Shown: one piece after another, positions 1-64,000 of the stretch | How the letters are laid out: each line of letters starts with the position of its first letter | Position numbering within the stretch: position 1 is the stretch's first letter | Assembly (NCBI GenBank): GCA_965649825.1 | Contig: OZ287695.1 | Span: 2,097,288-2,161,287, forward strand | DNA: 64,000 nt | Source of the DNA: Penicillus capitatus | Lineage: Eukaryota; Plantae; Chlorophyta | Reading direction: 5' to 3' | Position numbers and translations under genes: made by a program | Notes under the pieces: model-generated | Told to the model about the DNA's origin: nothing | What the model saw: the letters and a program-made list of their open reading frames with translations, nothing else | Database searches by the model: none

Positions 1-1048
1 ATACGCTCGTGTTGTGGGATGATGCATTGTTCTCTGCCATCTCGACAAGCGTAGGTCACACTGCCCGTCAAGTTGACGTATCTGCCATCGTTTTCAATAG
101 TGCGATTCTCGAGACTGTCTAGTTGCCCGGTATGTGAGAGCGCAGTCTGTCGGGACAGTGATTGGATGTAGGAATGAGGCATCAGTTAGAGTCTCTTGCC
201 ATCTCCACTACATTGCATTTCTGCGAAGCAAACAACGTCTACAGGAATAATTCATCTGAACTCGTCTAAACCTCTTAGCTCCTCATCATTGCATACTCTT
301 GTCCAAACGAAAAGAGAAGAGCTTATCGATTTCGATACTCTATAACTGGGAGTGTCCATGTAAGGAGTGACAAACGGTCTTCCTTTTGTTCTGACTTCAA
401 ATCAAAGAAATGATTTCTGCGTCTGACGATCTCGTCTGACCTTCACCTCTTCTGGTATCAAATCTTGCGGACCACGATGTGTTTGCTTCTGGAAAGCAAA
501 TGCTCTCGCTTTCTCAACGACAGACAGTCGTTTCGACGTTCAGGAAGACAAACGTGGAGTAATAGAGTGGCACAGATGCATGAACAAGCAGATGCTTGTA
601 TTGACTAAAAGTAAAGTGTATTCGGCATATCGTCAAGATAACGGGGATGCAGAAACTTCTAAAGAGCCGTAGAGGTCATGAAAAGCCATATCCCTATGGC
701 AACAGCATGACGTGGTGGATCCAGATGTCGCCGCTTGATGGACGTGATTGATCTTCGTCAACAATTGCCTCGGACAATCCTGGAGTTACCAAGTCCTCGG
801 GAGTGAAAGCGACGAAGTCGACACTTCAGTCCACAGAACTTCGTCTCCTATTATAGATTCCAACGTTGTGGACGACCTGCTCCGCAACCTACTGGAGGAG
901 CTCCGCTTGTTCTCCTTGGCGAATTTGATTGAGACGTTCCTGGAAGGTTGGATACAACGGTGGGTAAGGGACAAGCGCGCGTAGGATGTCTCGCTCGGCG
1001 TCGTGGTTGGCTAGGGTGGAAAAATGGATGCGAGACAAACGACGCTAA

Positions 1049-1052
1049 ACAG
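1049..1052 (+). other. 4-bp target-site duplication ACAG (second copy 8025-8028)
   Basis: ACAG immediately precedes the 5' LTR and immediately follows the 3' LTR. Confidence 0.93.
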
Positions 1053-1359
1053 TGTTGTGTTAAGCCAACACGCCCCTAACAATGAGCTCATCTACTTACA
1101 CTTGTGTCGATCTCCAAGCGACAGGTCGTAGGTTCGCTACACCTTCCCATCCACAAATAGACCCGCGGCTCTACGTCACAGATTCCAAGTAGATTCCGGA
1201 ATCTTCGCAGAATATTCCTTCTTTGTTACTTAAAATAAAGTACCCTATAAAAGCTTTGTGAATGTACAGATCTTGTCTTTCGTTTGTAAGGCTTTACGTT
1301 TCAAAAGGTTTACGTGCGCCCACCACTCAAATTGTTCCCATCTAAAACCCTACGCGACA
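1053..1359 (+). repeat. 5' LTR
   Basis: TGTTGTGTTAAGCC...CCCTACGCGACA; no difference from 7718-8024 found by eye. Contains TATAAAA (1246-1252) and TGTAA (1285-1289, the chlorophyte poly(A) signal). Confidence 0.98.
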
Positions 1360-4300
1360 TGGTTTCGGAGCGAGTGCTCCCAATGCTGTTGTGGGTTCTA
1401 TGCTTTGCTACCGTCACGCACGGCGCATGGTTCGGCTGGAAGGATGGAATAGTAGAGTTACGGGATAAAACTCTAACAAGCATCCAGAACAACATCCGTA
1501 GTGGCGAAGACTGGATTGATGGATACATCGTTAACCTCGCCCACGACTTGAATACGAAGGAACCTGTCTTGTTTCAAGAAAAAGCGACGTCCACAATTCT
1601 ATACTGTACCACAGGGAAATGTGACTCGCTGACTAACGAAATCAGGGAGGAACCAGATCTGCATAAGGGAGGTTGCTTTCTGTACATCAAACCCCCGGGT
1701 GACTATTCGGTCGACGCCGGAATGCTGCAGAAAGAGATCGCAGAATTCGTCATCGGTTGTCCAAAGGGCATTATCTTTTACGATGCCACAGACGGAATAA
1801 CCATGGGCGAAGCCAACATGATGATCAAGCTTCTTAGCGAAGGTGCCAAGATCTACTGGGACGGACGACCTATATCGACAACCGACATCTCACTTTTTCT
1901 ACTCGTCCGAGGTGAACCCCATCCTGAGAATTGGGGCCAGAAGGAACTTCTGGACACGTCTAGACAGAGAGTGTACGATCTGACATACGGAGACCCTCGA
2001 AACGGCAAGAACGATTTCACCGTAATGTCGTCGGCGAGAGCTCTGCGCAGACGCTTCGGATACGCTATACCCGTAGCCGACCCCAAAGATCAAAGTGGAC
2101 TCTCTGCGGGACAGCGCCGATCAATCGAAAAGGAACAACTAGAAGAGAGATCTAAAGTGACGTACTCGGACGAAATTGATGAGATTGTCGATTCAGTCGA
2201 TACGTATCTAGAAGATGAATATGATGACATATATGTCGGAACCGAGCCTGGAGCATTAGATTTCGTGTACGCAATACCAGTCGAAGCGCAGCAAGATACG
2301 TACGAGGACACGGCAACCCCACAATCCGAGCCTGAAGTTGAGGCTACGCAGTCAGAGGAAGACCAAGGACCCGAACAGGAGCTTCCCCCAGAGAATGTCT
2401 TTGACATGCACGGATTAGGGGACGCTCTACCTCTCGACGCTAGAGAATCTTGGGCTGCGATCCCCGTTTGGATGAGAGACTTGGATATCACATGGCCGGA
2501 CTACGTAACGGAGATGATGACTAGCGCCGTCGTGGGCCTTACCACTCACGGAGTCATCAACTGGGTAGCAAACAGAGGGGTACTCTCCGTCTTCTACCCG
2601 ACTAATCTATTGACGACCGTCACAATTTCAGTCATCAACAACCTCCCATCTAGGCCAAAAATCGAGGGAGAACTGAAGGCCTTCAATGAGACATTGTACG
2701 ATTTGAACCAGTTTGAGAACATCTCGATAAGCGGTTCATCAACGAACTCTCAAGGCCAACAGGACTCCCAAGACACATGGGGCCCGAAAGGTTCAAATGA
2801 TGACTGGAAACGTCTCAACGACACACTGGACGAGATTAGGAAGACAATATATAGAATCAACGAACATACGGAAAATCTGAAGACGGCCCTCGACGAGTGC
2901 ATATGCGAGAGTCAAGTTACAGGTTGGGGAAACAGGCATGAGAATGAAACATTCCTCGACCGTTCCATAAAATGGCTAACCGGTGCCCGAGATAACGCGG
3001 TCACGTGGATGTTAGGCACGCTTTGGGATAAATTTGGACTCAGAGCAATTCGTAGTGCCCTGGCGACGGGGAACGGCTGGCAGTTGGTAGGCGCGGCTAT
3101 GCTTCTGTACAAGGTCGCTGTATGGATCTTGAATGTATTCAGGAACATCCGCAAGGTTGTGATGCGAATCGTAGCCATAACCCAGGGGATTTGCTGGCTA
3201 CTCAGAATCGTGTGGAATCTGATGCGGGGACATAAGGCTCAGGTGCAGCAACTGACTCAAGAACTGACCACCCAGCAGTCGTCACAGCAGCAGTCGCCAC
3301 CGCCATCTCAGCCGCCATTGGAACAGACACCACCGACGCCTACACAGCAGTCGCCACCGCCGTCATCCCAAGCACCGCCGCAGGAGTCATCGCCGTCATC
3401 CAGTCCTTCTCGTCCTGTCGCGCCATCTCAGTCGCCACCGCCACCGCAACATTCGGCACCACGACGGACAGACCAACAAAATACAGTGACGGAAATCCAC
3501 CCAGACCCGTCGCCGGAAGTCCGCCAAGACACTGAACAACGTGGCTTGATACAATCCTTGATGGAAAGTGTTCAAGCGATGCAAGATGGGCTTATGAGGC
3601 GCGCTGCAGAACTCGAGGACAGACTTGTCAATAGACAAGGGAGATTGGAAGAGGTTGTGGAGGCCAGCATACTTACTATCGGGCAACGAGTAGAAGCGGT
3701 TGAGGATCGGATGCGTATTCAGCAAGTCAGATGTGAGTCACCTCACCCTGAAACATCGCACGAGAACCAAGAAACAACCGAACGGAAAAAGAGTCGACAA
3801 ATACGTCAGGACTCAGACGAGCGTCGCCCTAGTGAAAGTGCAACTCCACACACTCCAAAAGGCCAGACTCCCAGTAGACGCGTCGAGAAGGATGGTCCCA
3901 CCATCAAGAACGTACACAAGCTGTTGCCAAAGCGTAAAGAGAATCTCTCACAGTTCACACGCAGAATGTCGAAGCTACTCGCATTGATAGATGACCCCGT
4001 CAAGTATGCTACGGCGACGGAGAGAATCTTTAATATTGCGAACGCACAAATCCAGTCGCGTCTGCGTGGACTACCATGGGGAGATGCAGGCAACTGGCCA
4101 CGTGTACAGAGGATCATCGACGAATGCTTGCAGGGAGGGCGGAATACACAAGGCAACGCTCCAAATAACGACAAGCAAGGCGTACAACAAGAGTACGGAC
4201 ACACCTGCGAGAGATGCAAGAAAAAAGGCCACTCCGGTAGAGACTGTCCTGTAATCGCGAAAGCCCCAAAGACGACAGAATCGGGGACTTTAGTACAAGC

Positions 4301-4715
4301 GAATCCGGTACAGCGCCAGAATTCTCAGAGGATGATACAGTATAATGTCCCACTCAACATGGAGAATATTGCCGGAAAAATCTCGTGCCTGTTGGACACC
4401 GGTGCGCAGACCAATATACTTCCGGCAAAGCTGGCAAGGAGACACAACTTGGTCCTCAGGTCGTCGAAGGTTAGAGATGTAACCAGCTTCAACAACCAGA
4501 CGACCAGGCCAAGTGGCGAGATCGCTTTGGTGTGTACCCTCGGGAAACAGAGCGCTGAGATTCCATTTGTCGTCTGTGATGGTGTCCAACGCCCGATTCT
4601 GGGAATGCAGGCCCTTCAAGCGTTCAAGTTGCAGCTCAACTGCGAGGAGGACGCAGTCTATGACGACAAAGGTAATAAAATACTCATCCACAACGTTTCT
4701 GTTTCAAAAAACTGA
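1359..4715 (+). CDS. gag: Env-like/Gag/protease polyprotein (signal peptide, AAA-like luminal domain, glycosylated segment, TM, Pro-rich region, CA-CTD-like, CCHC knuckle, aspartic protease)
   Basis: Uninterrupted frame. Signal-peptide-like MLLWVLCFATVTHG-AW; N-glycosylation sequons NET/NIS/NDT/NET; hydrophobic WQLVGAAMLLYKVAVWILNVF (about 3078-3140); CERCKKKGHSGRDC (4206-4247); LLDTGA (Asp at 4395). First ATG is 1359 (alternative 1383). Confidence 0.9.
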   Translation: MVSERVLPMLLWVLCFATVTHGAWFGWKDGIVELRDKTLTSIQNNIRSGEDWIDGYIVNLAHDLNTKEPVLFQEKATSTILYCTTGKCDSLTNEIREEPDLHKGGCFLYIKPPGDYSVDAGMLQKEIAEFVIGCPKGIIFYDATDGITMGEANMMIKLLSEGAKIYWDGRPISTTDISLFLLVRGEPHPENWGQKELLDTSRQRVYDLTYGDPRNGKNDFTVMSSARALRRRFGYAIPVADPKDQSGLSAGQRRSIEKEQLEERSKVTYSDEIDEIVDSVDTYLEDEYDDIYVGTEPGALDFVYAIPVEAQQDTYEDTATPQSEPEVEATQSEEDQGPEQELPPENVFDMHGLGDALPLDARESWAAIPVWMRDLDITWPDYVTEMMTSAVVGLTTHGVINWVANRGVLSVFYPTNLLTTVTISVINNLPSRPKIEGELKAFNETLYDLNQFENISISGSSTNSQGQQDSQDTWGPKGSNDDWKRLNDTLDEIRKTIYRINEHTENLKTALDECICESQVTGWGNRHENETFLDRSIKWLTGARDNAVTWMLGTLWDKFGLRAIRSALATGNGWQLVGAAMLLYKVAVWILNVFRNIRKVVMRIVAITQGICWLLRIVWNLMRGHKAQVQQLTQELTTQQSSQQQSPPPSQPPLEQTPPTPTQQSPPPSSQAPPQESSPSSSPSRPVAPSQSPPPPQHSAPRRTDQQNTVTEIHPDPSPEVRQDTEQRGLIQSLMESVQAMQDGLMRRAAELEDRLVNRQGRLEEVVEASILTIGQRVEAVEDRMRIQQVRCESPHPETSHENQETTERKKSRQIRQDSDERRPSESATPHTPKGQTPSRRVEKDGPTIKNVHKLLPKRKENLSQFTRRMSKLLALIDDPVKYATATERIFNIANAQIQSRLRGLPWGDAGNWPRVQRIIDECLQGGRNTQGNAPNNDKQGVQQEYGHTCERCKKKGHSGRDCPVIAKAPKTTESGTLVQANPVQRQNSQRMIQYNVPLNMENIAGKISCLLDTGAQTNILPAKLARRHNLVLRSSKVRDVTSFNNQTTRPSGEIALVCTLGKQSAEIPFVVCDGVQRPILGMQALQAFKLQLNCEEDAVYDDKGNKILIHNVSVSKN
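1360..1371 (+). promoter_or_regulatory. Primer-binding site, tRNA-iMet-like
   Basis: TGGTTTCGGAGC abuts the LTR end; it differs at two positions from the common plant iMet PBS TGGTATCAGAGC, one of them G:U-compatible. Confidence 0.75.
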
Positions 4716-4740
4716 GGGACCGGCCTGTTTTTCAGCAGGC
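4706..4740 (+). promoter_or_regulatory. -1 programmed ribosomal frameshift signal
   Basis: A_AAA_AAC heptamer (4706-4712) in correct phase right before the ORF1 TGA; GCCTGTT-TTTC-AGCAGGC stem-loop at 4723-4740; the -1 frame is stop-free from the heptamer into pol. Confidence 0.85.
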
Positions 4741-7708
4741 AGATGACGACTCGCAGACACCACAAATAAAACGCTTGGTATTAGTAAAGGCGAACTGGAA
4801 GGACGAGACACCTCAAGACAGACAGAAAGAATGGCCAACATCTTTAGCACTTCAAGTCACGGAATCCATCGATCGGGAGTTGTTCCCGTTCAAACAAAAC
4901 GGCTGGATCATCTTTATGGCAGGAAGAAGTTTTGTGCTGGGACCCTTTCGGAGCCGCCGCATCATTCTACCCTTCAAGTTTACCGAGACAACAGAATGGA
5001 GGGCATTTTTCGACTGTACTCATAACAAGAACATCTTCTGCAAAGTCAAGGTACACGCCAATGGTCAGATCAGCGTGGTAATCTTCAATCAATCCGATAC
5101 CCCACAACACGTCACCAGCAAGATGCGACTGTGCTGTGCTAAAGGAAACATTGATTCCATCACCGACGTCGATGGAACGGAGTACCCGCTGAAAGTGAAG
5201 ACCAAGCGTGTTAACAACATTAGCGTTCTTACACCAGTAGACAAGGATGCAACAGTGGCTCGGCTAAGAGAAGAATTTCCCCTGGTCTTTTCGGACACCA
5301 TTCGCCCGACGACCAGCAGGCTGTGGGATATCAGAGTACGCGACAGGGATCTTTGTTGGCAAGGCGAGCCTAAGCCATGCTGGAGGGAGAACTACGTCTC
5401 AGATCTCACCAACGAAGAGATCTCAAAAGAGATCGATTCTCTACACAAGGAGGGTGTTATACGACAGCTGTCTGTTGCGGAGGCAATACACGCTGTCGTA
5501 GCACCTTTAAACTTTATACGCAAACCGAATGGCAAGATCCGGCCCACCATTGACTTCCGCGACATCAACACGTACCTCGAAGGGACGCAAGGGGGGACCA
5601 TCATTCCGGTGTCCAACATCATTCAGAAGGTGGATCCCAAGTGGACCGTATACACCATCGTGGACATTGTTCACGGCTACGGCTCCATCCCCATCGACGA
5701 CGATATTTCGCTTTTCTTTGCCCTACATTGGAACGGCGTGACGTACGGCTTTCGGAGACTGCCGCAAGGCGTCAACGTCAGTCCGGAGCTTTTCAATAAC
5801 CGCATGACCCACATCCTGCAAGGGTTGGATGTGGTACGATACTTCGATGACATATTGATCGGCGGCGAAACTGAGGAGGAACTCCTCGACAAGACCAAGC
5901 TTTTATTGAAACGTTTCGACGAATATGGCCTGACAATCAACTGTCAAAAGTGCGACTGGTTTGAGACGTCAGTAAGCTTTCTGGGTACCGAACTCAGTGG
6001 TGGGACGCTAAACCCGTACCACAGGGCCCAGGCAATACTCCAGAAGCTGCCGACAATCACATCACGTCACGACGTTCAGAAGGCCATGGGTCTGTGCCAG
6101 CAACTGGCACAGTACTGTTACAAATACGACGCGATCGTCACGCAACTCAAGCCATTCCTGAAACGCGAACACAATGACTACACCAAAGCTGACGAGATCT
6201 ACAAGGACGCAGTTCAATCTCTGTGCATCAGTACGTACCGACTGACGTTGGAAAGAAGGGAGCCATTCCATCTGTACACGGATTGGTGTGGTAACCCACT
6301 CAACCAGTTCGGATACGTATTGCTTAACTCGACCTTGCAACCTGTTCTCTTTGGCTCCTTCACGACGAAACAGAGGGTCGGAAGTTTTCTGGGAGAACTG
6401 ATGGGGATAGTACGGGCCTTGAAGGAATGTTACTTTGTGATCAAGCAGACGGAGGTATTCGTTTACTCCGACAACATGGCTACAGTCAATTGGCTCAAGG
6501 AGCCGACATTCCTGCACAAGTTCAAGGACCTCCGGATCCAGAGACAGCATTGCTGGCTCCGGCACCACTTTTCCCATGATCGTCTCCACTTCTGTTTTGT
6601 AGAAGGGAAGGACAACGTGATAGCGGATCTTCTCAGCCGATGGAGAGACAACGCGCCTGTCGAATTTCACACCAAGAAGAAGCAACAGGGATATCAGGTA
6701 AACTCCATATCCCTTACTCCGGAAGAACGGACCGAGCTCATCAAAAAGGCTCATGCAGGCCACTTCGGGGTCAAGAAGACATTCCTGAACCTGCGGTCCG
6801 ACGGAACCCGCTGGACGAACGACTTCAATGACGTGCGAGATTACGTCAATAACTGCGAGACGTGCCAAATGTTTCGCAACCCACGGTCGGAAGTGGACTT
6901 GGGTATGATTGACAGTCCATCCCCGAACCACACACTGTGTCTAGACTTCATAGGACCGCTGAACCGTGGCAGCCACGGGTTTCGGTATATCGCTACCGGA
7001 ATCGATGCTTTCACTAAGTTCGGCGTGGGGCGTCTATGCAAGACCTGCTCAGCAGCACAGGCTATCAAGCTGGTACTCGAATGGGCACGAAAGTTTGGGG
7101 CTCCGCAAAGAATCCTGTGCGACAACGGAAGCGCCTTCATTGCTAGGAGCTTCGAAAGTACTTGCACACAGCACGGAATAGATATTTTACACACCCCAGC
7201 CTATTCCCACAAAAGTGCGGGCACTGTCGAAGCGTTCAACCGAAACCTCGTAAACCGACTTAGGCGGATATGGGCGGAAAGGAGAGGTGATTGGACGACA
7301 CATGTGAGCACGAGCGTACAAGAGATCAACCGAACGATCCATAGTACGACTCTGTTCTGTCCACAATACCTTCTAACTGGCACACAACGGGATGGCACGA
7401 TAACTAGTCCACAACAGCTGGACACCGACCGAGGACTAGCTTATCAACGAATAATTAAGGCACACCAGCAAAATAAGACAAGACACCACAAGAAAGTCAA
7501 GAACCGTCCCATGGAAGTGGGAGCAGAGGTCTCGTGGTACAACACGCAGCTGGCCGACCGCCTCGACTCCAAACTCTACTCCAAATGGGTCTATCCTTGT
7601 GTGGTGGTGAAGAAACATAGTGACCACCGTTGGGATATCCGTATGCCCAATGGTTCGACACTGCACAATGTCCATCGTGACTTCCTTCGGAGATTAGACA
7701 GAAGATAG
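4709..7708 (+). CDS. pol: Pol (-1 frame): dUTPase-like remnant, reverse transcriptase, RNase H, integrase
   Basis: RT: RKPNGKIRPTIDFRDIN, LPQG, YFDD. RNase H: LYTD, GELMG, YSDN, NVIADLLSR. IN: HAGHFG...CETC, LDFIGP, CDNGSAF, VEAFNR. No in-frame stops. Confidence 0.97.
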   Translation, partial: KLRDRPVFQQADDDSQTPQIKRLVLVKANWKDETPQDRQKEWPTSLALQVTESIDRELFPFKQNGWIIFMAGRSFVLGPFRSRRIILPFKFTETTEWRAFFDCTHNKNIFCKVKVHANGQISVVIFNQSDTPQHVTSKMRLCCAKGNIDSITDVDGTEYPLKVKTKRVNNISVLTPVDKDATVARLREEFPLVFSDTIRPTTSRLWDIRVRDRDLCWQGEPKPCWRENYVSDLTNEEISKEIDSLHKEGVIRQLSVAEAIHAVVAPLNFIRKPNGKIRPTIDFRDINTYLEGTQGGTIIPVSNIIQKVDPKWTVYTIVDIVHGYGSIPIDDDISLFFALHWNGVTYGFRRLPQGVNVSPELFNNRMTHILQGLDVVRYFDDILIGGETEEELLDKTKLLLKRFDEYGLTINCQKCDWFETSVSFLGTELSGGTLNPYHRAQAILQKLPTITSRHDVQKAMGLCQQLAQYCYKYDAIVTQLKPFLKREHNDYTKADEIYKDAVQSLCISTYRLTLERREPFHLYTDWCGNPLNQFGYVLLNSTLQPVLFGSFTTKQRVGSFLGELMGIVRALKECYFVIKQTEVFVYSDNMATVNWLKEPTFLHKFKDLRIQRQHCWLRHHFSHDRLHFCFVEGKDNVIADLLSRWRDNAPVEFHTKKKQQGYQVNSISLTPEERTELIKKAHAGHFGVKKTFLNLRSDGTRWTNDFNDVRDYVNNCETCQMFRNPRSEVDLGMIDSPSPNHTLCLDFIGPLNRGSHGFRYIATGIDAFTKFGVGRLCKTCSAAQAIKLVLEWARKFGAPQRILCDNGSAFIARSFESTCTQHGIDILHTPAYSHKSAGTVEAFNRNLVNRLRRIWAERRGDWTTHVSTSVQEINRTIHSTTLFCPQYLLTGTQRDGTITSPQQLDTDRGLAYQRIIKAHQQNKTRHHKKVKNRPMEVGAEVSWYNTQLADRLDSKLYSKWVYPCVVVKKHSDHRWDIRMPNGSTLHNVHRDFLRRLDRR

Positions 7709-7713
7709 GTGGG
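7690..7713 (+). promoter_or_regulatory. Polypurine tract (imperfect)
   Basis: GAGATTAGACAGAAGATAGGTGGG then CCCA directly before the 3' LTR; overlaps the pol stop codon; TGGGCCCA palindrome at 7710-7717. Confidence 0.6.
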
Positions 7714-7717
7714 CCCA

Positions 7718-8024
7718 TGTTGTGTTAAGCCAACACGCCCCTAACAATGAGCTCATCTACTTACACTTGTGTCGATCTCCAAGCGACAGGTCGTAGGTTC
7801 GCTACACCTTCCCATCCACAAATAGACCCGCGGCTCTACGTCACAGATTCCAAGTAGATTCCGGAATCTTCGCAGAATATTCCTTCTTTGTTACTTAAAA
7901 TAAAGTACCCTATAAAAGCTTTGTGAATGTACAGATCTTGTCTTTCGTTTGTAAGGCTTTACGTTTCAAAAGGTTTACGTGCGCCCACCACTCAAATTGT
8001 TCCCATCTAAAACCCTACGCGACA
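7718..8024 (+). repeat. 3' LTR
   Basis: Direct copy of 1053-1359, followed by the TSD copy ACAG at 8025-8028. Confidence 0.98.
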
Positions 8025-8713
8025 ACAGAGGTAAGTGGAGAAAAAACTAGTGAGTCCTCGACCTTTTTCCAGTCTTTGTGGCAGGGCTTTCTAGGCAGAT
8101 GAGCCACTACATTGCCAGAGCCAGAGAAGAGGGCCCTTTAGAAGTCAGTGCGCCCATGCGACAAGACAACCAGCGCCCCATGAAAACACGACACCCTTTC
8201 TCAACAAGACAGTCACATCGACAAAGGAAATCTTGGCGACACTAGACTCGGACACAATATGTGTGTGATTCGTTGAGTTGGAGATCTCGGGTACAGATTG
8301 GATTCGACGTAAGCGTCAGGAAACGACGATTCCGTATCACGACTAACAGGGTATGGATTTTTTGCTGGATGCTTCACTCCGTTATCTCGAGCTTCTGACG
8401 AAACTAACAAACAGCACACTAACATTGATGGGATTGTTAAAAAAACTGGATTAAGTCTGCATTCGACTGATTGTGTGAGTGACGGGTATGCGATAACGAT
8501 TGCGGCCCCGCGGACTGGACAGGGTGTCCGCTTCCTGACGTGACAGGGGTCCGCGGGCGCCGAGGGTACTTAAGTGACGTGTACGCCTCACCATGTAGCT
8601 TTTGCATTGGCTCGTGGCTGTCTCCTCCGTTCGGCTCTGCGCGTTCGCGCGACTGCGGCGCGTCTGTCGACACGCGATTCCCGACAGTGAGCCTTCATTA
8701 AAAGCGAAGGTAA

Positions 8714-9127
8714 TACCTCTACAGTCTCTACGTTGATATCCGCGAAGACAAGTTCAAGGCCTTCGGTCAAGCACTCGATAGACAGCTGGACGACGACCAA
8801 GACAAATGGAACCTCGAACTCACCGACCTGGGCAAGTTCGAAGTCAGTGACACGTACCTCTCGCCCACGAAAGACAAGACTACAATCGTCATAGGTAACA
8901 TAGACACAGACATCGAAGCCGACTTTCATGGGGTATGTCATGTGTGGATCCCATGTAAAATCACCCATTTATATATCGAAGCCGAAGCGGCCATTACTGC
9001 CATCGCCGACTAGAACGCCTCCTGCTGGAACCTTTCCGTTGTCGAGCTTCAAGATGCACACTTTGCGGCCCCACATAAACTGAACCGTAAGAAACACGAC
9101 CCAACCGGACAGCCTCTGCCGGACTAG
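8714..9127 (+). pseudogene. Decayed coding fragment of unknown product
   Basis: 99-codon stop-free, ATG-less frame (LYVDIREDKFKAFGQALDRQLDDDQDKW...CHVWIPCKITH) that continues past one TAG; the antisense 126-aa ORF looks like its shadow. Confidence 0.3.
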
Positions 9128-11701
9128 GCCCGAGCCGTAATGTGAAAGTCTACATCTCGAAGACATTACACGAGAAACTCTTCGGTGAATAAAAGATCCC
9201 GTACGCCACGCTGGATTATATGGTTCTACCGATTCGCCCCTTCCACCACTCTACTTGTGCAACCCGTGGAGACACCTAATCTCTTTGCTCCTCTCCTCTC
9301 ATTCTTGCTGTCGTCTGGGCCCTTGTGTGTGCTACAATGATTGCTACACTGATTATTGGTCGCTCTTCCGATTTCAACAAAAAGAGATGTAAAAGCAACT
9401 AAACGAAAAAATATCTCTACGGTCCTTGCAGTCAGTGTTGATCGGGAAGAAGTTTGCGTTTGTCATGTGATCGTGCCTCGTGCACAGAGGAGGATAAAAA
9501 TGCGCATTAGCTGTTCAAGAAACAGTTGTGCATGTCACTAGTCTTTCTAAGAATGTGTTGTCCGGTCGAACAGAGTGAAGAGAATGGTGGTGCACCGAGG
9601 AAAGGATTCCCACACCGTCATGGCGACGAACCGACCGGCCGTGAACTTGTCCATAGATCAGCATGAAACATTTCTAGGAACATCCTTGATGCCGGTATAA
9701 CGAAGCGTAAACCGTGATTACAATATGATCTGTACGATCGACCCTTTTGGTGGCCGATGTGACAGGTTCATTAATATCTCTTTGCCGCGCCGGCCGGCGA
9801 GCTTCAGAGACAATCAGCGGAAGACTTTTAAACGTTCAGAGCAAGGGTATTTAGAGGTTCGAATGCGCTGATTTGTACTCTAAATGTGAAAACTCACCTA
9901 TTGCAAGCCAGGTGAGTCATCCGACTCTCAGAGCCAGAGGAACACACCTCTCTAACGCCGTGAACCCCTTACGAGCTTCCCTTGGAAGATAAGATCCCTG
10001 GAAAACGGGGCAGACAAAATGTAACAACCCAAAAGTAATGACAATCATTAAAGGATAGCGTGATATCTTTGAATCAACAACATCCACTGGGACCGTCGAA
10101 CTTCGTCGAGCACGCGCACCTTGTCCGCCCTGGCAAGTCACCTTGGCCACCGACGAGACGATTTGTCCGGGTGTAACTGGACAAGCTAACCCTTCGCGTC
10201 ACATCAAGTGTGTCTCCGAAGCATACGATCAGAGTCAAATAAGATGCCGCTGTCGTCGACTTCTGTCACAAAGGCTGGCAAGGGCAAGGCTTCGCTCGAC
10301 TGTAACGGGCCGCGGCTTCCGGAAATTGCCGATGAGACAACTCCCTCGAAGATGGGAAGATTGGCCAAGACGACTGTCCGGCGGCAGTGAAACGGCGTGA
10401 TGCATAGTTTAGTTTGCACGGCATGTCGAATGCTGCTGGAAGCAGAAGCACAGCAAATTGCCGTCCGAACCATGTCAATAGAAACCTCCGGATCTAACTT
10501 TTGCCGAGTCAATATCCGGTCAAAATCGAGTTTGAAGCCAAAGGCCTATTCGATTCAGTGCTCAATACACTTGGGTTGTCATTGGAGACAGCAGAAGACA
10601 AAAGAAAGATCTCATCGGTTTTTAGTCATGCATTAATGACCACACGCGAGACACCTGAGAACAGCTTCGGCATCTCTTTCGTCAGAGGATCGATAATGTC
10701 GTAAACCTATGAGCCTTTTGTGCTCCTGCCCACTTGCATCTTGTCTTTTTGGACCGTCTCGGAGACATCTGAACTCCTTTACAAATCCAGCTTCCGTACT
10801 GGAGACATCGTCATTCCTAGCTTCGTCTAGCGATGTCTCTTGTTGTCTTAGCCACTTCATAGGTCCCAACACGGGGTGAATTCGCTCATTATATTGCTTA
10901 GATGCGGTGGAGACACTAACTCATCAGTAGTGGCGTTCGAAGACGCCCTATCTTTGATAAGCGAACCAACTAGACCCAAACAACGCTAAATTACTAAAAA
11001 AAGATGACTGTCGTTTGGCAACAATACTATGTCCACGTGTATCGCATTCGACATCTTTTCACCTATTCCTACGTCGAATTAGATAGTGTGATTCGTTTCT
11101 GCGTAGCACTTAGGAGTATTAATCGCTATTAGTTGATCGCCCTTTGAGGTCATAGTAAGGAGCAAAGAGTTGTTCGAACACACTTGTCTGATTGGAAGAA
11201 CTATCTTTGCCGTCTTTGAGGAAAAACTTAATAGACGGACGTACAACTAGCGTCACCGATTGGATCATGTAGAGAAGTACTGTTCTAAACCTCGATAAGC
11301 CCGGAGAACGAAACAAGAAGGCTAGTACACCAGCAACGCTGTTACATAGTATTGTTTGTAAAAAAATGTTTCCGTCCACATTTCTATGTGACGATAGGAG
11401 CAATAGACGCTGTAGAGATTGCGAGAGAAGTGCCACGGCTAAGTCATCAGGACGCAGTTTGATGAGATCTAAAAGACAGATGTGACATGACTTCCGTGCT
11501 CGACACGTGTGCGACGGCATACGCGTACGAGGATGTGACGAAAGGATAAAGGAAATTAAACATCCACGTGTGCTTCTTCTAACCTCGTTTTGGGTTGCTT
11601 TGTTAGATTGTCCTCTATTTGGCGGCGACAAAAACCCCAGGCAGCAAACATCTTTCAAGCCAATACAACTTCTTTCGTTCGTGACATTTGCCGCTTCGGA
11701 C

Positions 11702-14700
11702 ATGTCTCGAAGAGGTAAACTTCGTGTTTGTCGAGGTTGTAGAGTTTTTCTCTGTTAAGGAACATCCTCTCGCCATCTGTGCCATCTCTTTTTGAGAACT
11801 GGAACATGCAAGTTTGGCGCGTGTAAATTCTCGCACGAGACTTCGGATCCGGAAGAAGTGGCGAGAGCAGAAAAAGATGCCAACGATTATAGGCTCTTTC
11901 ACAAAAAAGAGATTTGCAAGCTCTTCAGCAGAACAGGAAAATGCATTAACGGAAACAACTGTCGCTTCCTACACGCCAGCGAGGCTGAAGTCCTGAGCGG
12001 ATCCGTCAACGACGAAACGGATCATCTCGACGTCTTCACGTAGGTTCACAATGCTCGATCTTTCACCGCCAAAACCCCTTTCCGTAGTATACTCGTTGAC
12101 AAAAGGATGGAGAATGTTTCGGCGAGGCAAGTCGAAATGTTTATTCAATACATGGAGCGCTGTCTCAGAAACAACGATGGAACCAGAAAATGCTCGGTTC
12201 TCGAGACACTCGGTAGTGCGACCGGCGGGGAGATTCTGTGCAACCTGTTCGGCAGACCGAAGCGATTTGTGCTTCGACAAGCCACAACGAATGGACAAGT
12301 CAGCAGCTTACTTAATTCTAATTAGCAAAGAATTGTTGCACCAGGTGTCTTTTCTTCACACCTTTGTTCCCTTCTTGAAGCTGGTCACATCTCCTTTGAT
12401 TTTGGCAGCAGCGTTGCAGAATTATGTGAACACATTTCTGCAGGCCCTGGGGCAGTCTTTTCAGTGGGCAGAGCTACATCCAGTTCTTGAAGAACTCCTT
12501 CCTGTCGAAGAACCAAGAAGCGGCTTGGGATCTCTTCTTTCCTTCCTGAGCTTCTCATCAAACTCATCGACCCAGCAAAGCTCTGGCTCAGAAATTGACA
12601 ATTGGATGGACATCGTATATCCATTTGTGTTCTTCTTGCTGGAACTCCTTCGAAGATTTGATGACCGCTTTCTCCGAGAGATTGCGGAACTCCGTCCGTA
12701 TATCGAGAGAATGATGCGTCGTGTGCCCATCGATTTTTGTCATCCTGACCGACAACACAGACAGTTTGCACAACACATCATTGATTTTTCAAAGCAAGCA
12801 TTCTACCGTTCGAATCTCTTGTTGATCTAGCATTTGAATTAGTCTCTTCGAACAAAAAACTGGGAGGGGTGAGATGAGTGACGAGGTAACAAGGCAACTC
12901 GAAAGGATACACATCCCGCAAAAAACTCAGAAAGCACAAGACACTCTCTATGCAGAACCGCCAGGTAAGTCCTCTGCACATGTAAAGTAAACAAGAACCA
13001 TTAGCAGGTATACTTCGTCCTCAAGGACCAAGGCACGACAACGACCACAGCGACATCACAAGAATTCAGATTGCCCCGACCGAAGATGAAGTCCTTTCCG
13101 ATATTCCACCATATCTTCCTCCAAATAGGCATGTCGTTCTTTTTGGAAAAGGAATGTCATACTATCACAGGGCTGGATCTGTCGTACATATGCCTCCTGG
13201 TAGTGTGGCAGCTCACCGGGTCCTGCACTTCCGCTTACTGCGTCATAACTTGGTGTCAGACATCCAGACCGCGATTCGCACTTTCATGGAAAATGGAGGA
13301 ATCAAAACTCTCAAAACTCTGGTGACGCTAAGCTGCCAATTGAATGTTGCTTTCTTGACAGCATTTGGAAAGCAGGACCGTCAAAGAAAGACAGTTGCCG
13401 AAGGCTTTGAGACCAGGGATGTTGTGATTGACACATACAGACATGCAAAGGTCGTTTCGATGGATGCCAACCTACATTCTGGAATCTATTATAAGGTGCA
13501 TTTAGTGCTTCAATAATATTTGGATCGTTTTTTGTTACCTTAACAGATTGAATGCGCTGAACCAGATTTTATCAAAAAATCGTCAAAACATCAGAAGTTG
13601 GTTTTCTGGGAGAGAACACAACGATTGTCTCATGGTTCGTTGGTCTGCTTGTGGTGGCTTTCAGACAATTCACCTCGTCCCAATATCGTCTTTGGGGTTA
13701 TCGTAGAGCATAATCCAGATAACCTAGCAGACTCTCGTCCATGTTTCGGAATCAAGTAAGTCATTCATTGCTCTTGATTTTGTAAGAAGACCTCTTCAGG
13801 TCGATCCCGGAGCCTTACAATGACAAACTCATTTCTCTCTTAATGAAAGAGAAAGAAGACCTCCAGGTATCGGAAGTGGTGTTGCTGCAAGCAGGTCCCA
13901 GCTTCTTCGCATTCGATCCGATCTTGAAAGCACTAAAGACAGCTCCTATCCCTCTCGCTCATATCATTGCACAACCTCCACTAATGGTGAATACATAGAA
14001 AAACAGATTATTGACAAATCTTGTATGTCTAACAGCCGAACACAGACAGACAGATAGTAACCTTACCTGAATACGCTGAGGTCGGTGGAACTTTTAATCT
14101 CGAATTCCTTGTCCAGGGCGGACGTAATTCCCCGTCGTGGTATATATATCAGTTGAACTTTTTGTTGACATACGTGAACGGTGTTGCAGGATGGCAAAGT
14201 TCAATGCGGCGGCTCCTGATCATTTTCCAATGGAAGAAGTCCTTAGACAGACCACCCTTGACAAATCTCAGGCAGAAGCATTGAAAGCTGCGCTCACACA
14301 GGAGGTTGCTTTGATCCAGGGCCCTCCAGGAACAGGTGCGATTGCTTGTTTGTTTTACATATACCGAGATCAAACATTTGATACCAACAGGAAAGACCTA
14401 CGTCGGGATACAGATCGTTCGTGCACTCCTGACCTTTGAAGCCACTCACCAAATTCCTGTCAATCTCCCTGCGACAGTTACAAAGCCAGGAGATTCTGTC
14501 AGTCCGATCCTATGTGTCTGTTACACAAATCATGCTCTGGATCAGTTCCTCTGTGGTTTGCTTATGGTCGGAATTGACAACATCGTTCGACTTGGAGGAG
14601 GCAGTCGGTGCGAGGAAATCGAACCATATCATCTCAAGAACAGACCAAAGCGAGGAACTGGAGCCAGAGGCTATGAGCTGTTGCGGAAAAAACTGCCAGA

Positions 14701-17700
14701 ACTAGAGGAGAGAATACGCAACATCGATTCCTATCTCAGGGAATCCAACCAGAGGTGCATAACGTTTGTTCTTTTAATGCCTCTGATATTTGTAGCCATT
14801 TAGCTTGCTCAAATGGCATCAGATCAAGGATGTCATTTTGGAACACTGTCCGCAGTTTCTACATTTTCTTGCAAGTGGCAGTTCCACTAGCGATGGCGAT
14901 TATGAATCGGAAACTCTGCCGCTCGCATGGACATCCTGGTGTCGTATGTATTCGAACTATCGAAAGCACGAAAGGCCGAATGCCGCGTTCATTCAAAATC
15001 GTCCCGTGGAGGTATTGCTGCAAATGGACGATTTTCATGAGATCTCTCCTGGCGAACACAAGACATTGTATGACTATTGGACTCAAGAAGCAAGAAAGGC
15101 AGCTATTGGTGGGGTCCAAAGACTAATGGGAGAATACGGACGATGCATAGAGGAATTTGCAGAATTAAGAAGCTCGTCTGTTCTGGACTGTTTGAGAACA
15201 GCATCCGTTGTGGGGACGACAACGACATATGTGGCAATACATCAAGAACTCCTGGCTGGACTCCGACCCAAGATTGTGATTCTCGAAGAGGCAGCTGAGG
15301 TTCTGGAAGCCCATGTCCTGACATCACTTTCCTTGAGCACTCAGCAATTGATTATGATCGGAGATCACGAGCAACTTCGCCCGAGATTGGACAACTTCTT
15401 ACTCCAAAAGCAATCGGAGTTAGGATTCAATCTCGATGTCTCCCTGTTCGAAAGGCTGATCACCGAGAACAATGTCAACCACGTCACGCTCCGAAGTCAG
15501 CGAAGAATGCGTCCGTCATTCTCGAGGTCCTTATGCAACTAATTTTGCCTCCGGATGATGTTGTCCTCTTAGGCTCCTCCGATCGACGATATACCCTGAC
15601 CTTCAGGATCATGTCTCTGTGACAGAATATCCGTCAGCCGTTCCTGGGATGGAAAAGACGTTGTTCTTTTTCGATCATGACCATGAAGAGGGTGGTATGG
15701 CAGATGACAGGTCCAAGAGCAACGTCTTCGAAGCTCAATTTGCCATCCACCTCGCCATCCACTTGTTAAAGCAGGGCTGCTTCGAACCAGGTTTGTTCCT
15801 GCATCACGGTTCGGTGATCGAATGTATCCTTAGACGACATTGCCATCGTGACTCCGTATCTGGGGCAGCTTCTGCAGCTCCGAAAGCACAGTAATGAGTT
15901 TTCTCTTCGAATGCGAATTGACGGCAAAGATGAGTTCTATCTTGGCGAACTTCTTGCCGATTACGTAGAAACTGGTGATTCATCCATTCTACTGTATCAG
16001 TATCGCAAGTCAGCTTCTTGTTCTTTCAGATAATCCAGAAAATCCTGGAGAAGACGTTCAAGAAGATCATGTCCATCGAGTTCCGAACATGATGAATGAG
16101 TCAAAACAGGCAAAGCGTTCCGAGCAGTCGTACGTGCGTCTGGCAACTGTCGACAACTTTCAAGTGAACTGCCATCCATCATTGCACTGAACAAAGTTAG
16201 TTCGGATCTCAGGGAGAGGAGGCAAGAATCGTCATACTGTCCCTCGTCAGGAATCAGAAAGAAGGACACATCGGGTTCATCGGAATCAAGAACAGGATCA
16301 GCGTTATGCTCTCGAGAGCAAAGGAAGGGATGTACATTCTTGGAAACTGTCAGTCACTCGAAGCCTACAGCAAGAACACCGTATGGAGGGATATCTTGCA
16401 TCTGATGAGAAACGAGGGTTGTGTTGGAACCGAGTTGAAGGTAGTTTGGCAGGCTCATCAATAACGGATCCTATTGTTCTCTTGTTTGAGTTGCAATGCC
16501 AAAACCATCCGGAGAACATAACGAAGGTTTCACACTGGAAGGACTTCGATCTTCTAGTCGCGGATGGAGGCTGCCGGGAACCTTGCGGCCAGCAGTTACC
16601 GTGTGGCCATATCTGCGGACGGTAATATCAGCTAAGGACGTGGGACCTTTCTTGATTGCCTGTCTTCCTGACAGGCGGTGCCATATGACGAACAGGGACC
16701 ACAAAGAAAACGATTGTGCTGTCCCCGTCAGTATCGAGTTTCCCTGTGGCCATGTCAAGACCGATGTTCCGTGCCGAGAGTACGTCTCTTATCCAGCTGC
16801 CTCGAATGACAGCGTGTCTCCGGCAGAGTGACCAATGCCAAAGAATTTCTCTGTGATGAGTACGTTGAAGTCAGAGTGGTGGGATGCCCCCATGGTCACA
16901 GATATCGTGTGAAATCCTCTCAGGCAGAGTGTTTCTCTGAGAACCCAAAAAACTGCACTGAGAGAGTCACTGTTCGTATGCCGATGTGTGGACACGAGAT
17001 CAGAGTGCCCTGTCACCAAGAGCCTACAGTCCTGGATAATCCAAGTAGATGTGCCGAAAGATGCCGCCGATTGATCGAAGGTTGCGGTCACAAGTGTAAA
17101 AGAAAATGCGGAGAGTGTCTTGGCCGAACGCTGGAGAAGAATCCTGATTTCGTACTGTCAGCGTCAAATGCTCAGTTGATTGATCACGGAGAGTGCAAAT
17201 CTCGTTGTGGCAAGACACTTCTGTGCGGCCACAAATGCGAAGCAAAGTGTCACCCAGGTGAGATGTCTGATCTCTAACCATTCTCAATACCATATGCAGA
17301 CCGTGAAGTCTGTTGGCCTTGTCAACAAGAATGCTCTATCGTCTGCGAGCATCGAAAACATGGCTGTCAGAAGAACTGCTCAGAGCCGTGTGTTTCCTGT
17401 GCCGAACCCTGTTCATGGAAGTGCGAGCATCAAGGAGAATGCGATCTGCCATGTGGGACACCATGCAACCGATTGCCATGCGACCGGCGTTGCGCCAAGA
17501 CACTTACATGTGGCTGTCGCTGTCCTTCTCTTTGCGGAGAGGAATGCCCCTCAACTGATTTTTGTCATGTGCATGGGCGCCCTAGAATCAAAAAAATGGT
17601 CCGTCATCCTTCTCATATGGACACTTTTAAGTTCCTCTGCGTTGCAGGAGGTGGATATGATCATATTCCGTAAGTATGGCGACCTCACGGATGAGGAACT

Positions 17701-19250
17701 CACTCAGGATCCATTGATCGTGCTCAGCTGCGGCCACGCTTTCCTGACATCCACTCTCGATGCTCACATGGGCATCACAGAATTCTACCAGAAAGACAGA
17801 CTCGGAAGGTAGTTAGCTCAATTTTGATGGAGTGATTTCGGAATACGCGTTGCAGATGGATAAGACCAATCTTTGGAGAACGATTGCGTCAGTTCGACAA
17901 TAGAAAGACATGCATGCTGTGCCGGCAGCAGCCCATTGTATCTGTTCGTCGATACGGACGCATCATCAACAAGACAGCGATCGATCTTACGGAGAGAGTG
18001 TTTTACCAACGATTCTCTCAGAATCACGCTCGAGTCGACGCTGAGATCGCACAACTTGCATGGGAACTTAAAGATATAGAAACCAGCGGGTCGGGTACTC
18101 TTAAGAGTCCATCAACAGTGCATGATCTGGATAGAATTCGAAAAAGAGCCGTGATCGGAGCTGAAGACTATAAGGAACTCATTGTCGTTTCGCAACGGTA
18201 TTCAGTCCTCGTTTGCTCACACGGTTTATTGTTCTGCTGTAGTACTCCATCCATTGATATCTACAGGCAAATTCGTTCCTCGGTACTCGATAAGGCGAAG
18301 GAAGAGGAGTTGTCACAGGAAGAGATCGATGCCGAACTTAGTCGTCTGACTGTTCCAAAACCTGATCCGTCTAGAGCCTGCAAGTAATATCTTTCAGTTC
18401 TCTTCGTGATCGTACTTCAACATCACGCAGGCCATACATTGGCCTCCTCTACTGCCGTCGACTCTGGTTTCAATGTCAACATTGCGCCATTAGAACTCTG
18501 GAAGTTCGCAGAAACGCGAATTTTGCTTCTTCTCGTCGAGCAGTAGATCGCTCATATAATATGCATTGCTGTCAGTAATACCGTTCCTTGTAGATTAAGT
18601 CATATCAAGAGATTGTCGACGACGGTTCAGCAATGATTCGAACTGCTTACTCTGATGTAGAAGAGCTAGTTAAAGCGGCACAGGAGTCGCTGAGCAACAA
18701 GGCAATGACAGATGCGTTCACAGATTCTGTCCAAGTCTATCTAGAGATCTTGAAATTTGTCACAACAGCGGCGAGCTGTACACTGGGTGACGTCTTAAAT
18801 GCAGATTCGCCTTTTCACCGTCAAAATGTCGAAGAATTGCAAAGCACGATATTGATGAAGGCTGAAGATGGAATATCGAGTGCCCTTAAGTTTTGCAGAT
18901 TTTTTGCTGAGGTATAGGAAAAATATGTATAGCATTCATCACTTCTTCTGACAATACTGTGGCCCATTCAGAGAACAAAGATAAGAAGGCATCAGTCGGA
19001 GCTACAAGTCTTAAAGCGGGGCATTGTTCAACTTGCCATTGAAGATCAGATGAGACTTCTGAAGACGATTGTTGCTGTCGATCCACATCTAAGTGAGCCT
19101 CGAACGCGTGGCTATTTGCATCGATGTCCCAATGGTCATTGGTGTAACATTGATGAATGTGGAAGAGCAATGGAACAGCATCGCTGCCCAGATTGCGGAG
19201 AAATCATTGGCGGCTGCAGTCACGGGCTGTCTTCCGGAATAGGCGCATAA
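11702..19250 (+). CDS. ZNFX1: ZNFX1/Hrr1-like SF1 helicase with two N-terminal CCCH fingers, NF-X1 zinc fingers and C-terminal RZ finger (multi-exon)
   Basis: Spliced motifs QGPPGT|GKT, ILEEAAEVLEAH, IGDHEQLRP, SLFERL, TVDNFQ|GEE, NVMLSRA; repeated LPCGH/CGHKC fingers; LSCGHAFLTSTLDAHMG; YLHRCPNGHWCNIDECGRAMEQHRCPDCGEIIGG. Confidence 0.92.
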
Positions 19251-19809
19251 CATCCACAGAAGTTAAGCGATTTGGCATCTGATTTTTTACCTGAAATACA
19301 ATTGCGGTTTTCGTGACGTATTGCCTATAACCCGCGTTTCTGTTGTTTTGTTCATTATATCTGACAGTCTGAACCCCTTTCTGTGTCGTTCCATATCTCC
19401 ATGAACACGGTCTCTTATAACGAGCAACGATGTCTGCGTCTTTCCGAATGTTCAGTTGACTATTTGGTGTGACAGTCTTAGAGATCGTTGGATTTTTGAG
19501 ATGTGCTTGTTAATGTGGGATAATGATACGAAAGAAACTGTCAAAGGAAGGCTTCACGTATTACAGAGCAAAGGTATACACGTGTTTTGGTTCATGTCTT
19601 TGTATGCTACAGGTGACATGACACGTCGTGTAAGCGCCCCTTCAGAGACTGAAGAATTCTTGAACAACAAGACAGTCACATCATGGCGGCCCTGTTCTTC
19701 TGACAGGAACACACTGTTGCGAATTGGATGATATCAGCTTACATATTGGAAGTGAGGACAACACTGTCAGGCCAATTGTCAGGCCGAAGAACGAACGACC
19801 AAGGAAGCA

Positions 19810-19884
19810 ACAACATGACGATGAGCATGACGACAACATGACGACAACATGACGAGAATCATAACGTCATGTTAGATTATAAAA
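19810..19884 (+). promoter_or_regulatory. CATGACG element array plus TATA box
   Basis: Four direct CATGACG copies at 11-12 nt period, one inverted copy (CGTCATGTT), then TATAAAA at 19878-19884. Confidence 0.45.
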
Positions 19885-20784
19885 GGGGGTTCTTGAAAAC
19901 AAACACCAGCTGTTTTAAAAAGTGTTCAGTATTTGCGAGAAAGGACCACGACTACGCGTAAATAATTCCAAAGCATAGCAACACGGTTAGATGTGGCCAT
20001 GAGAAGCATTGCCAACATCAAACTGGACAGCTTCTGCAAGATCTCTCAAACAAGATGATGTTCTTACCTCTTCACAACTCTATTCTCTACTCGGCATTCT
20101 ACATATCCAAGCAGGCGTGATTTTGATACCCATGGCGCTGTTTGGATCAATGCTCAATACTCGGGATTCTACTCACTTCTGCTGCACATGTTTCTAGGGT
20201 TTTTTTCCTGCATCTCCTAACTTGCTGTCGCCTTTCTAAGGTATCAGGTCGTCTGTTCTGTATGAAAGGTGAGGAGTCTATATGGATATCCTATTTGTCA
20301 TTGTGCACTCGTACGTAGCTAAATTGCAGTAACGCGACAAGCGCTTTGAGTTCTTTTCTACCTTCGACTTCTTGATCGGATTTGGCTGTCTTTTGATTCT
20401 TAGGTAACCTCCAAGGACGGCTCTTCTATAACATAAGCCTCTTGCCTCGTCTCATTATTTGACATTCAACATCCAATCGTGCAAGTGATGGCGTTCTCTA
20501 TGGCCGCTTACTCATCCATGACAACCACATGTGTATCTCCTCTCTTGACTGACCGGATGTCTTCTAATTACACTGGATCGTGTCTATACAATGGTCGCAG
20601 ATGAGTTAGTAATCAGCGCATGTCAAATATCAGGCGACGCGCATCGTGTCATCTGACACCATTTTAAGTGCGTTATCAAAAACACGTGTCATCAATCTGG
20701 CGCTGGCGACATTGTGACGTCATCGACCCATCCACCCACCCACCCATCCATCTGTCAGGAGAGTGTGCGTTCGTTTTGTGAGAG

Positions 20785-21054
20785 ATGTCTGCAAATGCCT
20801 CTGCTTATTGGCGCGTTGCCGGAATGTCCTATCTCAAATACTCAAACCTGTGTGCCGACATGGTTCGCTCCGCATTGAAGGAACCGCACAAGGCCGCAGC
20901 CAAGGCACGCGAAACCATCTACTTTCGATCCACTGTCTGGAAAGACGGCATTCCCGAAAAACAAGGTCACATCATCACACCTTTCCACTTCGCTCATTCT
21001 TCTGCAGTGATCACGGACATTCAAGAAGGCGTCGTGCAAGACACCGAGACATGA
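20785..21054 (+). CDS. ATP5E: Mitochondrial ATP synthase F1 epsilon subunit
   Basis: [27 protein letters not shown] family motif; 42-nt intron at 20966-21007. Confidence 0.95.
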
Positions 21055-21209
21055 ACGGATCACCCGAGGCACTTGTAACAAACAGACAGAGATATCTAAC
21101 ACCTTTTTCTGCTGCTGCATGCACTGTTACACAAAACACGCAAATCTCAACAACACAGAGATCGCAGTGGCGTCATCTGTTGTGTGTCCCATCCCCATGA
21201 CAACAATCA

Positions 21210-22711
21210 TCAAAGTTCTTCCACTTGAGACGTAGATTTCACAGCTTCAGTCGTAGACAGCGTTGACTTCTCATTGGAAATGACGGCGTCTGCTTCGTGA
21301 TTCTTCTTATCGGGTCTCTTAATATGCAACAGAGATTCGATGGGTTCACGGCAAATTGGACAGGTCGACACTTGCTGCCTCTGCAGCTCTCGAGCACAAC
21401 TGGCACACATACACATATGGCGACATGGCAGCACTGTTGTATCGCGCAGAGAAGCTAGACAGATAACGCATTCACGTCCTAGATAGATAGAACACAGACA
21501 CATGATCTCTCCTTGAGCTGTCACATCAGGCCAGAATGATACATACCTTCGATGTCTTCTGTGTATGTATCGACTTCGTCAGATTTTTTCTTCTCTTGGC
21601 TGTAGAGATCTTGAATGCCGTAGATTTCTTGCAGTTCATATGAGATGCCGTCTACCCATATCTTTTGTTTCACAATCCGCAGTTCCCATTTGTTCCCATC
21701 TTTAATCAAATAGGCATATGTCGTCTGGGACTGGACCCACGTTGGCGTGGGCGAACCGGGCTCTAATTCGTCCAAAGAGTGACCCTATACACTCACGCTT
21801 CTTCTGAACACCGATCGGCTCAATGATCCGATTCGCAAACCTCTGTTGTGGTATCCGTTACTGTTTCTAATCGAATGATCAAGGGAAACGTCACATCACC
21901 TTTCACACTTGTTAAATCCTCTTCCATGTACGCATTCAAATCCAGCGCATATTCCTTTTCTTTTCCATGGGGAGGAAAAACTTGGCCCAGCTACACCAAC
22001 GGAACACCACACCGCCTGTCACATCACGCACTCCTGTCGGCATGACATTCTTACCCCTTTACTATACATAGAACGCGGTCCAGGTTCCTGCATAATACTT
22101 ACAAGTTTCGATTTTTTCGCAGCGTCTTCTTGAGCCATGTAGAAGACCGTTACACTAAAAGTGTGATCCACAGATGTGATGACATCTCATTGGATAGGAT
22201 CTCACATACCTGCATGGTTCAGAAGCATCGAAGACAAATCTAGGAATAAGTTTATCGTCTTCATCCTCCAACCGTTCCATTTTCAATGTCGATTTCTTCA
22301 GATTCACTCGATTTCGAATCGTTTTTGTCTGATGCAGTTCCCCAGTTGCCGACGATCCATGTGGAGGGGGTGTGGTATGGTGCCCATGAGTCGGCGGCAG
22401 CTGTTGCTGTCTTGTCTGACCAAATTGTTGCATTCCAGGAGCATACTATCGTCGAGACCCGACACAACATCAGCAGGCGTTTCGGGAGGAATGATGTGAC
22501 GTACAGGTGGAAAAGGCACGAAGCCTGCCGGGTCACGAGGAGCCCCGCGCTGAGGAAAGGGATACTGTGGAGACACAAGGAGGCCTCGCTGTCTACTTCG
22601 ACGCGAGTATGGCGTTACGGGATAAGGATAAGTCGGAGGTGCTTGGGGTTGCTGCGCAGCATCGGTGGCTGGTCGGTTTCCGTGGTGACGTCGACTGGAG
22701 CCGGCACCCAT
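21210..22711 (-). CDS. LOG2/MGRN1-like RING E3 ubiquitin ligase
   Basis: Myristoylation-type MGAGSS start; [14 protein letters not shown]; [20 protein letters not shown]; ECVICL...[15 protein letters not shown]...CPICR. Confidence 0.93.
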
Positions 22712-22859
22712 GATGAAATATCAGTAAGTAGTATGATAATAGAGGCAACTCGAGCTTCGAAATTTGGAGGAAAATATTCAATACGCGTTAAGTCTCAAGT
22801 GATGGATGATGTGACGTCTCGTTCTTAATGTCCAGGATGATAAGACGGCTAGGAGAACG

Positions 22860-24419
22860 ATGTCTTTCCGCCGCATTGGCACCTTCATCCTCCGACGCGA
22901 TCTCCGCTTTCTTGGCGCGTTGACGGAGTCGTTGCCGTGCCATGTGGGCGACTCGGTGGTGGGAACGACGTGGATGACGCGACGTGGGAAGAAGACATAC
23001 AAGGGCAAACTGATCGACTGCCTCAAGAGTGAGATCCAATATGAAACGGACAACTACGAAACGGATCAGGTCAGGGCAAACGTCACATCAACAGATCTCA
23101 AACTTTGTGTAGTAGATGGTGAAGGACGGCCCACCTAACGACTTCACTCTGCTAGAAATGCAAGGCAGCGACGTGATTTTGCACAAGACACAGGACAATG
23201 AAGATATTACGATCAAAGCTTCATTTGTGGAACAGGTAGGACGATGGTGATCTATGTGATGATGCTGTTATCCCTTTGATCGGATCGCACCTGAACAAAC
23301 AAACACACAACTCTCGGTTTGTCTGTGAGCTGGTGTGTTTGTTTGTTCAGGTCTCCCGACTGTGGAAGTTTCTAAACGCGTCTATTCATCCATTACTGTC
23401 GCATGGGTATCGAAATTTCTCCTTGGGTTCTTTTCCGACAGTGGGCGTGAATCTCACCGGAAAACATTCGAAACTAAGAGTGCCGATGCATGTTTATCAC
23501 CATCTCTCTTATCAGGCAATATCTCACTCTTTTTCCAAAACGAATGTGTGATCGACACCATGCATGACCCATGACGCTTTGTGCTGTGTAGCCGCTGCCG
23601 GAGAAAGAGAATCCAGAAGATCCCGATTCTGCCGTAAGTAGATGCAATACATGAGAGATTCGAGTGGGTGGGGAGGGGAGAGATCTCTGTGTCGTTTATA
23701 TGGGGGTTGATTGCCTTTTTAGAGTTTCAAGCCCAAACCCATTCCTCTGCCCAATCGTTACCGTCCTTTGTTTCGTCATCCAACTCTCGGAAAGAAACGT
23801 CCGCGGAACTACACCATTGTCCGAGATCCTTTCAAAGAGAATGTACGATTTGTTGTGCCCAAATGGATGGTCATTGGACCGGAGGGCAAACACCATCACA
23901 CTTTTGGATGGAATATTGGTCAAGCACCTCCTAAAGATCCGTTCTACGATCCCCCTATTCTGGAGGTCACACATCTCCCGTCCCATTCCCTCTCTCCACC
24001 CTCAACCATGTAAAGACGGCGATGATGTCCTGCATCTGTAGGTATCTCATACGATCATGCTGACAGCGACGATCCAGAAAAAGGGACAGCCCGAGCAGAT
24101 GCTGTTAGAGTGCGAGACCGACGGCGGTTACATGTCGATCAACCATGTTGGTATGCAGAAAGCTTCAAGCGCTAGCGAGAGCTCTCATTACACTGGACCT
24201 GTACACATCCCTTTTCTCATTTCTATAGATATAGGTCTACTGTTTCAGGCCTTTGGAGAACTGGATGAAACACTCCAAGATACATTCAATAATTGGCTCG
24301 AAGAACGCGGCATCGATGACGTTTTAGGCGACTATTTGGTTCAAAAGATCCACGATATTGAACAGCAGCACTATCAAGAATGGCTCCAAAAGACACAAGC
24401 TTTTGTGGAACAGGAATAA
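22860..24419 (+). CDS. MAM33/C1QBP-family mitochondrial acidic protein (multi-exon)
   Basis: Basic presequence; LKSEIQYE; YTGP|FGELDETLQDTFNNWLEERGIDDVLGDYL...YQEWL C-terminal motif. Confidence 0.88.
23289..23352 (+). ncRNA. Intronic fold-back (pre-miRNA-like) hairpin
   Basis: Perfect 20-bp inverted repeat ACCTGAACAAACAAACACAC (23289-23308) / GTGTGTTTGTTTGTTCAGGT (23333-23352) around a partly paired 24-nt core. Confidence 0.45.
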
Positions 24420-24691
24420 CCCTCCTCTCTTGATGCAATCATCGTTGTTTGATGGAGTTTATCATCATGAGAGACGGCCGACTCCTTATCTGCGCCATGC
24501 TCATCTAGCAAAACGCGATCATGAACGTATAGGGTGCGAGATGTCACATCATAAAGCGTCGACTGCTACGAGAATCGCAGCAGCCACGAGGACTCCTTTC
24601 ATAAAAGAACTGCCGGAACTTATCAATGTGGAGAGATGAAATAAAGATAATTCTTCGGTGGCAACGGAGTCTTCTCTGTTGAGTGATTGGA

Positions 24692-27175
24692 ATGAGGAAG
24701 GTGGCTCTGGCGAAGGAGTGCTTTCCAAGCATCGTTCTTCGTAGACGTGCACAGCAGAGAGGAAATCTCCACGAGCAGCTTTCCAGCATGAAAGAGCATC
24801 GTCGAAACTGGCACCCGTTAGCGACATCAGACGATAGACGCTTCGGGGAACAGCCATCCGTCGATGCGATCCGCGAACCATTGGCCACGAGATAGACAGA
24901 ATAAAAATGTTGACATTATAGCGCATTCTGGCATTAGCTTGCCGCCATACTTGCACCCATGAAACGCGAAAGAAGCGATGCCGTCGTTTCTTCTGAGGAA
25001 ATAGGAGAGAGAAGAGAACGGGAAAGACAGATCCTGAACTTGCGCCATCACCTGGTGGCGACTTTGAGAGATCACGTCTCAGGAAATAGTGCCTCCTATC
25101 AAGAGTGCATCTGCTAACAGGCCACATGTATCTATCGCCAGATGTATGTTTGTGCAGATTGGTGCAGGAAGTCCATGTGCTGTTGCATCATGTCGCGACA
25201 CTAGACTGTCCAGCAGAGCAGCGCAAATTGCAGATTCTCTTGTCTTGTTTGGCAGGCTGCGCCTCAGAAATCGTTTCCAAACACCACAGTGCGCTCTGCA
25301 ACGCGATTCTCGACATTCCATTCATCACGCAGCCAAAGGTAGACCAGACACCACTATGCATCGTCAGATGTGTCCCTCTGGTCATGTCATCTGTAGACAG
25401 TGCAGAAGGCCTTGGTGGATGTCTTCCTGAACTGGATGCTGACAAACTGCTCGTTGATTCCGGGATGCTTGAGCTCATTGGCGATCTCATTGGTTCCATT
25501 CAAACCGTACAGCCCGATCAACGATCCATCGGAGAAGTGGACGATGCCTGAGCCATTGGCCGATACCCATCGTCTGATCTTGGATGTCGTCGATCAGGTG
25601 AAGCCAACACGAGACGCTGTCACATCGAAGGCTGGCCTGCTTAGGTCTACGGAATGATTCCGCACGTCGCGTCACAGTTTCTAGGATCGCTTTCCGCAAA
25701 GCAGCCGTTCTGGATGCGGCATTGCGAATCGCACTGTCTCTATCTCAGTGCGATTTTTCAAATCATGAAACGTCCGGTGGGGAAGAATTTTCAGGAGAAG
25801 CTCTGGTCCATGGTCGTTCATCACCTTCTGGATCTCGATGTCAATATCCATGCGAGCGATCTGGATCGCAGTTCTGACTTGGGCGGCGAAGTCGGTCTCT
25901 TTCATTGCGATCTCGGAGATGGATCAAAAGGATCTCCTGCATCCGATCAGCGCACACAGCAACTCGCAACATTGCTCACCGTTATGGACGCAATGATGGA
26001 GATCACGTTGGAGGAACTGGAAAACGGCGTGACGAAAGAGAATCGGGATCAAATGTGGAAGATCATGATGACGCTGTTCGATGCGTTGATGATCACGACA
26101 CACGAAGCGCAGTTTGTGCATTTCCTGATTTTCTACCTCGTTCAGAAGAATCCACTGGAATGGACAGCCTGTTTCATAAGGAGGTGTCTCATCAGAGTGG
26201 AAGATGTATGGACGGCTGCGCCCCTGCGGTCTGCCTACGCTTCCTACGTCGCCAGCTTTCTCTCAAGAGCAAAGTGTGCACCCCATGAGCTGCGGCTTCA
26301 GGGACTGGAAACACTCATGAAGACCTGCGAAGCCTATGCCAAAAAAGAATCCGAAAAGAAGCGAGAGCTCAAGAAATGGACACAGAATCGACTCGCCAAA
26401 GAGAAGACGGCATCTCTGAGTCCCCTTACACAACACGAAGTGCGTCATGGATGACACGTGCCTGTACCGAACAGACACTCTGTATGGCAGGTTTTCTACA
26501 CATGCATGCAATCGTTGATGTATCTGCTGTGTTATGTGACACCATGGCATCTCCGCAAGGGCAATAGCACTTACGGCGGCCACGTCTCCCATTTGGATCA
26601 GGTGCATCACTCAGTCATCGTGCCGTTTGCTGAGACGTTGTTTTTCAGTTAAAGACACTGATTCAAGGAAGACTGAGTCCACTGCTCTACCATCCTTTGG
26701 ATCCACTGAATCGCATTGACCCAGCCATTGCTGTTCAGTTTGCTGATCTCGTTGAGCAATTGAGCATCATCCGGTGTCGACATCTGATCGATATGGTGAC
26801 GATCTGACGATGCCACGACCAGCAAAGTTCATCTCTGTGTCTGCAGACTCGGTTGTATCAAGACAAGAGCAAACTTCGTGCGTCTTTTGCTTTCGATCCT
26901 TATTGTCTGGGTCGATCCAGGTCGTATCTGAAACTGGAAGAAACGTACATAACGTGGAACGCAGTGAAGCGCTGTCTGCCAGACCAAGACACCGTCATCG
27001 AAGGTCGATTTCCAAGTAAGACAACCATGTGCCCCGCTCCTCTGTCAAACGGCGTTTAGATGAGGAAGAATTGCTGGAAGGGTGTTCTTGGGAGGACGAT
27101 TTTTCTCCGGGACATTCCCTTTGCGCATCGGCGCCCATTCGGCGAGGCGATCCAACAGTTGACGGAATTCTTTGA
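24692..27175 (+). CDS. RRN3: RNA polymerase I initiation factor RRN3 (multi-exon)
   Basis: QFVHFLIFY, RSAYASYVASFLSRAK, VFYTCMQSLMYLLCY, FAFDPYCL motifs in a HEAT-like helical protein. Confidence 0.88.
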
Positions 27176-27262
27176 GGGATAACAAGAGAGGCTGCACGCA
27201 GAGAGAGAAAGACGCATTTTATGGATCCATCTATTGCAACACGATCATCCTATATAATCGCA

Positions 27263-30200
27263 TCACGGCCGCCATTTCTGCGAAACCTTTGAGCTCTCGT
27301 CTCGCCGCAGAAACTCCGCGAGTCGTGGCGAATACTTCCCACTCTTCATTCTCTGTCTGGCCACCACATCATGGGCAGCCGTTTTCGAAGACAGATGCTT
27401 GCTGTGCTTTTCCCGGTTCTCCTTCACCACGCCACTCGCCCAATCGCCATACCGATTCAGTAATGTACTGTTCTCGTGGCGCAGCGTATCTGCCTTCTGT
27501 CTCATCACAGCATAAGCATCTTTGGCCGATTGGGCTTCGGAAACGGCACGTTCGATCGATAGATGTGAAGCAGAGAGATCCGATTCGAGGTGTTTGTTGC
27601 GCTCGACACTGCGCTCGAGATTCTTTTGGATGCATTTGCGGGAGGCCTCTTCGGCTTCCATAGCAGCGACGAGATCCTCGATCATTTTGCTTTTCTCTCC
27701 TAGTTTTAGCTTCAACTCAGCAACGGCGTTTTCTTTCTCTTGGAGATCTCGCCGTCTCTGCGTCTCATTCTCTCTCTTTTCTTCCATCGTCGACTGGAGT
27801 GTCATTTCTTTCTCGGCCACGAGGGCAGACAGTCGCGAGATCTCTTTCTTTATCACTGTGATTTTGTCCTTTGCCTCCACGAGCTGCTCCTGAGCACGTG
27901 CCGCTTCATCGTGACTCCGTTCTTTCTCAGCCGTCGACTCCGAGATCTAACACCGACAGAAACTGTCTCTATGCAAGCTCGAGATCCAAAGCACTTGGCG
28001 TTTGAATTTTTCTCTCTCTGTGTTATGCGATTCTTGCGTCGCCTTGAGCTGACCCGTGAGCGAACGTAATGTCTCGCTGAACTGATGGATCTGAGCATCC
28101 CTCTCGGCGATCTCCTCCGACGATCTCTCAAGAACACTCGTCTTTTCATCCTCACTGACCTCCAACTGCATCGCACCGCTTCAAATGATCATCTCTGAGC
28201 CACTCTATTTATCACCTTTTTTCTCAGATGTTTGATTTCTTCCCTGAGATGCACACATTGTAAGGCCTCTCGCTGCAAATCCTCTTCCATCTCCGTCATC
28301 CTCTCGCCATAAGATGCCGCGTTCTGTTTCAGGCGTTGTTCTTGGAAGGAAAGCTGATCCTACAGCAGACAACGCACGCGTGAGCTCGTTTGGCACATCG
28401 CGGTCATAGCTCAGTGGGAGAGCGTCAGACTGAAGATCTGAAGGCCCCGTGATCGATCCACGGTGACCGCATCCTTTTCGTCACGCACTTTTGTCCTTTT
28501 CAATTCCTCCTGCCCGTCTTCAACTTCTCGCGTCTGCTGTTTGCAACGCCCCTCCACCAAACTCAGTTCGTTCTTGAGATTCGACCATTTGGCATGGAGA
28601 GACTCCTTCTCTCGCAGCGTCTCCTCTTGCACGTCACTCAGAGCAGCGACCTCCGTCTGAACCTCCTTCAATGATTTCTTGAGGTTACGGATCTCAGCCA
28701 TATATGCTGTCTCCTTCTTCTAAACACAAACCGTAGAGCTGCACATCTATGGATCGACAGTGCAGATCTCGAAGTTATACTTTACTGTCATGTTTTATGC
28801 CTTCGAGCTTTGTCTTGGTCTCGGCAGACCATTCCGATTCCTTCCGCTTGTGATCGTGAACCGACATCTCGTGCTTCTCTTTGAGTCGGACGTGTTGTTT
28901 CAGCAAATCTCGATGCGCTTCTCTCTCGTTCTTTAAAGACTGTTTGAGATCCTTCGTCTCCTCTTCGAGATGGATCTTCTCTTTTTGCAGAGATGCTGTG
29001 AGAGATTGAGAGGCTTCGACTTCACTGGCCAATCGCTTGGCCTCACTCTTTTCCCCAGAAATGATGTGACATTCTTTTACGTTGGATGCTATTGTACCTG
29101 ATGTTTGGCAACGAGGAGACGTTCTTGGCTCAGAAAATCGTGGACGGTGTCGATCTCTTCCTCCATGACGTTTCTTCGCTCTTCGCTCGATTCCAGTTCC
29201 CGTTGAAGACGGCAGCATCGTGCCTCACTCTCTTTGCTTCGTTCTAAACAGTGTGATGCAGCTTCATTTTAAGTAAGAGGCATCTTCTCACACCTTTTTC
29301 CTGAGCTTCTCCGGACTGTCGTGCCTGGCACTCTTTTGTTAATTGTTGTGCTTTGAGTGTCAGTGCATTGACAGTGCCTTCCAAATACGTGCTTCGATTG
29401 CTGAGCTGCTCACACTCTTTCTTGATTTCGTGAAGCCTGAATCAAACTCTCTTCACAGAAGGTGATGCAAATTGGCGCCGACTTCTGTGTGCGTTCCTTA
29501 AGCATCGCGCCGCTTTCTGCCAGCTGTTCCGTGAGATGTCGACATGTGACATGCTGCCGCTGCATCTCCTCTGCTTGTCGCGTTGCCTGTTCTCTGATCT
29601 GATCACATTCTTTTTCGACCAAGACCAAACGATCGGTCTTCGCTTTATCATCTGCCTCGAGCCTCAGCCTCAGACAATGCTCATCGCGAAGCCTGTAACG
29701 ATATGCACATCTTTCTCTGCGACGGCAAGAATCCGGTTTGCAGCTGTAGACCTTCTTTGCAGTTCCTTGAGACGGTCATCGTGTGTCTTCAGTGCCGCTC
29801 TCAGCGCCGTCTGTCCCTTCTCCATTCAAACACGCTGACCGTTCGTTTGCGATGATCACCTCCTCTTCTGCTTTTGCAGAGAGATCGTTTGTCAACGTCT
29901 GCAGATCCTGTTCAAACCGTGCTCTTTCCTGCATCACACAGAGCCTCTCTCACGATGAGCGTCCAAATGCCTGCAATGGTCGAGAGACCGTTTTTTGATC
30001 CGTTTTCAGTCGAAGGAGCTCTTTTGCCAATGCCTCGTTCGCCGTTACCAGATCCTGCATCATTAGAGATCCCATCTCCTGTATGCCGCACACCAGAGCC
30101 TACTGAAATCGTATTGTCTTTGTAAGCATTCCATCGATTTTGCAGGTCCTTATCAAAGGCTCGCTGTCCTCCTTTTAACAGATAGTTTTTTGGATGGAAG

Positions 30201-30433
30201 GAATGGCTAGGACAGGCAACTGCCAGCGCTTTTCTCTTTTTATCTTCAACACCCACCGCGACAGCATTCTCATGACAGTCCCTCATCATGTCCCTACCAT
30301 GAGACATGGAATGCTCTTGTGCTTCTGCCGTTTCATGGACACCATCTGAGGTCGGTATCACCAGGACTCTATCCCCAGAGACAGCCACCTTTACCGACGT
30401 CCCCGTCATCATGAACACCGCCACTCGATTCAA
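27263..30433 (-). CDS. Long coiled-coil protein, function unknown (multi-exon, start uncertain)
   Basis: Successive E/K/Q/R-rich heptad exons separated by short GT-AG introns. Confidence 0.6.
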
Positions 30434-30578
30434 GACGTCATTTCATTTAGGACATCTCCCTCAATGCATCTCATTCTCTCATCAAGATTCAGCACAGTCG
30501 GCCAAAAAAGAGAAGGCGCGTGCACGGGTGCGATCGTGTGTTGGAACTGGATCGACTTGACGCGTGGTCACCTCGAGG

Positions 30579-31628
30579 ATGATGCATCTTCGATATCTGT
30601 CGACTGCCCAGACGTCAGGCATCGTTGGGCGCAGGTCGTCCCCTCTCTGTACTGCAGCTTCCAATCCTGTCCTTCAGAGCGTTTCGGGCCTTTCAGGCAC
30701 GACGCCAACGCGAACGTCGTTCCAATGCTGCCCTACATCTGATCTTGACGGCCACGCGGCAGGGTAATGCCATCCCGTCTGCGATGCTGCTCTCCTAAAC
30801 CCTGATTGGACACAGAGCCATTTTCGCCACCGACGGTCTCGGAAACAAAAACACGCTTCGCTGGGTTACATACCGCACCGATCCCCGCCGTGTACAGCAC
30901 GGTCGTGTTGGAACTGCTCGTTCAACATCACTTTATGCGCTACAACAAAAAATACAAATACGATCCGGTACATCCCATTTCTTCAGTCCATTGCTCTTCA
31001 TGCTTCTCTGCCTGTCCTCAGATTTTTGCACTGGGCTTTGTCAGTGCCTTTGATCAGATATTGGATGGATTTGATGCGCCTTCGAAGGATGACATCTTCT
31101 CGGCCTATCTAAAGAGCTTAGATGAAGATCCGTCAAAGTTCCGGAACGATGCCACCCGTCTCGAAGGGGCCTGTCAGGAGGTGAATGGAAATCTGGATGA
31201 CCTTCTTTCTCAAGAGAACTCAAACAGCAATCTCTTGAAATCCTCTCTGACGGGGATTGCAGAGAATGCAAAGAATGGAGAGTTCTATTACACCAAGTTC
31301 TTTGCCATCGGTCTCTTCCGAGTCCTCGAGCTCACAGGTGACAACCTCTTCCCCTCTATTCGCCTCTCACATGGTGTTGTCAGGGTTTAAGGATCCTAAA
31401 GCGCTGGAACGGCTTGTGAGTGTGATCAACGGCAATTTGGAATTCGTCAATCGAGATTTGAAACTGTACAAGAATATTCTGACGCGTCTCTCTGCAGCCA
31501 AGGAGATGATGAGGGAAGTAACGGAGCGCGAACAGAAGAGATCGGCCGAGAGAGAAGCTAGTAGGGTGACAAATAATGATTCCACGAAAACAGAAGAAGG
31601 CAAGACCGATGTTTCGGAACAAATGTGA
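30579..31628 (+). CDS. THF1: Thylakoid formation 1 / Psb29
   Basis: Transit-peptide-like start; PPTVSETKTRF...PIPAVYSTVVLELLVQHHFMRY; FYYTKFFAIGLFRVLE; VNRDLKLYKNILTRL. Confidence 0.95.
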
Positions 31629-32030
31629 GTGGGGGTTCTCTGTGAAAAGACGGACGGCTCATATTTAGAACATTCTTCATGAGAGACGATGATTTTTGGA
31701 TGGGCCGCTTTATTTGATAAATATTCCATTCTCCTGTCTCGCAGCTGCAAAGCCGCCATCCAAAAACAGACAGATCTCTCACGCACGCGCATTTCCAATG
31801 ATAGCTCACTCCTGAGAACTGCAGGAGGACAGTGTGGCCTAAGACCTCTCTCCACCCTTGACAGCAAGAGCGTATAATTGGACAGGGGATCGTCTGAGTC
31901 CGGCTGCGATCGCCCTGCAGTTTCTCGACTGTTCTGCGCCGCATCGACGGCGTTTGTTCTAAATTGCCGTCGCCATTTTTCGTTGGTTCGTGCGTTTTAA
32001 TGCTTGTCATTCTCCACCATCGATACAGAG

Positions 32031-34244
32031 ATGCTAGACGAGCGAGAAGGAGAACGATCGCTGTTGGAAGAGACCACGCCATCTCAGCGTCGCCATGGCA
32101 TGCGTGTTACTTTCTCTGTGCGCCTTGCCTCGACGTCTTTTCACTCAAGTCGACATTCGCTTTGCAGAATCTCGAGTACTTTCTTCCTTCCAACATCAAA
32201 CGTGGAGAAACGGCCACTGTCCTGAAGAAGATGTCCGGATATTTCAACCCGAATGAAATGACAGCTCTGGTCTGACATGATCTCACCGGAGACAACAACA
32301 CGACGTGAGGACTGCTTTGTGCTAGATGGGCCCTAGCGGATGCGGAAAATCGATTCTGATGGATGTGTTGGCCGGAAGACGTACCCGAGGAACACTGCAG
32401 GGAGCGATTCGATATGATGGACGAACACCGTCACAAGGATTCCTCCACTGGTGTACGGGATATGTCGAGCAGTTCAGCACCTTGATTGAGAACTTGACCG
32501 TGTTCGAGATGCTCATGTACACAGCAGAACTGAAAGTAAAACACCGACGGACCTCGGCAGCATTTGATCCGTCCTTGATTCAGCGCCCGTTGGATGAATC
32601 CTTGTCGAGCAAAGAACAGGCCGTGATGGATTTGATCGACCGTTTGGCACTGACATCGTGTAAAAACAGCCGAATCGGAGATCCGCACTTGGATCGGGGC
32701 ATCTCCGGAGGAGAGGTCACTCGATGCTACACAATAGGGGTCGCCTAGAGAGTGTGTATGGCGGGTAGGGAAAGAGAGTCAACATCGGCATTGGATTGAT
32801 CACGAACCCCCGAGTGCTGTACATAGACGAACCTGTTTCTGGACTCGATTCCTACACAGCAAATGAGGTGAGGCCATGGAATGGAAAAGAGAAGAGAGTT
32901 GGAACGTTTGCTGCACACAGGTGACGGAACTGATCCATAGTCTCGCCTGCGATGGAACCACCGTCTGTGCCACCCTGCATTCCCCAACGCCCTTCACCTT
33001 TCGCCTCTTTGATCGCATTCTTCTGCTCGTTCAAGGAACCATGGTCTTCTTCGGCGGACGAGGTGTCACATCACACGCCGCCAATGAGAGAGGCTGCGAT
33101 CGATGTGAATGTAGAGGAGATCGTTGGGTACTTTGAGAGTCTGGCTGTCGGGTCACGTCATCCCTCCCAGAGTGTTGCTGAATGGTTGACGGAGATCATC
33201 GTCAAGGCAGACCAGGAAGACACAACGCCTGTACTCATTGAAGGCTATCGGCATTCTCAGCTACGTACACAGACAGAAAGCCATACCACGATGTCCTCCC
33301 CCTCTGCCGAGATGCGAGAAGAGAATGGACAGATGGTGCAAGAGAATATCTACAAGCAGAAACCCTTCTGGTTTTCTCTGAAGATACTGATCCGCTACCG
33401 TGCTGTCAAAAATCTCTCGAGTCTTTCTTTCTGGTTGACTCGGAGCATCGACAAGAGCGTCATCGTCCTTCTGCTCTGTACACTCTACTACAGTCTGGGA
33501 GATAACATCACGCCCAACAACTACTTCGAGCTTTCGGCATTGATGTTCATCTGGTCAACATTCTCAGCAACGGGCGCTCTGGTTTATGTCCCTCGATTGG
33601 TGGTCGAACGATGGGTGTTCTATCGAGAGCAGCGCGATGGACTGTATCCTGTGCTCTCGTATTTTCTCATCAAGATCCTCGAAGAGATGATGGTGGCTGT
33701 GGTGCTGTCCGTGCTCTTCTGCTACATTCTGTGGTCTTGCATCCATCTACAGGGCAGTCTCCTACGATTCATACTCACCTTCTTTGGCATGTTTGCCTCC
33801 AGCATTCTACTGTCCTTATTCTTTGGGGCAATTGCGCCCAACATGGACATTGCTAATGCTCTATTCCCCTGCTATATGATGACCCTTATGTTCTATGCTG
33901 GCTATCTGCTGTTGCCTGACGACATACCGAACTACTTGGTCTGGTATTCAAAACTGGATTTCCTTAAGTACTGCTACGGTGCGCTGATGGCAAACCAATT
34001 CAAAAGCGATGTCAAACTGGAAGGAGCAGCAATCTACTTCACACGTAAGCATCTCTGCCATCTCGAATGGTCCATCCACTAAGTGTGATTGTGTGTCTAT
34101 CCAGCGAGGGATTTTCTGGACAACCTTGGTCTGGGCGATTTCGACGAAGATTGGTACGTCGGAATTCTCTATCTCTTTTCGACCGGCTTCGGTATCCTTG
34201 CATACTCGGCCATGCGTTTCGTTAGATACGAGCGCAAGAAATGA
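32031..34244 (+). CDS. ABCG half-transporter (NBD-TMD)
   Basis: Walker A GPSGCGKS, signature ISGGE, DEPVSGLDS, H-loop LHSP, ABC2 membrane domain with ERWVFYREQRDGLY. Confidence 0.95.
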
Positions 34245-34275
34245 GAGTCCGTTCTCTCTATCACATAAGAGTGAT

Positions 34276-35204
34276 TTAAGAAAGGACACTTTTGCCATTA
34301 AAATAGTTCCATGTGTACGATCCCCAAGATGCCAATGTCGATAACACGGTCAGTTTCGCAATGAGATCGATCCCTTCTTCCGACGGCAGCCGTATCCATC
34401 CATGACCCATGCACGCAGCGACAAGGCTGAGTTGCATCGCCGTATTGAATTTGCTAATGAGATTGGGTTGGACATGATATCCACGACCTCTTGTCTGCTT
34501 CATCTGTAGCAGATGTTGATAGAAGCTCATTGGATTCTTGGATCCAGCGACGGTATAGTGCACATAGGTTCCAGCGACGAGACAGACATCGCGTGCAATG
34601 ACGGGAGCTGCTGCCCAGACTGGCAGAATTCCTTGAAAGACCAATGCACCGGCAGCGAAGCCAATCAGCATCTTGTCGGCTAAGGGATCCAGAAAGGAAC
34701 CCATAACGGAATGGTATTTGAATGTCTTTGCCAGATATCCATCGAGCCAGTCCGAAGCCTATTCCACATCGACGGTTAGAGGCGTTTGGATGAGGGGACT
34801 GCCTTGTTTACCCCAGCAATCGCCAGACCAGTTGTTGCTAATGGCCAGGATTCGTGTACGATCCATGTTGCAATGCAAGGTCCGCTGAGAAGCCGTGCTA
34901 GTGAGACAAGGTTCGGTGCCATCATCAGTTCCCTCGCTACCCAAGAACCAAGACTCGACGAGCCTTTTGAAGACGGCCCATGATTGGCATCCGAATGCAG
35001 TCTGTTAGATAAGACAAGTGAAAAGACAGCTGACGTATCTATACACAGGTAAAGTGTGAGATATGCATCTGACGACCGTCTTCTCACACTTTTGTTCTCT
35101 ACATGAGAGATGCCTCGAGGAACAGAGAGAGGAAAGAGCGTTGGGGTGTCGAGAGAAGAGTAAACGAGTGAGGACAGAAGCCTCAGAGGCGTTTGCCGAA
35201 ACAT
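34276..35204 (-). CDS. CLS1: Cardiolipin synthase (CDP-alcohol phosphatidyltransferase)
   Basis: APNLVSLARL; DWLDGYLAK...GSFLDPLADK motif; presequence-like N-terminus. Confidence 0.9.
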
Positions 35205-36051
35205 CAGTCGCGTTTCCTGCCTGGATATCGTCCAGTTGCTTTCATAAGCCTCGCAAAGATGAGACGGTGCAGCACAATGACGACTGGGATAAAGAGACAG
35301 ACGCTCGCGACCGACACGCAAAGATCGTAGACAGGAAACGGCAATTCAACGTCGAAGATGGGAAGCACGTGAGAACGCTGAGGCGTCATGAACAACGGGA
35401 CTAGATGAATGGAAATTTATGCAAGTGCGATAACGCCCGTCATCGCTGTTTAGGGAAAGCGCAGGACGCCTTCAGTTGGAAAGCCGTTGACGTCGTTGGC
35501 TACTTCCCATCAACGACACACCTCTCTTTCCATACGATATCTGACACCGTCCTCTTACCCAGACAGTGATCTCATGTGTTTCCTGGGAGCGCCCTGCATC
35601 GGGTTGTTAACGCGAATGACGAGAGGCTGATGTGATATCGTTCTGTCTCCATTGAGACCTATATGTTCTAGTGAAATGTCATGGTGCTCGTTAACCCGTT
35701 AGCGAACGACGCAGTCGTCGAGTATATCGAGATGTCTCTTGGTCAACCTCTTAGTAAACATGTGTGTCGTAACACAGATGTTTGAAGGCAACTGTCCATC
35801 ATGCGATCGTTAATGGATTCTAACTGAACCACCATGCAACCAAAACTGGAGGAAACGACACTTCAAAATGTCCCATTTTCGTTTCCTTTATCTTCATCGC
35901 TAAAGAAAAAAATGCAAAGTATTGGACAAATGCTAAATAAGGTTTTGTTTCATGTTTGTACAACATTCAGTGGTCCCCAGTCTTCTTTAGAAAATCCAAG
36001 TTGCGTCGTCTTCACTGGGACCACTGAGATTGCTAAGCTCTATGTGACGAT

Positions 36052-36592
36052 TTAGGGCTTCTTCACAACGACGATCTTTTTCTTCGGGACCGGGATGGGT
36101 TCTGGCTTCTTCACGACCACCACTTTCTTCGGAACCGGGTTGGGTTCTGGCTTCTTCACGACCACCACTTTCTTCGGGTCCGGGATGGGTTCTGGCTTCT
36201 TCACGACGACGACTTTGGGCTTCGGGTCCGGGATGACTTTTGGCTTCACGACGACGACTTTGGGCTTCGGGTCCGGGATGACTTTTGGCTTCACGACCAC
36301 CGGTGGTTTACCGCCATGCATTAATTGGCGCTGCGGTGTACCCGCTATCGCCTCCCCAATCCCAACCATATCATCTTCCGTTGCGGAACTGTCCGGCAAA
36401 ACGCGTGACTCTGGGGCGGTTACACAACGCATCGTTAACGGAGAAATGTATTCCGTAGAAAGTTACCTGCGCAAAGAGCAAAGCAACAAAGTAGAACCTG
36501 CGACACAGTGACGCGAGTCAGAAAACAGGTTGTCGGAGAGAACGATAAGCAGGATGTACGCAGAAGAGGGTTCCGGAACGTGCAGGACGCAT
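36052..36592 (-). CDS. Secreted Pro/Lys/Val-rich repeat protein (putative cell-wall protein)
   Basis: Hand-spliced MRPARSGTLFC|VLLCCFALCA|ESRVLP... signal peptide, then five 15-16 aa repeats of the KPKVIPDPKPKVVVV / KKPEPIPDPKKVVVV type. Confidence 0.7.
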
Positions 36593-38926
36593 GGTGTTCG
36601 AATACGAAAGGTAGTTGATTCTTATTCAACACGGGGTGGTGTTGTATAACAGACACTTCACACTTGAGAAAGTATTTGTTCGCTGGCGTCCTTTCCGCTT
36701 AAATACCTGACGGGTGATGGGATTTGTCGACGATGAATTCGGGGCAGCTGTTACTGTTTGTGAAATTCGTCGTTAGAATTGCAGTACGTGTCGCTGCCAA
36801 CCAGCTGCCTACTGCTCGAAAGGTCCGCGGACATTCGGAGTTGTTGCGAAAAGGGTAGCTGCCGCGAAAGTGTCCCTTCCGTCTCGGAGATTCTCGCTTT
36901 TTGCCTTTCTTTTTTTCCCTTGCTTTCGCGCCTGTCTGTCTGACGTCAAGTTCTGTTCTCCCTTACGGAGAAACGATGTGACGGACGAAGGAAATACGCT
37001 TCTGCTGGCCCTCTTTCGGCAAACTGCAACGCGAGCTCGAATGCTGACGTTAGCTTACAAGAAGGAGGGAGATGCCCTACGGACCGGAGTTCAACGCAAA
37101 ACTCCAACGCGTTTGTCAGAAATCGTTTTCGTTTGGACGCGAAGTCCACGCTATGAATGAATACCTTTCTATCGTGCGCGTCTCGAAACGCAGCGATTGC
37201 GCGGCGAGTTGCGATGGACTAACCCGATGACTTCGTCGTTTTGTTTTGCTCGGTACCTTAGGCAATCGCGTCGACTCGAGATGAAACGCAGCAATCGTGC
37301 ATATCTCGCTGTGTCGGTACAGAGGTACTGACGATTTCGCAAATCTAATCTGTTATGGCCTCGTACGCTGCTTAGAAATCCCACCCTTCTTTGCTGCAAA
37401 TTTCCAGTTCTGGTTCTGAGACTTCGTTTGTAACCAGTTTCTCCGAAACGGAATTAGATTCCACACGATCCCCAGTAATTCCCCAGTAATAACACAAGGA
37501 TAATGCTTTTGCTAAAATCAGCTTGTGATCTGAGTCCGTCCTTAATCTTGAGAGGAACGACATCGGATTCTAGCGATTCGATGAATTGATCAAACACATT
37601 TCTTCGTTTACACGTCCCTGTCCATAAGACAGACATTCACCTTACAAAGGGAACTGAAATCACGCTAAAGATAATTTCTGGTTGAGTGCATGTCTCTAAA
37701 CAGCCCTGTGCAAGAACGGGAAGATTTTTAAAGTGTGTTAACCGTGTCCACTGTATTGAACGCAGAAATCGGCATGGGTCATGTCATTTGTAACAGTCCA
37801 GTCCCGGAATCTCGAAATCGACTAATTGCTCCAGGCCTTCTATCTAAACATCGATGCTAACGAATCCTCACAGCGTCGGAACTTTAAGGTTGGGAAGAGT
37901 ATCATGGTCCAATCCCAGATGCATGTCTCATAGAGCCATACACATGAAGTCTTGTGCTGACTGTTAGCAAAGACTCCTCAGCTTCAGCCGATTCCTGGTC
38001 CATTAGATACCTGAAGAATCCGTGCACTCATGGAGAATGAGCTGCGTCATCAGATTGGTGGCAAGGTGAATAGATTGAGAGATAGATTAAGTAACTGAAT
38101 GTGAGTGAATGCAGTCCGATCGCTCTCTGCAACATCAAATCTCCAAGTGGTTTAGAGCCATCGTCGAATACACCATGACCAATGAACAGTGCTTGGACTG
38201 AGAAACCTGGGAAGCATTCGATTGTTAAGGCGTCCGAAGTGAGTTGATCGAGGACGGCTAGTGCAAGGGCAATTCGGGGTGAGGAGCTTTCGAAGAACAT
38301 ATTCAATCGCCAGATGCCGTCGAATAGGAAGTGGAGACTGCCCCAGGACTATTTGCACCCAAAAGCCACGGACTGAACATAAATGAGCCGAATGAAAAGG
38401 AGTCAACAAAAGACATCTGTCGCTGGAGCGTTGCGCCTATGGGTGATGCTCTCACACACAGTTTCTTCGGCCGTTGGTCCCATTCAAGTATTGTCTAAGA
38501 TTATAAAGCGAGCAAGTAACATCTTCCTGATAAGTTACTGCCAGATCCCGACCGCTCTCGCACACAAAGGTGAAGACGTGTTTAAACTCCAGGTGAAGGT
38601 CGACGCTCTTCGACAGATGCCATACCTTTGTGCAAGATGCGAATGTGACCTGCAAAGATGACACTATGAGGCAAGAGAGATCCCGCTGTAGATTTTCGTC
38701 TTTGCCTTTCCGTTCTGTCAATTCCACAGACATCCACACATCGTTCCAGGTTTGCAACAGAATCGTTAGAAACAAACATTTCAGCAACGATTGTTATTTG
38801 ACAAGACTGAAGTCACCGATGGCATTTGCACGTGCTCCGTTCGCATGGCGTCTCATCGCTAACAGAGCTAACAAGTGCAAAGATTGAAGGGATGAACAAG
38901 GCTGTTTCAGAACCATGCATTTATCG

Positions 38927-41900
38927 TCACTGTGTCTTGCATTTCAGTTTATCTGAAAAATCGAACGCTTCTCTCCACAGAGCCTCCACTGCATTCTCCA
39001 CCGTAGCGTTGTCCAAGAATGGCTCCGTCGAAGGCACGATCCGAACTTCACTGACATCTCGGATATTCGAGTATCGACCCTGCGCCAGACGACGCGTATA
39101 CTGCTTGGCCTGTCGAATGACCAGTTGGTAAGGAACGCCAAATCGCATCTTGTGCTTTGGATATTTGAATATCGTGTAATGCTCCATGTAATCGACATCT
39201 AGATTCTCACTCTTTATGTACAGCTCATTATTCTCCCGAATGCCAATGGCATCGATAAAATCTTTTGCCAGTGCATGATCCTCGAGCTTCGTCACCTCAC
39301 TCACCTGCCAATCAAAATAAAATATCTCCGGGGCGGATGAAGATAGCAAACCTGTGTTTTGAGCATGAATCGAATATCGGATTCGCGTCCCTCCACTTCG
39401 TCATGGTGACAGACACATTGTCGTTTGACATCGCTGACGATCCAGCGAATCGGCGCCGTTTCGATGCCGACAAATTTCAGATCGGCATCGTAGCGCGCCG
39501 TCACGACACCCGTTCCTGTCTGCGCCACCACTTTGACGCCTTCTTCCTTATCGCCTTTGTACTGGTCTTCGGGAATATCTGTTAACGAGTTTATCAATCT
39601 CTGTTTCAGAAAGTCGCGTTCTTCATCATCGAAGAAGACAGAAGCGACAAACGACGTGGAAATGAATCCATCATTGGCACGTTCTCCTCTAGGCACACGG
39701 CGAAAGTGACCTGAATCGAACATCGGATCCAAGAAACGTGATTTTCTTCGTTCCAGAGCCTTGAGCAAATCTTCGGTGGTCAGATGCGTGGCATCTTCCA
39801 CAAAAGACTGGGGAGGACTCACAACGTAGCTTCGGCCAAACTTGACTTGAATCTCGCATGGACCGTTGACTTCTGGCGAGTACTGTCTCTGAAAGTGGGC
39901 CAGTTGACGTCTGAAATGCTGTCGGAACTGATCAAAGTTGTCGGTATTGGTAGGATCCACCGCCGAAGTGGCAGGACGATCACGCAAGCGAACGACATAG
40001 AGCCTCTTGTAATCATGCTGTGGATACTTGTAGCCTAAGTAAGGCTCGAGGCGAATGGAGGCATGGGTACCAACTGCCGTTTCCACTAAAAGATTGTGCG
40101 CACCTGTCACATCTTTTGTGCCCCTAGATACACGAAACACCGTCACCTCTTCACCTCTTCAGCCCTATCTTACCGCACGCGCAGTGTCCGGCCCGTTTTT
40201 TGTTGTTCATCAGCCTGTGCATTGAGCATCTCGATCTGTTTCTCTAACAGATAGAGCTCTGCCTCCGTTCCGACGCCTTTGACGATCTTTCCCGGATTCA
40301 AAGCGCTCATTCGAGACTGGACATCGACCCATGCTCCAGATCTCTGATGCAGCATCCTGGTGAGGCCATCCTCATCGCCAACCACGAGACGCGACGCCTC
40401 GAGTTTGATAAAGAAAAGACGTTCGATGGGAACTTTGCTGAGCAAGACGGATGCGTTGACGTGGAGAGACAGGCGATGGGAGGCTTTCTCCATTTCGGCC
40501 GAGAGCAGAGTCAGCATATCAGTCCTTGCTTCATCATTCCATCTCTCCACCTTTAAGGCCTGTAAAAATGCCACAGACATGATCACGTCCCTAATTAGCT
40601 GCTGTGGCAGACTTGTGAGAGTTCTGGATGGAGATCGGCTGGAATCTGAGCCGTCCCCTGTTTCATGAAGGTACACAGGAGACGTCCAACTCGACCAGAC
40701 TCTCCTTCCCACGGCTGATCGCTGATCTCGTCGTTTCGATTGGCTGTTAGGTTTTGATGCAAGCTCTTCCATTCGTTGTCCGTGCCAAAGCAGTCGTTGT
40801 GCAGCGGATCTTCAAAAAATCTCTTGGCTGCTTCCAAGAACTGCCGTGGAGGGATTGGATGCAATTCGCCAGCCTTGAGACAATGATCGATGAACATCAG
40901 TGGCACCAAGTAGTCTGGCAGGAAGAAAACACGACCGCCCACCAATCCTGTCGCCATCATCCATGTGAACAGGATTCTGAGCGCAGGGAAGAGCCACTGG
41001 TGCTTGAAGAAGTACTTCTTGATCACAATCCACTTAACGACTTCGGCTGGATTGGCAGAGAGCCGAGCCTTTGTCTTGGGCAGCCTCTTGAAGACACGAA
41101 CTCTGAGGTGACATTGCTCAGTGTTTAGGTTTTGTGCCGCGAAAAGAGAAGAGCATTCGGATTTCACCCTGTCCAACCGCGTCAACTGATCCTCTTTGCT
41201 CAGGGCGATGTTTTCTGAATCATACACCTGCCGTCTCTTTTTCATGACCAGAATGCACACTTCTCCTCTCTGATCATCGAACAGCAGGAGATGACTGGCA
41301 CCAAAAAGCACGCAGAGAGCAACGCGCTGACAGGTCTCTCCCAGAAAACGTGCCAACATGATATGATGTTCGTAGGCTTTATACAGTTTGCTACACAGCC
41401 ACACATGACGTTCCTCAGGAGAGAGAAAGACAGACGACTTACTCAATCGTCCCGTTGAAAATTTCTTTCACGCTGTCCGAGATTTCGGAGTAAATTGAAC
41501 GCTGCGGTCTCTGTTTGGATGCTGCGTCGCTATAGATCTCGGCCAGAAGATCCTTCAAGATCCAAGGAAAGCTCAAAAAATGTTGCATCTCGTTGCCTAT
41601 GTGCACGGATCGCATATCTCTTCGGCAAAAGGCATACGACTTACCCACAGAATACTGATCTCCGTAACAAGAGGCATAGGCAGCATAGTACCAAGCAGAA
41701 GCTTTCTTCTTCTCCTCGACTCTGCCATCTGCCTCATCCAGTCGCGAGTCGGTGAAAAAGATCGCTTTGTATTTCGTCTTGATCTTCTCCAACATAAACT
41801 TCACGTTCTTCCTCACGTCATCCAGTTCGCTTTCGAGTCTCGGGTGGTACGTCGAGATGACACCCGACCACATCTCAGCCTCCGTCTCAATGCCGTACAT

Positions 41901-44900
41901 GCGCATGATCGTCAGGATCTCTTGGTTGTACTGTTTGAAGATCCGGTGTGCCTCAGTGATGTAGTCTTTATATCCCTCAACCTTGAAGGCCTCGTCTGGA
42001 TGTGGTCGGCTGCTCTGCTCAGCCGTTGCTGGATCGGTGGTGGCCATCATGTACTTGTTGCATTCGCGAAACATCTGCCCCAGGACATTCATGGACGGAT
42101 ACGACGGTTTGTCGACTTTCATCATGAAATCTGGATACTTAGTGAGTTCAGATTTGATATGCGATGGAAGATGTGTCCAGCTGCCAGTCTTTGGAGCATC
42201 GACGGCCTTTGCATGCAGCTCGGAAAGATCCAAACAGATTTCGCTCTCGAGTCCTCGCTGATCTGCCAGAGCCTTGTGCGTGTTGTCGATCATACCTAAC
42301 GTATCGTTCTCGATAAAAGCGCAGATGTAATCGGCAATGTGGCGCAGCCCGATCTGATCGGGTCTCTCCTCCTGCTTTGCTCCAGTGTAATCCATGGGCT
42401 CCTTGATCGGGATCGTTGGCAAGAGGCGCATATCCCAGATGCAATGATACTGATCTCCATCTAAATCCGATCCGGATAGTTCATTGGGATGCGGTCGCGG
42501 TCCTTTCTGAGGAAAAACGACACAGTCGACAAGATGACGCAGCTGTGGAATATCTTTTCCTTCAAGGGTGCGAACATCTCCTGGATGAATGCACGGGTTC
42601 TTCATGATGACGATCGTGGAGGTAATGACACGGCGAGCGACACCCGGTTTGTCCAGGTCTTCCGAAATCTGGATGAAAACCTGACCGCTCTCTAGCACCC
42701 CTTCTTCATCCATCACCCCAATCAACACACGGCCCTTATCTTCATCCAGACGGACTCGGGATCGCTCTCTCATGTCTTGCATCTGAAATCTACGCCAGAT
42801 GAAACGGGATGCATCGTAAGAGGAGGACGTTGCGATGTGAAGGATCGGACCGATAGCTCGCTTTCATGATGTTGCGAAAGAATGGATCGGAAGTGAACTG
42901 GAATCGCACTCGTTGAAGCCGATTGATCTCTCTGGACACTGTTGCCTGAAGAGCCTTCACTGCCGCATCCTCCTCCACAAACATCTTCCCCATCTGGACA
43001 ATCTTGTTCTTCAACAGGTCCATGAAGACATCGTCTCCCACTCCCACGTTGCTCAGCAACATGATCACCTGTATTGCCAGAAACGAAGCTGCATAGAAGC
43101 TGATGTGACGGGTTTTTACCTGTTGATTGAGATGCAGAGGAAGCGGACGTGAGAATTCGAGCACTTCGATACCTTTGCTGTCGGAAGGATACTTCAGCAT
43201 GCTATGTCGCACCACCAGATCAGAGGTATAGCCCTTTCTTCTGAAGAAATCATCATCCCAGACAGACACCATACCTTTGCATCCGCCGATTCTGATCTGA
43301 AAGGCAGACGGGATCGACGAATGCTCCAAGCACTGTTTCTCCTTCACCTAATACCAACAGTCATCGGCCGGCGGTGCAGCTCAGGGCAGTTTACTTTCAA
43401 CGCCAGAGAGGCTGAGATCAATCCAACACCATCGGAGAAACAATAGTCGCCAGCTTCCACATCCGATTCCGTATAGTAGTGCGCCACAGAGACGGTGTGT
43501 ACGGATGTTGAAAAAGCCAAACCCAGTCGCGACATATAACGTGGCACTTGCGTAATCCCTGAAGATCAGACATACCAGCCGTTATGACAACACACGTGAA
43601 AAAGCAACGCACGCGTGAGATCTCCAATTCCGTCGCGTATCTTTTCGGCGATGCAGCATCCATCATCTCGGATGAAATAAGAAGAATGCGCGCGTATCTG
43701 ACTGTTCGATGCTGCCAAGTAGACATACTGATGTGGTCCGATCTTTATCCCATTCATCAAGATGTCGCGGATTCGATTGGTGATATGCGGCAGATCTCCA
43801 TAAAGACTCGTCAGATTGTCGCAGTTCTCATCGCGAATGCCAACGCGAATGAAGATCTCTGCATTGTACTCACGCACGATGCGATTCGTCTAGCAACACA
43901 CTCATCACACAGCGGCCACGATTTGAAGCCTCTGTCCTACCTGGATCAGATCTGGTTCGTAGAAACGTAGCGAGGTGGGCGTGATGATAATTCTCTTCAT
44001 GTACGCGTGATTTGAACTTGGTGGCCTGATCTCTGTATCAGGGATGGCGGATTTCCATGCACGTTCCATAAACTGAACGGGATCACAGAAGAGCTTCTTG
44101 GACATCACTCTTGCAAGCTCGTATATCGTTCGAATCGCTTCGTTCTCTTGCATGGAGTTCAGAATTTGATAGAATCGATCATCCATACGTTCCATAACGA
44201 ATCCAGCCGAGGAAGTGAGACAACGCATGGCATAGTGCACTTCGGGATTCTGGCTGTGGGCAGAGCACTTGGTAAGATCCAGCCCCTCTTCGTGTCCGAG
44301 AAAGGGCGCTGTACCGAAGGTGGTCTGCATGGAGGTGAAGTAGACGGTCACTCCAGAGGATTCCAGCAGCTTCAACACTTCACGTACTCGGTGATCGATG
44401 AGATTGTGCTGCGTAGGAGCTCGTGGATTCGGTATTTCCAGTTTATAAGTGAAGCAGTTGGCAAAAACGTGACAGCTGTTTGGCTCGCCATACCCATAGA
44501 CACGCTGCGACGTCTCTCTGCCTTCGTTATCGGACTGCGACATTCGACTCAAACGGGGTGTTTGCGAAAAAGTGAGATAAAGAGTGAGAACAGAATCTTC
44601 TGTATTGGCGTTCTCCTGAAAATCCACCACGGCAAAATCGCGCAGATCTGCAAAGGATGCTTCTATTTGCAGCTCGTCGTTCACCGTGATGACAATTCGG
44701 TCGAATCCTCGTTCCAATCGCAGACTGCTGGCTTGGCCCAGTCGCATCTGCTGAACAAACGTTCGCTGCCATTTGAGCGATCCCACGAACGTCTGATGCA
44801 AACTCAGCCTCAACGCTGTCGACCTCGGAAAGTAGCTCCGTCGATTCAGCAAACTCGTCCAGATATTGAACAGCTCGGAATGGAAGATGGGCGACGTGAA

Positions 44901-47892
44901 CAGACCCAGGATGCTCTTCTCAAAGCGATGGGCGTTTTCTCGATCGCTGTTTTCGTTGAGCGTCAGCAAAGCCTCCGGAAAATAGTGCGTGCCGACGGCG
45001 TTCTCAATCTTCAGCTCTTTGTCGATCCATTCGTGGATCTGGACTTCGGGATGGGTGATTTCGATCGCCTTTTTGATATGGTCTCTGGCACGTTGATACA
45101 TTTTGTCGTCCTGAACGAAGATGGCGAAGCGCACGGCGACTTCGACCTTCTCCGATTCGTCCTCGTCGAGAAATGGAAGCTCTTCTTGACTGGCATCCAC
45201 ATCGACTTGCTTCATGATATCCAGCATCTCCTGCAGTTCTGCTTCTGAGATTCCGTTCGCCTGTGGCCCTGCCTCCTCTTTCTGAATGATCCTCCTTCCG
45301 GTATCTTCCTCCAGATCCAGTGGCACCTTGCTGTGGGATGTCATCTGATCGAAATGATACCTGTTCTTCATCATCAGCTGGATCACATCGGCCTGTGTCT
45401 GCATACAGCTCAGGTATAACTGCTGCCTGTTCTTCTCGGCCTCGCTCTTGCATATGATATAGAATTTGCCATCGGCTGCTCGACAGGCGCGTCCTCGACT
45501 CTGAATAAACTGCCGCAGGTTTTCAGGCGCTTTCATACGGAGCACCATATTGCAGGAAGGCACATCGAGACCTTCTTCCAGAATGGTCGTGGTGACCAGC
45601 AGTTTCGTCTGCCCACGTCTGAAATCGTTCAGAATCTCTTGTTGCTCTTCGAGGCTCAGTCCATCCCCACAAATACCTCTGCCCACAATGACTTGAGGAT
45701 TGAGCGCCGTCTGGATAAGATTCAGCTGCGCAAAACAGCTACAGAGTTTGCGTGCCGTTCGACGCATATCCACGAACACCAGAATCCGCGTATCTTTCCT
45801 GTGCTCTTCATAGTGCTCTTGGATCATTTCGATCATTCTCTTGCACTTGTTGGAAAGGAGATGGTGTTTATAGACATCGCTTTTGGACTCCCGTTGGACC
45901 TTCTGAAAAAGACTCGCGTAGAGAGGCTGACCGTCAAAACTCTTCTTGTAACTAAACACACAAAACGTGTTGCCATGTAGAAGTGATCTTGTCTCGTAGA
46001 GGATGGTATGTACCCATACAGAGCTTCTTTCTTTCTTTGCTCCTGTCCTGGTGCCGGATCTTCAATACTGTAGAACACCTTCTTCAGCTGTTGCATCGCC
46101 ACGTCATGACCGATCACATTGTTGACCTCATGAACTGCCAAGATCTGATTCATGTGATCTCTCATCGCATAGCTACGCAAAGAGAGAGCATCCATCGCTC
46201 ATGGCCCTGACTGTTGTCAGAGACGCACATACCCATAGTAGATATCCTCTGTGCGGCTACGGAATCGCTCCTTGTCGCGAGCTTCGTCCAACTGACCTTC
46301 AATTTTTCTCAGTTTTCCACGAAGTTTGTTGGTATCGACCTCGCGATCGTCTCCCGTCAAGAGACCCTCCAACGAACCAAACAGCGGGGCAATATCTATC
46401 AGACGATGCTGTGTCGCTCGAGTCACTTCACGCATGTAGTCATCCAACTGTTGCTTGAACTCAAACTCTTTCTGACCAGGATCGACAATGAACGCCCAAT
46501 CATGCGTATGTCGCATGCCGTTGTCATACGGATCGTTTTTGCAAGGGAAGCAAGGATGGCAATGTAGCCGCATACCCATCTCCCTAATGTCTTTCTCAAC
46601 TGACTGCGCTGTTGCCGTGCTCTCTGCATTGTCCAGAGGAGATGCCGTCATTCCCATGATTAGAGGTCTCGAGGACAGCTGGACATTTTTATCGAGCACT
46701 CGGCCAAGGAGCTCTGCATAGGGACTGTCTCCCTTTGTCTCGTGCGCTTCGTCCAAAACCAAACAGCAAAGATCCTCGACCCTTACCGTGCTGATCTCCA
46801 TCATTGCGTTCATACAGGCGCACGTACTGACTAGTATATCGTACTGAAATTCGCCAATGATCTGCACCGAGTGTGTCAGGTCGCTTGGAAAACAGTCATT
46901 GCGAGAGATCGCACTTTGAGATTCTTCCTTCTCTGGTCCGGATGCATCTGGCCGAAGACGGTGACGACTTTGGCAGCAGAGAGTTCGGTCTTGAGGACAT
47001 GGGATTGCTGCCCGACGAGATGATTGGTGTTGACCACAAAGGCTGCCACTTTGTGTGGATTGATATGTAGCATCGCTCTCAAGACGCCAGCCGCCACCAG
47101 TGTCTTGCCTGATCCTGTTGGCAGACATAGCAGACTGTTCTGCTTGAGGCAGAAAGTCAACATCTCCATCTGCAAGACGCCATCTCACACAAATGCGAGC
47201 GTCACCTGTCACATCACAGACTTGATAATTGCGCATCTTCGTTGCTGTGAGATGCTTCAATGTGTCATCGGATGTCCTGTCGACATCGACGAGAAACGTT
47301 GGATGAATAGGTCGACCATCACGGCTGTAAAACTTCCGGCCTGCCTAAACGTCACATCACTGGCTCTAAATGATCATTCGCATGCCATGACAGACAGACC
47401 CGTCTCAAAAAGTCCTTCTGCGAGATACGGGATACACCACATTCTACCAGTGCCGGCAGCACTTCTTTCCACTTGTCCTCGTATCTCTCCAGGCCATTCG
47501 GAAACTCGAACACGACGTATTTTGGACGGATCTCGTCGTAAGCATTGGCCGTGATGGTATCCGCTAGACAGACGCCGATCTTTCCTTCGCAGTTCCTGAC
47601 GACGCGCATTGGCATCTGACGTTTAGTAGGAGCGAGCATACCTGCAGTGTAGCTTCCAACCAAAATCGCCCTTTCCCGTTTCGTGGTTTTCGCGTCGTTC
47701 GGTCGTTTTGCTCCGCTTGAGTGCGATCTGTATTGGCAAGAGGCATCAATCAGGCTTTGCAAAAAGACGTCTCGATGTTGAGGGCACTTCGGGAACGACG
47801 ACGAGTTTGTTTTCGTTTCCCAAAATCGCGAGCTGCTCAAACGTGTACAGCTCTGCGCGACACTGGCGACATTTGATCTTGCCAGGCGACAT
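38927..47892 (-). CDS. RDR: Multidomain RdRP: RLR-CTD, DExD/H helicase, RDR, NTase-like, KH-like, CYTH/TTM-like (about 17 exons)
   Basis: Consecutive ORF pieces join in phase across about 45-62 nt GT-AG introns. RNYQ, LPTGSGKT (47101-47124), LDEAH (46742-46753), MTASP, EEGLDVPSC, QSRGRA; SDGVG, QIRIGGCKG, KNPCIHPGD, SGSDLDGD (DLDGD at 42453-42467). Confidence 0.9.
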
Positions 47893-49419
47893 GAGTGAAG
47901 CGACACAGACGAAGACGAACGCACAAACACCTTAAGACACTCAAGAGGTGTCGCTGTCACGGTACAGTACCAAGCGGATGCCGGACAAAAGAACGGCCGC
48001 CTGTTCAATCGCTGATGGCGACCCTGTCCCATCGCCCTCTCGCTGGACAAGCGACCATCCACCAACCTCGCAGCGTCAACGGACGGAGAGACCGGTCGCA
48101 TTGCGAGGATCAGGAATGAATTGCACACGTCCGATGTTACACTTCGTTCGATGGAGTGATGATGTGACACATCACACTATGCCATTTTCTTCAGCGACAA
48201 GTGACATCGACCATCGCCTTTGCCTAGCCACTGATCTCGGCGATACGTCACTCGATGATATTCCATGCCTTCAAACCTTGACAGAGATTTTCGCCGTGAC
48301 CTCGATGCAAAGAGTGAGATAACGTGTTACCATGATTTATCTTGGGAGCAGCAACATACTGCTGTCAGGGATGGGACGCCCTCTTCTTCAAAAACGTCTT
48401 GATATAGACACGTTCGAACCTCCAACGTACAGCAGCTAGAGAACGGTCACTCATTTGCTGTCAGGCGAAAGAGTGAGACAGAAACGCACTTTTTATCCGT
48501 TGAGATATGAGATGTCCAGGCAGCGCCCATGTCCATCTGTAGACTGCGCATCATACGACTCTGCATCACACACAAGTGAGAATGACACCATTCCGTATCG
48601 CCTGTTGTTGTCACCAGCACAAGGAAGGGACTGGTGCCGAGAAGTCTGTGTCGAATATACAGTGTCGAGTGCAAGAGGATTCTACGCAACATCCGTACAG
48701 CGTTTCTCACTCTTTTGAAAGAGTGACCTGAGCAAAGGAGCACCCGAAGATCCCATCTGTCCAGACAGGATCTTTAAGACACTCTAGCGCGATCGCAACA
48801 TTCCATATGACTCGCAGAAAAGTGTGAGAAAACCTGTTCATTCTTGATCCAAGGGAACAGCACTTTGTAACTCGCCATCACCAAACATGCCATCTACAAC
48901 ATTCCTGACGCGATTCTCACTCTTTATCGTCTCACACTTGAAGGTGTGTCTGCGAAGGTCCATCTCGGATGCGATGTGCATGTCGTATGTGATAGTCCTG
49001 GTAAGCTTTCTCAATGTATAGGTGAATGCGCTCCGTCTGATCTTGCAGTACATGATACTCACTGTCACACTTTTCCATCATCTCACTCTTTATTTCAGCA
49101 GATCGCCAACTTGCATCGCGACCGGATACCTCGAATCCACCAGCGTCGATTCTGTCTCTGCAGCCATGGTCGCAACTTTGGGAAATACAGATCCAGCCAG
49201 TGCGACGACGCTTCATCTGTCGAACGGCCGTTTCCTGACGCCGATGACGGTATACATCGCAGTGCCGTATGGCAGCGCGCATCTCTGTCGGCAGGTCGAC
49301 GATGGGAGAAACGCAGATGTCGCCATGCCCCACGGATCATCATCATTTGCCAAGATCTGTTGCGTTTTGCACGTCGAGTTGATTCGTCTCTGCATCCAAC
49401 CCTCGTCGCTACCATCCTC

Positions 49420-50184
49420 ATGGCGCAGCTTCTCACGTCGTCTTTTTCTTGTGCCGGTCGTCGCGTCGCGACGTCGTCTCTCAAGACAACCCACAACTAC
49501 CGCCGCTCGGCATTCAACGGCAAGGCCCTGCGCAGTACATCCCTCCTCCGACGCGCCGCCGAACGCGGTCGGCTCTCCGTCAATGCCGGGTGCGGGGAGC
49601 ATTCGCCTCAAGTGGGAAACGTTGCGCCAGATTTCGCCGCCCAGGCTGTCTTCGATCAAGAATTCGTCGAGACGACACTCTCTCAGTACCGCGGAAAATA
49701 CGTCGTTCTCTTCTTCTACCCTCTGGATTTCACCTTCGTCTGTCCGACTGAGATCACTGCCTTCTCAGATCGCTACTCAGAATTCTCTGCCCTCAATGCC
49801 GAAGTCCTGGGCGTCTCTGTCGATTCACAGTTCAGCCATCTGGCTTGGATCCAGACAGATCGCAAAGAAGGGGGTTTGGGCGATTTGGCGTATCCCTTGG
49901 TGGCCGATCTCACCAAAGAGATTTCCAAATCCTACCAAGTCCTAACCGAAGAAGGCGTTGCCCTCCGTGGCCTCTTCATCATCGACAAAGAAGGCATCGT
50001 TCAGCATGCCACCATTAACAACCTTGCATTCGGTCGCAGTGTGGACGAGACCTTACGTACACTCCAGGCCATTCAATACGTACAAGAGAATCCAGACGAA
50101 GTGTGCCCGGCTGGATGGAAACCGGGTGACAAGACAATGAAACCGACGCCGAAGGAATCGAAAGAGTTCTTTGCTGCTGTGTAG
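49420..50184 (+). CDS. Chloroplast 2-Cys peroxiredoxin (BAS1-like), intronless
   Basis: [15 protein letters not shown] and EVCPAGW motifs; transit-peptide-like N-terminus from ATG 49420. Confidence 0.97.
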
Positions 50185-50245
50185 AGGGAACGGTGATTTT
50201 TGTAAGATCCGTCGATTGTGTCGTACCGTTTCGTTGGAAGGCACT

Positions 50246-52449
50246 ATGAGGCGTTTACTTGTATACGGCACGTTGCTCATGGCCTCGCTCTGTACGGCCT
50301 CGTCTCCCGAAGACGAACCGTCCGTCGCGAAGCGGTGCGAAGACATTGGCAAAGCGCCAAGAGCGGAGCGATGTCGTTTGGTCCGCAGTCTCTGCTCAGA
50401 GGAGAGTCGCAAAGGGACACTGTCACTGGACTATCTCTCAGCTTACTACTGTCACATCGATGGAAATGGCTACCGTGTGCAATTGCTGTTCTGGACGATG
50501 CTGTGTTTTGTGGGAGCCATCCTGTTTTCTCTCCTGGGCGATACGGCTGAGAAATATTTTAGCCCTGCGCTGACGCAGATTTGCCAACAGGTGCCTAAGA
50601 TGCGACCGAGATTTGCAGGAGTGACCGTTCTGGCATTTGCAAATGGCGCTCCGGATCTTTCTGCGACGATCAATGCGATCAAAACGTGCAAATTTAATCT
50701 TTCCTTGGGAGCGCTGACGGGTGCTGGCATGTTTGTCAACTGTTTTGTGGCGGGATGGATTATTCTGATCTCAGGAGGGGCCAGATGTCGAGGGGCAACG
50801 ATCCGCGATGTGACCACGTATTTTCTGACGATCTTTGGTGTCTTGATGGCATTGCTGGTGCATCGCATGGGCATTACGGTCATCGTCTTGGCCTTTCTCC
50901 TTTACGGTGGCTTTGTTGCCATTGTCTTCGGTGCCGATGAATGGCACGAACAGGGACGCCCCGATTTCTGGTCCAAGCCCATCGGCCGCATCGCCTCCAG
51001 TTTTCGATACGGTGAAACGATGGAGGATGCATGGATGACATCGACGACAGGACCTGTCTGGGCGACCTTCGATGACGACGGCGAGCAGCCCTCTGCCATC
51101 GCTTCCGAACAATTGCTGTTGACAGCGACCCGTGATGAGGAAGAACTCATGAGACGACATCTGCCGACCGTATGGGCACAGCTCTCACCCAAGGAGTATC
51201 GTCAACAGGCTCTGGCCGAGATGGCGGGATCGGATGACGATCTGTACGACTACCCACTTGATGACAGACTGATGGCGGAAGCCACGTCAGAAGGGCCTTC
51301 TCAGATGGAGAACCTTCCAGATGATTCATCTCCTCAGCCTCTTGGCGCCGACGTCATGCCTTTTGAAACGGAACACCCTTCGGAGACCGTACCATGCACA
51401 GGAGGTGCGTCAGGCGATCATCTGTCGCTGTCACAGACAGCGTGTGCGCACAGGTGTGTTTGCACAGTATCCATGGCTTATGCCTATGTGGGCGACGCTT
51501 TTGATGGACGACAAGCCGGACAGGGATAGCATGATTTTGACAAAGATCATTCTGGCAGTGCGTCTGCCGTTCCTGACATTGCAACGGGCAACGATTCCTC
51601 TGACCAGTCAAGAACACTTTTCCAATTTCTGGCTTGTCACCTCCATTGCCCTATCACCCTTCATAGTCCTCATTTACTTTAACTTCTCTGGCTGGCTCAG
51701 CTTCTTCCTGGCTACTCTCCTGGGAATAGTCCTCGCTGGAGCCATCTACTTTGCCACGAAAGGTGATTGCTCTTTCCTGTGTGGATCGATGAGGTCTCCC
51801 TAAATGTGTAGGATCGTCCAGACCACCTGTCTGGTCATTTGGGACGTCGTGGCCAATAGGCGCCTCGCTGATTGCCCTGTACGGATTGGCAATTGGTATC
51901 TTTTGGATCGATATCCTCGCGGGAGAGCTCGTCGATCTGCTGTACTGTGCCGGAACCGTGACCGGAATACCGGAAGCCGTATTGGGACTGACGGTCCTGG
52001 CATGGGGCAATTCGATTGGAGACTTCTTTACGAACAAAACCATCGCCAAAGCCGGCAAAGGAAACATGGCATTGACTGCCTGCTATGCCGGACCCGTCTT
52101 TAACATGCTGATGGGACTGGGACTGGGTTTCATCTCATTCTTTGCCACACAGCATCGGTCCTCCGCCTCCCTTCATGCCGGACCCCAAGTCACACATTTC
52201 TCATACTTCTCACAAAGTGTGAGCGGCTTTCTGTATGACTAGGTGATTCTGGGCTGTATCTGTCTGCTCCTTCATGCAGCCGCCGTGGTCATCATCGGCA
52301 TTCGAAAAGGATTCCGACTTCCCAGCCGTTTCGGATATTTCTCTATGGGTGTTTATCTTGTGTACTTATGCCTTGCTGTTTCGCTTCAGTTCCTCATCGG
52401 AGAGCGAGAAAACGATGATGCCGCTCAATGCTCGGATCTTTCATCCTAA
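50246..52449 (+). CDS. Cation/Ca2+ exchanger (CCX/NCLX family)
   Basis: alpha1 GVTVLAFANGAPD; alpha2 GLTVLAWGNSIGDFFTN, ACYAGPVFN; signal peptide. Confidence 0.93.
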
Positions 52450-53290
52450 TGCTTCTGTCAACCGTCTCTTCGAAGCATCCGCCTTCAGCGATCCGAACGG
52501 GTCGCCGCGCCTTCGCGTCTGTCCGAGCCGCCAACGATGTGCGTCCTTTGGAAGAGATGAAGATCCTGGTCGCCGGATCGACGGGCGGTACCGGAACCGA
52601 GGTTGTCAAACAACTCGTCGAGAGAAACGCCGCCGTCACAGCCATTGTGCGAGACGCGGAAAAGGCAAAAGAGATTCTGCCCACTGGTGCCGAAATCGTG
52701 CAAGGAAACGTGCTCGATACGACGCTCGTCGAGAGGGCCATGACTGGGAAGGATGCCGTTGTCTGCGCACTGGGTCCAAAGAATCTCCTCAATCCCCTCG
52801 AGCCGTATCTCGTCGATGACCAAGGTCACACTTTCACGCATTCTCTGTGCAATGAGAGAGAAAAGATGTCGTCTTTCTAGGCGCCGGGAATCTGATCTCG
52901 GCTGCCGAACAGGCTAATGTGCGCAAATTCGTGCTGGTCTCATCGATCGGCACAGATATCACTAATCCTCTGTTTCGTTACGCCTTCTGGGGTATTCTCT
53001 TTTTCAAAAAACGGGGAGAGGAGCGTTTGCAGCGATCGAAGCTCGATTACACGATTGTGCGACCCGCTGGTCTACGCGATGTGCCGAAGGAAGGACTGGA
53101 AAATGCCAACCTGGTCATGTCCCGAGCAGGGGAACGTGGTTGGTCGGGTTCCATCTTGAGAGCCGACGTCGCGCGTTGCTGTATTGCATCATTGACAGAA
53201 CCGGCCGCCACCAACAAAACCGTCGAGATCTTGGCGGAGGCGGGCGCACCGTCGCTCAGTTGGAAAGAACTTTTCGAGAGCATCGCCTAA
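52449..53290 (+). CDS. NAD(P)-binding Rossmann protein (TIC62-N/NmrA-like), probably plastid-targeted
   Basis: ILVAGSTGGTG, FVLVSSIG, DYTIVRPAGL, ILRADVA; one intron. Confidence 0.92.
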
Positions 53291-53758
53291 TGCACGGTTC
53301 TGCTTGTTCTGTGACTTTTCTGAGCTTTGGTCTCTGTTTTCTTCCGAGCCAACCATGTCAACCGTCCGTACCGGTGATCCGAATGATCTCAGCCGCCACC
53401 ATGTCGCATTTGGCACAAACGCAGGGGGCGCTGCCAAAGATGACGCCAGGTGTCTGGGAAGATACACGAGCTTCTCCCGAGGCGTTTTCCGCTTCGGAGG
53501 TCGCCTTTCCCGTTACGTCGTGTCGCATTTCGTCAGGGTCCGTCGCGTCGGTTGGGTTTCCTGAAGCGACTCTTCGTCATCAGACTGTACGACATCGGGT
53601 ATAAAAGCGCGTCGAGATTCTTCTCGCCACGATCGAGTTTCTCGACGACGACGACAACGAAACGTTCTTGAATACAGTTCCAAGAGTTTCTTTCGCCACG
53701 TTCTGACTTTTGTTGCTGCGTCCTTTGCTTCGACCTTAACTTAAGCCTCTTAAAAACG

Positions 53759-55839
53759 ATGGCTCAAAACGGTGCCGGTGCGGGAAAGGTTGACCCTTCC
53801 CTCCTGGAAGACCAGTCTCATGAACCACGGGCCAAAACGCTCGAAGGATTGCAGAAACTTCAGAAGAGCGCCGCGACGGGAGAATCGGCGGCGAAAGGAG
53901 CGACGGCGTCCATTTCGTCGTCTCTCCGTTCCGAAGTCCGCCAAGCGGGGCCCAAAATTGTCAAGGGCAATATGTACCGTGACGTGGAAGAAGCCGATCC
54001 GGAATTCCTCCTACACCAAGCGCCGACAAGTGACGTCGGACTCAAGCCCGTCACGGTCTACCACAACCTCTCACCGGCGGAGCTATACGAACATGCGCTT
54101 AAGTACGAACCCGGAACGCATATCGTTTCTTCGGGTGCTCTCGCGACGATGTCCGGTAAGGGCGGCGCATTTTCGACGCGTCCGTGTCGGAGAAGGGACG
54201 GTTTGTAGGGGCAAAGACAGGACGGTCTCCCAAAGACAAACGTGTGGTACGGGAGCCGACCACGGAGCAAAATATTTGGTGGGGCGAAGGTTCGCCGAAC
54301 TATGAGATGGATGAACATACGTTCATTGTGAACAGAGAACGGGCGATTGACTATCTCAATTCCCTCGATCACCTCTACGTGTTCGATGGATTTGTCAACT
54401 GGGTCGAATCCTGTCGCTACAAGATTCGTATCATCTGCACCCGTGCCTACCATGCACTGTTCATGTGGAACATGCTTATTCGTCCAACACGCGAAGAGCT
54501 CAATGGCTTTGGAGAGCCAGACTTCACCATCTACAATGCAGGTGGGCATCGCATGTCGAATGACTGGGTCTGTTGTGATGTGACTGTGTCCTATCAGGAA
54601 TGTTTCCGGCGAATCGCTATACAAGTTATATGACATCCTCAACATCGGTCGATCTCAATATGAAGCGCAAGGAAATGGTGGTGCTCGGTTCTCAGTATGC
54701 TGGTGAGATGAAGAAAGGAGTTTTTACGGTGATGAACTATGAGATGCCCCTCAGAGGCATTCTCTCCCTCCATTCTGGCTGCAATGTGGGCGAGAAGGGT
54801 GATGTCTCATTCTTCTTCGGTCTCTCAGGTACTGCTGCCACGCATCTGCATGGACCCATACGAGTAATTTTTTTGTACGGTTAGGGACTGGAAAGACGAC
54901 GCTTTCGACAGATCCTGTCCGTCCCTTGATCGGTGACGATGAGCATTGCTGGTATGACGATGGTGTTTTCAACATCGAAGGCGGCTGCTATGCCAAGTGC
55001 ATTAATCTCAGAGAGAGCAGCGAGCCCGAAATCTACAGGGCCATTCGCTTTGGCACGGTGTTGGAGAACGTTGTCTTCTCCGAAGACACCCGCGAGGTCG
55101 ATTTCGACGGAGGTCAGATCACGGAGAACACCCGTGCCTCCTATCCAGTGACCTTCATCGACAACGTGAAGATTCCGTGCATCGCTGGTCATCCTAAGAA
55201 TGTGATCCTGTTGTGCTGCGATGCCTTTGGTGTCTTGCCTCCTGTGAGCAAGCTGACAAAGGACCAAGCCATGTACCATTTCATCTGCGGCTATACAGCC
55301 AAGGTGGCCGGTACCGAAGTGGGAATTGTGGATCCAGAAGCAACTTTCTCAGCATGCTTTGGCAGTGCATTCTTGATGTGGCATCCCATGAAGTATGCTG
55401 TCATGCTGGAAGAGCGTATGGCGAAACATGGTACCACGGCTTGGCTGGTGAACACAGGATGGGCTGGCGGTAAGTACGGAGTCGGCAAGAGAATGTCCAT
55501 CAAATACACCCGTGCTATTATCGATGCCATTCACTCTGGAGAACTGCTTGAATCAGAATGCGTCGAAACACCCTACTTCAAGTTCCAGGTGCGCAGACGT
55601 GCCGTTTAGACGACCCGGTATGACGGGGTGTGGCTGTATAGGTGCCGCAGACGTGCGCAGGCGTGCCTCAAGACATTCTGAATCCGAATGTCGCTTGGAA
55701 GGATCAGGAAGACTTCGACAACACTTTGAAAAAATTGGTGGACATGTACATGAAGAACTTCAAGAAGTTCGAGGGAGGCGGCGGCTTTGTGTCGGAAGAG
55801 ATGGCCAATAGAATTCTGGAGGCCGGTCCTCACCTCTAA
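53759..55839 (+). CDS. PCK1: Phosphoenolpyruvate carboxykinase (ATP)
   Basis: [27 protein letters not shown]|[31 protein letters not shown]. Confidence 0.98.
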
Positions 55840-56268
55840 CTTTCTCCTTTCTGCTGAAGAAATGGATGACACCATCGCTAGTCCTTTGCATCAAACAACA
55901 GACTACAAATGAAGGCCATCGGTGAAAGCGGTTTGCTCTTTGCTGGTTTTTGTTCAACATGAAAAACAACAGACGACATCATGAATAGGAATCGAAAACG
56001 CAGAAGGAATGCATGCGACGATTCTTATTTTCCTGAGTATCCTTAATGAATGATTTCTTGGAACTGTTTTCAATGGAACACCCTGTCAGTTGACACCCAG
56101 ACTATCTGATTGATGATCGAGATGTTTGTTTGTTCGTTTGCTAGTTTGGTTCTCTGGTGTTTCGTATGGGCTGTCTACATCATTTGTCAAATGATAGAAA
56201 CGTTGCGAGGGTGGCTGGACGAATTAGTCATCTATCTTAAAAAAAGTGCGTTGGTGAAAACGCCTCCA

Positions 56269-56754
56269 ATGTCGCTGCGCTCTCTCGTCCTCGTGTTCCT
56301 TACCTTGCTGCCGCTCAGCCGCAGCTACTCGCCTATTCAATTCAACGAACGTCACTCTCGATCCATTCGTCGCAAAGAATTCTACGAAATCACTTCTGGA
56401 CCGCACGCTTACTTCGTGCTTTACTACATCGATAACGAACCGGAGTGCCGCACCTTTGCTCGCGGATGGAGTGATATTGCAGAAGAATATGCCGATCGCG
56501 ATGACATCGTCTTCCTACAGGTAGGTCATTCTTTCTGATGTGACAGCATCGTAGCTAAGTGTGTGATATGGTAGATCAACTGCGAGTATGACTGGCGGCT
56601 CTGTCGGCAGCAGGCGGCTTTGAGATATCCCTATATGCGTGTCTACCAGAACGGGGACTTGTATAAGGTCTACCAGGACGTCTTCTTTCCGGAGCTCATT
56701 CGTGAGTTTATCGACACGGTGTCTAAAGATATTCTCACCGAGACAGTGGCATAA
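56269..56754 (+). CDS. Secreted/ER thioredoxin-fold protein lacking CxxC
   Basis: Signal peptide; FVLYYIDNEPECRTF, VFLQ|INCEYDWRLC, YPYMRVY (PDI a-domain pattern). Confidence 0.75.
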
Positions 56755-56767
56755 GATGCGGGAAATC

Positions 56768-58635
56768 TTATTCTTTTTTGGTTTGAACATTTAAGGTCAT
56801 CGCACAACGATCAATTGGATCAACGATTGGGTGTTGTTCGGACGATGTCTGTGTCAGTCTCGGTAACTTGACAATGACATGCCAGTCGAAGCTGTTCTCT
56901 GCAAACACCGGAGGCAGCGATTCTAACTCCTGCAGATTTTGGCAGAGATAATGATAGAGCGGTCCGTTGAACAGTTCCCAACAAGGAGGCTGCTCCCTAG
57001 CGGATCCCAAGTAAAGAAAGTCGATCGTCTGCAGGAACAGTGACGCAACGTGCAGATCTTTCATTATGGGCAGCGAGGGGAATTCGGTAACTCTGTCCAA
57101 GAGCATCGATCTGTTACAGGTCGATCGCTCAAAAAAGAGTGAGAAAGGTGTGAGACTCTTACCTATGATACGCTTGGCTCAGAAGTGCCTGACGGTGAAT
57201 GGAATCGAGCTCCCCTGCCGTCTGCAGGTAGTTGCATGCCAGGACAATATCTTCTATGACATTTCCAGACGGTTCTGGCGCTTTCGCATCGTCTGCCTCC
57301 ATTTCCACAATGGATCCTGCATCACATTGTCTCACAAATGGTATCTCTCACAAAAGATCGCGCAATGAACCGGACAGCCATTGATCTGGAGGAACTTGGT
57401 GATGGCAAAGATACTCAGTAACGCGCTCCAGACCACAACGTGCGTAAACAGCCCGTCTCAGAGGTTCCAGCACGGTGTAGCATGGCTTCTCTGCCAGACT
57501 GTCCCACGCTACGCCTTGACACAGAACCTTCAACGACGGACACACTTTTTGTGAAAAGACGTCGGCAAAAGAGTGAGATCCCAACCTGCTTCTCTCTTAA
57601 TGATATCCAGTAATGGCTTTGGAGAGGTTCCTCCATCTCTGGCAGGGGCTTTGGTTCGATCATCTTGTAATGATCGAGTGCTTCGAGCGACTCGGATGGC
57701 ATGAGATTGTAAGACGTTGTGCTAATCTCCCGTGCCACCGCCTCCGGCAACCATTCCAGTTTCCATTTATACTCCAAATACTTCTTGTCCTGATCTTGCA
57801 GTCCACGAAAGGTATCGCTTCCTAAGAATCCTGAAATGCAAGATTCAGCAAACGTGGTTGGCATTGAGAGACAGGACACCGACGATCATGGGAAGCTTCT
57901 CTTCCGAAATGCCGAGGTAACGCACAAACAGAGATCGATCGATGCCATCCACATAAGCATCGCCATTACTATCCAGTCTGAAAGTGGAGTTGTTGAGAAA
58001 TCGATGGATGCCAGGATAGATCATGAAATCGGTATCGACAGACAAGATGCCAAAGGCCGCATGTCTGATGCAGAGTCCGGCCTGTCCTCTCAAGCAAGAC
58101 TGCCAAGGAGTTCCGTCAGCACAGATCTTACCCCTTCATGGTCGACACTTTCTTGCGCGAAGTAGACGGGACAACCGGCATCGCGAAAAGCTTGGGCGAG
58201 ATAGTGGGTCACATTGACAGGCGGACGCCATCCTTGAGTGGAAAACCAGATTCTCTCAGGTTCCTTCGATTGAAGCGTGCTGTTGAATTCGTAGAGCATC
58301 TACAGCATCGATGACACATCACACTTATCAGTCACATCATGATGTGTGACCTGCAGATCTTTGATGCGTCGCTGAAGCCAAGGGAGCGAAGGCCGCGGAG
58401 GATAAGCAGCGTCAGCAAAGACGATCAGTTTAAAGCCGGCTCGGCGCAACGCGTCGACGTCGACTCGGACGCGACGTTTCATCTCGGCAAAGTCCCAAGT
58501 ATAGTCGCGCGCAAGATAGCGTCCGGTGCCGCTGAGCAGATCGACGACGAGTGGCTGCGATGGCACTTCGGCTCTTAAACGTATCGTCCGCGCAAGGGTG
58601 CTGCGGAGATAGGGCCATAACATGCGCACACCCAT
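56768..58635 (-). CDS. Asteroid/ASTE1-like XPG-family PIN-domain protein
   Basis: MGVRML start, LVVD, LIVFAD, ESVDHE, ILSVDTDF, C-terminal CWELFNGPLYH. Confidence 0.8.
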
Positions 58636-58644
58636 GATGTCGCT

Positions 58645-59555
58645 TCAACTCGATTCTTCATGCAGAACAACGTACTCTCGTGAACTCATACCCAGCCGTA
58701 TTGTATCCTGGTCACCATCATCTCACTCAAATACACAAAGTGTGACATACCTGTTCCAGCAGTTCATAATATCGACGCGGATCCATACGTTGTTTGTTGA
58801 TGAAGGTGCCATTGACGCTCTCGAGATCCATAAGATAGGGTTTGACGATTTCTTGCAGATGGCCGTCGAGCGGGTCCTCTACGCCGACACATCTAGAGAC
58901 AGGCACGGATGCTGCCATCGGAAGCTGGTGGGAAGGTGTAAGGTCTCGCCTGTACTGCAGAACGCAGTGCTGCTTGCTGCAGGAGGGATGATCTGTCGGT
59001 ACATCACACACATTACGATCGCGTCCAAAGAGAAAACACGTCTGACGGTGCAGCGGAATGGGCTCGCCTATACATTACACTCAGAAACGCAAAAAGAGTG
59101 AGATCACGTGCTCACCAAGCATTTCTCCGTTTTTGAAGACGTAGAGACGCCACCGCGTATCGGGCCGTTTGGCCTCGGCTGGCTCTGTATATTTGAGCAC
59201 GACACCGTTGACGGTGTTCGCTTCCGCAGCCAGTTTTCCAGAGAGCCCCAGATTGGGCTTGCTCACATCTTCCTTCTCTCCAGACGTCATCGAGGAACGA
59301 CTGCGAGAGCGTCTTCGTGTGGATGTGGGTCGGTCGTCTCGGTCGTGGTCTCGACTTCGGTGCCGTCGACGATGGCGATGGCCATGACGCCGCCCTTCGC
59401 TTCTCGACCGTCGCCTTCCGTGACGACGCCGTTCCGACGAAGACTCTGGCGAATCTGCACAGCAACGACCCTCTCAATCACACCGAACGCATCGTCCTGG
59501 GCATTCCTGCCCAATATGCGACATCTGTACCATAGCGTCCACGCCTTCGTCGCAT
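58645..59555 (-). CDS. SNIP1: SNIP1/Pml1/DAWDLE FHA-domain protein
   Basis: RS-rich N-terminus; KPNLGLSGKLAAEANTVNGVVLKYTEP, HPSCSKQHCVLQYR, DLESVNGTFIN, SSREYVVLHE. Confidence 0.95.
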
Positions 59556-59703
59556 CGGATCGTGCAGACAGACGGTCGTGACGCTTAAGGAATTTGATGA
59601 CGCCTTGTGTAGGCGGTCTTCATGAATGCCGTGTCCCATCTCGTCGCATCTGTCTGTCGTCGGTAGAACGGTGCGTCGTCGGTGCTGAAGAGTGTTAACG
59701 GCA

Positions 59704-59877
59704 GTGGCGTCATCTGTTCTCTCTCAGTCTTTCGCCGAGATGGATGGATTCGTCTACTGTCTGGATAGACGCACGTCCCGTTTCATGAGTGTGCCGTCAT
59801 CTGTTCTTTCTCAGTCTTTCGCTGAGATGGATGCTTACGTGTACTGTCCGGATAGACGCACGTCGCGTTTTATGAGT
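59704..59877 (+). repeat. Two-copy 87-bp tandem duplication
   Basis: 59704-59790 and 59791-59877 are near-identical; differences are mostly at third codon positions. Confidence 0.9.
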
Positions 59878-60129
59878 CTAACAGGCTGCGACGAACGCCA
59901 CGCGAGGTTCTGTTTAGAAGCGACGGGGTTCGATTTCCAAAGGGCTGCACACGTGTATCGGCGAGACGTGATGGGCGTCTCGTTTCGAGAACGGCCCCCT
60001 AGTCGAGAAGAGCAAGAAAAACAGCTGTATCCTGGCTGTTCTCTTGCACGTGTGGTTGGCATCGTTGGTGGTCTCACCGCTCTCGGCATGATCGATGGTC
60101 TTTTGGCTCAAGTATCGACCTCGGTGTGA
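59740..60129 (+). CDS. Small UBA-like domain protein with hydrophobic C-terminus
   Basis: SRFMSLTGCDERHARFCLEATGFDFQRAAHVY fits the UBA-like (UBA_4/TAP-C) pattern; start and end uncertain. Confidence 0.55.
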   Translation: MDGFVYCLDRRTSRFMSVPSSVLSQSFAEMDAYVYCPDRRTSRFMSLTGCDERHARFCLEATGFDFQRAAHVYRRDVMGVSFRERPPSREEQEKQLYPGCSLARVVGIVGGLTALGMIDGLLAQVSTSV

Positions 60130-60424
60130 TATCACACACTCTTTGACAGGAATGCATTCTGTGTAGCTCACGACGGGATTTGTGGCGGCGGCAACAGTGG
60201 CTTCATTACTGCAGAATGTCCCAGATATCAAAACGATCTGCACCACGATCCTTTCGGGAAGCAACTGTCAGAGATCACGGCGTCCGTGGTGTGGTCGCTA
60301 ACGAACGGAACGTAAATATGATGTTTGTTGGATTTGATAAACGGAAGACATTGAATGATATCTTGTTTTGAAGAACAAGGTCATCTGTGTAAGTCTGCAA
60401 GATCTCTAGAGGTATCATCGACAT

Positions 60425-61850
60425 CTATGTACCCGACTGCAGCTCTTTGAGCTTTTCTGTGATGGCTTTATTGCGGGGCTGTTGCTGAAGAATGTTTTGC
60501 AGCTCTTGAATGGCCTCATCTTTTCTGCCGAGATGTTCCAGAGCAGCTGCCCGTCGATATCGTGCTTTGATGGAGGAGCTATCGAGCTTCAAGGCAGCTT
60601 CGGCGTCGATCAGTGCCGAAGCGAAGTCTTTGAGTTGCAAGTGTGCCATGGAACGGTTGCTGTAGGCGACGGGCGATTCTGGATCGCATTCCAGACATCT
60701 AGTATAAGCACATACCGCCTCTTTGTAATCTCCTCTCCGATAAGCTTCATTCCCTAAACCATACATGATCTGCACACGATGTTATACCGGCGGCCGTGCC
60801 AACCTCTCTGCCGTTCTTCCTCTGCAGGAGTGATTTCTACGATTTTTGGCTCGGCTTTGGGCTTGAGGCTGTGAAGCACATCTTCTGCAACAGGCTGATT
60901 CATTTTCTGTGCGTGATGACGACGGGCATCAAGCATCCAGGGAGCATGACTCGACACATCGCCCACCAGGAAGTCTTGCCGCTCAAAGATGTCATCATTT
61001 TCCCGGACTTTCCCCAAAAAGGCATCGCCTACGGCACACTGTACAGAATGGATCTGCAGGGATGTCATCGCAGAGTGTTGGTACAATAGAGAGCATGCCA
61101 CAGTTGTGAGCAATATCTGTGGCGCGTACATTGACCGGAAGCTGTTTGAAAGCACCGGAGTCGTCCACATAAAGGGTCACTCCCACAAAATCATGCTTCG
61201 CCATGCACGGCAGCAGCGCAATCGATTCCACCTGCCACATCCGCTCATGATTTTCCAGGAATCATCATCTTTACCAGTTGCATACTGGCAGCAGCTTCTA
61301 AGAATTGCTCAGAAACCTGTCCTTTGGCATTTTGTAAACCCTTCTGTCGCAGCAGCTCCTTGAAAAGGCAGTGAGAGATGCCTGAGAATGTGGTTTGTTT
61401 ACTTTTTTGTGGGCTTCGCGTTGTTCTTGAGTGGTGGCTGGATGCGCCGTGACGAAGTGCTCTTTCAGTCGATCGAGAAGACACTCCACTTCTTTTTCCT
61501 TCTCGTAGTCTAGACTCCATTGCTCCAACGGTCGATTTCTGCACAGACACCCTTCCTTCGCGTCAGACAGCGGAGGCAGTACGTGTCGACTGGAATATAA
61601 ACAAACTGAAAACGACCCATCCGACACGAAACGACCCGACACAGTACACAATGAAGGTCGTTCAATACATCGCTCCCCTCGTCTCAAAAAAGCTCCGTGA
61701 CGAGAAACCCTCAAAAGCCTCCCGAGTGCGAAAAAAAAAACATTCGCCGCCTTTAAGGCGAAAGAAGACGCGGTGGTGAGCATCTCCTGTCCTAGAGGAC
61801 TCGGGAGGCCTGCCTTGGAGAGATCGCAGTAGGGGAGGGTATCTGTTCAT
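60425..61850 (-). CDS. TPR-repeat protein with uncharacterised N-terminal domain (start uncertain)
   Basis: GNEAYRRGDYKEAVCAYTRCL...AYSNRSMAHL...KARYRRAAA three-TPR block; upstream exons LYVDDSGAFKQLPVNVRA and GDAFLGK. Confidence 0.75.
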
Positions 61851-62284
61851 GGTGTGATTGGATGGACACGGCTAGACACCAAAGATATCACTCTTCCCTC
61901 ATTTTAAACATGCGGATCACTCCTTCTGCATTCTGTTGATGTACAGCCATAGGATGGTCCCTTTGAACACACATTGTACGACATCTTCTAACAACATGGA
62001 TGTGGATGGATCGAGATAATGATATGCAACGTCTGACAGAAGTCTAGCACTGGTGCACGTCATATTCATGAACCCACGCCACAAAGCGCTCTGGAACGAC
62101 GGATTTTATACAAAAACGGGAAGTATTAAGCGTACGCCTAACGACAAGATCACTCATCGGCTATACAGTTCATTCCCGACGAATGCACAGAAGAGTAATG
62201 CGATGTGTCCGGCCATTGCTTCCTGCAAATACATCCCACGGACAGAAGCGGCATCCAAACGATGTGTTGTGCACGGCCAGAGCT

Positions 62285-64000
62285 TTATTTTTTGAAGAGG
62301 AGAGATTCTGACGTGGTCTTGTGACGGAGATCCGTCCAGATCAAGTGGCTCTCGGTATGCAGCCAGAGTAACGATGCTTTGAACTGATGGATTTGGCAAT
62401 GGACGTAGTACTTTACTGGCAGCTCTTCTCTTCTGGGTGTGCGATAGTAGAGGCCTCGTTTTAAGACGTTCACCATCCAACGGTCAAAGAACTTCCTCTG
62501 TAAGAAGTATGCATTCTTTGAAAGATACCGACGGAATAGACGTGTGAGCTTTGCCACTTTTCGCGCTTGTCTTCGCTGATACATCAATCGAAGGCTTCTG
62601 CAATTCAGGACGAGTCTGTTGCCCAGGACGGCGGCGAATGAGGAGCACTGAACACAGAGCATGCCAATTCCGATTTTGTCGCGGAAGTCTTCGTCTGAGG
62701 TTGGACCCAAAAGCAGCAGAGCGGCCAAAGCAAAGAAAGTGATATCGGAAACCTCTTCCGAAAGAGAAATGGCCATCTCCAGACGCGTGTGATAAGGACG
62801 TGCCACACGCAGTACGATCATCAACAAGAGGACGGCAAAGAGGAGGAAGATGATTTGTGCCAGACAGTCGTCGGCATTGCCAACTCCTGCCACCAGTACA
62901 GCAAAGAGCAGAATTTTCATCAGCTGCAGAAAACGGGTCAAGATCTGTAGGTGATGTCGGAAAAGAGTGAATCCAGGAATTCTGAAAGGTGTTCCTGGAA
63001 CGGTGATGCCTTTCCAGCTGAACAGTGGCCTAATGCGCAGAGGGACAGCCTTCCCCCTGTCCATCTTGCCGTTTCTGATCGCATACGTTGGCTCCCTACT
63101 CACACGATCGCCTCATAACAGACTGCAACTGTCCAATAACCTACCTGAAAAGAACAGGCAGTCCTCGGTAGTCTTCAAAGAGGTAACCATATCGCACGAT
63201 GAAGAGTGGCTGATGGCAAGGCGAAACCCTCCACTTCCCTGTTATCTGAGGACTGCCCACGACAAGCGAAAACACACCCATGTCAAAGAGATCTCTGATA
63301 ACTCTCCAGGCAGAGATGCGTGGTCTCTTCACAGCATTCGCCTTGACAAGCTCCTGATACTCAATCTCGCTACGGTCTTCGTCCGAAGACTCCGTCTCCG
63401 ACAACATCAGATAATCAAAACCCATGTCCATCAAACACTGCACGAACACACTCGTGTCTATTCTGTCAGAGATCGGACGCTAGAGGACACCCACCTCGTT
63501 GTTGATGTACTTCAGTCGAGCGGCTGTCTCGTAGAAGGGGTCTGGGATGAGGACAGAGATGCCCAGCTGATCATCGATAAATTGGTGATGTCCTGTGATC
63601 TGTGATTGGGATCTCTGAGTTCTCAACGTTCTGTGGAGTTTGGTTGCGACGATGGCCGATCTGCGAGACTTCGTTCTTTCAGTGCCATGGAGAAGGGCAG
63701 GGAGATTTGAAGAGCTCTGGTCGGACGAGTGTTCAGAAATTCTGGAAAGGCGCCGTCTCTCGTACTCGTCGATTCTGTCTCCTGTGATGTGTGCGTCGGC
63801 GACATCTCTATAGCCAAGCTTGGAGGTCTCCTTTTCGAGCCTGTCTTCTCTCCATAGCTGCGATTCCCATGCCGATTCGGGGATGGCACTGCACTCCGTG
63901 GACCACTGTGCTGTCCATTCTGGCTTCACTGGAGGCGCTAGGAGACGCTCTTCCATATGCGCTTCACTCTGCCCCGGGTTCCTCTGCCGATAAGCTTTGA
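62285..64000 (-). CDS. Partial multi-pass membrane protein, TRP-like/FLC-Pkd2 type; 5' end beyond the window
   Basis: RYGYLFEDYRG motif followed by several hydrophobic helices and VLRVARPY. Confidence 0.55.

What the first reader, a model, noticed from the sequence alone, without database searches (positions are those of the whole stretch)
1359..4715. Env-like glycoprotein fused in frame upstream of Gag-protease
Seen: signal peptide, luminal domain, acidic linker, hydrophobic stretch (about 2526-2640), heptad-like segments carrying four N-glycosylation sequons and a CIC motif, a Trp-rich stretch and a TM helix (about 3078-3140), then Pro-rich region, CCHC knuckle and DTG protease, with no stop. 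Known: env-like ORFs of errantiviruses, Athila and retroviruses are separate and lie 3' of pol; Ogre/Tat extra ORFs are separate. Inference: a type I membrane polyprotein whose cytosolic tail is Gag, tethering particle assembly to ER/nuclear-envelope membrane and possibly giving enveloped particles.
Basis: partly seen in the sequence, partly recalled or inferred. Interest (0 to 1): 0.88.

Follow-up and report, generated by a model that had tools for sequence, protein, structure and literature searches.

The report
Retrotransposon Gag carries captured LAP1-like domain
A young, intact jumping gene, likely from a green alga, has its capsid protein fused behind a signal-peptide-like start, a likely membrane anchor and a domain predicted to fold like the nuclear-envelope proteins LAP1 and LULL1, so it likely builds its particles on the nuclear envelope instead of using a viral envelope protein.

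Summary
An intact Ty3/gypsy-type LTR retrotransposon (1053-8024; identical 307-nt LTRs; 4-bp target duplication) has one 1118-aa ORF running from a signal-peptide-like start through hydrophobic helices to a zinc knuckle and protease, and related copies keep the fusion. The 'env' label is not supported for the N-terminal part. Residues 23-240 are homologous to cellular green-algal proteins built SAP domain - hydrophobic helix - AAA+-like domain, and the AlphaFold model (pLDDT 83) matches human LAP1 and LULL1 best (Z 13.4 each; ClpB/Skd3 11.8). Like LAP1, it lacks Walker A/B motifs and the lid but keeps an arginine at the arginine-finger position. The start codon is made from the LTR's last base plus the primer-binding site. 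Residues 346-625 have no assigned homologue, so a fusogen there is not excluded. Most likely (about 0.5) Gag is anchored on the cytosolic face of the ER/outer nuclear membrane, and the luminal LAP1-like domain engages host nuclear-envelope machinery to help delivery into the nucleus. Topology, expression and a host torsin partner are untested. My paper searches found no such fusion and no green-algal LAP1-like family.

The parts
1049..1052 (+). left target-site duplication (ACAG; repeated at 8025-8028)
1053..1359 (+). 5' LTR, 307 nt, TG...CA, 100% identical to the 3' LTR; TATAAA at 1246 and TGTAA at 1285 (read as TATA box and green-algal poly(A) signal, recalled)
1359..1371 (+). start codon formed by the LTR's last A plus the primer-binding site; the PBS doubles as codons 1-5
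   Evidence: tRNA partner not identified (one search found only tRNA-Phe in the window)
1359..1424 (+). predicted cleavable signal peptide, aa 1-22
   Evidence: hydropathy peak; hydrophobic run after MVSER in 11 stored proteins
1425..2078 (+). LAP1/LULL1-like pseudo-AAA+ domain, aa 23-240 (Cys83/Cys88 in place of Walker A, degenerate Walker B, Arg232 at arginine-finger position, no lid)
2079..2393 (+). acidic, length-variable linker, aa 241-345
2394..3083 (+). conserved unassigned segment, aa 346-575: moderately hydrophobic stretch (386-426), four sequons, heptad helix 481-517 (8 of 10 a/d positions hydrophobic), CIC, Trp-rich amphipathic helix
   Evidence: no match
3084..3140 (+). predicted transmembrane helix, aa 576-594
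3141..3236 (+). basic amphipathic helix, aa 595-626 (likely cytosolic juxtamembrane; a second TM is possible)
   Evidence: hydrophobic moment 1.1-1.9
3237..3728 (+). Pro/Gln/Ser-rich spacer followed by a predicted long helix (aa 721-790)
   Evidence: low confidence
3894..4133 (+). putative capsid-like helical domain, aa 846-925; only about 80 aa; best-conserved non-signal part of ORF1 (85% to the most divergent full copies)
   Evidence: no Pfam or PDB match, so the capsid label is inference from position
4203..4250 (+). CCHC zinc knuckle
   Evidence: below cut-off here; passes in P0006
4356..4637 (+). aspartic protease (DTG at 4395-4403)
4706..4712 (+). A AAA AAC slippery heptamer just before the ORF1 stop; likely -1 frameshift into pol
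   Evidence: sequence; all four ORF1 homologues end in the same residues; no stable downstream hairpin beyond chance
4679..7708 (+). pol: conserved unassigned pre-RT domain, RT, RNase H, integrase; no chromodomain hit
7689..7713 (+). purine-rich tract before the 3' LTR
7718..8024 (+). 3' LTR

Best explanation
This is an intact, recently inserted Ty3/gypsy-type retrotransposon whose Gag-protease is fused behind a domain homologous to green-algal cellular proteins and predicted to fold like LAP1/LULL1; the polyprotein is likely inserted into the ER with that domain in the lumen and Gag in the cytosol, and likely uses it to dock particle assembly on the nuclear envelope. Steps. (1) Shown: the element, the fusion, its conservation in copies, and homology of aa 23-240 to cellular proteins. 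(2) Predicted: ATPase-dead AAA+ fold with the arginine-finger residue kept. (3) Inferred: translation starts at the LTR/PBS ATG, the signal peptide is cleaved, and an odd number of membrane passes (one at 576-594, or three) leaves Gag-PR, and Gag-PR-Pol after a -1 frameshift, on the cytosolic face of the ER/outer nuclear membrane. (4) Inferred and untested: the luminal domain acts as a LAP1 mimic, binding a host torsin-type ATPase or the host SAP-TM-AAA-like protein across the perinuclear space. This would hold the assembly site at the nuclear envelope, where torsin systems remodel membranes, and help cDNA and integrase reach a nucleus whose envelope may stay closed. The protease would release capsid and nucleocapsid from the anchor. 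The domain was likely captured from a host gene.
For: Fusion: 4 of 4 hits join the N-terminal domain (3 of 4 with the signal-like start) to the protease in one ORF; cluster member P0041 is a fifth. Among Logan contigs of other copies, listed indels in ORF1 are in frame or compensate within one contig, while LTR indels are 1-2 nt (12 of 14 rows shown). Of the 40 best-supported of 305 substitutions, 21 are synonymous against 11.9 expected (p 0.002) and none makes a stop. Homology: phmmer over 1.84 billion proteins gave 14 hits, including Chlorella ohadii P0039 (E 2.9e-4) and P0033 (E 7.9e-9); the profile then found Chlorella and Micractinium proteins at E 1e-34 to 1e-71. Four of the 8 scanned have an N-terminal SAP hit, and 4 of 4 tested have one dominant hydrophobic peak before the domain. 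P0033 is an intronless cellular gene between DUF493 and fumarase genes with no retroelement seen in its 2.5-kb contig; in the domain tree it groups with the element domains (98/99, on a long branch). Fold: pLDDT 82.6, pTM 0.85; Foldseek ranks TorsinA first and gives LULL1 the best TM-score listed (0.61); VIA ranks LAP1 (Z 13.4, rmsd 3.8, 193 aligned) and LULL1 (Z 13.4, rmsd 4.3, 198 aligned) above Skd3/ClpB (11.8) and TorsinA (11.4); viral structures match less well (best TMq 0.46). Motifs: Cys pair in the Walker A position in 16 of 16 rows, no DE at the Walker B position in 15 of 15, Arg232 column Arg in 13 of 14, as described for LAP1 (PMC4358337, passages). A sister family keeps the module: P0031 joins signal-like start and domain to an integrase 86% identical to P0008. 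Basic residues follow the 576-594 helix.
Against: No RNA, protein or localisation data. Topology is from hydropathy only; two membrane passes would put Gag in the lumen. The 576-594 helix contains a lysine. Sequon support is weak (p 0.053), and the divergent P0028 has only two sequons. could not see split forms, and 8 of the 14 hits are pieces under 210 aa; P0028 (393 aa) ends in the Pro/Gln spacer, before Gag, which may be decay or a real separation. A GTAAG donor-like site at 1286 could splice to a Gag-only message. No torsin ATPase was shown in green algae; identity to LAP1/LULL1 is only 10-12% and no Pfam LAP1 or Torsin family was hit by 17 of 17 rows, so the likeness may be convergent decay of a Clp-type domain. 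Host nuclear-envelope location is inferred from the SAP-helix layout. The direction of capture is not rooted, and the element group is one side of a branch in only 32% of bootstrap trees. The domain model used an alignment that included the host proteins. The host's identity and mode of mitosis were not established.
Confidence: 0.5

Rival explanations
1. Two products, two jobs: particles are built from a soluble Gag (internal start, splicing or early protease release), while the membrane form is an accessory protein, like MLV glyco-Gag, whose LAP1-like head acts as a decoy or modulator of host nuclear-envelope machinery.
For: Donor-like GTAAG at 1286; Met codons at aa 735, 741, 746 just after the spacer; glyco-Gag precedent of a second, signal-bearing Gag form (PMC3042739, abstract); P0028 ends before Gag.
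Against: The first ATG after the putative TATA-defined start has a strong context; five relatives keep one ORF; no donor-like GTRAG lies between the PBS and position 3400.
Confidence: 0.22
2. One reading: aa 346-625 is a class I-like fusion subunit (hydrophobic peptide, heptads, Cys pair, Trp-rich membrane-proximal helix, TM), the LAP1-like head is its receptor-binding subunit, and the element makes enveloped particles that bud into the ER/perinuclear lumen or leave the cell.
For: Order of features and a clean heptad at 481-517 (8 of 10 a/d positions); segment conserved at 60-64% in the divergent copies and 28% in P0028.
Against: No match to any fusion protein in Pfam, PDB sequences or the Atlas; no RxxR site near the hydrophobic stretch; the head is of cellular origin; sequons borderline.
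Confidence: 0.13
3. Ty1-like route: the whole ORF1 product, Gag included, enters the ER lumen (two membrane passes at 576-594 and 600-618), and Gag is later returned to the cytosol; the head mainly targets the translating RNA to the ER.
For: Second hydrophobic peak at 600-618; Ty1 Gag is translocated into the ER via SRP (PMC3945221, abstract).
Against: The 595-626 helix is strongly amphipathic and basic; it does not explain keeping the Arg and Cys pattern of the head.
Confidence: 0.08
4. Passenger capture: the host fragment was transduced once and is carried without function.
For: Retroelements transduce host gene pieces (PMC7264820, first third of text).
Against: Kept in frame in two families whose domains are 34% identical, with Cys and Arg motifs conserved; synonymous excess across ORF1 positions 1359-3400.
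Confidence: 0.05

Closest known systems
Ty3/gypsy (Metaviridae) LTR retrotransposons; Ty3 is the closest solved structure for pol (E 4e-21)
   Same: LTRs, PBS, purine tract, 4-bp duplication, gag-PR then RT-RH-IN order, likely -1 frameshift
   Different: About 625 aa secretory/membrane module in front of Gag; only one ~80-aa capsid-like block; RT lineage on a long branch, with Caulerpa lentillifera proteins (56%) as the only close named relatives
LAP1 / LULL1 (torsin activators; PMC4358337 abstract and passages, PMC7175109 passages)
   Same: Predicted AAA+ fold without lid, no Walker A/B, Arg at the end of the last helix before the last strand, likely luminal
   Different: 10-12% identity; type I layout with the domain N-terminal and Gag as tail, not type II; Cys pair is local, no C-terminal Cys; torsin partner not shown
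Green-algal SAP-TM-AAA-like hypothetical proteins (Chlorella KAI7844878.1, PRW61089.1; Micractinium)
   Same: Homologous domain with the same Cys pair and Arg motif
   Different: Host proteins have a SAP-bearing N-terminal part before the hydrophobic helix and one or two domain copies; function undescribed in my searches
MLV glyco-Gag (PMC3042739, abstract)
   Same: Gag with an N-terminal extension that enters the ER
   Different: Glyco-Gag has an 88-aa cytosolic extension, Gag sequence glycosylated in the lumen, and is an extra product; here the extension is about 625 aa and Gag is predicted cytosolic
Errantivirus env and plant extra ORFs (PMC13524379 passages; PMC7264820 first third; PMC6317226 passages)
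   Same: A retrotransposon-borne protein with signal peptide and TM
   Different: Those are F- or gB-type fusogens or unassigned ORFs, mostly separate and 3' of pol; Neumann et al. note extra ORFs that are part of the polyprotein in some elements but removed them from analysis
Ty1 Gag ER targeting (PMC3945221, abstract)
   Same: Particle assembly nucleated at the ER
   Different: Ty1 has no dedicated luminal domain or anchor in that account

Membership tests
Ty3/gypsy LTR retrotransposon | LTRs TG...CA with target-site duplication | tested here: met
Ty3/gypsy LTR retrotransposon | order PR-RT-RH-IN | tested here: met
   (RNase H families below cut-off)
Ty3/gypsy LTR retrotransposon | RT closest to Ty3/gypsy | tested here: met
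   Ty3 E 4e-21, foamy virus 4e-15; a similarity ranking, not a rooted tree with named references
Ty3/gypsy LTR retrotransposon | two-domain capsid in Gag | tested here: inconclusive
   no Pfam or PDB hit for aa 838-929; full-length model pLDDT 32
Ty3/gypsy LTR retrotransposon | belongs to a named clade (chromovirus, Athila/Tat, errantivirus) | tested here: inconclusive
   tree of 21 RTs without named references separates the family (100/99) from 14 other elements; no chromodomain hit
Retroviral/errantiviral Env | signal peptide plus C-terminal TM | tested here: inconclusive
   hydropathy peaks only
Retroviral/errantiviral Env | separate ORF 3' of pol | tested here: not met
   no ORF between pol and the 3' LTR; module is in ORF1
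Retroviral/errantiviral Env | ectodomain homologous to a viral fusogen | tested here: inconclusive
   aa 23-240 is AAA+-like, not a fusogen; aa 346-625 has no match and no confident model
Retroviral/errantiviral Env | furin-type site just before a fusion peptide | tested here: not met
   RxxR at 227 and 562 only within the module
LAP1/LULL1 torsin activators | AAA+ fold lacking the C-terminal lid | tested here: met
   predicted model
LAP1/LULL1 torsin activators | no Walker A, degenerate Walker B | tested here: met
LAP1/LULL1 torsin activators | conserved Arg at end of the helix before the last strand | tested here: met
   Arg232, 13 of 14 rows; position from secondary structure; residue-level superposition not printed
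LAP1/LULL1 torsin activators | type II membrane layout | tested here: not met
   element has the domain N-terminal; Chlorella homologues do show helix-then-domain
LAP1/LULL1 torsin activators | disulfide tying helix 1 to the C-terminus | tested here: not met
   no Cys between aa 135 and 513; local pair 83/88 instead
LAP1/LULL1 torsin activators | sequence match to the Pfam LAP1 or Torsin families | tested here: not met
   0 of 17 rows at E up to 1; Atlas Torsin clusters at 0.79-0.81 are a lead only
LAP1/LULL1 torsin activators | binds and stimulates a torsin ATPase | not testable with these tools
   no algal torsin sequence at hand

The most novel reading that the evidence does not exclude
A retrotransposon lineage of green algae has evolved herpesvirus nuclear egress in reverse: a membrane-anchored, capsid-reduced Gag buds from the cytosol through the outer nuclear membrane, and a captured LAP1 mimic recruits a host torsin-type machine so that the particle crosses the perinuclear space and merges with the inner membrane, bypassing nuclear pores. 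This would also imply a LAP1/torsin system in green algae.
Probability: 0.15. Interest if true: 0.97.

Novelty: new variant of a known kind. Interest (0 to 1): 0.86.

Why it matters
How retroelement particles get into an intact nucleus is usually explained by pores or by mitosis. An element that carries a mimic of an inner-nuclear-membrane cofactor on its Gag would be a new route and a new kind of host-gene capture. It also exposes an undescribed LAP1/LULL1-like family in green algae, which bears on the age of the torsin system; the physiological role of torsins is described as largely enigmatic (PMC7175109, abstract passage). The element is intact and apparently polymorphic, so deletion and point-mutant transposition assays are feasible. 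Searches behind 'not found in print': (listings only, open-access library; most subscription papers and unseen supplements, such as the repeat table of the Bryopsis preprint, could hold a description).

Tried and rejected
Whole host genome not held, so copies could not be counted or read in full. No RNA holder listed: no evidence on expression either way. Full-length AlphaFold with 5 rows: pLDDT 32, unusable; no fold search was run on it. Trimer prediction of aa 385-630: no answer, score 0.00, alignment not used; no evidence either way. A deeper alignment and separate fold of aa 346-625 with the divergent relatives was not obtained, so that segment's fold stays open. ESM Atlas: no usable hit for aa 340-635; hits for aa 23-240 all under 0.9. 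Related-locus scans with pol found nothing in viral or metagenome contigs, and the domain alignment was too variable to scan with, so ORF1 of the Caulerpa and deeper relatives (P0009-P0013) is unknown. A dUTPase-like reading of the pre-RT domain (recalled resemblance) got no Pfam or PDB support. Frameshift stimulator hairpin not above chance (z 1.01). Run X4's small share was laid and shows short pieces only; not used. Earlier scan findings: none. Viral origin of the head domain rejected: weaker structural matches and cellular homologues. Conserved sequons rejected as strong evidence of luminal location.
Full report
The element. The finding lies in a complete LTR retrotransposon at 1053-8024. 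The two 307-nt LTRs are 100% identical and flanked by a 4-bp duplication, ACAG. One Logan contig of run X2 joins 995 to 8087, skipping the element, which likely marks an empty allele. ORF1 (1359-4715, 1118 aa) ends in a zinc knuckle and aspartic protease; pol (4679-7708) follows in the -1 frame behind A AAA AAC and holds RT, RNase H and integrase. Among solved structures pol is closest to Ty3. The last homologue search of pol scored 7,993 candidates and gave 21 hits: the window's own, four close relatives (42-70%, one from Caulerpa lentillifera), two at 30-31%, and 14 at 22-33% with weak scores. In an RT tree of those 21 rows the five close ones form one long-branched group (100/99). The host is likely a green alga: a window gene is closest to 2-Cys peroxiredoxins 6j13 and chloroplastic BAS1, and the named relatives are all chlorophyte. 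A bryopsidalean, multinucleate host is an inference from the Caulerpa hit only.

The observation. Three qualifications. The start ATG is the last A of the LTR plus the first two bases of the primer-binding site, so the PBS encodes MVSER; 11 stored proteins (the window's and 10 relatives) begin their hydrophobic leader this way. A TATAAA at 1246 would put this ATG first in the transcript, in a strong context (promoter reading is inference). There is a second hydrophobic peak at 600-618, which is basic and amphipathic. The four sequons are only borderline above chance (p 0.053).

The fusion is a family trait. All 4 hits join the N-terminal domain to the protease in one ORF (3 of 4 include the leader; P0006 starts inside the domain), and P0041 is a fifth. 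That search could not see split forms. The length-free search gave 14 hits, 8 of them under 210 aa, and P0028 stops in the spacer before Gag; I read these as decayed copies but cannot show it. In contigs of other copies, the ORF1 indels shown are in frame or compensate within one contig (12 of 14 rows shown), and 21 of the 40 best-supported substitutions (of 305) are synonymous against 11.9 expected, with no stop. A sister family has the same head: P0031 links leader and domain to an integrase 86% identical to P0008, apparently an internal-deletion derivative.

The head is not env. Residues 23-240 match cellular proteins: P0039 of Chlorella ohadii and P0033 directly, then Chlorella and Micractinium proteins at E 1e-34 to 1e-71 by profile (12 hits among 7,998 scored). 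Most are built SAP domain, low-complexity region, one hydrophobic helix, then one or two copies of the domain, a layout like LAP1's type II arrangement. P0033 is a stand-alone gene between DUF493 and fumarase genes. Profiles of the domain hit the Skd3/CLPB AAA+ domain at E 4e-5 and 4e-6. The AlphaFold model from 17 rows has pLDDT 82.6. Foldseek ranks TorsinA first and gives LULL1 and LAP1 the highest TM-scores listed, 0.61 and 0.56. VIA puts LULL1 first of 48,161 chains (Z 13.4, rmsd 4.3, 198 aligned; next 11.2), and LAP1 and LULL1 tie at 13.4 ahead of Skd3 and ClpB at 11.8 in the second look. Sosa et al. define LAP1 by an AAA+ fold without C-terminal domain, no Walker A, a degenerate Walker B and a conserved arginine at the end of helix 5 (PMC4358337, passages). 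Here a Cys pair replaces the Walker A loop in 16 of 16 rows, no row of 15 has DE at Walker B, and the Arg232 column is Arg in 13 of 14 rows. Differences: 10-12% identity, no Pfam LAP1 or Torsin hit, a different Cys arrangement, and inverted topology. So it likely works like a LAP1/LULL1 domain; membership of that family is not shown. In the domain tree (14 rows; 3 short fragments left out) the element domains group with host gene P0033, on a long branch and without a root, so capture from the host is likely but the direction is not proven.

The middle segment, aa 346-625, is conserved (60-64% in the divergent copies; 28% over a longer stretch in P0028) and has a clean heptad helix, but matches nothing in Pfam, PDB sequences or the Atlas and has no confident model. 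A fusogen role is neither supported nor excluded. Gag itself is odd: after a long helix there is only one ~80-aa conserved block before the knuckle, with no capsid match.

Mechanism. Best reading (0.5): ORF1 is inserted into the ER, head in the lumen and Gag-PR or Gag-PR-Pol in the cytosol, and the head engages host nuclear-envelope partners so that particles form on the outer nuclear membrane and deliver cDNA there. Torsins with their cofactors are tied to nuclear-pore biogenesis and envelope blebs (PMC7175109, passages) and have been discussed for vesicle transport across the envelope (PMC4701712, passages). Multinucleate life cycles favour closed mitosis in another lineage (PMC11153136, abstract), which would reward a dedicated entry route; this was not checked for the host. 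Torsins occur outside animals, in kinetoplastids (PMC10903960, passages), but I showed none in algae. Rivals: accessory membrane form beside a soluble Gag (0.22), true fusogen with enveloped particles (0.13), Ty1-like luminal transit (0.08), passenger (0.05).

Against the known. Extra ORFs of plant elements and errantivirus env are mostly separate and downstream (PMC7264820 first third; PMC6317226 passages; PMC13524379 passages); rotifer elements capture varied ORF3s (PMC5408684, abstract); glyco-Gag (PMC3042739, abstract) and Ty1 (PMC3945221, abstract) link Gag to the ER in other ways. Eight searches (listings) showed no retrotransposon with a torsin-cofactor-like domain and no algal LAP1-like family; two nuclear-envelope evolution reviews read in passages did not mention one (PMC7889174; PMC3198171). 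The Bryopsis preprint (10.1101/2023.11.22.568388, passages) treats repeats only by class, and its supplements were not seen. Verdict: a new variant of a known kind of element, with a module a specialist would find surprising; interest 0.86.

Noticed in passing
P0039, P0047-P0054, P0033 (L001:1055-1951), P0040: An apparently undescribed green-algal family with SAP domain, one hydrophobic helix and one or two LAP1/LULL1-like pseudo-AAA+ domains. P0033 has in-frame ATGs at 1055 and 1076 that would add a basic N-terminal tail before its hydrophobic stretch, making it type II, and it ends in a Cys as LAP1 nearly does.
   Followed up: partly
window 1359-1373: The primer-binding site doubles as the first codons of ORF1; it differs from the recalled initiator-Met PBS at two positions, both third codon positions that leave the residues unchanged.
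   Followed up: partly
window 4760-5230: A conserved pre-RT domain of pol, shared with relatives down to 30% identity; looks like a degenerate dUTPase by recalled resemblance, without database support.
   Followed up: partly
alignment A1 (P0003-P0006, P0041): ORF1 copies are mosaics: P0006 shares its head with P0005, its membrane region with the window and its knuckle-protease with P0003, suggesting frequent recombination.
   Followed up: no
P0031/P0042: A repeated deletion derivative fusing the signal-like leader and most of the head directly to integrase as a 515-aa ORF (two cluster members).
   Followed up: partly
P0012, P0013: A deeper sister lineage of pol (30% identity) of unknown host; its ORF1 was not seen.
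   Followed up: no
window 39301-47344 (- strand): Exons that look like one large gene or cluster with helicase-like parts and a eukaryotic RdRP domain (Pfam E 3e-76 for 41442-42863), possibly an RNA-silencing helicase-RdRP fusion.
   Followed up: no
window 11750-17800 (+ strand): Exons resembling a CCCH zinc-finger, NFX1-type superfamily 1 helicase gene (recalled resemblance; no Pfam hit for the one exon scanned).
   Followed up: no
window 36061-36309 and 59704-59877: A 45-48-nt coding-like tandem repeat (5 copies) and an 87-nt duplication.
   Followed up: no
window 28400-28471: tRNA-Phe(GAA) gene.
   Followed up: no

Follow-up and report, generated by a model that had tools for sequence, protein, structure and literature searches.

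How retrotransposon particles get to chromatin past a closed nuclear envelope is an open question, and in many chlorophytes the envelope stays closed through mitosis. An LTR retrotransposon of the green alga Penicillus capitatus bears on this question, as its Gag is preceded by a domain that is predicted to resemble the torsin activators LAP1 and LULL1. Why would such a domain be carried at the head of Gag? LAP1/LULL1-type domains are treated as animal-specific in PMC4358337, Tor1aip2 is listed as restricted to metazoa by reciprocal BLAST in PMC7889174, and LTR elements are described as rarely having fixed extra domains, such as env, a chromodomain or AlkB (PMC9289625). Our survey of the literature on torsin, LAP1 or LULL1 together with retrotransposons or algae, and on LTR elements with a signal peptide and a span, made mostly by title and abstract with few subscription papers covered, returned no such element and no algal LAP1-like family.

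Structure of the Ty3/Gypsy element

The element, an intact Ty3/Gypsy LTR retrotransposon, spans 1053-8024 of the 64,000-nt window, that is, of the whole stretch of DNA that was analysed. Its boundaries, reading frames and the parts from Gag onwards are listed below.

1049..1052, strand ".", left target-site duplication (ACAG)
1053..1359, + strand, 5' LTR, 307 bp, TG...CA, identical to the 3' LTR
1360..1371, + strand, primer-binding-site-like stretch, overlapping the start of ORF1
1359..4715, + strand, ORF1, 1118 aa
3549..4247, + strand, Gag part: coiled region, conserved capsid-like stretch, CCHC zinc knuckle (4206-4247)
4356..4637, + strand, aspartic protease (PF13975, E 4.6e-7)
4706..4712, + strand, slippery heptamer A-AAA-AAC directly upstream of the ORF1 stop, from which the -1 frame enters ORF2
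4679..7708, + strand, ORF2 (pol), in the -1 frame relative to ORF1; its parts, all + strand, are an N-terminal region without an assigned family, RT (5516-5992), RNase H and integrase (6719-7207)
7700..7717, + strand, purine-rich tract preceding the 3' LTR
7718..8024, + strand, 3' LTR, 307 bp
8025..8028, strand ".", right target-site duplication (ACAG)

The two LTRs are 100% identical, the 4-bp duplication flanks the element on both sides, and the ATG of ORF1 consists of the final base of the 5' LTR and the first two bases of the primer-binding-site-like stretch. Because the LTRs are identical, the insertion is considered recent, and the element is likely young. When public sequencing runs were aligned to the element, three of the four gave 295-313 contigs each, covering all 30 bins at varied identities, which indicates that the element family is multi-copy. 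In the run X2, one contig (a single case) joins both flanks across the element.

The order of protease, RT, RNase H and integrase is as in Ty3/Gypsy by Pfam, the RNase H matches being below the Pfam cut-off, and the top PDB match of ORF2 is Ty3 Gag-Pol (E 5.8e-21). A Pfam search of ORF2 gave no chromodomain match. A resemblance to dUTPase seen by eye at the start of the ORF2 protein (about 4840-5200) was dropped, as Pfam and PDB searches lent it no support, and the hairpin 3' of the slippery heptamer does not rise above shuffled sequences (z 0.73). The conserved Gag stretch gave no Pfam match and is presumed to be the capsid from its position and its 85% identity to the relative P0005. The element shares the PR-RT-RH-IN order, LTRs, a -1 frameshift site and a fixed extra domain with the Ty3/Gypsy (Metaviridae) elements that carry extra domains, namely env-bearing errantiviruses, chromoviruses and orchid AlkB elements (PMC9289625). 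In contrast to these, the extra part appears to be an AAA+-derived domain, with a signal segment and a span ahead of Gag, rather than a separate env ORF, a chromodomain or an enzyme. ORF1 thus runs from a signal segment through the LAP1-like domain, an acidic linker, a helical region and a membrane segment to Gag, the zinc knuckle and the protease.

The N-terminal domain and its predicted fold

A first-pass annotation had placed a LAP1/LULL1-like AAA domain at 1500-2075. The motifs that it quoted all lie in frame within ORF1, and its interval corresponds to ORF1 residues 48-239, the modelled domain extending over about residues 23-243. The features of this part are as follows.

1359..1424, + strand, predicted signal peptide or signal anchor, residues 1-22 (hydropathy)
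1425..2090, + strand, predicted LAP1/LULL1-like nucleotide-free AAA+ domain, about residues 23-243
1605..1622, + strand, Cys83-x4-Cys88 replacing the Walker A loop
1770..1787, + strand, degenerate Walker B, catalytic Glu replaced by Ala143
1839..1883, + strand, predicted pre-sensor-1 beta-hairpin as in ClpB-D2/Skd3 (model strands 142-145 and 148-151, and alignments)
2052..2054, + strand, Arg232 at the arginine-finger position, aligned with E. coli ClpB R756

The single domain sequence matches no Pfam family at E 0.1, and its sole PDB match, Skd3, is not significant (E 1.8). Profiles of element and algal rows reach the second AAA domains of Skd3, ClpB, ClpC and Hsp104 in the PDB (E 1.9e-6, 1.1e-7 and 1.9e-7 across profiles) but give no match to LAP1, LULL1 or TorsinA at E 10, and no similarity to PF05609 or to the LAP1 chain was found in the Pfam and profile searches.

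The AlphaFold2 model of the domain, built from 25 rows (pLDDT 80.8, pTM 0.83), has a five-stranded alpha/beta core and a hairpin ahead of strand 4, and the lid is absent. The five-stranded core and the pre-sensor-1 hairpin would place the modelled domain within the HCLR-clade AAA+ fold; this hairpin is described as present in the HCLR clade, TorsinA included (PMC4999309, Demircioglu et al.). A VIA-align scan of 48,161 representative chains, with one row per entry, places LULL1 at the top (Z 13.8, rmsd 4.3, 203 residues aligned), the next entry having a Z of 11.4. Re-alignment of 989 Foldseek matches by VIA-align, from which the TorsinA score comes, places LAP1 at the top (Z 14.0, rmsd 4.1, 197 aligned), with LULL1 at 13.8, ClpB-D2/Skd3 at 12.1 and TorsinA at 11.8. 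LAP1 and LULL1 align the most residues among the top structural rows (197-203), at an identity of just 10-11%, and their lead of about 2 Z units is modest and may be explained in part by the shorter chain of LAP1. By Foldseek E-value, Skd3/ClpC comes first, TorsinA sixth and LULL1 eleventh, and LULL1 has the highest TM-score among the matches listed (0.59/0.57). The model therefore makes it very probable that the domain has a LAP1-type AAA+ fold. The AAA+ alpha/beta fold claimed in the first-pass annotation, against which a predicted non-AAA+ structure would have spoken, is borne out by the model. Its LAP1/LULL1 assignment stands as the closest fold but not at the level of sequence, where profiles lie nearer ClpB-D2/Skd3.

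LAP1 is defined by the lack of Walker A, a broken Walker B, the lack of the C-terminal domain, the finger residue Arg563 and a disulfide that connects the C terminus with helix alpha1 (PMC4358337, Sosa et al.). The element domain shares the lost Walker A, degenerate Walker B, missing lid and finger Arg with LAP1 (TOR1AIP1; PDB 4TVS) and LULL1 (TOR1AIP2; 5J1S chain B), which belong to Pfam PF05609; the Arg stands before the last strand of an AAA+-like fold without nucleotide motifs, and a hydrophobic segment lies immediately ahead of the domain in the element too. In the alignment with E. coli ClpB, the Walker A residues K611/T612 fall in a six-column gap of the element, the Walker B residues D677/E678 correspond to Asp142/Ala143, sensor 1 is absent and R756 aligns with Arg232, so that both the missing Walker A and the finger Arg are as first annotated. 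The set of features of an active AAA+ ATPase (Walker A, Walker B DE, sensor 1 and C-terminal lid) is lacking. The second AAA domain of ClpB/Hsp104, Skd3 (human CLPB) and the Torsins, all of the HCLR clade, are nearest by profile (E 1.1e-7), share the hairpin and reach Z 11-12, and the first two have an R756-equivalent Arg in common with the element. However, ClpB-D2, Skd3 and Torsins bind ATP and carry a lid, whereas the element domain is without Walker A, catalytic Glu, sensor 1 and lid; TorsinA is described as being without the finger Arg (PMC4358337). The element domain differs from LAP1 and LULL1 in retaining the predicted pre-sensor-1 hairpin, which the published topology of LAP1 does not list, in lying N-terminal to a Gag polyprotein and in its non-animal host. 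Of the 23 rows that have a residue in the finger column, 22 have Arg; this conservation could be structural because Arg232 lies within a run of three Arg.

Both Cys83 and Cys88 are present in all 24 algal and element rows, many of which are closely related. Cys88 is located at the start of alpha1, and the invariant Cys83 is its likely disulfide partner. The LAP1-type disulfide is not found, as there is no Cys after the last strand of the element domain; the Cys pair, which sits at the former P-loop, likely substitutes for it and would suit an oxidising lumen. Cys134 is common to the element rows and one algal protein, P0010. Because the profiles reach ClpB/Skd3 and not LAP1, and because the LAP1 disulfide is not kept, LAP1-like is used here as a label of fold and design, not of orthology. 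The element is best described, as judged from the model, as a Ty3/Gypsy variant whose domain resembles LAP1 in design and is at most a candidate member of the LAP1 family.

Comparison among copies shows that the domain stays open and nearly indel-free between subfamilies. The domain is 59% identical to that of P0005 with one gap column in 220, and the middle region of ORF1 is 60% identical, whereas the linkers of ORF1 are 33-45% identical and two of the three contain 22-38 gap columns. The distant subfamily P0008 retains the signal segment and the domain at 34% identity. P0020 is a mosaic of a P0005-type domain on a P0003/P0004-type Gag, which indicates that both domain variants travel on full-length frames. 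These observations bear on the possibility that the domain is a passenger, a host exon acquired with its signal peptide and carried as functionless cargo. Truncated and internally deleted copies do exist (P0007, P0008 and P0022), as expected of such cargo, but a frame that remains open and nearly indel-free at 59% identity and recognisable at 34% in another subfamily, the retention of the Cys pair and the Arg, and the presence of both variants on full-length ORF1s, including the mosaic P0020, make this very improbable.

Green-algal relatives and the probable direction of transfer

A search of full-length proteins returned three relatives, all of them ORF1s. A profile search of 1.84 billion representative proteins at a threshold of E 0.001 gave 14 matches: eight element-type, several of which are fragments classed without a view of their genomic context, five host-type, and one (P0009, a plant Rx_N repeat protein) that was dropped as spurious. 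Two more searches added 11 and 7 rows, which partly overlap. In viral contigs, queries A2 and P0010 found no relative.

Outside the elements, the closest relatives are uncharacterised proteins of green algae. The host-type rows with a name are annotated as hypothetical proteins, from Chlorella ohadii (KAI7844878.1), C. sorokiniana (PRW61089.1), C. vulgaris (KAI3432348.1) and Nannochloris (KAL4527200.1); these proteins belong to the same domain family (HH probability 98.7, E 2.6e-16 for the element-only profile against the host-only profile) and have the Cys pair and an RRR-I/F motif in common with the element. They differ from it in their identity of about 17-25%, a SAP-like and basic N-terminus, one or two domain copies and the absence of element parts. 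A host-only HMM scores 56.3 bits on ORF1 (44.9 without P0010), whereas the best of 200 shuffles scores 0.0 and the domain in reverse -2.9; because the host rows were first found through the element profile, this score is a consistency check and not an independent one. The element domain is homologous to this green-algal family. The donor gene that the first-pass annotation proposed to look for therefore has a candidate.

In three of the algal proteins (P0013, P0034 and P0035), an N-terminus that resembles SAP (Pfam E 6e-4 to 0.017, under the cut-off) leads into a basic tail of low complexity, and a single strong span is then followed by the domain, in one or two copies; these proteins are predicted to have the type II layout of LAP1 with a lumenal domain. 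P0019 has the SAP-like end without a clear span in its predicted sequence, and the Chlorella proteins contain the domain as two tandem copies. In Atlas features, given as leads only, the element domain falls near two Chlorophyta clusters and Torsin clusters at 0.79-0.83, and the host protein P0035 shares those Chlorophyta clusters and also falls near one in which 23% of the members have LAP1_C (0.76). An Atlas structure search with P0035 returned ClpB-type rows, which counts against LAP1 kinship.

The P0010 host gene is flanked by DUF493 and fumarase genes on a 2.5-kb intron-poor contig without element parts. In the tree, P0010 joins the element rows at 99/99 on a long branch, with or without a ClpB outgroup. 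In a topology test of 17 of the 25 rows, neither host rows as one clade (p-AU 0.46) nor element rows as one clade (p-AU 0.50) is rejected. The wide distribution of the host family and the narrow one of the element, rather than the rooting of a tree, argue for capture from the host, as does the LAP1 layout shared by full-length Chlorella and Nannochloris relatives. Host-to-element capture is thus held with considerable confidence, and the likely donor is the green-algal SAP-TM-domain family rather than animal LAP1. A family with a LAP1-type predicted fold and layout in Chlorella and its relatives would be new, and these are tractable organisms in which to ask what the original role of the torsin-activator system was.

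One end of LAP1 is described as binding chromatin and the other torsin, and in human cells a surplus of the LAP1 domain upsets the contacts between envelope and chromatin, an effect that depends on torsin (PMC7773337). By analogy, the captured domain might act in the secretory pathway as a decoy that competes for the partner of the host LAP1-like protein, thereby loosening chromatin-envelope tethering or envelope surveillance. The SAP-like DNA-binding end of the host protein is missing from the element, as such a decoy would allow. However, a decoy could do without fusion to Gag, yet the domain is fused to Gag in all five full-length ORF1s, and we regard this role as quite improbable.

Membrane topology and possible roles

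The remaining parts of ORF1 ahead of Gag are listed below.

2091..2390, + strand, acidic, indel-rich linker (45% identity and 38 gap columns against P0005)
2391..3083, + strand, conserved helical region with four N-glycosylation sequons and a heptad-like helix
3084..3224, + strand, marginal membrane span (residues 576-594), then a basic loop and an amphipathic helix (600-622)

The N-terminal signal peptide of the first-pass annotation corresponds to a signal-like hydrophobic segment that is 91% identical in all three full-length relatives. Four to six sequons precede the span in each of the five full-length ORF1s, three of them in matching columns, and the helical region is likely lumenal. The span, which is marginal on a rough hydropathy scale, has four Lys/Arg after it and one before it. 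Three to four sequons per ORF1 protein also lie downstream of the span, and these count against a lumenal/cytosolic split. A type I topology is nevertheless the probable one: the domain and the middle region would be lumenal, and Gag would be cytosolic and later freed by the element's protease. In its simplest form, this topology places the protease and the frameshifted Pol in the cytosol alongside Gag.

The same features could be taken to mean that a surface glycoprotein, made up of the N-terminal 620 residues, is fused to Gag; particles would then bud either into the ER or from the cell, with the LAP1-like domain serving attachment or budding and the helical region possibly fusion. The signal segment, sequons, a moderately hydrophobic stretch (382-426), the heptad-like helix, a CxC motif and a Trp-rich pre-membrane stretch would suit such an envelope-like role. 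In contrast, region 345-630 has no family (Pfam best E 0.07), the middle region of ORF1 gave no usable model (five rows, pLDDT 38), viral contigs contain no relative, the relatives are limited to one assembly-type source, and the algal host is presumably walled. Only two long ORFs lie between the LTRs, with no separate env ORF carrying a recognisable fusogen; a fusogen inside ORF1 would have to be of an unrecognised kind. An envelope-like role is improbable.

Our preferred reading, held tentatively and at somewhat less than even chance, is that a torsin-type ATPase of the host is offered an arginine finger by the lumenal domain of a membrane-anchored Gag. During translation, the signal segment would bring the RNA to the ER, in the way that SRP acts for yeast Ty1, whose Gag and RNA are co-translationally targeted there; Ty1 Gag is translocated and then returned to the cytoplasm, whereas a dedicated lumenal ectodomain and anchor are predicted for the element (PMC3945221). 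Gag would assemble while tethered to the ER or the nuclear envelope, and the lumenal domain would lend Arg232 to the ATPase. The membrane remodelled by this ATPase would become the site of particle assembly or a route to the nucleus, and the protease would then free the capsid. The spans are marginal and amphipathic; if both were inserted, Gag would be lumenal and this mechanism would fail.

The postulated torsin partner is the weakest step, and the chance that a host torsin binds the domain is put at slightly under even. Sosa et al. give torsins as absent from plants and single-celled organisms (PMC4358337), yet torsins of kinetoplastids have been described (PMC10903960). A link between torsins and the budding of large particles at the envelope is described in PMC4701712, and torsins are reported to assist herpesvirus nuclear egress (PMC7140721). 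Passage through or budding at the nuclear envelope, the purpose suggested in the first-pass annotation, is rather unlikely, and the full version, in which an algal LAP1-type inner-nuclear-membrane protein has a torsin partner and the captured domain drives torsin budding of particles through the envelope, is distinctly so. If it is true, a retrotransposon crosses the envelope in a herpes-like manner, and the torsin-activator system is older than animals.

A torsin-independent role is also unlikely, in which the lumenal domain acts as a scaffold or address label, self-associating or pairing with a host SAP-TM paralogue, and thereby clusters membrane-bound Gag and steers assembly to the nuclear envelope with a chromatin tether. 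The family is nearer ClpB-D2 by sequence, and ClpB-D2 keeps its finger Arg for its own ring; the tandem copies in the Chlorella proteins hint at domain-domain contact, and Ty1 particles nucleate at the ER through SRP (PMC3945221). However, a finger Arg would be useless between two nucleotide-free domains, yet it is retained in nearly all rows, and LAP1 and LULL1 are described as being without the lid required for stable rings (PMC4999309). With arginine-finger presentation to a torsin as the preferred reading, a nuclear-envelope activator-like domain fixed on a membrane-anchored Gag makes an envelope-based route testable at a single residue.

In keeping with a green-algal host, a peroxiredoxin gene elsewhere in the window (48871-50184) encodes a transit-peptide-like leader, and its best PDB matches are 6j13, from Chlamydomonas, and chloroplast BAS1.

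Start codon and primer-binding site

The ORF1 start codon of the Ty3/Gypsy element lies at the edge of its 5' LTR:
1359-1371, + strand: ORF1 start codon overlapping a primer-binding-site-like stretch

The ATG consists of the final base of the LTR and the initial two bases of this stretch, and the primer-binding-site-like stretch therefore doubles as coding sequence. It is similar to an initiator-Met primer site, with the mismatches falling at third codon positions. The MVSER N-terminus is also found in distant subfamilies, represented by the related proteins P0008, P0011 and P0017.

Deleted copies and host-type relatives

In P0008 / P0021, an in-frame internal deletion has brought the integrase immediately behind the signal segment and the greater part of the LAP1-like domain, giving a form of 515 aa that occurs on at least three contigs.

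A host-type gene with a LAP1-like domain, P0010, was located on a 2.5-kb contig:
L001 989-1951: host-type gene P0010

An in-frame Met further upstream adds a short Arg-rich tail preceding the hydrophobic segment of P0010, and a SAP domain is absent from this protein. Its C-terminal residue is Cys, in a manner similar to the Cys adjoining the C terminus of LAP1. The Chlorella proteins P0013, P0034 and P0036 carry two LAP1-like domains in tandem, the second of which lacks the first two Arg residues of the RRR motif and keeps the Arg at the finger position.

Insertion site, ORF2 N-terminal region and neighboring genes

When public runs were mapped to the element, its left flank (window 900-1050) showed shared variants together with a high summed depth, and the element may therefore lie inside another repeat. 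The part of ORF2 that follows the frameshift and precedes RT (window 4760-5240, some 160 residues) has no family match, and its by-eye reading as a dUTPase-like, beta-rich region finds no support from Pfam or PDB.

The window also contains the following features:
11759-15542: tandem CCCH zinc fingers, then AAA_11/AAA_12 helicase pieces downstream
28400-28471: tRNA-Phe(GAA) gene
36061-36309, minus strand: five repeats, 45-48 bp each, coding for a Pro/Lys/Val-rich extensin-like stretch
39301-48176, minus strand: RNA-dependent RNA polymerase (PF05183) and DEAD/helicase-C pieces in a single same-strand run

The pieces of this run possibly belong to one gene or to a tight RNA-silencing gene cluster. 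The order of the CCCH and AAA_11/AAA_12 pieces gives a ZNFX1/Upf1-like layout.

What the first reader, a model, noticed from the sequence alone, without database searches (positions are those of the whole stretch)
38927..47892. One-polypeptide RNA sensor-amplifier: RLR-CTD + helicase + RdRP + pseudo-TUTase + KH + TTM-like
Seen: every junction between the ORF fragments can be closed in phase by a short GT-AG intron (for example IE/D|KLYK across about 41390-41441, ELSQ|ALKV, VR|GTKD, KTQ|VSEV), giving about 2,700 aa. Known: Dictyostelium RrpA-C carry a Dicer-like helicase N-terminal to the RdRP; S. pombe RDRC (Rdp1, Hrr1, Cid12) and Tetrahymena RDRCs (Rdr1 plus Rdn nucleotidyltransferases) assemble similar parts from separate proteins. 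Inference: here RNA-end sensing, translocation, dsRNA synthesis and product-end binding are joined in one protein, possibly a Dicer-independent antiviral or anti-transposon amplifier. I know of no description of this full architecture but cannot check databases.
Basis: partly seen in the sequence, partly recalled or inferred. Interest (0 to 1): 0.93.

Follow-up and report, generated by a model that had tools for sequence, protein, structure and literature searches.

The report
All-in-one RNA-silencing amplifier protein
One 2,688-residue protein of a probable green alga joins an RNA-end sensor domain, a Dicer-like helicase, an RNA-copying polymerase, an inactive RNA-tailing enzyme, a KH domain and a triphosphate-tunnel domain; other organisms supply these as separate partners of the RNA-silencing amplifier, and I found no description of this conserved fusion.

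Summary
Window 47892-38927, minus strand, holds one gene of 18 exons. Its 17 GT-AG introns are 45-62 nt long, and the product is 2,688 aa. A syntenic orthologue (L006) keeps an intact 8,076-nt reading frame under the same exon map. All frame-breaking indels lie in introns, and dN/dS is 0.07-0.15 in every region. A relative (P0003) reads from the RdRP to the C-terminus as one uninterrupted 1,355-codon ORF.

All six domain calls hold:
- N-terminal RIG-I C-terminal-domain-like zinc module: below threshold in the window, significant in distant family members.
- Dicer/RLR-type helicase.
- Full cellular RdRP with DLDGD.
- GLD-2/Cid1-type nucleotidyltransferase fold with the catalytic triad lost (E-x-C and R). 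The triad is intact in a distant clade.
- KH fold with a non-canonical loop.
- Triphosphate-tunnel barrel. It is closest to trypanosome RESC1/RESC2, which are inactive binders of 5'-triphosphate RNA, and it lacks the ExE metal motif.

Most likely it is an RDRC-type siRNA amplifier in one chain, with end-binding modules. That function is inferred. Helicase-RdRP fusions are known; the N- and C-terminal additions appear undescribed. Named relatives are all unannotated Bryopsidales proteins. Verdict: new variant of a known kind.

The parts
38927..47892 (-). Whole coding region: 18 exons, 17 GT-AG introns of 45-62 nt, 2,688 aa. Exons (high-low): 47892-47769, 47710-47661, 47615-47400, 47344-47222, 47169-46915, 46861-46233, 46172-46014, 45951-43941, 43889-43613, 43558-43395, 43347-43120, 43068-42851, 42789-41645, 41596-41443, 41390-40613, 40559-40174, 40123-39352, 39304-38927 (stop 38929-38927).
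   Evidence: assembly, single frame. (orthologue L006: only 3-nt indels in exons, frame-breaking indels in introns). (dN/dS 0.10 overall). (L007 and L008 colinear over aa 1-2688).
47415..47892 (-). N-terminal RIG-I C-terminal-domain-like zinc module (aa 1-125, three exons). Cys pairs are C8/C11 (47871-47860) and C67/C74 (47591-47568); a KWK motif lies at 47477-47463.
   Evidence: Pfam RIG-I_C-RD is the best hit but below threshold: 17.2 bits, E 0.006, residues 5-110 on profile 2-105 of 117. Homologues L008 and L007 score 21.2 and 20.2 bits. hhalign of the near-clade profile against the distant clade gives probability 89.5%, E 2e-6 over 117 columns. The distant-clade domain passes the Pfam cut-off (33 bits against 25.6, E 7.5e-8).
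45408..47239 (-). Dicer/RIG-I-like (duplex-RNA-activated) SF2 helicase, aa 166-700. Q motif MRNYQ, motif I PTGSGKT (47121-47101), motif II DEAH (46753-46742), motif III TASP, motif VI QSRGRACR (45503-45480).
   Evidence: Pfam DEAD 1.8e-17, ResIII 8e-14, Helicase_C 1.9e-24. Best PDB matches are ancestral Dicer helicase AncD1D2 (1.3e-39), LGP2, Dicer, RIG-I, MDA5 and Dicer-related helicase.
43986..45407 (-). Region between helicase and RdRP catalytic domain (aa 701-1174). It has no family match. Its last ~60-90 residues already align with the N-terminal part of Arabidopsis RDR2.
   Evidence: No Pfam hit. The PDB RDR2 match starts at about model aa 1088-1112. dN/dS is 0.13.
42060..43985 (-). Cellular RNA-dependent RNA polymerase domain PF05183 (aa 1175-1728), with catalytic DLDGD at 42467-42453.
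   Evidence: Pfam RdRP 4.6e-150, profile 1-582 of 582. PDB RDR2 7roz 1.4e-113. Motif position.
41445..42059 (-). RdRP 'head' region (aa 1729-1917) leading into the C-terminal module.
   Evidence: PF26253 RdRP_head is precomputed on the homologous ORFs of relatives. The region aligns with RDR2 up to about aa 1905.
40613..41389 (-). Pseudo-nucleotidyltransferase (aa 1919-2177): a GLD-2/Cid1/TUTase fold with the catalytic carboxylates lost. LFGAS...GEVCILV (41308-41246) replaces hG[GS]...DxD, and KARLSAN (41071-41051) replaces the third Asp.
   Evidence: The family profile hits GLD-2 (6.9e-10), T. brucei TUTase, CutA, Cid1, TUT4 and Trf4 in PDB. The AF2 model has pLDDT 88.8 and pTM 0.88. Foldseek returns TbTUT4, GLD-2, MEAT1, TUT1, TUT7 and RET1 at E 4e-5 to 4e-3. 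Distant members P0018 and P0048 carry Pfam MTPAP-like_central/NTP_transf_2 with an intact SD[IV]DL motif.
40191..40430 (-). Type I KH fold (aa 2221-2300) with a non-canonical acidic loop, VVGDEDG (40385-40362), in place of GXXG. It is preceded by a long helix.
   Evidence: AF2 topology is beta-alpha-alpha-beta-beta-alpha: E45-51, H53-59, H63-74, E77-81, E91-97, H99-123. Foldseek finds hnRNP K KH3, PCBP2, FUBP1 and IMP1 with target TM 0.6-0.75. The family profile hits IGF2BP KH domains at 6.5e-6.
38930..40123 (-). Triphosphate-tunnel (TTM)-like beta-barrel (aa 2306-2688). The strand EIQVKFGRSY (39855-39826) sits where the Cet1 ExExK motif does, but the second Glu is Gln. The conserved WxVxDVKR (39444-39421) and DIRF (39381-39361) strands are also here.
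   Evidence: AF2 model: pLDDT 76, pTM 0.67. Foldseek PDB: RESC1/RESC2 (8cdp, 8fn6) at E 8e-12 to 1e-9 with target TM 0.5-0.6; RNA triphosphatases Pct1 (1.3e-5) and Cet1 (7e-5); YgiF. Foldseek against viral models finds giant-virus mRNA 5'-phosphatases/capping enzymes.
41391..41442 (-). 52-nt intron joining RdRP to the C-terminal module. Its GTAAGT donor overlaps the in-frame TAA that would otherwise end the RdRP ORF.
   Evidence: This intron is absent in the relatives L001, L007 and L009, where the junction is continuous ORF. Window and L006 differ by 1-nt and 2-nt indels inside it.
43069..43119 (-). Hidden in-frame, stop-free 51-nt intron inside the RdRP domain.
   Evidence: L006 has 1-nt and 3-nt indels here, and P0003 lacks the 17 residues.
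41597..41644 (-). Hidden in-frame, stop-free 48-nt intron (GTAAGT...CATAG) in the RdRP head.
   Evidence: L006 has a 2-nt deletion here.
47616..47768 (-). Two N-terminal introns (47768-47711, 58 nt; 47660-47616, 45 nt, with a TACTAAA branch-like motif) flanking the 50-nt exon 47710-47661.
   Evidence: Each intron carries a 4-nt indel against L006, while the exon between them has none. With both removed, Pfam RIG-I_C-RD becomes the top hit; earlier N-terminal models gave nothing.

Best explanation
This is one spliced nuclear gene for a 2,688-aa protein. It is a complete RNA-dependent-RNA-polymerase complex (RDRC-type siRNA amplifier) in a single chain.

Shown by sequence and predicted structure, the order of parts is:
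1. An RLR-CTD-like zinc module.
2. A Dicer/RIG-I-type helicase with ATPase motifs I, II, III and VI present.
3. A cellular RdRP with DLDGD.
4. A GLD-2/Cid1-type nucleotidyltransferase fold whose three catalytic carboxylates are replaced.
5. A KH fold with an acidic loop.
6. A triphosphate-tunnel barrel without the ExE metal-binding pair.

Inferred mechanism:
- The CTD-like module and helicase find and hold an RNA end or duplex and move along the template. RLR CTDs recognise RNA ends, and DRH-3 assists nematode RdRPs.
- The RdRP copies the template, starting de novo, so the product carries a 5'-triphosphate.
- The C-terminal trio holds RNA ends rather than modifying them. The tunnel domain would clasp the 5'-triphosphate of the new strand, as inactive RESC2 does for guide RNA.
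- The dead transferase and the KH domain would grip a 3' end or single strand.
- In a distant clade of the same family the transferase keeps its DxD...D triad. It probably still tails RNA there, as Cid12 and Rdn do in trans.
For: Gene model and single chain:
- the fragments assemble into one frame.
- only three 3-nt indels in 8,067 nt of exon, against 18 indels (12 frame-breaking) in 899 nt of intron.
- dN/dS is 0.07-0.15 in all eight regions, with dS 0.41-0.73.
- gapless alignment to the continuous ORF P0003 across five junctions.
- P0003 is a genomic, uninterrupted 1,355-codon ORF.
- L007 and L008 are colinear over aa 1-2688. In L007, RdRP to NTase-like is one matched stretch (HSP), and KH to TTM is another.

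Domains:
- Helicase.
- RdRP.
- CTD-like.
- NTase fold and lost triad.
- KH.
- TTM-like.

RESC1/RESC2 are TTM-fold proteins that lack two of the three metal-binding Glu residues, and RESC2 binds the 5'-triphosphate of guide RNA (PMC10201420).

DRH-3 helicase, the RdRP RRF-3 and the phosphatase PIR-1 work together in nematode 26G-RNA synthesis (PMC13650160).

That S. pombe RDRC is Rdp1+Hrr1+Cid12 and that Tetrahymena RDRCs are Rdr1+Rdn is from my own knowledge; I did not check it here.
Against: - No transcript, small-RNA or biochemical data exist for this organism, which is itself unidentified.
- The window's CTD-like module is below the Pfam cut-off (17.2 against 25.6 bits). A plain HMM of the distant clade does not score it (-2.4 bits). 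Its structure could not be predicted here.
- The KH loop is acidic (GDEDG), which argues against canonical nucleic-acid binding through that cleft.
- The tunnel assignment rests on an AF2 model of moderate confidence (pLDDT 76) and 9-15% identity. I could not inspect which residues line the tunnel.
- The similarity to RESC1/RESC2 may reflect shared fold only.
- No Argonaute or Dicer context is known for this genome.
Confidence: 0.6

Rival explanations
1. The tunnel domain is an active RNA polyphosphatase. It would trim the 5'-triphosphate of RdRP products to a mono- or diphosphate so they can be loaded or diced. This is the job PIR-1 does in trans in nematodes.
For: The fold matches the Cet1/Pct1 RNA triphosphatases and giant-virus mRNA 5'-phosphatases. 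The first acidic residue of the beta-1 motif is often kept (E/D), and basic residues are conserved in FGR, DVKR and DIRF. PIR-1 acts downstream of RRF-3 (PMC13650160).
Against: The ExExK pair is not conserved. The window has ExQxK, and relatives have F, R, L, N, S or A at the second position. In Cet1, single mutations of these Glu residues inactivate the enzyme, and RESC1/RESC2, which lack them, are judged inactive (PMC10201420). The best structural matches are the inactive RESC proteins, by six to seven orders of magnitude in E-value.
Confidence: 0.12
2. The C-terminal module (dead transferase + KH + barrel) is a protein scaffold or dimerisation/regulatory platform and does not bind RNA ends.
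For: The catalytic residues of both enzyme-like folds are lost and the KH GXXG loop is acidic. RESC1/RESC2 barrels dimerise through a swapped hairpin (PMC10201420).
Against: All three domains are RNA-handling folds, and they sit directly after an RNA polymerase. They are under purifying selection as strong as in the polymerase (dN/dS 0.07-0.15). Basic strand motifs are nearly invariant across the family. Distant members keep an intact transferase site in the same position.
Confidence: 0.18
3. The locus makes two proteins. A helicase-RdRP would end at the TAA at 41441-41439, and a separate C-terminal protein would come from an internal promoter or alternative splicing.
For: The RdRP frame does meet an in-frame TAA exactly at the donor site, so intron retention would truncate the protein there. 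No transcript data are at hand.
Against: The next ATG would follow within about 70 nt, leaving no room for a promoter or UTR. In L001, L007 and L009 the same junction is uninterrupted ORF. The intron has a GTAAGT donor, the standard length of 52 nt and frame-breaking indels against L006. Distant members also encode RdRP+NTase+KH+TTM in one ORF (P0018, P0048).
Confidence: 0.07
4. The protein is mainly an innate-immune RNA sensor of the RIG-I kind that signals, rather than an RNAi amplifier.
For: It has an RLR-type helicase plus a CTD-like module.
Against: No CARD or other signalling domain was found by Pfam anywhere in the protein. More than half of the chain is polymerase plus RNA-end modules. 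The same helicase type works with RdRPs in nematodes and is fused to RdRPs in Dictyostelium, oomycetes and cnidarians.
Confidence: 0.05

Closest known systems
RDRC complexes: S. pombe Rdp1-Hrr1-Cid12; Tetrahymena Rdr1 with Rdn1/Rdn2 (from my own knowledge, not checked here)
   Same: The same three activities are brought together: a cellular RdRP, an SF2 helicase and a Cid1/GLD-2-type nucleotidyltransferase.
   Different: Here they form one polypeptide. The helicase is Dicer/RLR-type with a CTD-like module. The transferase is catalytically dead in this clade. A KH domain and a triphosphate-tunnel domain are added.
Helicase-RdRP fusions of Dictyostelium (RrpA-C), peronosporomycete oomycetes, Hydra and Nematostella (PMC4791657)
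   Same: DEAD/Helicase_C lies N-terminal to PF05183 in one protein. That paper places those helicases in a clade apart from the Dicer helicases.
   Different: That paper reports only DEAD + Helicase_C + RdRP. No CTD-like N-terminus and no C-terminal NTase-KH-TTM module is described. I could not test whether those proteins have them.
C. elegans RdRP modules: RRF-3/EGO-1/RRF-1 with DRH-3, and PIR-1 downstream (PMC13650160)
   Same: A Dicer-related, RIG-I-like helicase assists an RdRP, and the 5'-triphosphate of the products is handled by a dedicated factor.
   Different: In the nematode all are separate proteins. PIR-1 is a phosphatase of another fold (from my own knowledge). Here the 5'-end module is a TTM-like barrel that is probably non-catalytic.
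Trypanosome RESC1-RESC2 (GAP1/2), PDB 8cdp and 8fn6 (PMC10201420)
   Same: These are the best structural matches of the C-terminal barrel (E 8e-12, target TM 0.5-0.6). Like them, the window's domain has a TTM fold without the metal-binding Glu set. RESC2 binds RNA 5'-triphosphate.
   Different: Identity is 9-15%. RESC proteins are stand-alone mitochondrial heterodimer subunits. No sequence-level homology was shown, and no binding was tested here.
RIG-I-like receptors (RIG-I, MDA5, LGP2) and Dicer helicases
   Same: The helicase family is the same, and the zinc-binding CTD family PF11648 is the best match of the N-terminal module.
   Different: The CTD-like module lies before the helicase, not after it. 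There are no CARDs and no RNase III/PAZ domains. The window's module is below the Pfam threshold.
GLD-2 / Cid1 / TUT4/7 / trypanosome TUTases (non-canonical poly(A)/(U) polymerases)
   Same: The fold and family profile match. Distant family members keep hG[GS] and DxD...D.
   Different: The window has E-V-C for DxD and Arg for the third Asp, so it is not expected to transfer nucleotides.

Membership tests
Cellular RdRP (PF05183, RDR family) | Full-length match to the family profile | tested here: met
   Profile 1-582 of 582, 501.5 bits, E 4.6e-150. RDR2 7roz 1.4e-113.
Cellular RdRP (PF05183, RDR family) | Catalytic DxDGD loop, whose last Asp is essential (PMC4791657) | tested here: met
   DLDGD at aa 1593-1597, window 42467-42453. 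It is conserved in P0001, P0003, P0025 and P0048.
Dicer/RIG-I-like (duplex-RNA-activated) SF2 helicases | Closest relatives by sequence are Dicer/RLR helicases | tested here: met
   AncD1D2 1.3e-39, LGP2 1e-29, Dicer 1e-26, RIG-I 1e-24, MDA5 2e-23, DRH 1e-14.
Dicer/RIG-I-like (duplex-RNA-activated) SF2 helicases | ATPase motifs I (GxGKT), II (DExH) and VI (QxxGRxxR) | tested here: met
   PTGSGKT, DEAH and QSRGRACR are present.
Dicer/RIG-I-like (duplex-RNA-activated) SF2 helicases | Helical insertion domain (Hel2i) between the two RecA lobes | tested here: inconclusive
   About 200 residues separate the DEAD and Helicase_C matches. One MDA5 alignment runs through query residues 305-522. No structure was predicted for this part.
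RLR C-terminal domain (PF11648 RIG-I_C-RD) | Score above the Pfam gathering cut-off (25.6 bits) | tested here: not met
   The window scores 17.2 bits (E 0.006), L008 21.2 and L007 20.2. It is the top hit with near full-length coverage. The distant family member L004 does pass: 33 bits, E 7.5e-8.
RLR C-terminal domain (PF11648 RIG-I_C-RD) | Homology to bona fide members by profile-profile comparison | tested here: met
   hhalign probability 89.5%, E 2e-6, 117 of 131 columns. A plain HMM search failed at -2.4 bits.
RLR C-terminal domain (PF11648 RIG-I_C-RD) | Four zinc ligands in two Cys pairs | tested here: inconclusive
   C8/C11 align with the first pair in all members. C67 is invariant. C74 is present in the window, L006 and L008 but is Val in L007. 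Metal binding was not tested.
RLR C-terminal domain (PF11648 RIG-I_C-RD) | Position C-terminal to the helicase | tested here: not met
   The module is N-terminal to the helicase in the window, L004, L002, L007 and L008.
GLD-2/Cid1-type nucleotidyltransferases (TENTs) | Pol-beta-type palm plus PAP-associated fold | tested here: met
   The family profile hits GLD-2 at 6.9e-10. The AF2 model has pLDDT 88.8, and Foldseek returns only TUTases/PAPs at the top.
GLD-2/Cid1-type nucleotidyltransferases (TENTs) | Catalytic triad DxD...D and the hG[GS] motif | tested here: not met
   The window has FGAS...G-E-V-C and Arg for the third Asp. P0003, Ostreobium and Caulerpa are likewise degenerate. P0018, P0048, P0040 and P0047 are intact.
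Type I KH domain | beta-alpha-alpha-beta-beta-alpha topology | tested here: met
   AF2 secondary structure. Foldseek hits to hnRNP K, PCBP and FUBP1 KH domains with target TM 0.6-0.75. Profile hit to IGF2BP KH at 6.5e-6.
Type I KH domain | GXXG loop between the two helices | tested here: not met
   The window has G-D-E-D-G. The family consensus is G-[SNKA]-E-x, with a conserved Glu.
Triphosphate tunnel metalloenzymes (Cet1-like / CYTH) | Antiparallel beta-barrel tunnel fold | tested here: met
   Foldseek: RESC1/2 8e-12, Pct1 1.3e-5, Cet1 7e-5, YgiF 9e-3. Giant-virus mRNA 5'-phosphatases score 3e-4. This is a predicted model only (pLDDT 76).
Triphosphate tunnel metalloenzymes (Cet1-like / CYTH) | Metal-binding Glu pair of strand beta-1 (ExExK; Cet1 E305/E307) and the third Glu (E496) | tested here: not met
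   The strand before FGR reads E-I-Q-V-K in the window, and the second position varies freely across the family. The equivalent of E496 could not be assigned without coordinates.
RDRC (RdRP + helicase + nucleotidyltransferase acting together on one template) | Physical and functional coupling of the three activities in small-RNA amplification | not testable with these tools
   The fusion shows physical coupling. Activity and small-RNA output need experiments.

The most novel reading that the evidence does not exclude
The enzyme would then clasp the 5'-ppp end of the strand it has just made, working as a self-contained, Dicer-independent factory of triphosphorylated secondary small RNAs. By extension, the guide-RNA-handling pair of RNA editing (TUTase plus RESC1/2) would descend from an ancient RdRP accessory module.
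Probability: 0.2. Interest if true: 0.85.

Novelty: new variant of a known kind. Interest (0 to 1): 0.72.

Why it matters
Gene fusions are 'Rosetta stones': they show which activities work on the same substrate.

This fusion ties a cellular RdRP in cis to an RLR-type end sensor and helicase, to a TUTase/PAP module, and to a tunnel domain of the kind that binds RNA 5'-triphosphates. It supports two ideas. The first is that partnerships known piecemeal are facets of one ancient machine: Rdp1-Hrr1-Cid12, Rdr1-Rdn, and RRF/EGO with DRH-3 and PIR-1. The second is that handling of the product's 5'-triphosphate is an integral step.

It offers a compact, single-gene system for structural and biochemical work on RdRP loading, initiation and product hand-off. 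It also provides a natural active/inactive pair for the transferase: the distant clade against the algal clade.

It gives RESC1/RESC2, which had no characterised relatives by sequence (PMC10201420), a candidate structural relative outside kinetoplastids.

It also shows RNA-silencing amplifier genes in siphonous green algae (Ostreobium, Caulerpa, Bryopsis), where they are filed as unnamed or generic proteins.

Tried and rejected
1. First gene model: it began with the long frame-1 ORF 48176-47400. That ORF gave no Pfam or PDB hit. It was replaced by ATG 47892 plus two introns after comparison with L006. A one-intron alternative (47768-47642, 127 nt) was rejected because the 50-nt exon between the two introns has no indel and resembles the basic linker of other members.

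2. Raw ORF fragments and the single-sequence C-terminus against Pfam and PDB found nothing. Family profiles and predicted structures were needed.

3. A plain HMM of the distant-clade CTD against the window scored -2.4 bits, not significant. Only profile-profile comparison and the corrected exon model gave signal.

That fold is therefore untested.

5. A scan for further hidden in-frame introns found no convincing candidate beyond the two adopted.

6. The idea that the C-terminal part is a separate gene, a pseudogene or a transposon remnant was rejected. The grounds are continuous ORFs in relatives, dN/dS of about 0.1, and synteny with the same neighbours in L006.

7. Literature searches for the full architecture found only the helicase+RdRP fusion.

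8. The organism could not be named. The contig names look to me like those of long-read metagenome assemblers (my impression), and the only named relatives are Bryopsidales.

Full report
**What is in the sequence**

The window is eukaryotic nuclear DNA with about 50% G+C. On the minus strand between 48176 and 38927 lies a chain of stop-to-stop open frames that change frame every few hundred bases. Pfam on the raw fragments already showed DEAD/ResIII, Helicase_C and four consecutive pieces of the cellular RdRP family PF05183. The first 270 and the last roughly 900 residues gave nothing.

**Gene model**

Each junction can be closed in phase by a GT-AG intron of about 50 nt.

The spliced product gives an end-to-end RdRP match (profile 1-582 of 582, 501 bits) and continuous DEAD and Helicase_C matches. 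Wrong splicing would not produce this.

The N-terminus was first mis-modelled as a long frame-1 ORF. Two introns follow it, at 47768-47711 and 47660-47616.

The final model has 18 exons and 17 introns of 45-62 nt. The CDS is 8,067 nt and the protein 2,688 aa.

**Independent validation of the model**

- Orthologue L006. A syntenic locus from another assembly has the same peroxiredoxin, Na/Ca exchanger and PEPCK neighbours, and it aligns over the whole gene. Exons are 88.6% identical and carry only three indels, each of 3 nt. Introns are 77.5% identical and carry 18 indels, 12 of them frame-breaking. All 17 AG acceptors are conserved.
- Hidden introns. The L006 comparison also exposed two in-frame, stop-free introns that no ORF inspection could show: 43119-43069 and 41644-41597.
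- Intact frame. The exon map projected onto L006 gives an intact 8,076-nt ORF.
- Selection. Nei-Gojobori dN/dS is 0.07-0.15 in each of eight regions. It is 0.09 in the N-terminal module, 0.13 in the transferase-like domain, 0.07 in the KH domain and 0.15 in the barrel, with dS of 0.41-0.73.
- Full-length relatives. Two more distant relatives are colinear from residue 1-3 to residue 2687-2688: L008 at about 65% and L007 at about 47% amino-acid identity. L007 has few introns, so RdRP through the transferase-like domain is one matched stretch (HSP), and KH through the C-terminus is another.
- Continuous ORFs. P0003 is a 1,355-codon uninterrupted ORF on a genomic contig, with an OPRTase-like gene starting about 130 nt downstream (my reading of the sequence). 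It aligns to the window protein at 45% identity without gaps at five exon junctions, and it ends at the same place. In L001 the RdRP|C-terminal junction is also continuous ORF.

The one-polypeptide claim is therefore as well supported as it can be without transcripts.

**Domains**

1. *Helicase (aa 166-700).* The best PDB relatives are the reconstructed ancestral Dicer helicase (1.3e-39), LGP2, Dicer, RIG-I, MDA5 and nematode Dicer-related helicase. Motifs I, II (DEAH), III and VI are present.

2. *RdRP (aa 1175-1728 plus head to 1917).* The closest solved structure is Arabidopsis RDR2 at 1.4e-113. DLDGD is present.

3. *N-terminal module (aa 1-125).* With the corrected exons, Pfam RIG-I_C-RD becomes the top hit with near full-length coverage, but it stays below threshold at 17.2 bits. 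L008 scores 21.2 bits and L007 20.2. A distant member of the same gene family, on a TARA scaffold (L004), has the domain in the same place, directly before DEAD/ResIII. There it passes the cut-off at 33 bits, E 7.5e-8. Exon-ORFs of that clade carry precomputed PF11648 hits. A profile of the window clade aligns to a profile of that clade over 117 columns, with probability 89.5% and E 2e-6. The first Cys pair, one Cys of the second pair and a W-K motif are conserved. I call it RLR-CTD-like. Its fold could not be predicted here.

4. *Transferase-like domain (aa 1919-2177).* An exhaustive HMMER search with the C-terminal 770 aa found 49 cluster representatives among 1.84 billion. Distant ones (P0018, P0048) carry Pfam MTPAP-like_central/NTP_transf_2 at the equivalent position, after an RdRP. 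The family profile hits GLD-2 (6.9e-10), trypanosome TUTase, CutA, Cid1, TUT4 and Trf4. The AF2 model (pLDDT 88.8) finds only TUTases and non-canonical PAPs. In the window the triad is E-V-C plus Arg. In P0003, Ostreobium and Caulerpa it is also degenerate. In P0018, P0048, P0040 and P0047 it is an intact SD[ILV]D[LV]...D. The window-clade domain is therefore a pseudo-enzyme derived from an active one.

5. *KH domain (aa 2221-2300).* The AF2 topology is beta-alpha-alpha-beta-beta-alpha. Foldseek finds hnRNP K, PCBP and FUBP1 KH domains, and the family profile hits IGF2BP KH domains at 6.5e-6. The GXXG loop is replaced by G-D-E-D-G, and the family consensus is G-x-E-x.

6. *C-terminal barrel (aa 2306-2688).* The model has pLDDT 76 and pTM 0.67. 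The best PDB matches are trypanosome RESC1 and RESC2, at E 8e-12 to 1e-9 with target TM 0.5-0.6. RNA triphosphatases Pct1 and Cet1 and E. coli YgiF follow. In the viral library the best matches are giant-virus mRNA 5'-phosphatases and capping enzymes. The strand that precedes the invariant F-G-R reads E-I-Q-V-K, which resembles the Cet1 ExExK motif with its second Glu lost. That position varies freely in the family.

According to PMC10201420, RESC1/RESC2 are TTM-fold proteins that lack two of the three metal-binding Glu residues, and they are therefore judged inactive. RESC2 binds the 5'-triphosphate of guide RNA in its tunnel.

**Relatives and distribution**

The family is rare. Only 49 representatives scored E <= 1e-3, and many of them are single exons. 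All named members are siphonous green algae of the order Bryopsidales:
- Ostreobium quekettii CAD7703173.1 ('RNA-dependent RNA polymerase') and CAD7696503.1.
- Caulerpa lentillifera g8969.t1.
- Bryopsis sp. KO-2023 GMH35081.1.

None is annotated for the extra domains.

The divergent neighbour gene is a 2-Cys peroxiredoxin, which I read as plastid-type because of its long N-terminal extension. That fits a green alga.

A second, distant clade occurs in marine metagenomes (L004), in the Logan read-archive assembly SRR30399214 (L002) and in long ENA metagenome contigs of about 400 kb that hold its exon-ORFs. It has the same order of parts with an active-looking transferase. Its organism is unknown.

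**How it most likely works**

The order and nature of the parts, and the state of their catalytic motifs, are shown. The rest is inferred.

- The CTD-like module and the helicase load the enzyme on an RNA end or duplex and translocate.
- The RdRP synthesises the complementary strand de novo, which gives a 5'-triphosphate product.
- The barrel holds that 5'-ppp end, as RESC2 does.
- The dead transferase and the atypical KH domain hold a 3' end or single strand.
- In the distant clade the transferase probably still adds untemplated nucleotides.

This is the RDRC principle in cis. The separate-protein versions are Rdp1-Hrr1-Cid12 and Rdr1-Rdn (from my own knowledge) and RRF-3 with DRH-3 and PIR-1 (PMC13650160).

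The rival explanations each get less weight, for the reasons given in their entries. They are an active polyphosphatase, a pure protein scaffold, two separate products, and a signalling sensor.

**Comparison with what is known, and novelty**

DEAD + Helicase_C + RdRP in one protein has been reported for Dictyostelium, peronosporomycete oomycetes, Hydra and Nematostella (PMC4791657). That part is known.

I found no description of three things: an RLR-CTD-like module placed before the helicase, a TUTase/PAP domain fused to an RdRP, or a KH plus RESC/TTM-like barrel at its end. I could not check whether the published helicase-RdRPs also carry these modules.

I rate the finding as a new variant of a known kind. 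It is of good interest because the fusion links several separately studied partnerships and offers a testable role for 5'-triphosphate handling.

**Limits**

- There are no transcripts and no biochemistry, and the host is unidentified.
- The N-terminal fold was not modelled.
- The tunnel residues were not inspected in three dimensions.
- The RESC similarity is at fold level, with 9-15% identity.

Noticed in passing
window 1314-7708 (+): Two long intact ORFs (1,133 and 977 aa) carry a retroviral-type aspartyl protease, reverse transcriptase, integrase zinc-binding and integrase core domains. I read this as a Ty3/gypsy-like LTR retroelement. It coincides with strongly positive AT skew at 2001-8000. 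LTRs were not looked for.
   Followed up: partly
window ~49393-50184 (+): The divergent neighbour of the gene is a 2-Cys peroxiredoxin (AhpC-TSA 3.7e-41, 1-cysPrx_C). It has an N-terminal extension of about 70 residues rich in Ser, Arg and Ala, which looks like a plastid transit peptide. The same gene lies next to the orthologue in L006.
   Followed up: partly
window 50171-51529, 54926-55609 (+); L006 2003-7371: A Na/Ca exchanger and an ATP-dependent PEPCK follow the peroxiredoxin in the window, and the same genes follow it in L006. Synteny therefore extends over at least 15 kb between the two assemblies.
   Followed up: no
window 43119-43069 and 41644-41597 (-): Some introns here have lengths that are multiples of three and contain no stop codon, so they are invisible to ORF reading. 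They would add 17 and 16 spurious residues. Gene models of short-intron genomes built from ORFs alone may carry such insertions.
   Followed up: yes
window 28400-28471 (+) and 28001-30000: There is a lone tRNA-Phe (GAA). The surrounding 2 kb has the most extreme skews of the window (AT skew -0.26, GC skew -0.15), which remain unexplained.
   Followed up: no
window 25654-26454, 32952-34082, 14805-15542 (+): Exon-sized ORFs match RRN3 (Pol I initiation factor), an ABC-2 type transporter and an AAA_11 (Upf1-like helicase) domain.
   Followed up: no
L002 1027-8359 and neighbours: The distant-clade gene is almost intron-free. It is called as four ORFs: 103 aa, 305 aa, 1,851 aa and 121 aa; the second and third overlap by a few bases, as do the third and fourth. 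It lies beside ankyrin/Sel1-repeat genes and a Ppx-GppA phosphatase. The overlaps could be tiny introns or assembly frameshifts. The organism is unknown.
   Followed up: no
window 44148-45248 (+): A 366-aa ORF runs antisense inside the largest exon of the gene. It is most likely a by-product of the codon composition of the sense strand. It was not examined further.
   Followed up: no
L006, introns matching window 47660-47616 and 43394-43348: The orthologue has GC instead of GT at two donor sites, so it may use GC-AG introns or slightly shifted donors there.
   Followed up: no

Follow-up and report, generated by a model that had tools for sequence, protein, structure and literature searches.

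A TENT-like domain, very probably catalytically dead, fused behind the RdRP of a helicase-RdRP gene

Organization of the helicase-RdRP gene

A single large gene on the minus strand occupies positions 38927..47907 of the window (the 64,000-nucleotide stretch of Penicillus capitatus DNA that was analyzed), its 5' limit being approximate. The span was drawn from coding blocks conserved against two related loci, L001 and L002, in tblastn comparisons and from candidate splice sites. The gene comprises at least 13 exons and about 2,800 codons, with GT-AG introns of 47-62 nt, and all features described below lie on the minus strand. Its single product consists of an SF2 helicase, an RdRP, an RdRP head, a TENT domain, a KH type I domain, and a beta-rich C-terminal module. 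An Rfam search gave a tRNA as its sole match.

The helicase N-lobe (DEAD/ResIII, 46226..47184) was matched by the Pfam DEAD and ResIII models, each under Pfam's own cut-off. In the translation, motif I (GSGKT, 47115-47101) and motif II (DEAH, 46753-46742) are intact. The C-lobe (Helicase_C, 45477..45833; PF00271, 1.1e-19) is of the RIG-I/Dicer type, and the best PDB sequence matches of the helicase were the ancestral Dicer helicase, LGP2, MDA5, Dicer-2, RIG-I, and DRH. The RdRP catalytic domain (PF05183, 42060..43347), which was matched in Pfam at 6.6e-75 and 1.5e-27, is interrupted by a single intron (42850-42790) and retains an intact catalytic loop, DLDGD (42467-42453). It is followed by the RdRP neck/head region (41443..42059); in L001, L002, L003, and L004, the corresponding ORFs carry a PF26253 (RdRP_head) match. 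The terminal exon of the head closes with ...VKEIFNGTI(E/D).

Behind the RdRP lies an extension of 771 aa, the C-terminal 771 codons forming a stop-free read-through once spliced. A phase-2 intron of 52 nt (GTAAGT...TGTGTAG, 41391..41442) leads from the RdRP head to the TENT-like exon, here called exon B (40613..41390), and a phase-0 intron of 53 nt (40560..40612) leads on to exon C (40174..40559), which encodes two linker helices and then the KH type I domain. Predicted introns separate exon C from exon D (40123-39352) with borders at 40173/40124, and exon D from exon E (39304-38930) with borders at 39351/39305 (47 nt). The stop codon is at 38929-38927.

The 52-nt GT-AG intron (41442-41391) links the RdRP exon and the TENT exon in frame, and the same intron, alike in position and phase, is found in L001 and L002. 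Furthermore, P0009 (1355 aa, L006) and P0010 (963 aa, genomic contig L005) are unbroken ORFs that run from the RdRP or the RdRP head into the TENT domain. The unbroken ORFs in two relatives prove the RdRP-TENT fusion, as the earlier note had claimed. A separate downstream gene was ruled out by the conserved in-frame introns and the continuous ORFs in relatives. Since helicase, RdRP, and TENT lie in one gene, three partners of known RNAi amplification complexes are united in one protein. In the literature searched for an RdRP-NTase or RdRP-TENT fusion, no description was found, and we rate the fusion as a new twist on the RDRC theme.

The KH type I domain was assigned to about 40427-40194 by DSSP and a family profile. 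DSSP of the AF2 model gave the KH topology (beta-alpha-alpha-beta-beta-alpha) for model residues 304-381. In a search with family profile A9, KH proteins accounted for 18 of the 19 matches (best E 4.4e-4), the KH domains being those of IGF2BP, Nova-1, hnRNP K, PCBP, FBP, and NusA. The Pfam KH models gave no match to exon C. Between helices 1 and 2, the window has G-D-E-D in place of GXXG, and the degenerate loop reads GDEDG (40379-40365); G-N-E-D, G-D-E-D, G-K-E-D, G-N-E-L, G-A-V-K, and G-A-E-K occur in other sequences of the A9 family. The acidic GDED loop argues against canonical KH-RNA binding.

Exons D and E encode a beta-rich module of 382 aa (38930..40123). Its AF2 model is poor (pLDDT 47.4); with this model, the top 6 Foldseek matches were RESC1/RESC2 (4.3e-7 to 1.9e-3), and most of the later ones were Pct1/Cet1 RNA triphosphatases and YgiF. 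A match of the module to PF25477 was seen in one relative only, at an E value of 0.016; its 14.5 bits fall short of the cut-off of 27. Searches of the PDB with exon D/E profiles gave no support, returning a single Lpg1083 match and designed-armadillo repeat artefacts. When inspected by eye, candidate strand 1 reads I-R-L-E-P-Y, with one conserved Glu instead of the ExExK metal-binding motif. Based on the modelled structure, the module is tentatively assigned a RESC1/2-like triphosphate-tunnel (CYTH/TTM) fold.

Fold and active site of the pseudo-TENT domain

Exon B consists of 259 whole codons starting at 41389 (KLYKAY...LHPELSQ), of which residues ~1-112 make up a Pol-beta-like palm and residues ~113-259 a PAP-associated central domain. 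The earlier note had placed a Cid1/TUTase-like domain at 40790-41390 on the basis of two peptides, both of which are encoded on the minus strand by this same exon (41390-40613). Read on the minus strand, that interval starts at the true exon start (41390), and its other end falls about 59 codons short of the exon and domain end at 40613.

The window exon alone matched no Pfam family at E<=1, including PF22600, PF03828, and PF01909, and in a phmmer search of the PDB its sole match was the RET1 TUTase at a non-significant E of 1.3-1.5. By itself, the likeness seen by eye was thus a weak lead, and its confirmation depended on profiles and structure. When a 3-sequence profile was searched against the PDB, the RET1 TUTase match was gone and one spurious L35 match appeared. 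Family profile A7 matched GLD-2 (0.0016), TbTUT4 (0.0029), and GLD-2 again (0.0036), with TENTs accounting for 6 of its 7 PDB matches, and the hG[GS] turn and central-domain helices aligned with those of GLD-2 and TbTUT4.

An AlphaFold2 model including the TENT domain had a pLDDT of 85.7 and a pTM of 0.88. The best 50 Foldseek matches of this model in the PDB were all TENTs (E 1.5e-6 to 1.4e-3, probability 1.00); GLD-2 (1.5e-6) was the leader, followed by CutA, URT1, Cid1, TUT1, MEAT1, TbTUT4, TUT7, and mtPAP, and TUT4 was also matched. The TM-scores were moderate (0.43-0.55, rmsd about 7 A) for a query that carried an extra KH domain, and the identity to the TENT fold matches was just 11-15%. 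Inter-domain angles may differ between the model and the PDB TENTs. An OAS/cGAS/DZF-type NTase fold was rejected, since none appeared in the Foldseek top 50. As judged from the profiles and the model, the domain is of the Cid1/GLD-2-type TENT fold with palm and central domain, and this resemblance is beyond chance. Both the Cid1/TUTase-like fold and the resemblance to the TENT central domain, proposed earlier by eye, were thus borne out by an NTase-fold match in a structure search.

The catalytic site was mapped on the basis of sequence and profile alignments. The first Asp position corresponds to E43 (41263-41261) and the second to C45 (41257-41255), so that GEVCI replaces DxD, and the third corresponds to R109 (41065-41063). 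By alignment, the triphosphate-binding Lys of the central-domain 'vKxW' helix is replaced by T142 (40966-40964). The profile alignments with SDMDL of GLD-2 and SDVDF of TbTUT4 set E43 and C45 on the two aspartates and R109 on the third. The turn preceding the catalytic strand is retained as F29-G30-A31-S32 (G30-A31-S32 at 41302-41294), compared with G-S of GLD-2 and TbTUT4. The pattern of E, C, and R is identical in the window gene, L007, L008, and L002, and L001 has E, R, and R. The window gene and its orthologue (L007/L008) share with both L001/L002-type loci the Thr in place of Lys and the absence of an intact carboxylate triad. The earlier reading of GEVCI as standing where DxD should be, and of the domain as catalytically degenerate, agrees with these alignments, which extend the degeneracy to the orthologue and the paralogue-type loci. 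The alignments predict no tailing activity for the window domain, and it is very probable that a catalytically dead TENT is fused to the RdRP.

Relatives, ancestry, and possible role

For an exhaustive HMMER search, a profile was built from the window exon together with the two homologues nearest to it, L001 and L002. Only 10 proteins were obtained with the TENT-like exon, all from metagenome or raw-read assemblies, and P0013 was reached at an E value of 2.9e-5. Word-indexed homologue searches yielded nothing beyond close relatives or ORF fragments; the exhaustive search was needed for distant members. A metagenome locus search with alignment A6 gave 267 pattern matches, among which there were no true relatives.

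P0013 (1.9e-8, 34.9 bits) and P0015 (3.7e-10, 40.5 bits) pass the PF22600 cut-off of 27. Their TENTs sit immediately behind the RdRP head, in the same RdRP-TENT-KH order as in the window gene. In the residue table, G-S, D-x-D, the third D, and K are all present only in these two proteins; K at the triphosphate-binding position is also found in P0011. Judging by these residues, the TENTs of P0013 and P0015 look active. The occurrence of an intact site in two distant RdRP-fused relatives suggests that the dead form was derived from a fused, active-looking TENT.

The dN/dS value was 0.14 between the window gene and its orthologue L007; comparisons with or among the L001/L002-type loci gave 0.18-0.32. 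Such values indicate purifying selection that preserves the dead domain. A pseudogene was ruled out by the open frame and by dN/dS values well below 1. The relatives with an intact site, the downstream KH domain, and the further module of ~380 aa go beyond the earlier note. We hold with good confidence the account as a whole, which comprises the gene architecture, the degenerate TENT, purifying selection, and the intact-site relatives.

The ancestor would have joined an RdRP and an active tailing enzyme in cis, as a one-polypeptide version of RDRC (Rdp1-Hrr1-Cid12; Rdr1-Rdn1/2). In the window lineage, the tailing chemistry may have been lost and the module retained as a non-catalytic part of the machine. 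The former active-site cleft and the adjacent KH domain would most likely hold or position an RNA 3' end, of template or product, for the polymerase, and the C-terminal module, if it is a triphosphate tunnel, would grip the 5'-triphosphate end of the RdRP product. This RNA-end-holding role of the dead TENT is put forward tentatively, as one possibility.

A purely structural role fits the data as well as does the reading of tailed 3' ends suggested earlier. In NF45/NF90, NTase-like DZF domains serve as scaffold or dimerization modules, and the window domain might similarly be an architectural pseudoenzyme, a rigid scaffold or dimerization module without RNA-end binding that keeps the KH and C-terminal modules in place on the RdRP or recruits partners. 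Every catalytic and triphosphate-binding residue is gone, the neighboring KH domain has no GXXG loop, and purifying selection fits any structural role. In addition, the best-conserved stretch (KWIVIKKYFFKHQWLFP...LPDYLVPLMFIDHCLK) is mainly hydrophobic and may belong to the core instead of forming a ligand site. However, the Foldseek top 50 contained no DZF, OAS, or Mab21 and consisted entirely of RNA-acting TENTs, and the surroundings are RNA-handling throughout (helicase, RdRP, KH, and a possible triphosphate tunnel). We consider this architectural explanation a real possibility, though less likely than not.

It is very improbable that the domain is still an active nucleotidyltransferase using unconventional residues, such as E43 and other acidic side chains. 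E43 does provide a carboxylate at the first Asp position, the G-x-S turn is retained, and relatives with a full site exist. However, in the window gene, the orthologue, and both L001/L002-type loci, the second metal-ligand position carries Cys or Arg and the third Arg, Thr replaces the triphosphate-binding Lys, and single Asp substitutions kill the activity of Rdn1/2 and HESO1 (PMC4066745). The idea that the likeness is due to chance or mis-annotation, with no NTase fold at all or with a separate or decaying gene outside the RdRP protein, could draw on the absence of a Pfam match for the window sequence and on homologues that are all ORFs of metagenome or raw-read assemblies. This idea is scarcely credible, being already contradicted by the present data: three independent lines concur (profile-PDB matches, above-threshold Pfam matches on relatives, and AF2 plus Foldseek), and the frame is open, with conserved in-frame introns, dN/dS of 0.14-0.32, and continuous ORFs in relatives.

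If the RNA-end-holding role is extended to both ends, an undersampled eukaryotic lineage would possess a complete one-polypeptide RNAi-amplification machine (Dicer-type helicase, RdRP, TENT, KH, and triphosphate tunnel), in which the TENT and probably the tunnel would be pseudoenzymes clamping both RNA ends, with the cleft of the dead TENT taking the 3' end and the tunnel the product 5'-ppp. This extension is speculative, and we think it improbable. If true, the two-end clamp would share module types with the kinetoplastid gRNA machinery (TUTases and RESC1/2), hinting that RdRP and editing systems owe their handling of RNA ends to a common origin.

Silencing RdRPs of fission yeast, ciliates, and nematodes partner with a helicase and a Cid1-family nucleotidyltransferase, and the service of the nucleotidyltransferase to the polymerase is still unclear in the field (PMC4066745). 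The natural fusion of RdRP, helicase, and NTase provides 'Rosetta-stone' evidence that this partnership is ancient and physically intimate. Moreover, NTase active sites within one family range naturally from intact to fully degenerate. This series shows that an NTase module can merit retention even when catalysis is gone, a directly testable claim on how RDRC works. For structural study of RdRP-helicase-NTase coupling, the fusion provides a target in a single chain, and the window domain extends the short list of TENT pseudoenzymes.

Comparison with known systems

RDRC-type complexes, which unite a helicase, an RdRP, and the Cid1-family nucleotidyltransferase that acts with this RdRP, include S. 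pombe Rdp1-Hrr1-Cid12, Tetrahymena Rdr1-Rdn1/Rdn2, and the proposed Paramecium Rdr-Cid pairs; Rdn1/2 depend on their catalytic aspartates for NTase activity (PMC4066745). All three modules are present in the window gene. The earlier link to Cid12 and Rdn1/2 is therefore reasonable, and the helicase in the same polypeptide mirrors the RDRC composition (PMC4066745). On the other hand, the RDRC components are separate subunits, whereas those of the window protein are domains of one polypeptide. The window NTase module is predicted to be dead, unlike Rdn1/2, although from its residues it looks active in P0013 and P0015. Hrr1 is a helicase of another type than the RIG-I/Dicer-like helicase of the window protein, which also adds the KH and C-terminal modules.

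Dictyostelium RrpA, RrpB, and RrpC are large proteins, each of which joins an N-terminal helicase domain to a cellular RdRP domain (PMC3661229). The window gene has the same helicase-RdRP fusion and differs in its TENT, KH, and tunnel-like extension, none of which is reported for RrpA/RrpB/RrpC in PMC3661229.

Trypanosome RESC1/RESC2 (GAP1/2) are inactive RNA-triphosphatase-like tunnels to which guide RNA is bound by its 5'-triphosphate; of three metal-binding glutamates, two are missing, and the proteins are end-binders, not enzymes (PMC10201420). RESC1/2 gave the best fold matches to the window C-terminal module, whose model has a pLDDT of 47; the sequence support for this resemblance is one sub-threshold Pfam match. 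In contrast to RESC1/2, binding of 5'-ppp RNA by the window module is a conjecture.

The window domain resembles Cid1, GLD-2, TUT4, TUT7, URT1, and CutA in its two-domain fold, hG[GS] turn, and central-domain helices. It differs from Cid1/GLD-2-type TENTs in having neither the DxD...D triad nor the triphosphate-binding Lys and in lying under every Pfam threshold. In human TUT4/TUT7, the N-terminal NTase domain is an inactive Lin28-interacting module beside an active polymerase, its ligand being Lin28 with pre-let-7. As in TUT4/TUT7, a TENT fold without catalytic residues is kept in the window protein beside a polymerase of the same polypeptide; the partner enzyme is another TENT in TUT4/TUT7, whereas it is an RdRP here.

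Structure of the helicase-RdRP gene and its surroundings

The window DNA is approximately 50% GC and eukaryotic nuclear, with short ORF blocks and frame changes. The interval flagged in the earlier note lies on the minus strand within a large gene, and both peptides quoted there fall in a single ORF block (40595-41446). When ORF fragments of the window were compared by tblastn with two related loci of ENA metagenome assemblies (L001 and L002), conserved coding blocks extended from approximately 47.9 kb to 38.93 kb; every intron of this gene is 47 to 62 nt long. The gene encodes, on the minus strand, an SF2 helicase with intact motifs I (PTGSGKT, 47115-47101) and II (DEAH, 46753-46742), whose Helicase_C lobe was matched by Pfam at 1.1e-19 and whose nearest solved relatives are an ancestral Dicer helicase, LGP2, MDA5, Dicer-2, RIG-I, and Dicer-related helicases. 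This is followed by a cellular RdRP (PF05183, 6.6e-75; catalytic DLDGD at 42467-42453), the RdRP head, and a 771-residue C-terminal extension from four exons, B (41390-40613), C (40559-40174), D (40123-39352), and E (39304-38930), which is open to a stop conserved in the window, L001, and L002.

A 52-nt intron, GTAAGT...TGTGTAG (41442-41391), links the end of the RdRP exon (...SVKEIFNGTI) in frame to the start of exon B ((D)KLYKAYEHH), which comprises 259 whole codons. L001 and L002 are 65-68% identical to the window over exon B, and their introns match in position and phase at this junction and the next three. Among the relatives, P0010 is a 963-codon unbroken ORF on a genomic contig that carries the RdRP head, a TENT-like (terminal nucleotidyltransferase) domain, a KH domain, and the C-terminal module, and P0009 is a 1355-codon ORF running from the RdRP catalytic domain to the same C-terminal end. 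The location of the domain behind the RdRP, as claimed in the earlier note, is thus borne out by the in-frame intron and by these unbroken ORFs, and the fusion is independent of the splice model. A 124-codon antisense ORF without support (40754-41128, plus strand) lies opposite exon B; it most probably arises from the composition of the coding strand.

On the plus strand, a gene for a 1-Cys peroxiredoxin (AhpC-TSA and 1-cysPrx_C; 48946-50184) is divergent to the RdRP gene and adjoins its 5' end, a synteny that is kept in the related loci L007 and L008; it is followed in the window by a Na/Ca-exchanger-type ORF (50171-51529). The same strand carries a Ty3/gypsy-type LTR retroelement (1314-7708), which looks largely intact, with two long ORFs for aspartyl protease, reverse transcriptase, and integrase (zinc-binding and core), as well as a fragment of AAA_11, a Upf1-like SF1 helicase (14805-15542), RRN3 (25654-26454), tRNA-Phe(GAA) (28400-28471), and an ABC-2 transporter membrane domain (32952-34082).

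Fold and catalytic site of the exon B domain

Exon B of the window alone matched no Pfam family at E<=1, and in the PDB it matched only RET1, a TUTase of T. brucei, in the region of the central domain (E 1.3-1.5); even this match was gone when the three closest sequences were combined into a profile. When 1.84 billion representative proteins were scanned exhaustively by HMMER with a profile built from the window exon and the ORFs of L001 and L002, ten proteins were retrieved, including P0009 and P0010, long ORFs in which the RdRP or RdRP head precedes the same extension; P0013 was reached at E 2.9e-5. All family members are ORFs of metagenome or read-archive assemblies. P0013 (1.9e-8, 34.9 bits) and its relative P0015 (3.7e-10, 40.5 bits) passed the 27-bit cut-off of PF22600 (MTPAP-like central palm domain), and in their own contigs both directly follow ORFs with RdRP and RdRP_head. 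When a 13-sequence family profile was searched against the PDB, six of the seven matches were TENTs, including GLD-2 (E 0.0016 and 0.0036), TbTUT4 (0.0029), RET1, and RET2. An AlphaFold2 model of exons B and C (14-row alignment; pLDDT 85.7, pTM 0.88) was compared with the PDB by Foldseek. The best 50 matches were all terminal nucleotidyltransferases (50/50), headed by GLD-2 (1.5e-6) and including CutA, URT1, Cid1, TUT1, MEAT1, TbTUT4, TUT7, and mtPAP, and other families were absent from them. The resemblance of the quoted peptides to TENTs is therefore real. The earlier note had named the lack of an NTase-fold match in profile or structure searches as refuting; this was checked, and such matches were found. 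Its interval begins at the exact exon start but ends approximately 59 codons short of the exon end.

In the profile alignments, the family consensus g-e-v-s-i aligned to SDMDL of GLD-2 and SDVDF of TbTUT4, and r-a-e-i-t aligned to the strand bearing the third aspartate. The residues at the catalytic positions, whose mapping rests on alignments, were taken from the family alignment A4. In the window, the turn is G30-A31-S32, the DxD positions are occupied by E43-V44-C45, the third aspartate by R109, and the triphosphate-binding lysine of the vKxW helix by T142; GEVCI does stand in place of DxD, and the degeneracy proposed from it extends to the other two positions. The same residues (G-A-S, E-V-C, R, and T) occur in L007/L008 and L002, and L001 has E-V-R at the DxD with G-A-S, R, and T. 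P0006 and P0007 have G-A-S and G-P-S, D-V-S, D, and I and S, respectively; P0017 has G-I-S, D-V-S, S, and A; P0009 has G-M-T, E-V-N, E, and S; and P0010 has G-L-S, V-E-L, E, and E. Only P0013 and P0015 (G-S-S, D-L-D, D, and K) have the full set among these sequences, so that two-metal catalysis would not be possible in the window protein. Residual catalysis is very unlikely. Judged from the aligned residues, the family is a graded loss starting from an apparently competent site, and P0013 and P0015 (L003, 6805-7992; L004, 8498-9727) are candidates for a naturally active fusion of RdRP and tailing enzyme. Introns are longer at L003 and L004 than in the window gene; the source organism is therefore probably more distant.

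Exon B contains no stops. Its dN/dS was 0.14 between the window and L007, a true orthologue with 90% identity and the same neighbouring peroxiredoxin gene, 0.18-0.24 between the window and L001/L002-type loci, 0.29 between L007 and L002 (paralogues from one sample), and 0.32 between L001 and L002. The dead NTase module is conserved. L007 and L008 are of the window orthologue type, with the peroxiredoxin neighbour, and L001 and L002 represent a second paralogue type with GDT1 and Band_7 as neighbours. Since L007, L008, and L002 all come from sample ERZ26696514, in which both types are present, the gene was duplicated in that genome and the dead site was kept in each copy. L007 and L008 differ at two synonymous sites in exon B and probably represent either haplotypes or copies from a recent duplication.

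KH domain and C-terminal module

The segment directly after the pseudo-TENT (40427-40194, minus strand) is a KH type I domain. The model has the beta-alpha-alpha-beta-beta-alpha topology at residues 304-381, and KH domains accounted for 18 of the 19 matches of the segment profile, with IGF2BP1/2 the best (4.4e-4), followed by Nova-1, hnRNP K, PCBP1/2, FBP, and NusA. The GXXG position (40379-40368) reads G-D-E-D in the window, and no canonical GXXG was found in the family members examined; canonical RNA binding is therefore doubtful. This loop is similar to GDDG, a mutant form introduced in experiments to prevent KH domains from binding RNA.

Exons D and E encode a C-terminal module of 382 aa (40123-38930, minus strand). 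Its model was poor (pLDDT 47.4), and the six best PDB fold matches of this model were trypanosomal RESC1 and RESC2 (top 4.3e-7), followed mostly by the RNA triphosphatases Pct1 and Cet1 and the CYTH protein YgiF. The Pfam family RESC1/2 CYTH-like gave a sub-threshold match in one relative (E 0.016), and sequence profiles of the module against the PDB added nothing. RESC1/2 have a triphosphatase-like tunnel but no activity, and the guide RNA is bound by RESC2 at its 5'-triphosphate (PMC10201420). The assignment as a RESC1/2-like tunnel is tentative, with even chances of being right. A putative 5'-triphosphate-binding tunnel may be joined to an enzyme producing 5'-ppp RNA, an attractive idea because RdRP products start with a 5'-triphosphate. 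Kinetoplastid TUTases, namely TbTUT4 and the editing enzymes RET1 and RET2, are among the best sequence-level PDB matches of the TENT module; the entries behind the kinetoplastid matches of exon B and exons D/E are 5hzd/5ido, 2b4v, 2ikf, 8cdp, and 8fn6. Together with the RESC1/2 matches, these indicate two module types in common with the kinetoplastid gRNA machinery, a parallel that may reflect coincidence or common ancestry.

Proposed role and comparison with known systems

RNA-end handling is the likeliest role of the pseudo-TENT, although we hold this only tentatively, and a purely architectural role has about the same probability. The ancestor is inferred to have had an active tailing enzyme in cis with the RdRP, as P0013/P0015-type proteins apparently still have. 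In the window lineage, the tailing chemistry would have become dispensable and the non-catalytic contribution of the module would not. Under RNA-end handling, the former active-site cleft would serve, aided by the KH domain, to hold a 3' end or to position it for the polymerase. The narrower idea of the earlier note, that tailed 3' ends are recognised by the pseudo-TENT, may apply. In TUT4/7, dead TENT domains are retained as binding modules.

In the literature searched, of which coverage was partial, no account was found of an RdRP fused to a TENT, of a pseudoenzyme version of such a fusion, or of a tail with KH and tunnel-like modules. The gene amounts to an RDRC-like machine in one chain, and its family offers a natural gradation of active sites, from intact to degenerate. 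RDRC-type complexes contain three such components, an RdRP, a helicase, and a Cid1-family NTase; their RdRP and NTase partners are separate subunits (PMC4066745), whereas the window gene encodes all three in a single polypeptide, the helicase being of Dicer type and the NTase module of the Cid1 family. Dictyostelium has helicase-RdRP fusions, which share with the window gene the presence of helicase and RdRP in one protein (PMC3661229).

Follow-up and report, generated by a model that had tools for sequence, protein, structure and literature searches.

A predicted N-terminal beta-tent zinc domain in a helicase-RNA-dependent RNA polymerase gene of Penicillus capitatus

Results

Gene structure

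The window analysed here, a 64,000-nucleotide stretch of the Penicillus capitatus contig OZ287695.1, carries on its minus strand a large gene (Table 1) whose coding sequence of 7,926 nt, according to a comparative gene model, specifies a protein of 2,641 amino acids. Its domains follow one another in the order zinc domain, RIG-I/Dicer-type helicase, full RNA-dependent RNA polymerase (RdRP, with its DLDGD motif) and nucleotidyltransferase-like region. The ATG at 47892 is preceded by an in-frame stop 13 codons 5' of it. The zinc domain spans aa 1-115 and lies ahead of the helicase Q-motif; a single frame runs on from there into the RdRP. Scans for Rfam families and tRNAs returned one tRNA-Phe and nothing else.

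The gene model was scored solely by GT/AG conservation and by whether differences are synonymous or non-synonymous, in both cases against one syntenic locus of a related genome (L001), which is ~87% identical across the gene; identity falls from about 87% to about 35% directly after the stop codon. A model that minimised the number of introns alone took incorrect frames and missed helicase motif I, and the comparative model was used instead. The latter recovered introns 1 and 2 at the very bases given in an earlier note on this DNA, which had held that two small introns hide the domain. The spliced peptide is also exactly as that note gave it, its lower bound, 47400, being the end of exon 3. 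For that exon the comparative model preferred a shorter form (donor 47436), which we rejected because the extra 36 nt differ from L001 at three sites, all of them synonymous, and because the 'VSRISQKDF' encoded there aligns with the IExR..F motif of the zinc-domain family. The first zinc knuckle has its cysteine codons at 47871 (C8) and 47862 (C11). At the other end of the region, splicing of RNYQ in exon 4 to MEM restores a YQxE pattern and places the Q-motif at aa 167.

Table 1. Positions of the gene, its first exons and introns, and its downstream domains within the window
Feature	Position	Strand	Remarks
Whole gene	38927..47892	-	19 exons, 18 GT..AG introns of 35-129 nt
Exon 1 (aa 1-35)	47788..47892	-	start codon and first zinc knuckle, C8-x2-C11
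Intron 1	47728..47787	-	60 nt, GT..AG; splice sites conserved in L001
Exon 2 (aa 36-64)	47642..47727	-	spacer strands, loop upstream of second zinc knuckle, C63
Intron 2	47596..47641	-	46 nt, GT..AG; splits codon R64; GT/AG conserved in L001
Exon 3 (aa 64-129)	47400..47595	-	C66, G71, distal strands, K105-W106, 'VSRISQKDF'
Intron 3	47345..47399	-	55 nt, GT..AG, phase 0; donor and acceptor conserved in L001
Exon 4 (aa 130-170)	47222..47344	-	linker; helicase Q-motif KMRNYQ at its end
Intron 4	47170..47221	-	2-nt indel relative to L001
RIG-I/Dicer-type (duplex-RNA-activated) helicase (aa ~165-700)	45407..47239	-	includes introns 4-7; Pfam DEAD, ResIII, Helicase_C
Eukaryotic RNA-dependent RNA polymerase domain (aa 1174-1724)	42062..43985	-	Pfam RdRP (PF05183)
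Nucleotidyltransferase-like region (aa ~1942-2100)	40834..41308	-	located by alignment with relatives that keep the motif

Conservation of the first exons

Intron 1 is 78% identical to its counterpart in L001, its flanking exons 90-95%; exon 2 reaches 95% with no indels, and intron 3, at 60%, is the most diverged segment. Indel columns number 4, 4 and 12 in introns 1 to 3 (a 4-nt indel in each of the first two) and 0 in exons 1 and 2, and exon 3 has a single indel of 3 nt that keeps the frame. Indels that are not a multiple of three are thus confined to introns in the region of exons 1-3. Over these three exons the differences fall on the codon positions in the ratio 7:5:25, with 27 synonymous and 8 non-synonymous codon differences. 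Judged by this pattern, exons 1-3 are real, coding and under purifying selection, and from the comparative evidence we infer that they are spliced into the gene. Chance occurrence of the zinc domain was rejected on its Pfam E-value and on the codon-position bias.

Sequence matches of the zinc domain

The 144-aa spliced product matches the Pfam profile RIG-I_C-RD (PF11648) with E=4.3e-7 over profile positions 2-105 of 117. This is the best Pfam match of the window domain, which scores 30.6-31.0 bits in isolation against a cutoff of 25.6 (31.9 bits for the L001 orthologue); when the whole protein of 2,641 aa is scanned, this match drops to 24.6 bits, slightly below that cutoff. The Yippee-Mis18 profile (PF03226) gives 23.1-23.5 bits, under its cutoff of 26.6, as does, slightly, the relative P0003 at 26.1 bits. 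Among the 44 family members, 29 match Yippee-Mis18 (best E=1.2e-7) and 21 match RIG-I_C-RD, the latter counted at E<=0.01. A comparison of these two profiles, as the earlier note had proposed, is therefore split: the window copy itself favours RIG-I_C-RD (30.6 vs 23.1 bits), whereas the family tally favours Yippee/Mis18.

The window domain alone found no match in a single-sequence search of the PDB. A profile search with the family gave Mis18 as the best single match (8e-4), with MDA5 at 1.2e-3. The two groups of matches differ in extent. Alignments to isolated or full C-terminal-domain chains of the RIG-I-like and DRH proteins continue beyond a KW motif, with the exception of one MDA5 chain that ends at position 103, whereas none to Mis18, Yippee, MsrB or cereblon passes 102, those to the Yippee, Mis18 and CULT domains covering the first ~95 positions. 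In HHalign the family aligned with the RIG-I-like/DRH C-terminal domains at 90.6% probability (E=1.3e-6, 105 columns, KW on KW) and with Mis18 at 72.7%, in unbalanced sets of five RIG-I-like/DRH sequences versus two Mis18 sequences and no true Yippee. Further, a family HMM built without the window sequence scores the window domain at 27.3 bits (E=1.7e-10) and an animal receptor C-terminal domain at 1.9 bits, which is not significant.

Four cysteines (C8, C11, C63 and C66) show 100% conservation across the 44 sequences of the family alignment; the pairs C8/C11 and C63/C66 align with those of RIG-I, MDA5 and DRH-3, and a C4 zinc site is predicted. The window domain also has K105-W106, positions at which W is conserved in 85% and K/R in 68% of the family, and this KW motif aligns with the KW of DRH-3 and of RIG-I. 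The zinc-domain family is related to both Yippee/Mis18 and the RIG-I-like/DRH C-terminal domains. Its placement in either sub-family is ambiguous from these sequences; the profile-profile comparison mildly favours the RIG-I-like/DRH domains over Mis18 through the full-length match and the KW motif.

Predicted structure, basic loop and charge

The AF2 model of the window domain has a pLDDT of 77.3 and a pTM of 0.68, with confidence too low for an analysis of the surface at residues 77-100, where the window copy diverges from the family. The top 17 Foldseek matches to this model are all beta-tent domains (probability 0.97-1.00), and none lies at E<=1e-3. Cereblon comes first by E-value (5.6e-3), followed by the DRH-3 C-terminal domain (7.3e-3) and Mis18 (1e-2). 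The lowest rmsd, 3.4 A, belongs to the DRH-3 C-terminal domain in complex with 5'-ppp RNA, and the best TM-scores, 0.46-0.48 on the query, to Mis18 and Mis18-alpha. On the strength of the model, the fold is a four-cysteine beta-tent of about 115 aa.

The family carries a KKKK loop directly ahead of the second zinc knuckle, where the RIG-I-like/DRH domains have their basic RNA-end-binding loop and patch between beta5 and beta6; the window copy has TGKG there. Most of the basic residues conserved in the family are missing from this copy (position 33 has V in place of K/R, and position 121 has I in place of R), and its net charge is +1 with a pI of 7.6, against family medians of +5 and 8.9. The lysines with which DRH-3 binds 5'-ppp (K988-K993) lie in the same region as the family KKKK loop, a match at the level of the region and not residue by residue (PMC8464030). 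From its sequence, the window copy would have a weak basic pocket.

These results leave the earlier identification of the domain as a C-terminal regulatory domain of RIG-I-like receptors partly intact. RIG-I_C-RD is indeed its best Pfam match, above cutoff for the isolated domain, and the DRH-3 domain is among the top structural matches; however, the sub-family is ambiguous, Foldseek ranks cereblon, DRH-3 and Mis18 together, and the basic pocket that was to be looked for seems faint in this copy, with its charge of +1 and its TGKG.

Helicase, polymerase and nucleotidyltransferase-like region

The domain precedes a helicase of the RIG-I/Dicer type, just as had been claimed from the sequence. 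The helicase best matches, in the PDB, an ancestral Dicer helicase (1e-39) and LGP2 (6e-30), then Dicer, Hef, RIG-I and MDA5; in the PDB sequence search it is also matched at 8.6e-12 by the MDA5 fragment chain 4i1s, which covers the insertion domain. Its motifs include GSGKT (from 47115), DEAH (from 46753), QSRGRACR (from 45503) and TASP. The presence of an RdRP in the same gene is likewise borne out, since the reading frame continues into a match that covers the whole Pfam profile (positions 1-582 of 582, E=1.2e-147), with the catalytic DLDGD from 42467 (aa 1589). The helicase and RdRP motifs of the window protein are intact.

The nucleotidyltransferase-like region presents another picture. 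The window protein has 'LFGASHLLLFDDQRGEVCIL' in place of FGS..SDLDL and lacks the third Asp; the DxD and the third Asp are replaced in L001 too. A Pfam scan of the window protein gave no nucleotidyltransferase match. Relatives with an intact motif match Pfam MTPAP-like_central and NTP_transf_2, and a nucleotidyltransferase palm domain was found in all three long relatives scanned. Going by these residues, the nucleotidyltransferase of the window protein is catalytically dead.

Relatives and their distribution

A search with the domain profile yielded 67 significant matches, 66 of them genuine. The domain is N-terminal in every genuine relative, and among the 67 there is neither a C-terminal case nor an animal receptor. 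Ten relatives are long proteins with the helicase-RdRP layout, colinear with the window protein; the named ones come from one streptophyte alga, one chytrid and one dinoflagellate (Streptophyta, Chytridiomycota, Dinophyceae). The idea that the domain had been 'moved' to the N-terminus is therefore unsupported. Taken across these sequences, the N-terminal zinc domain is the standing layout of an old eukaryotic family. Word-indexed protein searches returned ORF fragments and only a few relatives. A search of the freely accessible literature found no description of the N-terminal zinc domain or of the nucleotidyltransferase fusion.

Discussion

We think it reasonably probable (about 0.58) that exons 1-3 encode a conserved N-terminal beta-tent module of an old helicase-RdRP-nucleotidyltransferase family, for which we infer an RNA-handling or regulatory role. 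The family order would be beta-tent domain, RIG-I/Dicer-type helicase, RdRP, poly(A)/poly(U)-polymerase-like nucleotidyltransferase and C-terminal extension, and the zinc domain would work together with the helicase in RNA handling or regulation. Possibly it grips an end, either that of the template or that of the 5'-triphosphate product of the RdRP, in the way known from the C-terminal domain of DRH-3; by the same analogy, the window domain may sense RNA 5' ends (5'-ppp or blunt dsRNA ends). DRH-3 has an RdRP as its partner and binds the 5'-ppp products of RdRP (PMC8464030).

The basic loop of the window protein is eroded and its nucleotidyltransferase dead, while its helicase and RdRP motifs are intact; from this we regard it as probably a derived member of the family, one that still copies RNA and whose contacts with RNA ends are weaker or changed.

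The known domains closest to the window family are the C-terminal domains of the RIG-I-like and DRH proteins (PF11648; DRH-3, PDB 6M6R). They likewise build a C4 site from two CxxC hairpins, share the beta-tent fold and the KW near the C-terminal end, and are attached to a RIG-I/Dicer-type helicase. They differ in that they follow Hel2 and the pincer, on the C-terminal side of the helicase, whereas the domain of the window family is N-terminal; further, the window family is found outside animals, and the window copy has no clear basic pocket. Earlier work regarded the RIG-I-like sensor domain as detectable in animals only (PMC4287342). The beta-tent zinc fold and the CxxC...CxxC spacing are also those of Yippee/Mis18 (PF03226) and the cereblon CULT domain, whose sequence and structure scores are comparable, but their alignments do not include the KW segment. 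No Yippee, Mis18 or CULT domain is known to be attached to a helicase. The roles described for these domains are the binding of proteins or of small ligands (PMC4287342, PMC4818781), and the Mis18 Yippee domain is presented as an oligomerisation module (PMC4818781).

The core of DEAD/Helicase_C followed by RdRP is the same in the helicase-RdRP fusions of Dictyostelium (RrpA-C), peronosporomycete oomycetes, Hydra and Nematostella. The helicases of those fusions have been reported to form a clade apart from Dicer helicases, in a paper that mentions neither an N-terminal zinc domain nor a C-terminal nucleotidyltransferase for them (PMC4791657).

RdRP, helicase and non-canonical nucleotidyltransferase are the components on which RdRP complexes draw, and the scanned relatives of the window protein hold all three in one chain. 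Known complexes of this kind are Rdp1-Hrr1-Cid12 of S. pombe, Rdr1-Rdn of Tetrahymena, and RRF-1/EGO-1 with DRH-3 of C. elegans. Their parts are separate subunits, in contrast to the covalent fusion of the window family, and the nucleotidyltransferase of the window protein lacks the catalytic residues. Since the three relatives scanned carry the nucleotidyltransferase, the whole RNAi amplification complex appears to lie in one chain; such a chain would unite the parts found, for example, in Hrr1-Rdp1-Cid12 and in DRH-3 with RRF-1.

Other readings of exons 1-3 have to be set beside this one. The domain could be a protein-protein module of the Yippee/Mis18 type, which dimerises the enzyme or docks a partner and makes no contact with RNA. 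Such a module would fit the nearly uncharged window copy, the prevalence of Yippee-Mis18 among Pfam matches of the family, the rank of Mis18 as the top PDB sequence match and its leading TM-scores, as well as the oligomerisation of Mis18 noted above. We nonetheless hold it to be somewhat unlikely: the window domain falls under the Yippee-Mis18 cutoff and over that of RIG-I_C-RD, Mis18 and Yippee alignments end before the KW segment common to the family, DRH-3 and RIG-I, and most members of the family are strongly basic with a KKKK loop, a duplex-RNA helicase always adjoining. The earlier note's view in its strictest form, in which the domain is a true RIG-I/MDA5-type sensor of 5'-ppp or blunt ends, relocated from the C-terminus of an animal protein, is very doubtful, for all that it can call on the Pfam score of the isolated domain, on the KW and full-length HHalign match to RIG-I, MDA5 and DRH-3, and on the 5'-ppp-RNA-bound DRH-3 domain among the top structural matches. 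With none of the 67 relatives C-terminal or an animal receptor, a score of 1.9 bits for the animal domain against the family HMM, and the N-terminal layout spread over Streptophyta, Chytridiomycota and Dinophyceae, the animal domain is an unlikely ancestor; moreover, this copy has an eroded basic loop. Recent transfer from animals was rejected on the same taxonomic spread and score.

There is hardly any room for the view that exons 1-3 belong to a small zinc-protein gene of their own, or code for nothing, and only happen to precede the helicase-RdRP gene. Public ORF-level gene calls do break the region into two entries (P0001 and P0002), but in both genomes conserved, phase-compatible splice sites join exon 3, exon 4 and the helicase, no stop codon interrupts the frame, and the third-codon-position bias of exons 1-3 contradicts a non-coding origin. 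In six relatives (P0003, P0007, P0016, P0017, P0020 and P0042) the domain and helicase motif I lie in a single uninterrupted ORF, and BLAST alignments with four more (P0031, P0050, P0065 and P0066) pass from the zinc domain directly into the helicase. The earlier note had allowed that these exons might not be spliced to the helicase; the phase-compatible sites and relatives such as P0003, P0007 and P0016, with both in one frame, dispose of that objection.

Returning to the beta-tent module of an old fusion family, we may ask how it relates to animal sensing. A beta-tent zinc domain and a RIG-I/Dicer-type helicase could have been paired in the ancestor of eukaryotes, at first for RNAi amplification within a single-chain helicase-RdRP-nucleotidyltransferase enzyme in which the zinc domain gripped the 5'-triphosphate ends of RdRP products; the C-terminal domains of animal RIG-I-like and nematode DRH proteins would then descend from this N-terminal domain by rearrangement. 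We offer this as a speculation, unlikely as it stands. If true, it would mean that animal antiviral RNA sensing is RNAi-amplification hardware put to a new use.

The distribution of the domain has its own importance, as helicase-RdRP fusions consistently carry a related zinc domain at the N-terminus, and do so across at least three supergroups of eukaryotes. Should the domain bind RNA ends, it would become a concrete candidate, open to test, for the source of RIG-I-like RNA-end sensing, and the family a simple single-protein system for the coupling of helicase, RdRP and tailing activities. The window copy, with its neutral zinc domain and dead nucleotidyltransferase, looks partly degenerate and would provide a natural comparison case.

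Gene structure and encoded protein

The gene model rests on comparison of the window with L001, an orthologous locus on a 265.7-kb ENA contig of a related genome that was found via one ORF fragment. The two loci are ~87% identical over the gene and have peroxiredoxin and Na/Ca-exchanger neighbours in common; the identity collapses just 3' of the stop codon at 38927. Only GT/AG sites kept in both genomes were admitted, together with a score of synonymous versus non-synonymous differences. After refinement, the gene comprises 19 exons separated by 18 very short GT..AG introns (35-129 nt), in a eukaryotic genome of ~50% GC. Its coding sequence of 7,926 nt begins on the minus strand at the ATG at 47892, with an in-frame stop 13 codons upstream, and specifies a protein of 2,641 aa.

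The earlier note had placed a RIG-I/MDA5 C-terminal domain, interrupted by two small introns, at the head of a helicase-RdRP protein, and its exons, introns, peptide and head position all stand. The comparative model recovers both introns base-for-base, their removal yields the quoted peptide exactly, and exon 3 ends at 47400, which is also where the note's interval has its lower bound. The domain is indeed hidden from the ORF track, with exon 1 a 48-aa ORF and exon 3 within a 272-aa ORF in a different frame. Relative to L001, introns 1, 2 and 3 contain 4, 4 and 12 indel columns, respectively; exons 1 and 2 contain none, and exon 3 has a single 3-nt in-frame indel. Codon differences in exons 1-3 are 27 synonymous and 8 non-synonymous (7:5:25 at codon positions 1:2:3). 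These exons are protein-coding in the proposed frame and under purifying selection.

Pfam matches, motifs and solved relatives likewise bear out the order of zinc domain, RIG-I/Dicer-type helicase and, as output, RdRP. The motifs GSGKT, DEAH, QSRGRACR and DLDGD are intact. On sequence grounds, the helicase belongs to the RIG-I/Dicer type. The closest solved structures are an ancestral Dicer helicase (1e-39) and LGP2 (6e-30), followed by Dicer, Hef, RIG-I, MDA5 and the MDA5 fragment chain 4i1s, which we take to cover the insertion domain. Sequence identity of the helicase-RdRP to proteins other than the L001 orthologue is no higher than 25-32%, which points to a poorly sampled lineage.

Comparative evidence predicts that the zinc-domain exons are spliced to the helicase. 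The joins from exon 3 through exon 4 to exon 5 use phase-compatible splice sites kept in both the window and L001. In other organisms, the zinc domain and helicase motif I lie within a single unbroken ORF (relatives P0003, with 886 aa, P0007, P0016, P0017, P0020 and P0042), and the window protein's BLAST alignments to P0031, P0050, P0065 and P0066 cross from the zinc domain directly into the helicase.

Features of the helicase-RdRP gene, its product and the rest of the window (Pfam matches are to the whole protein)
Feature	Position	Strand	Detail
Intron 1	47787-47728	minus	60 nt, GT..AG
Intron 2	47641-47596	minus	46 nt, GT..AG
Exon 4			linker with Q-motif KMRNYQ at its end
Exon 5			MEMLTF...PTGSGKT
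RIG-I_C-RD	aa 5-109		24.6 bits (cutoff 25.6)
DEAD / ResIII	aa 165-334		E=3.1e-16 / 3.6e-13
Helicase_C	aa 558-676		E=6.6e-23
RdRP	aa 1174-1724		E=1.2e-147, whole profile covered
Nucleotidyltransferase-like region	40834-41308	minus	aa ~1942-2100, downstream of RdRP
Retrotransposon-like element	1314-7708	+	two long ORFs (1,133 and 977 aa)
RRN3 (RNA polymerase I initiation factor) ORF fragment	25654-26454	+	
tRNA-Phe (GAA)	28400-28471	+	
ABC-2 transporter ORF fragment	32952-34082	+	
2-Cys peroxiredoxin gene	48946-50184	+	
Na/Ca exchanger ORF fragment	50171-51529	+	

The N-terminal zinc domain and its family

Of 1.84 billion representative proteins, 67 match at E<=1e-3 (24 of them at E<=1e-10) to a profile of the window's domain aligned with the N-termini of P0003, P0007, P0009, P0012 and P0014. 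One of the 67, the bacterial repeat protein P0076, was rejected as a false positive. The match is N-terminal in 66/66 of the remainder, starting at residue 1-55 except in P0052, which has an insertion, and in the 5'-truncated fragments P0002 and P0053. No animal receptor with a C-terminal match is among these 66 genuine matches. Ten matches are long (1,280-3,411 aa) and colinear with the window protein; source names on three of them are Mesotaenium endlicherianum, a streptophyte alga (presumably the organism of JGI code Mesen1), Phlyctochytrium planicorne, a chytrid whose protein is auto-named MDA5 in the source record, and Effrenium voratum, a dinoflagellate. Given a domain that is N-terminal in every genuine relative, with an alga, a chytrid and a dinoflagellate among the sources, the proposal that it had "moved" to the N-terminus does not hold; the N-terminal place is the standing arrangement in a family that is old and widespread. 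With the window and L001 left out of its construction, the family HMM still gives the window's domain 27.3 bits (E=1.7e-10), but the animal receptor C-terminal domain P0004 only 1.9 bits. The window's domain thus belongs genuinely, if as a divergent member, to a separate N-terminal family.

The domain is a beta-tent zinc domain, and its best profile match is RIG-I_C-RD. The beta-tent fold is common to RIG-I_C-RD, Yippee-Mis18, CULT and MsrB (PMC4287342), and the evidence for a RIG-I-like versus a Yippee/Mis18 placement is mixed. Searched alone, the domain reaches 30.6 bits with RIG-I_C-RD (cutoff 25.6) and 23.1 bits with Yippee-Mis18 (cutoff 26.6), in agreement with the original assignment. 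At E<=0.01, Yippee-Mis18 matches 29 of 44 family members and RIG-I_C-RD 21. Against PDB sequences, the family profile finds Mis18 (8e-4), MDA5 (1.2e-3), the DRH-3 C-terminal domain (6.4e-3), Mis18-alpha (0.01), LGP2 and the MDA5 C-terminal domain (both 0.04) and YPEL5 (0.05), with MsrB and cereblon weaker than the last. An AF2 model from a 44-sequence alignment was usable (pLDDT 77.3, pTM 0.68; residues 77-84 and 97-100 of low confidence). Foldseek returned only beta-tent domains for it, none at E<=1e-3: cereblon was top (5.6e-3), the DRH-3 C-terminal domain with 5'-ppp RNA (7.3e-3, probability 1.00) had the best rmsd (3.4 A), Mis18 and Mis18-alpha stood at 1e-2 and weaker, YPEL5 was also found, and the LGP2 regulatory domain ranked 48.

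The RIG-I-like branch is favoured only mildly over Yippee/Mis18, and the tilt comes from how far the matches reach and from profile-profile scores. In the PDB sequence search, RIG-I-like/DRH matches to isolated or full C-terminal-domain chains extend to at least profile position 116 (one MDA5 chain ends at 103), spanning the conserved KW at positions 108-109, which aligns to the KW of DRH-3; none of Mis18, Yippee, MsrB or cereblon extends beyond position 102. Profile-profile comparison gave a probability of 90.6% (E=1.3e-6) with five RIG-I-like/DRH C-terminal domains over 105 columns, the whole domain with KW on KW, and one of 72.7% (E=3.2e-5) over 82 columns with two Mis18 sequences, a comparison that is unbalanced in sequence number and contains no true Yippee protein.

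Basic residues and RNA-end sensing

The 5'-ppp-binding lysines of DRH-3 lie in the strand 5-6 loop, directly ahead of the second zinc hairpin; the preferred ligand of this protein is dsRNA with the 5'-ppp that marks RdRP products, and the RdRP RRF-1 is an interaction partner (PMC8464030). The family has a basic cluster, KKKK (57-74% K/R over four columns), at the place of this lysine loop, and its domain is basic (median net charge +5, pI 8.9). These features are compatible with, though not proof of, nucleic-acid binding. The window copy retains the four Cys, G71, E35, F93 and K105-W106. It has TGKG for KKKK, V for an 88%-conserved K/R, IL for FY and I for a conserved R; at net charge +1 and pI 7.6, it is more basic than only 2 of 43 relatives. 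With these basic residues lost and its charge near neutral, a RIG-I-type basic pocket is not evident in the window protein, and the inference of RNA-end sensing is weaker here than in the relatives.

The nucleotidyltransferase-like region

The relatives P0050, P0058 and P0061 appear as single chains of ~2,600 aa with three activities, the third a poly(A)/(U)-polymerase-like nucleotidyltransferase. The Pfam poly(A)-polymerase palm, MTPAP-like_central, matches downstream of the RdRP in P0058 (41.2 bits; NTP_transf_2 also matches) and P0050 (30.4 bits), uniting helicase, RdRP and nucleotidyltransferase in these proteins; P0061, at 26.0 bits, is marginally below the cutoff of 27. The same activities are found in the fission-yeast Hrr1-Rdp1-Cid12 complex, to which these relatives are a single-chain counterpart.

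The homologous region is present in the window protein and L001. Where relatives retain FGS..SDLDL..D, these two read FGAS..RGEVCIL, and both the DxD and the third Asp are gone; P0031 and P0065 are intermediate, with DxN. By its sequence, the region looks like a conserved pseudo-enzyme domain. Helicase-RdRP fusions are known from Dictyostelium, oomycetes, Hydra and Nematostella, in an account that mentions neither a zinc nor a nucleotidyltransferase terminal domain (PMC4791657); no description of the N-terminal zinc domain or of the nucleotidyltransferase fusion was found in the literature searched.

Other features of the window

The retrotransposon-like element resembles a Ty3/gypsy-type LTR retrotransposon that is apparently intact, with matches to gag-type aspartyl protease, reverse transcriptase, integrase zinc-binding and integrase core domains; it coincides with strong positive AT skew at 2001-8000. 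The tRNA-Phe is the sole Rfam/ARAGORN match within the window, in a stretch (28001-30000) where AT and GC skew are strongly negative. RRN3, the ABC-2 transporter and the Na/Ca exchanger are ordinary housekeeping neighbours. The peroxiredoxin and helicase-RdRP genes are arranged head-to-head, their start codons ~1 kb apart, and the Ser/Thr/Arg-rich N-terminal extension of the peroxiredoxin suggests organelle targeting.
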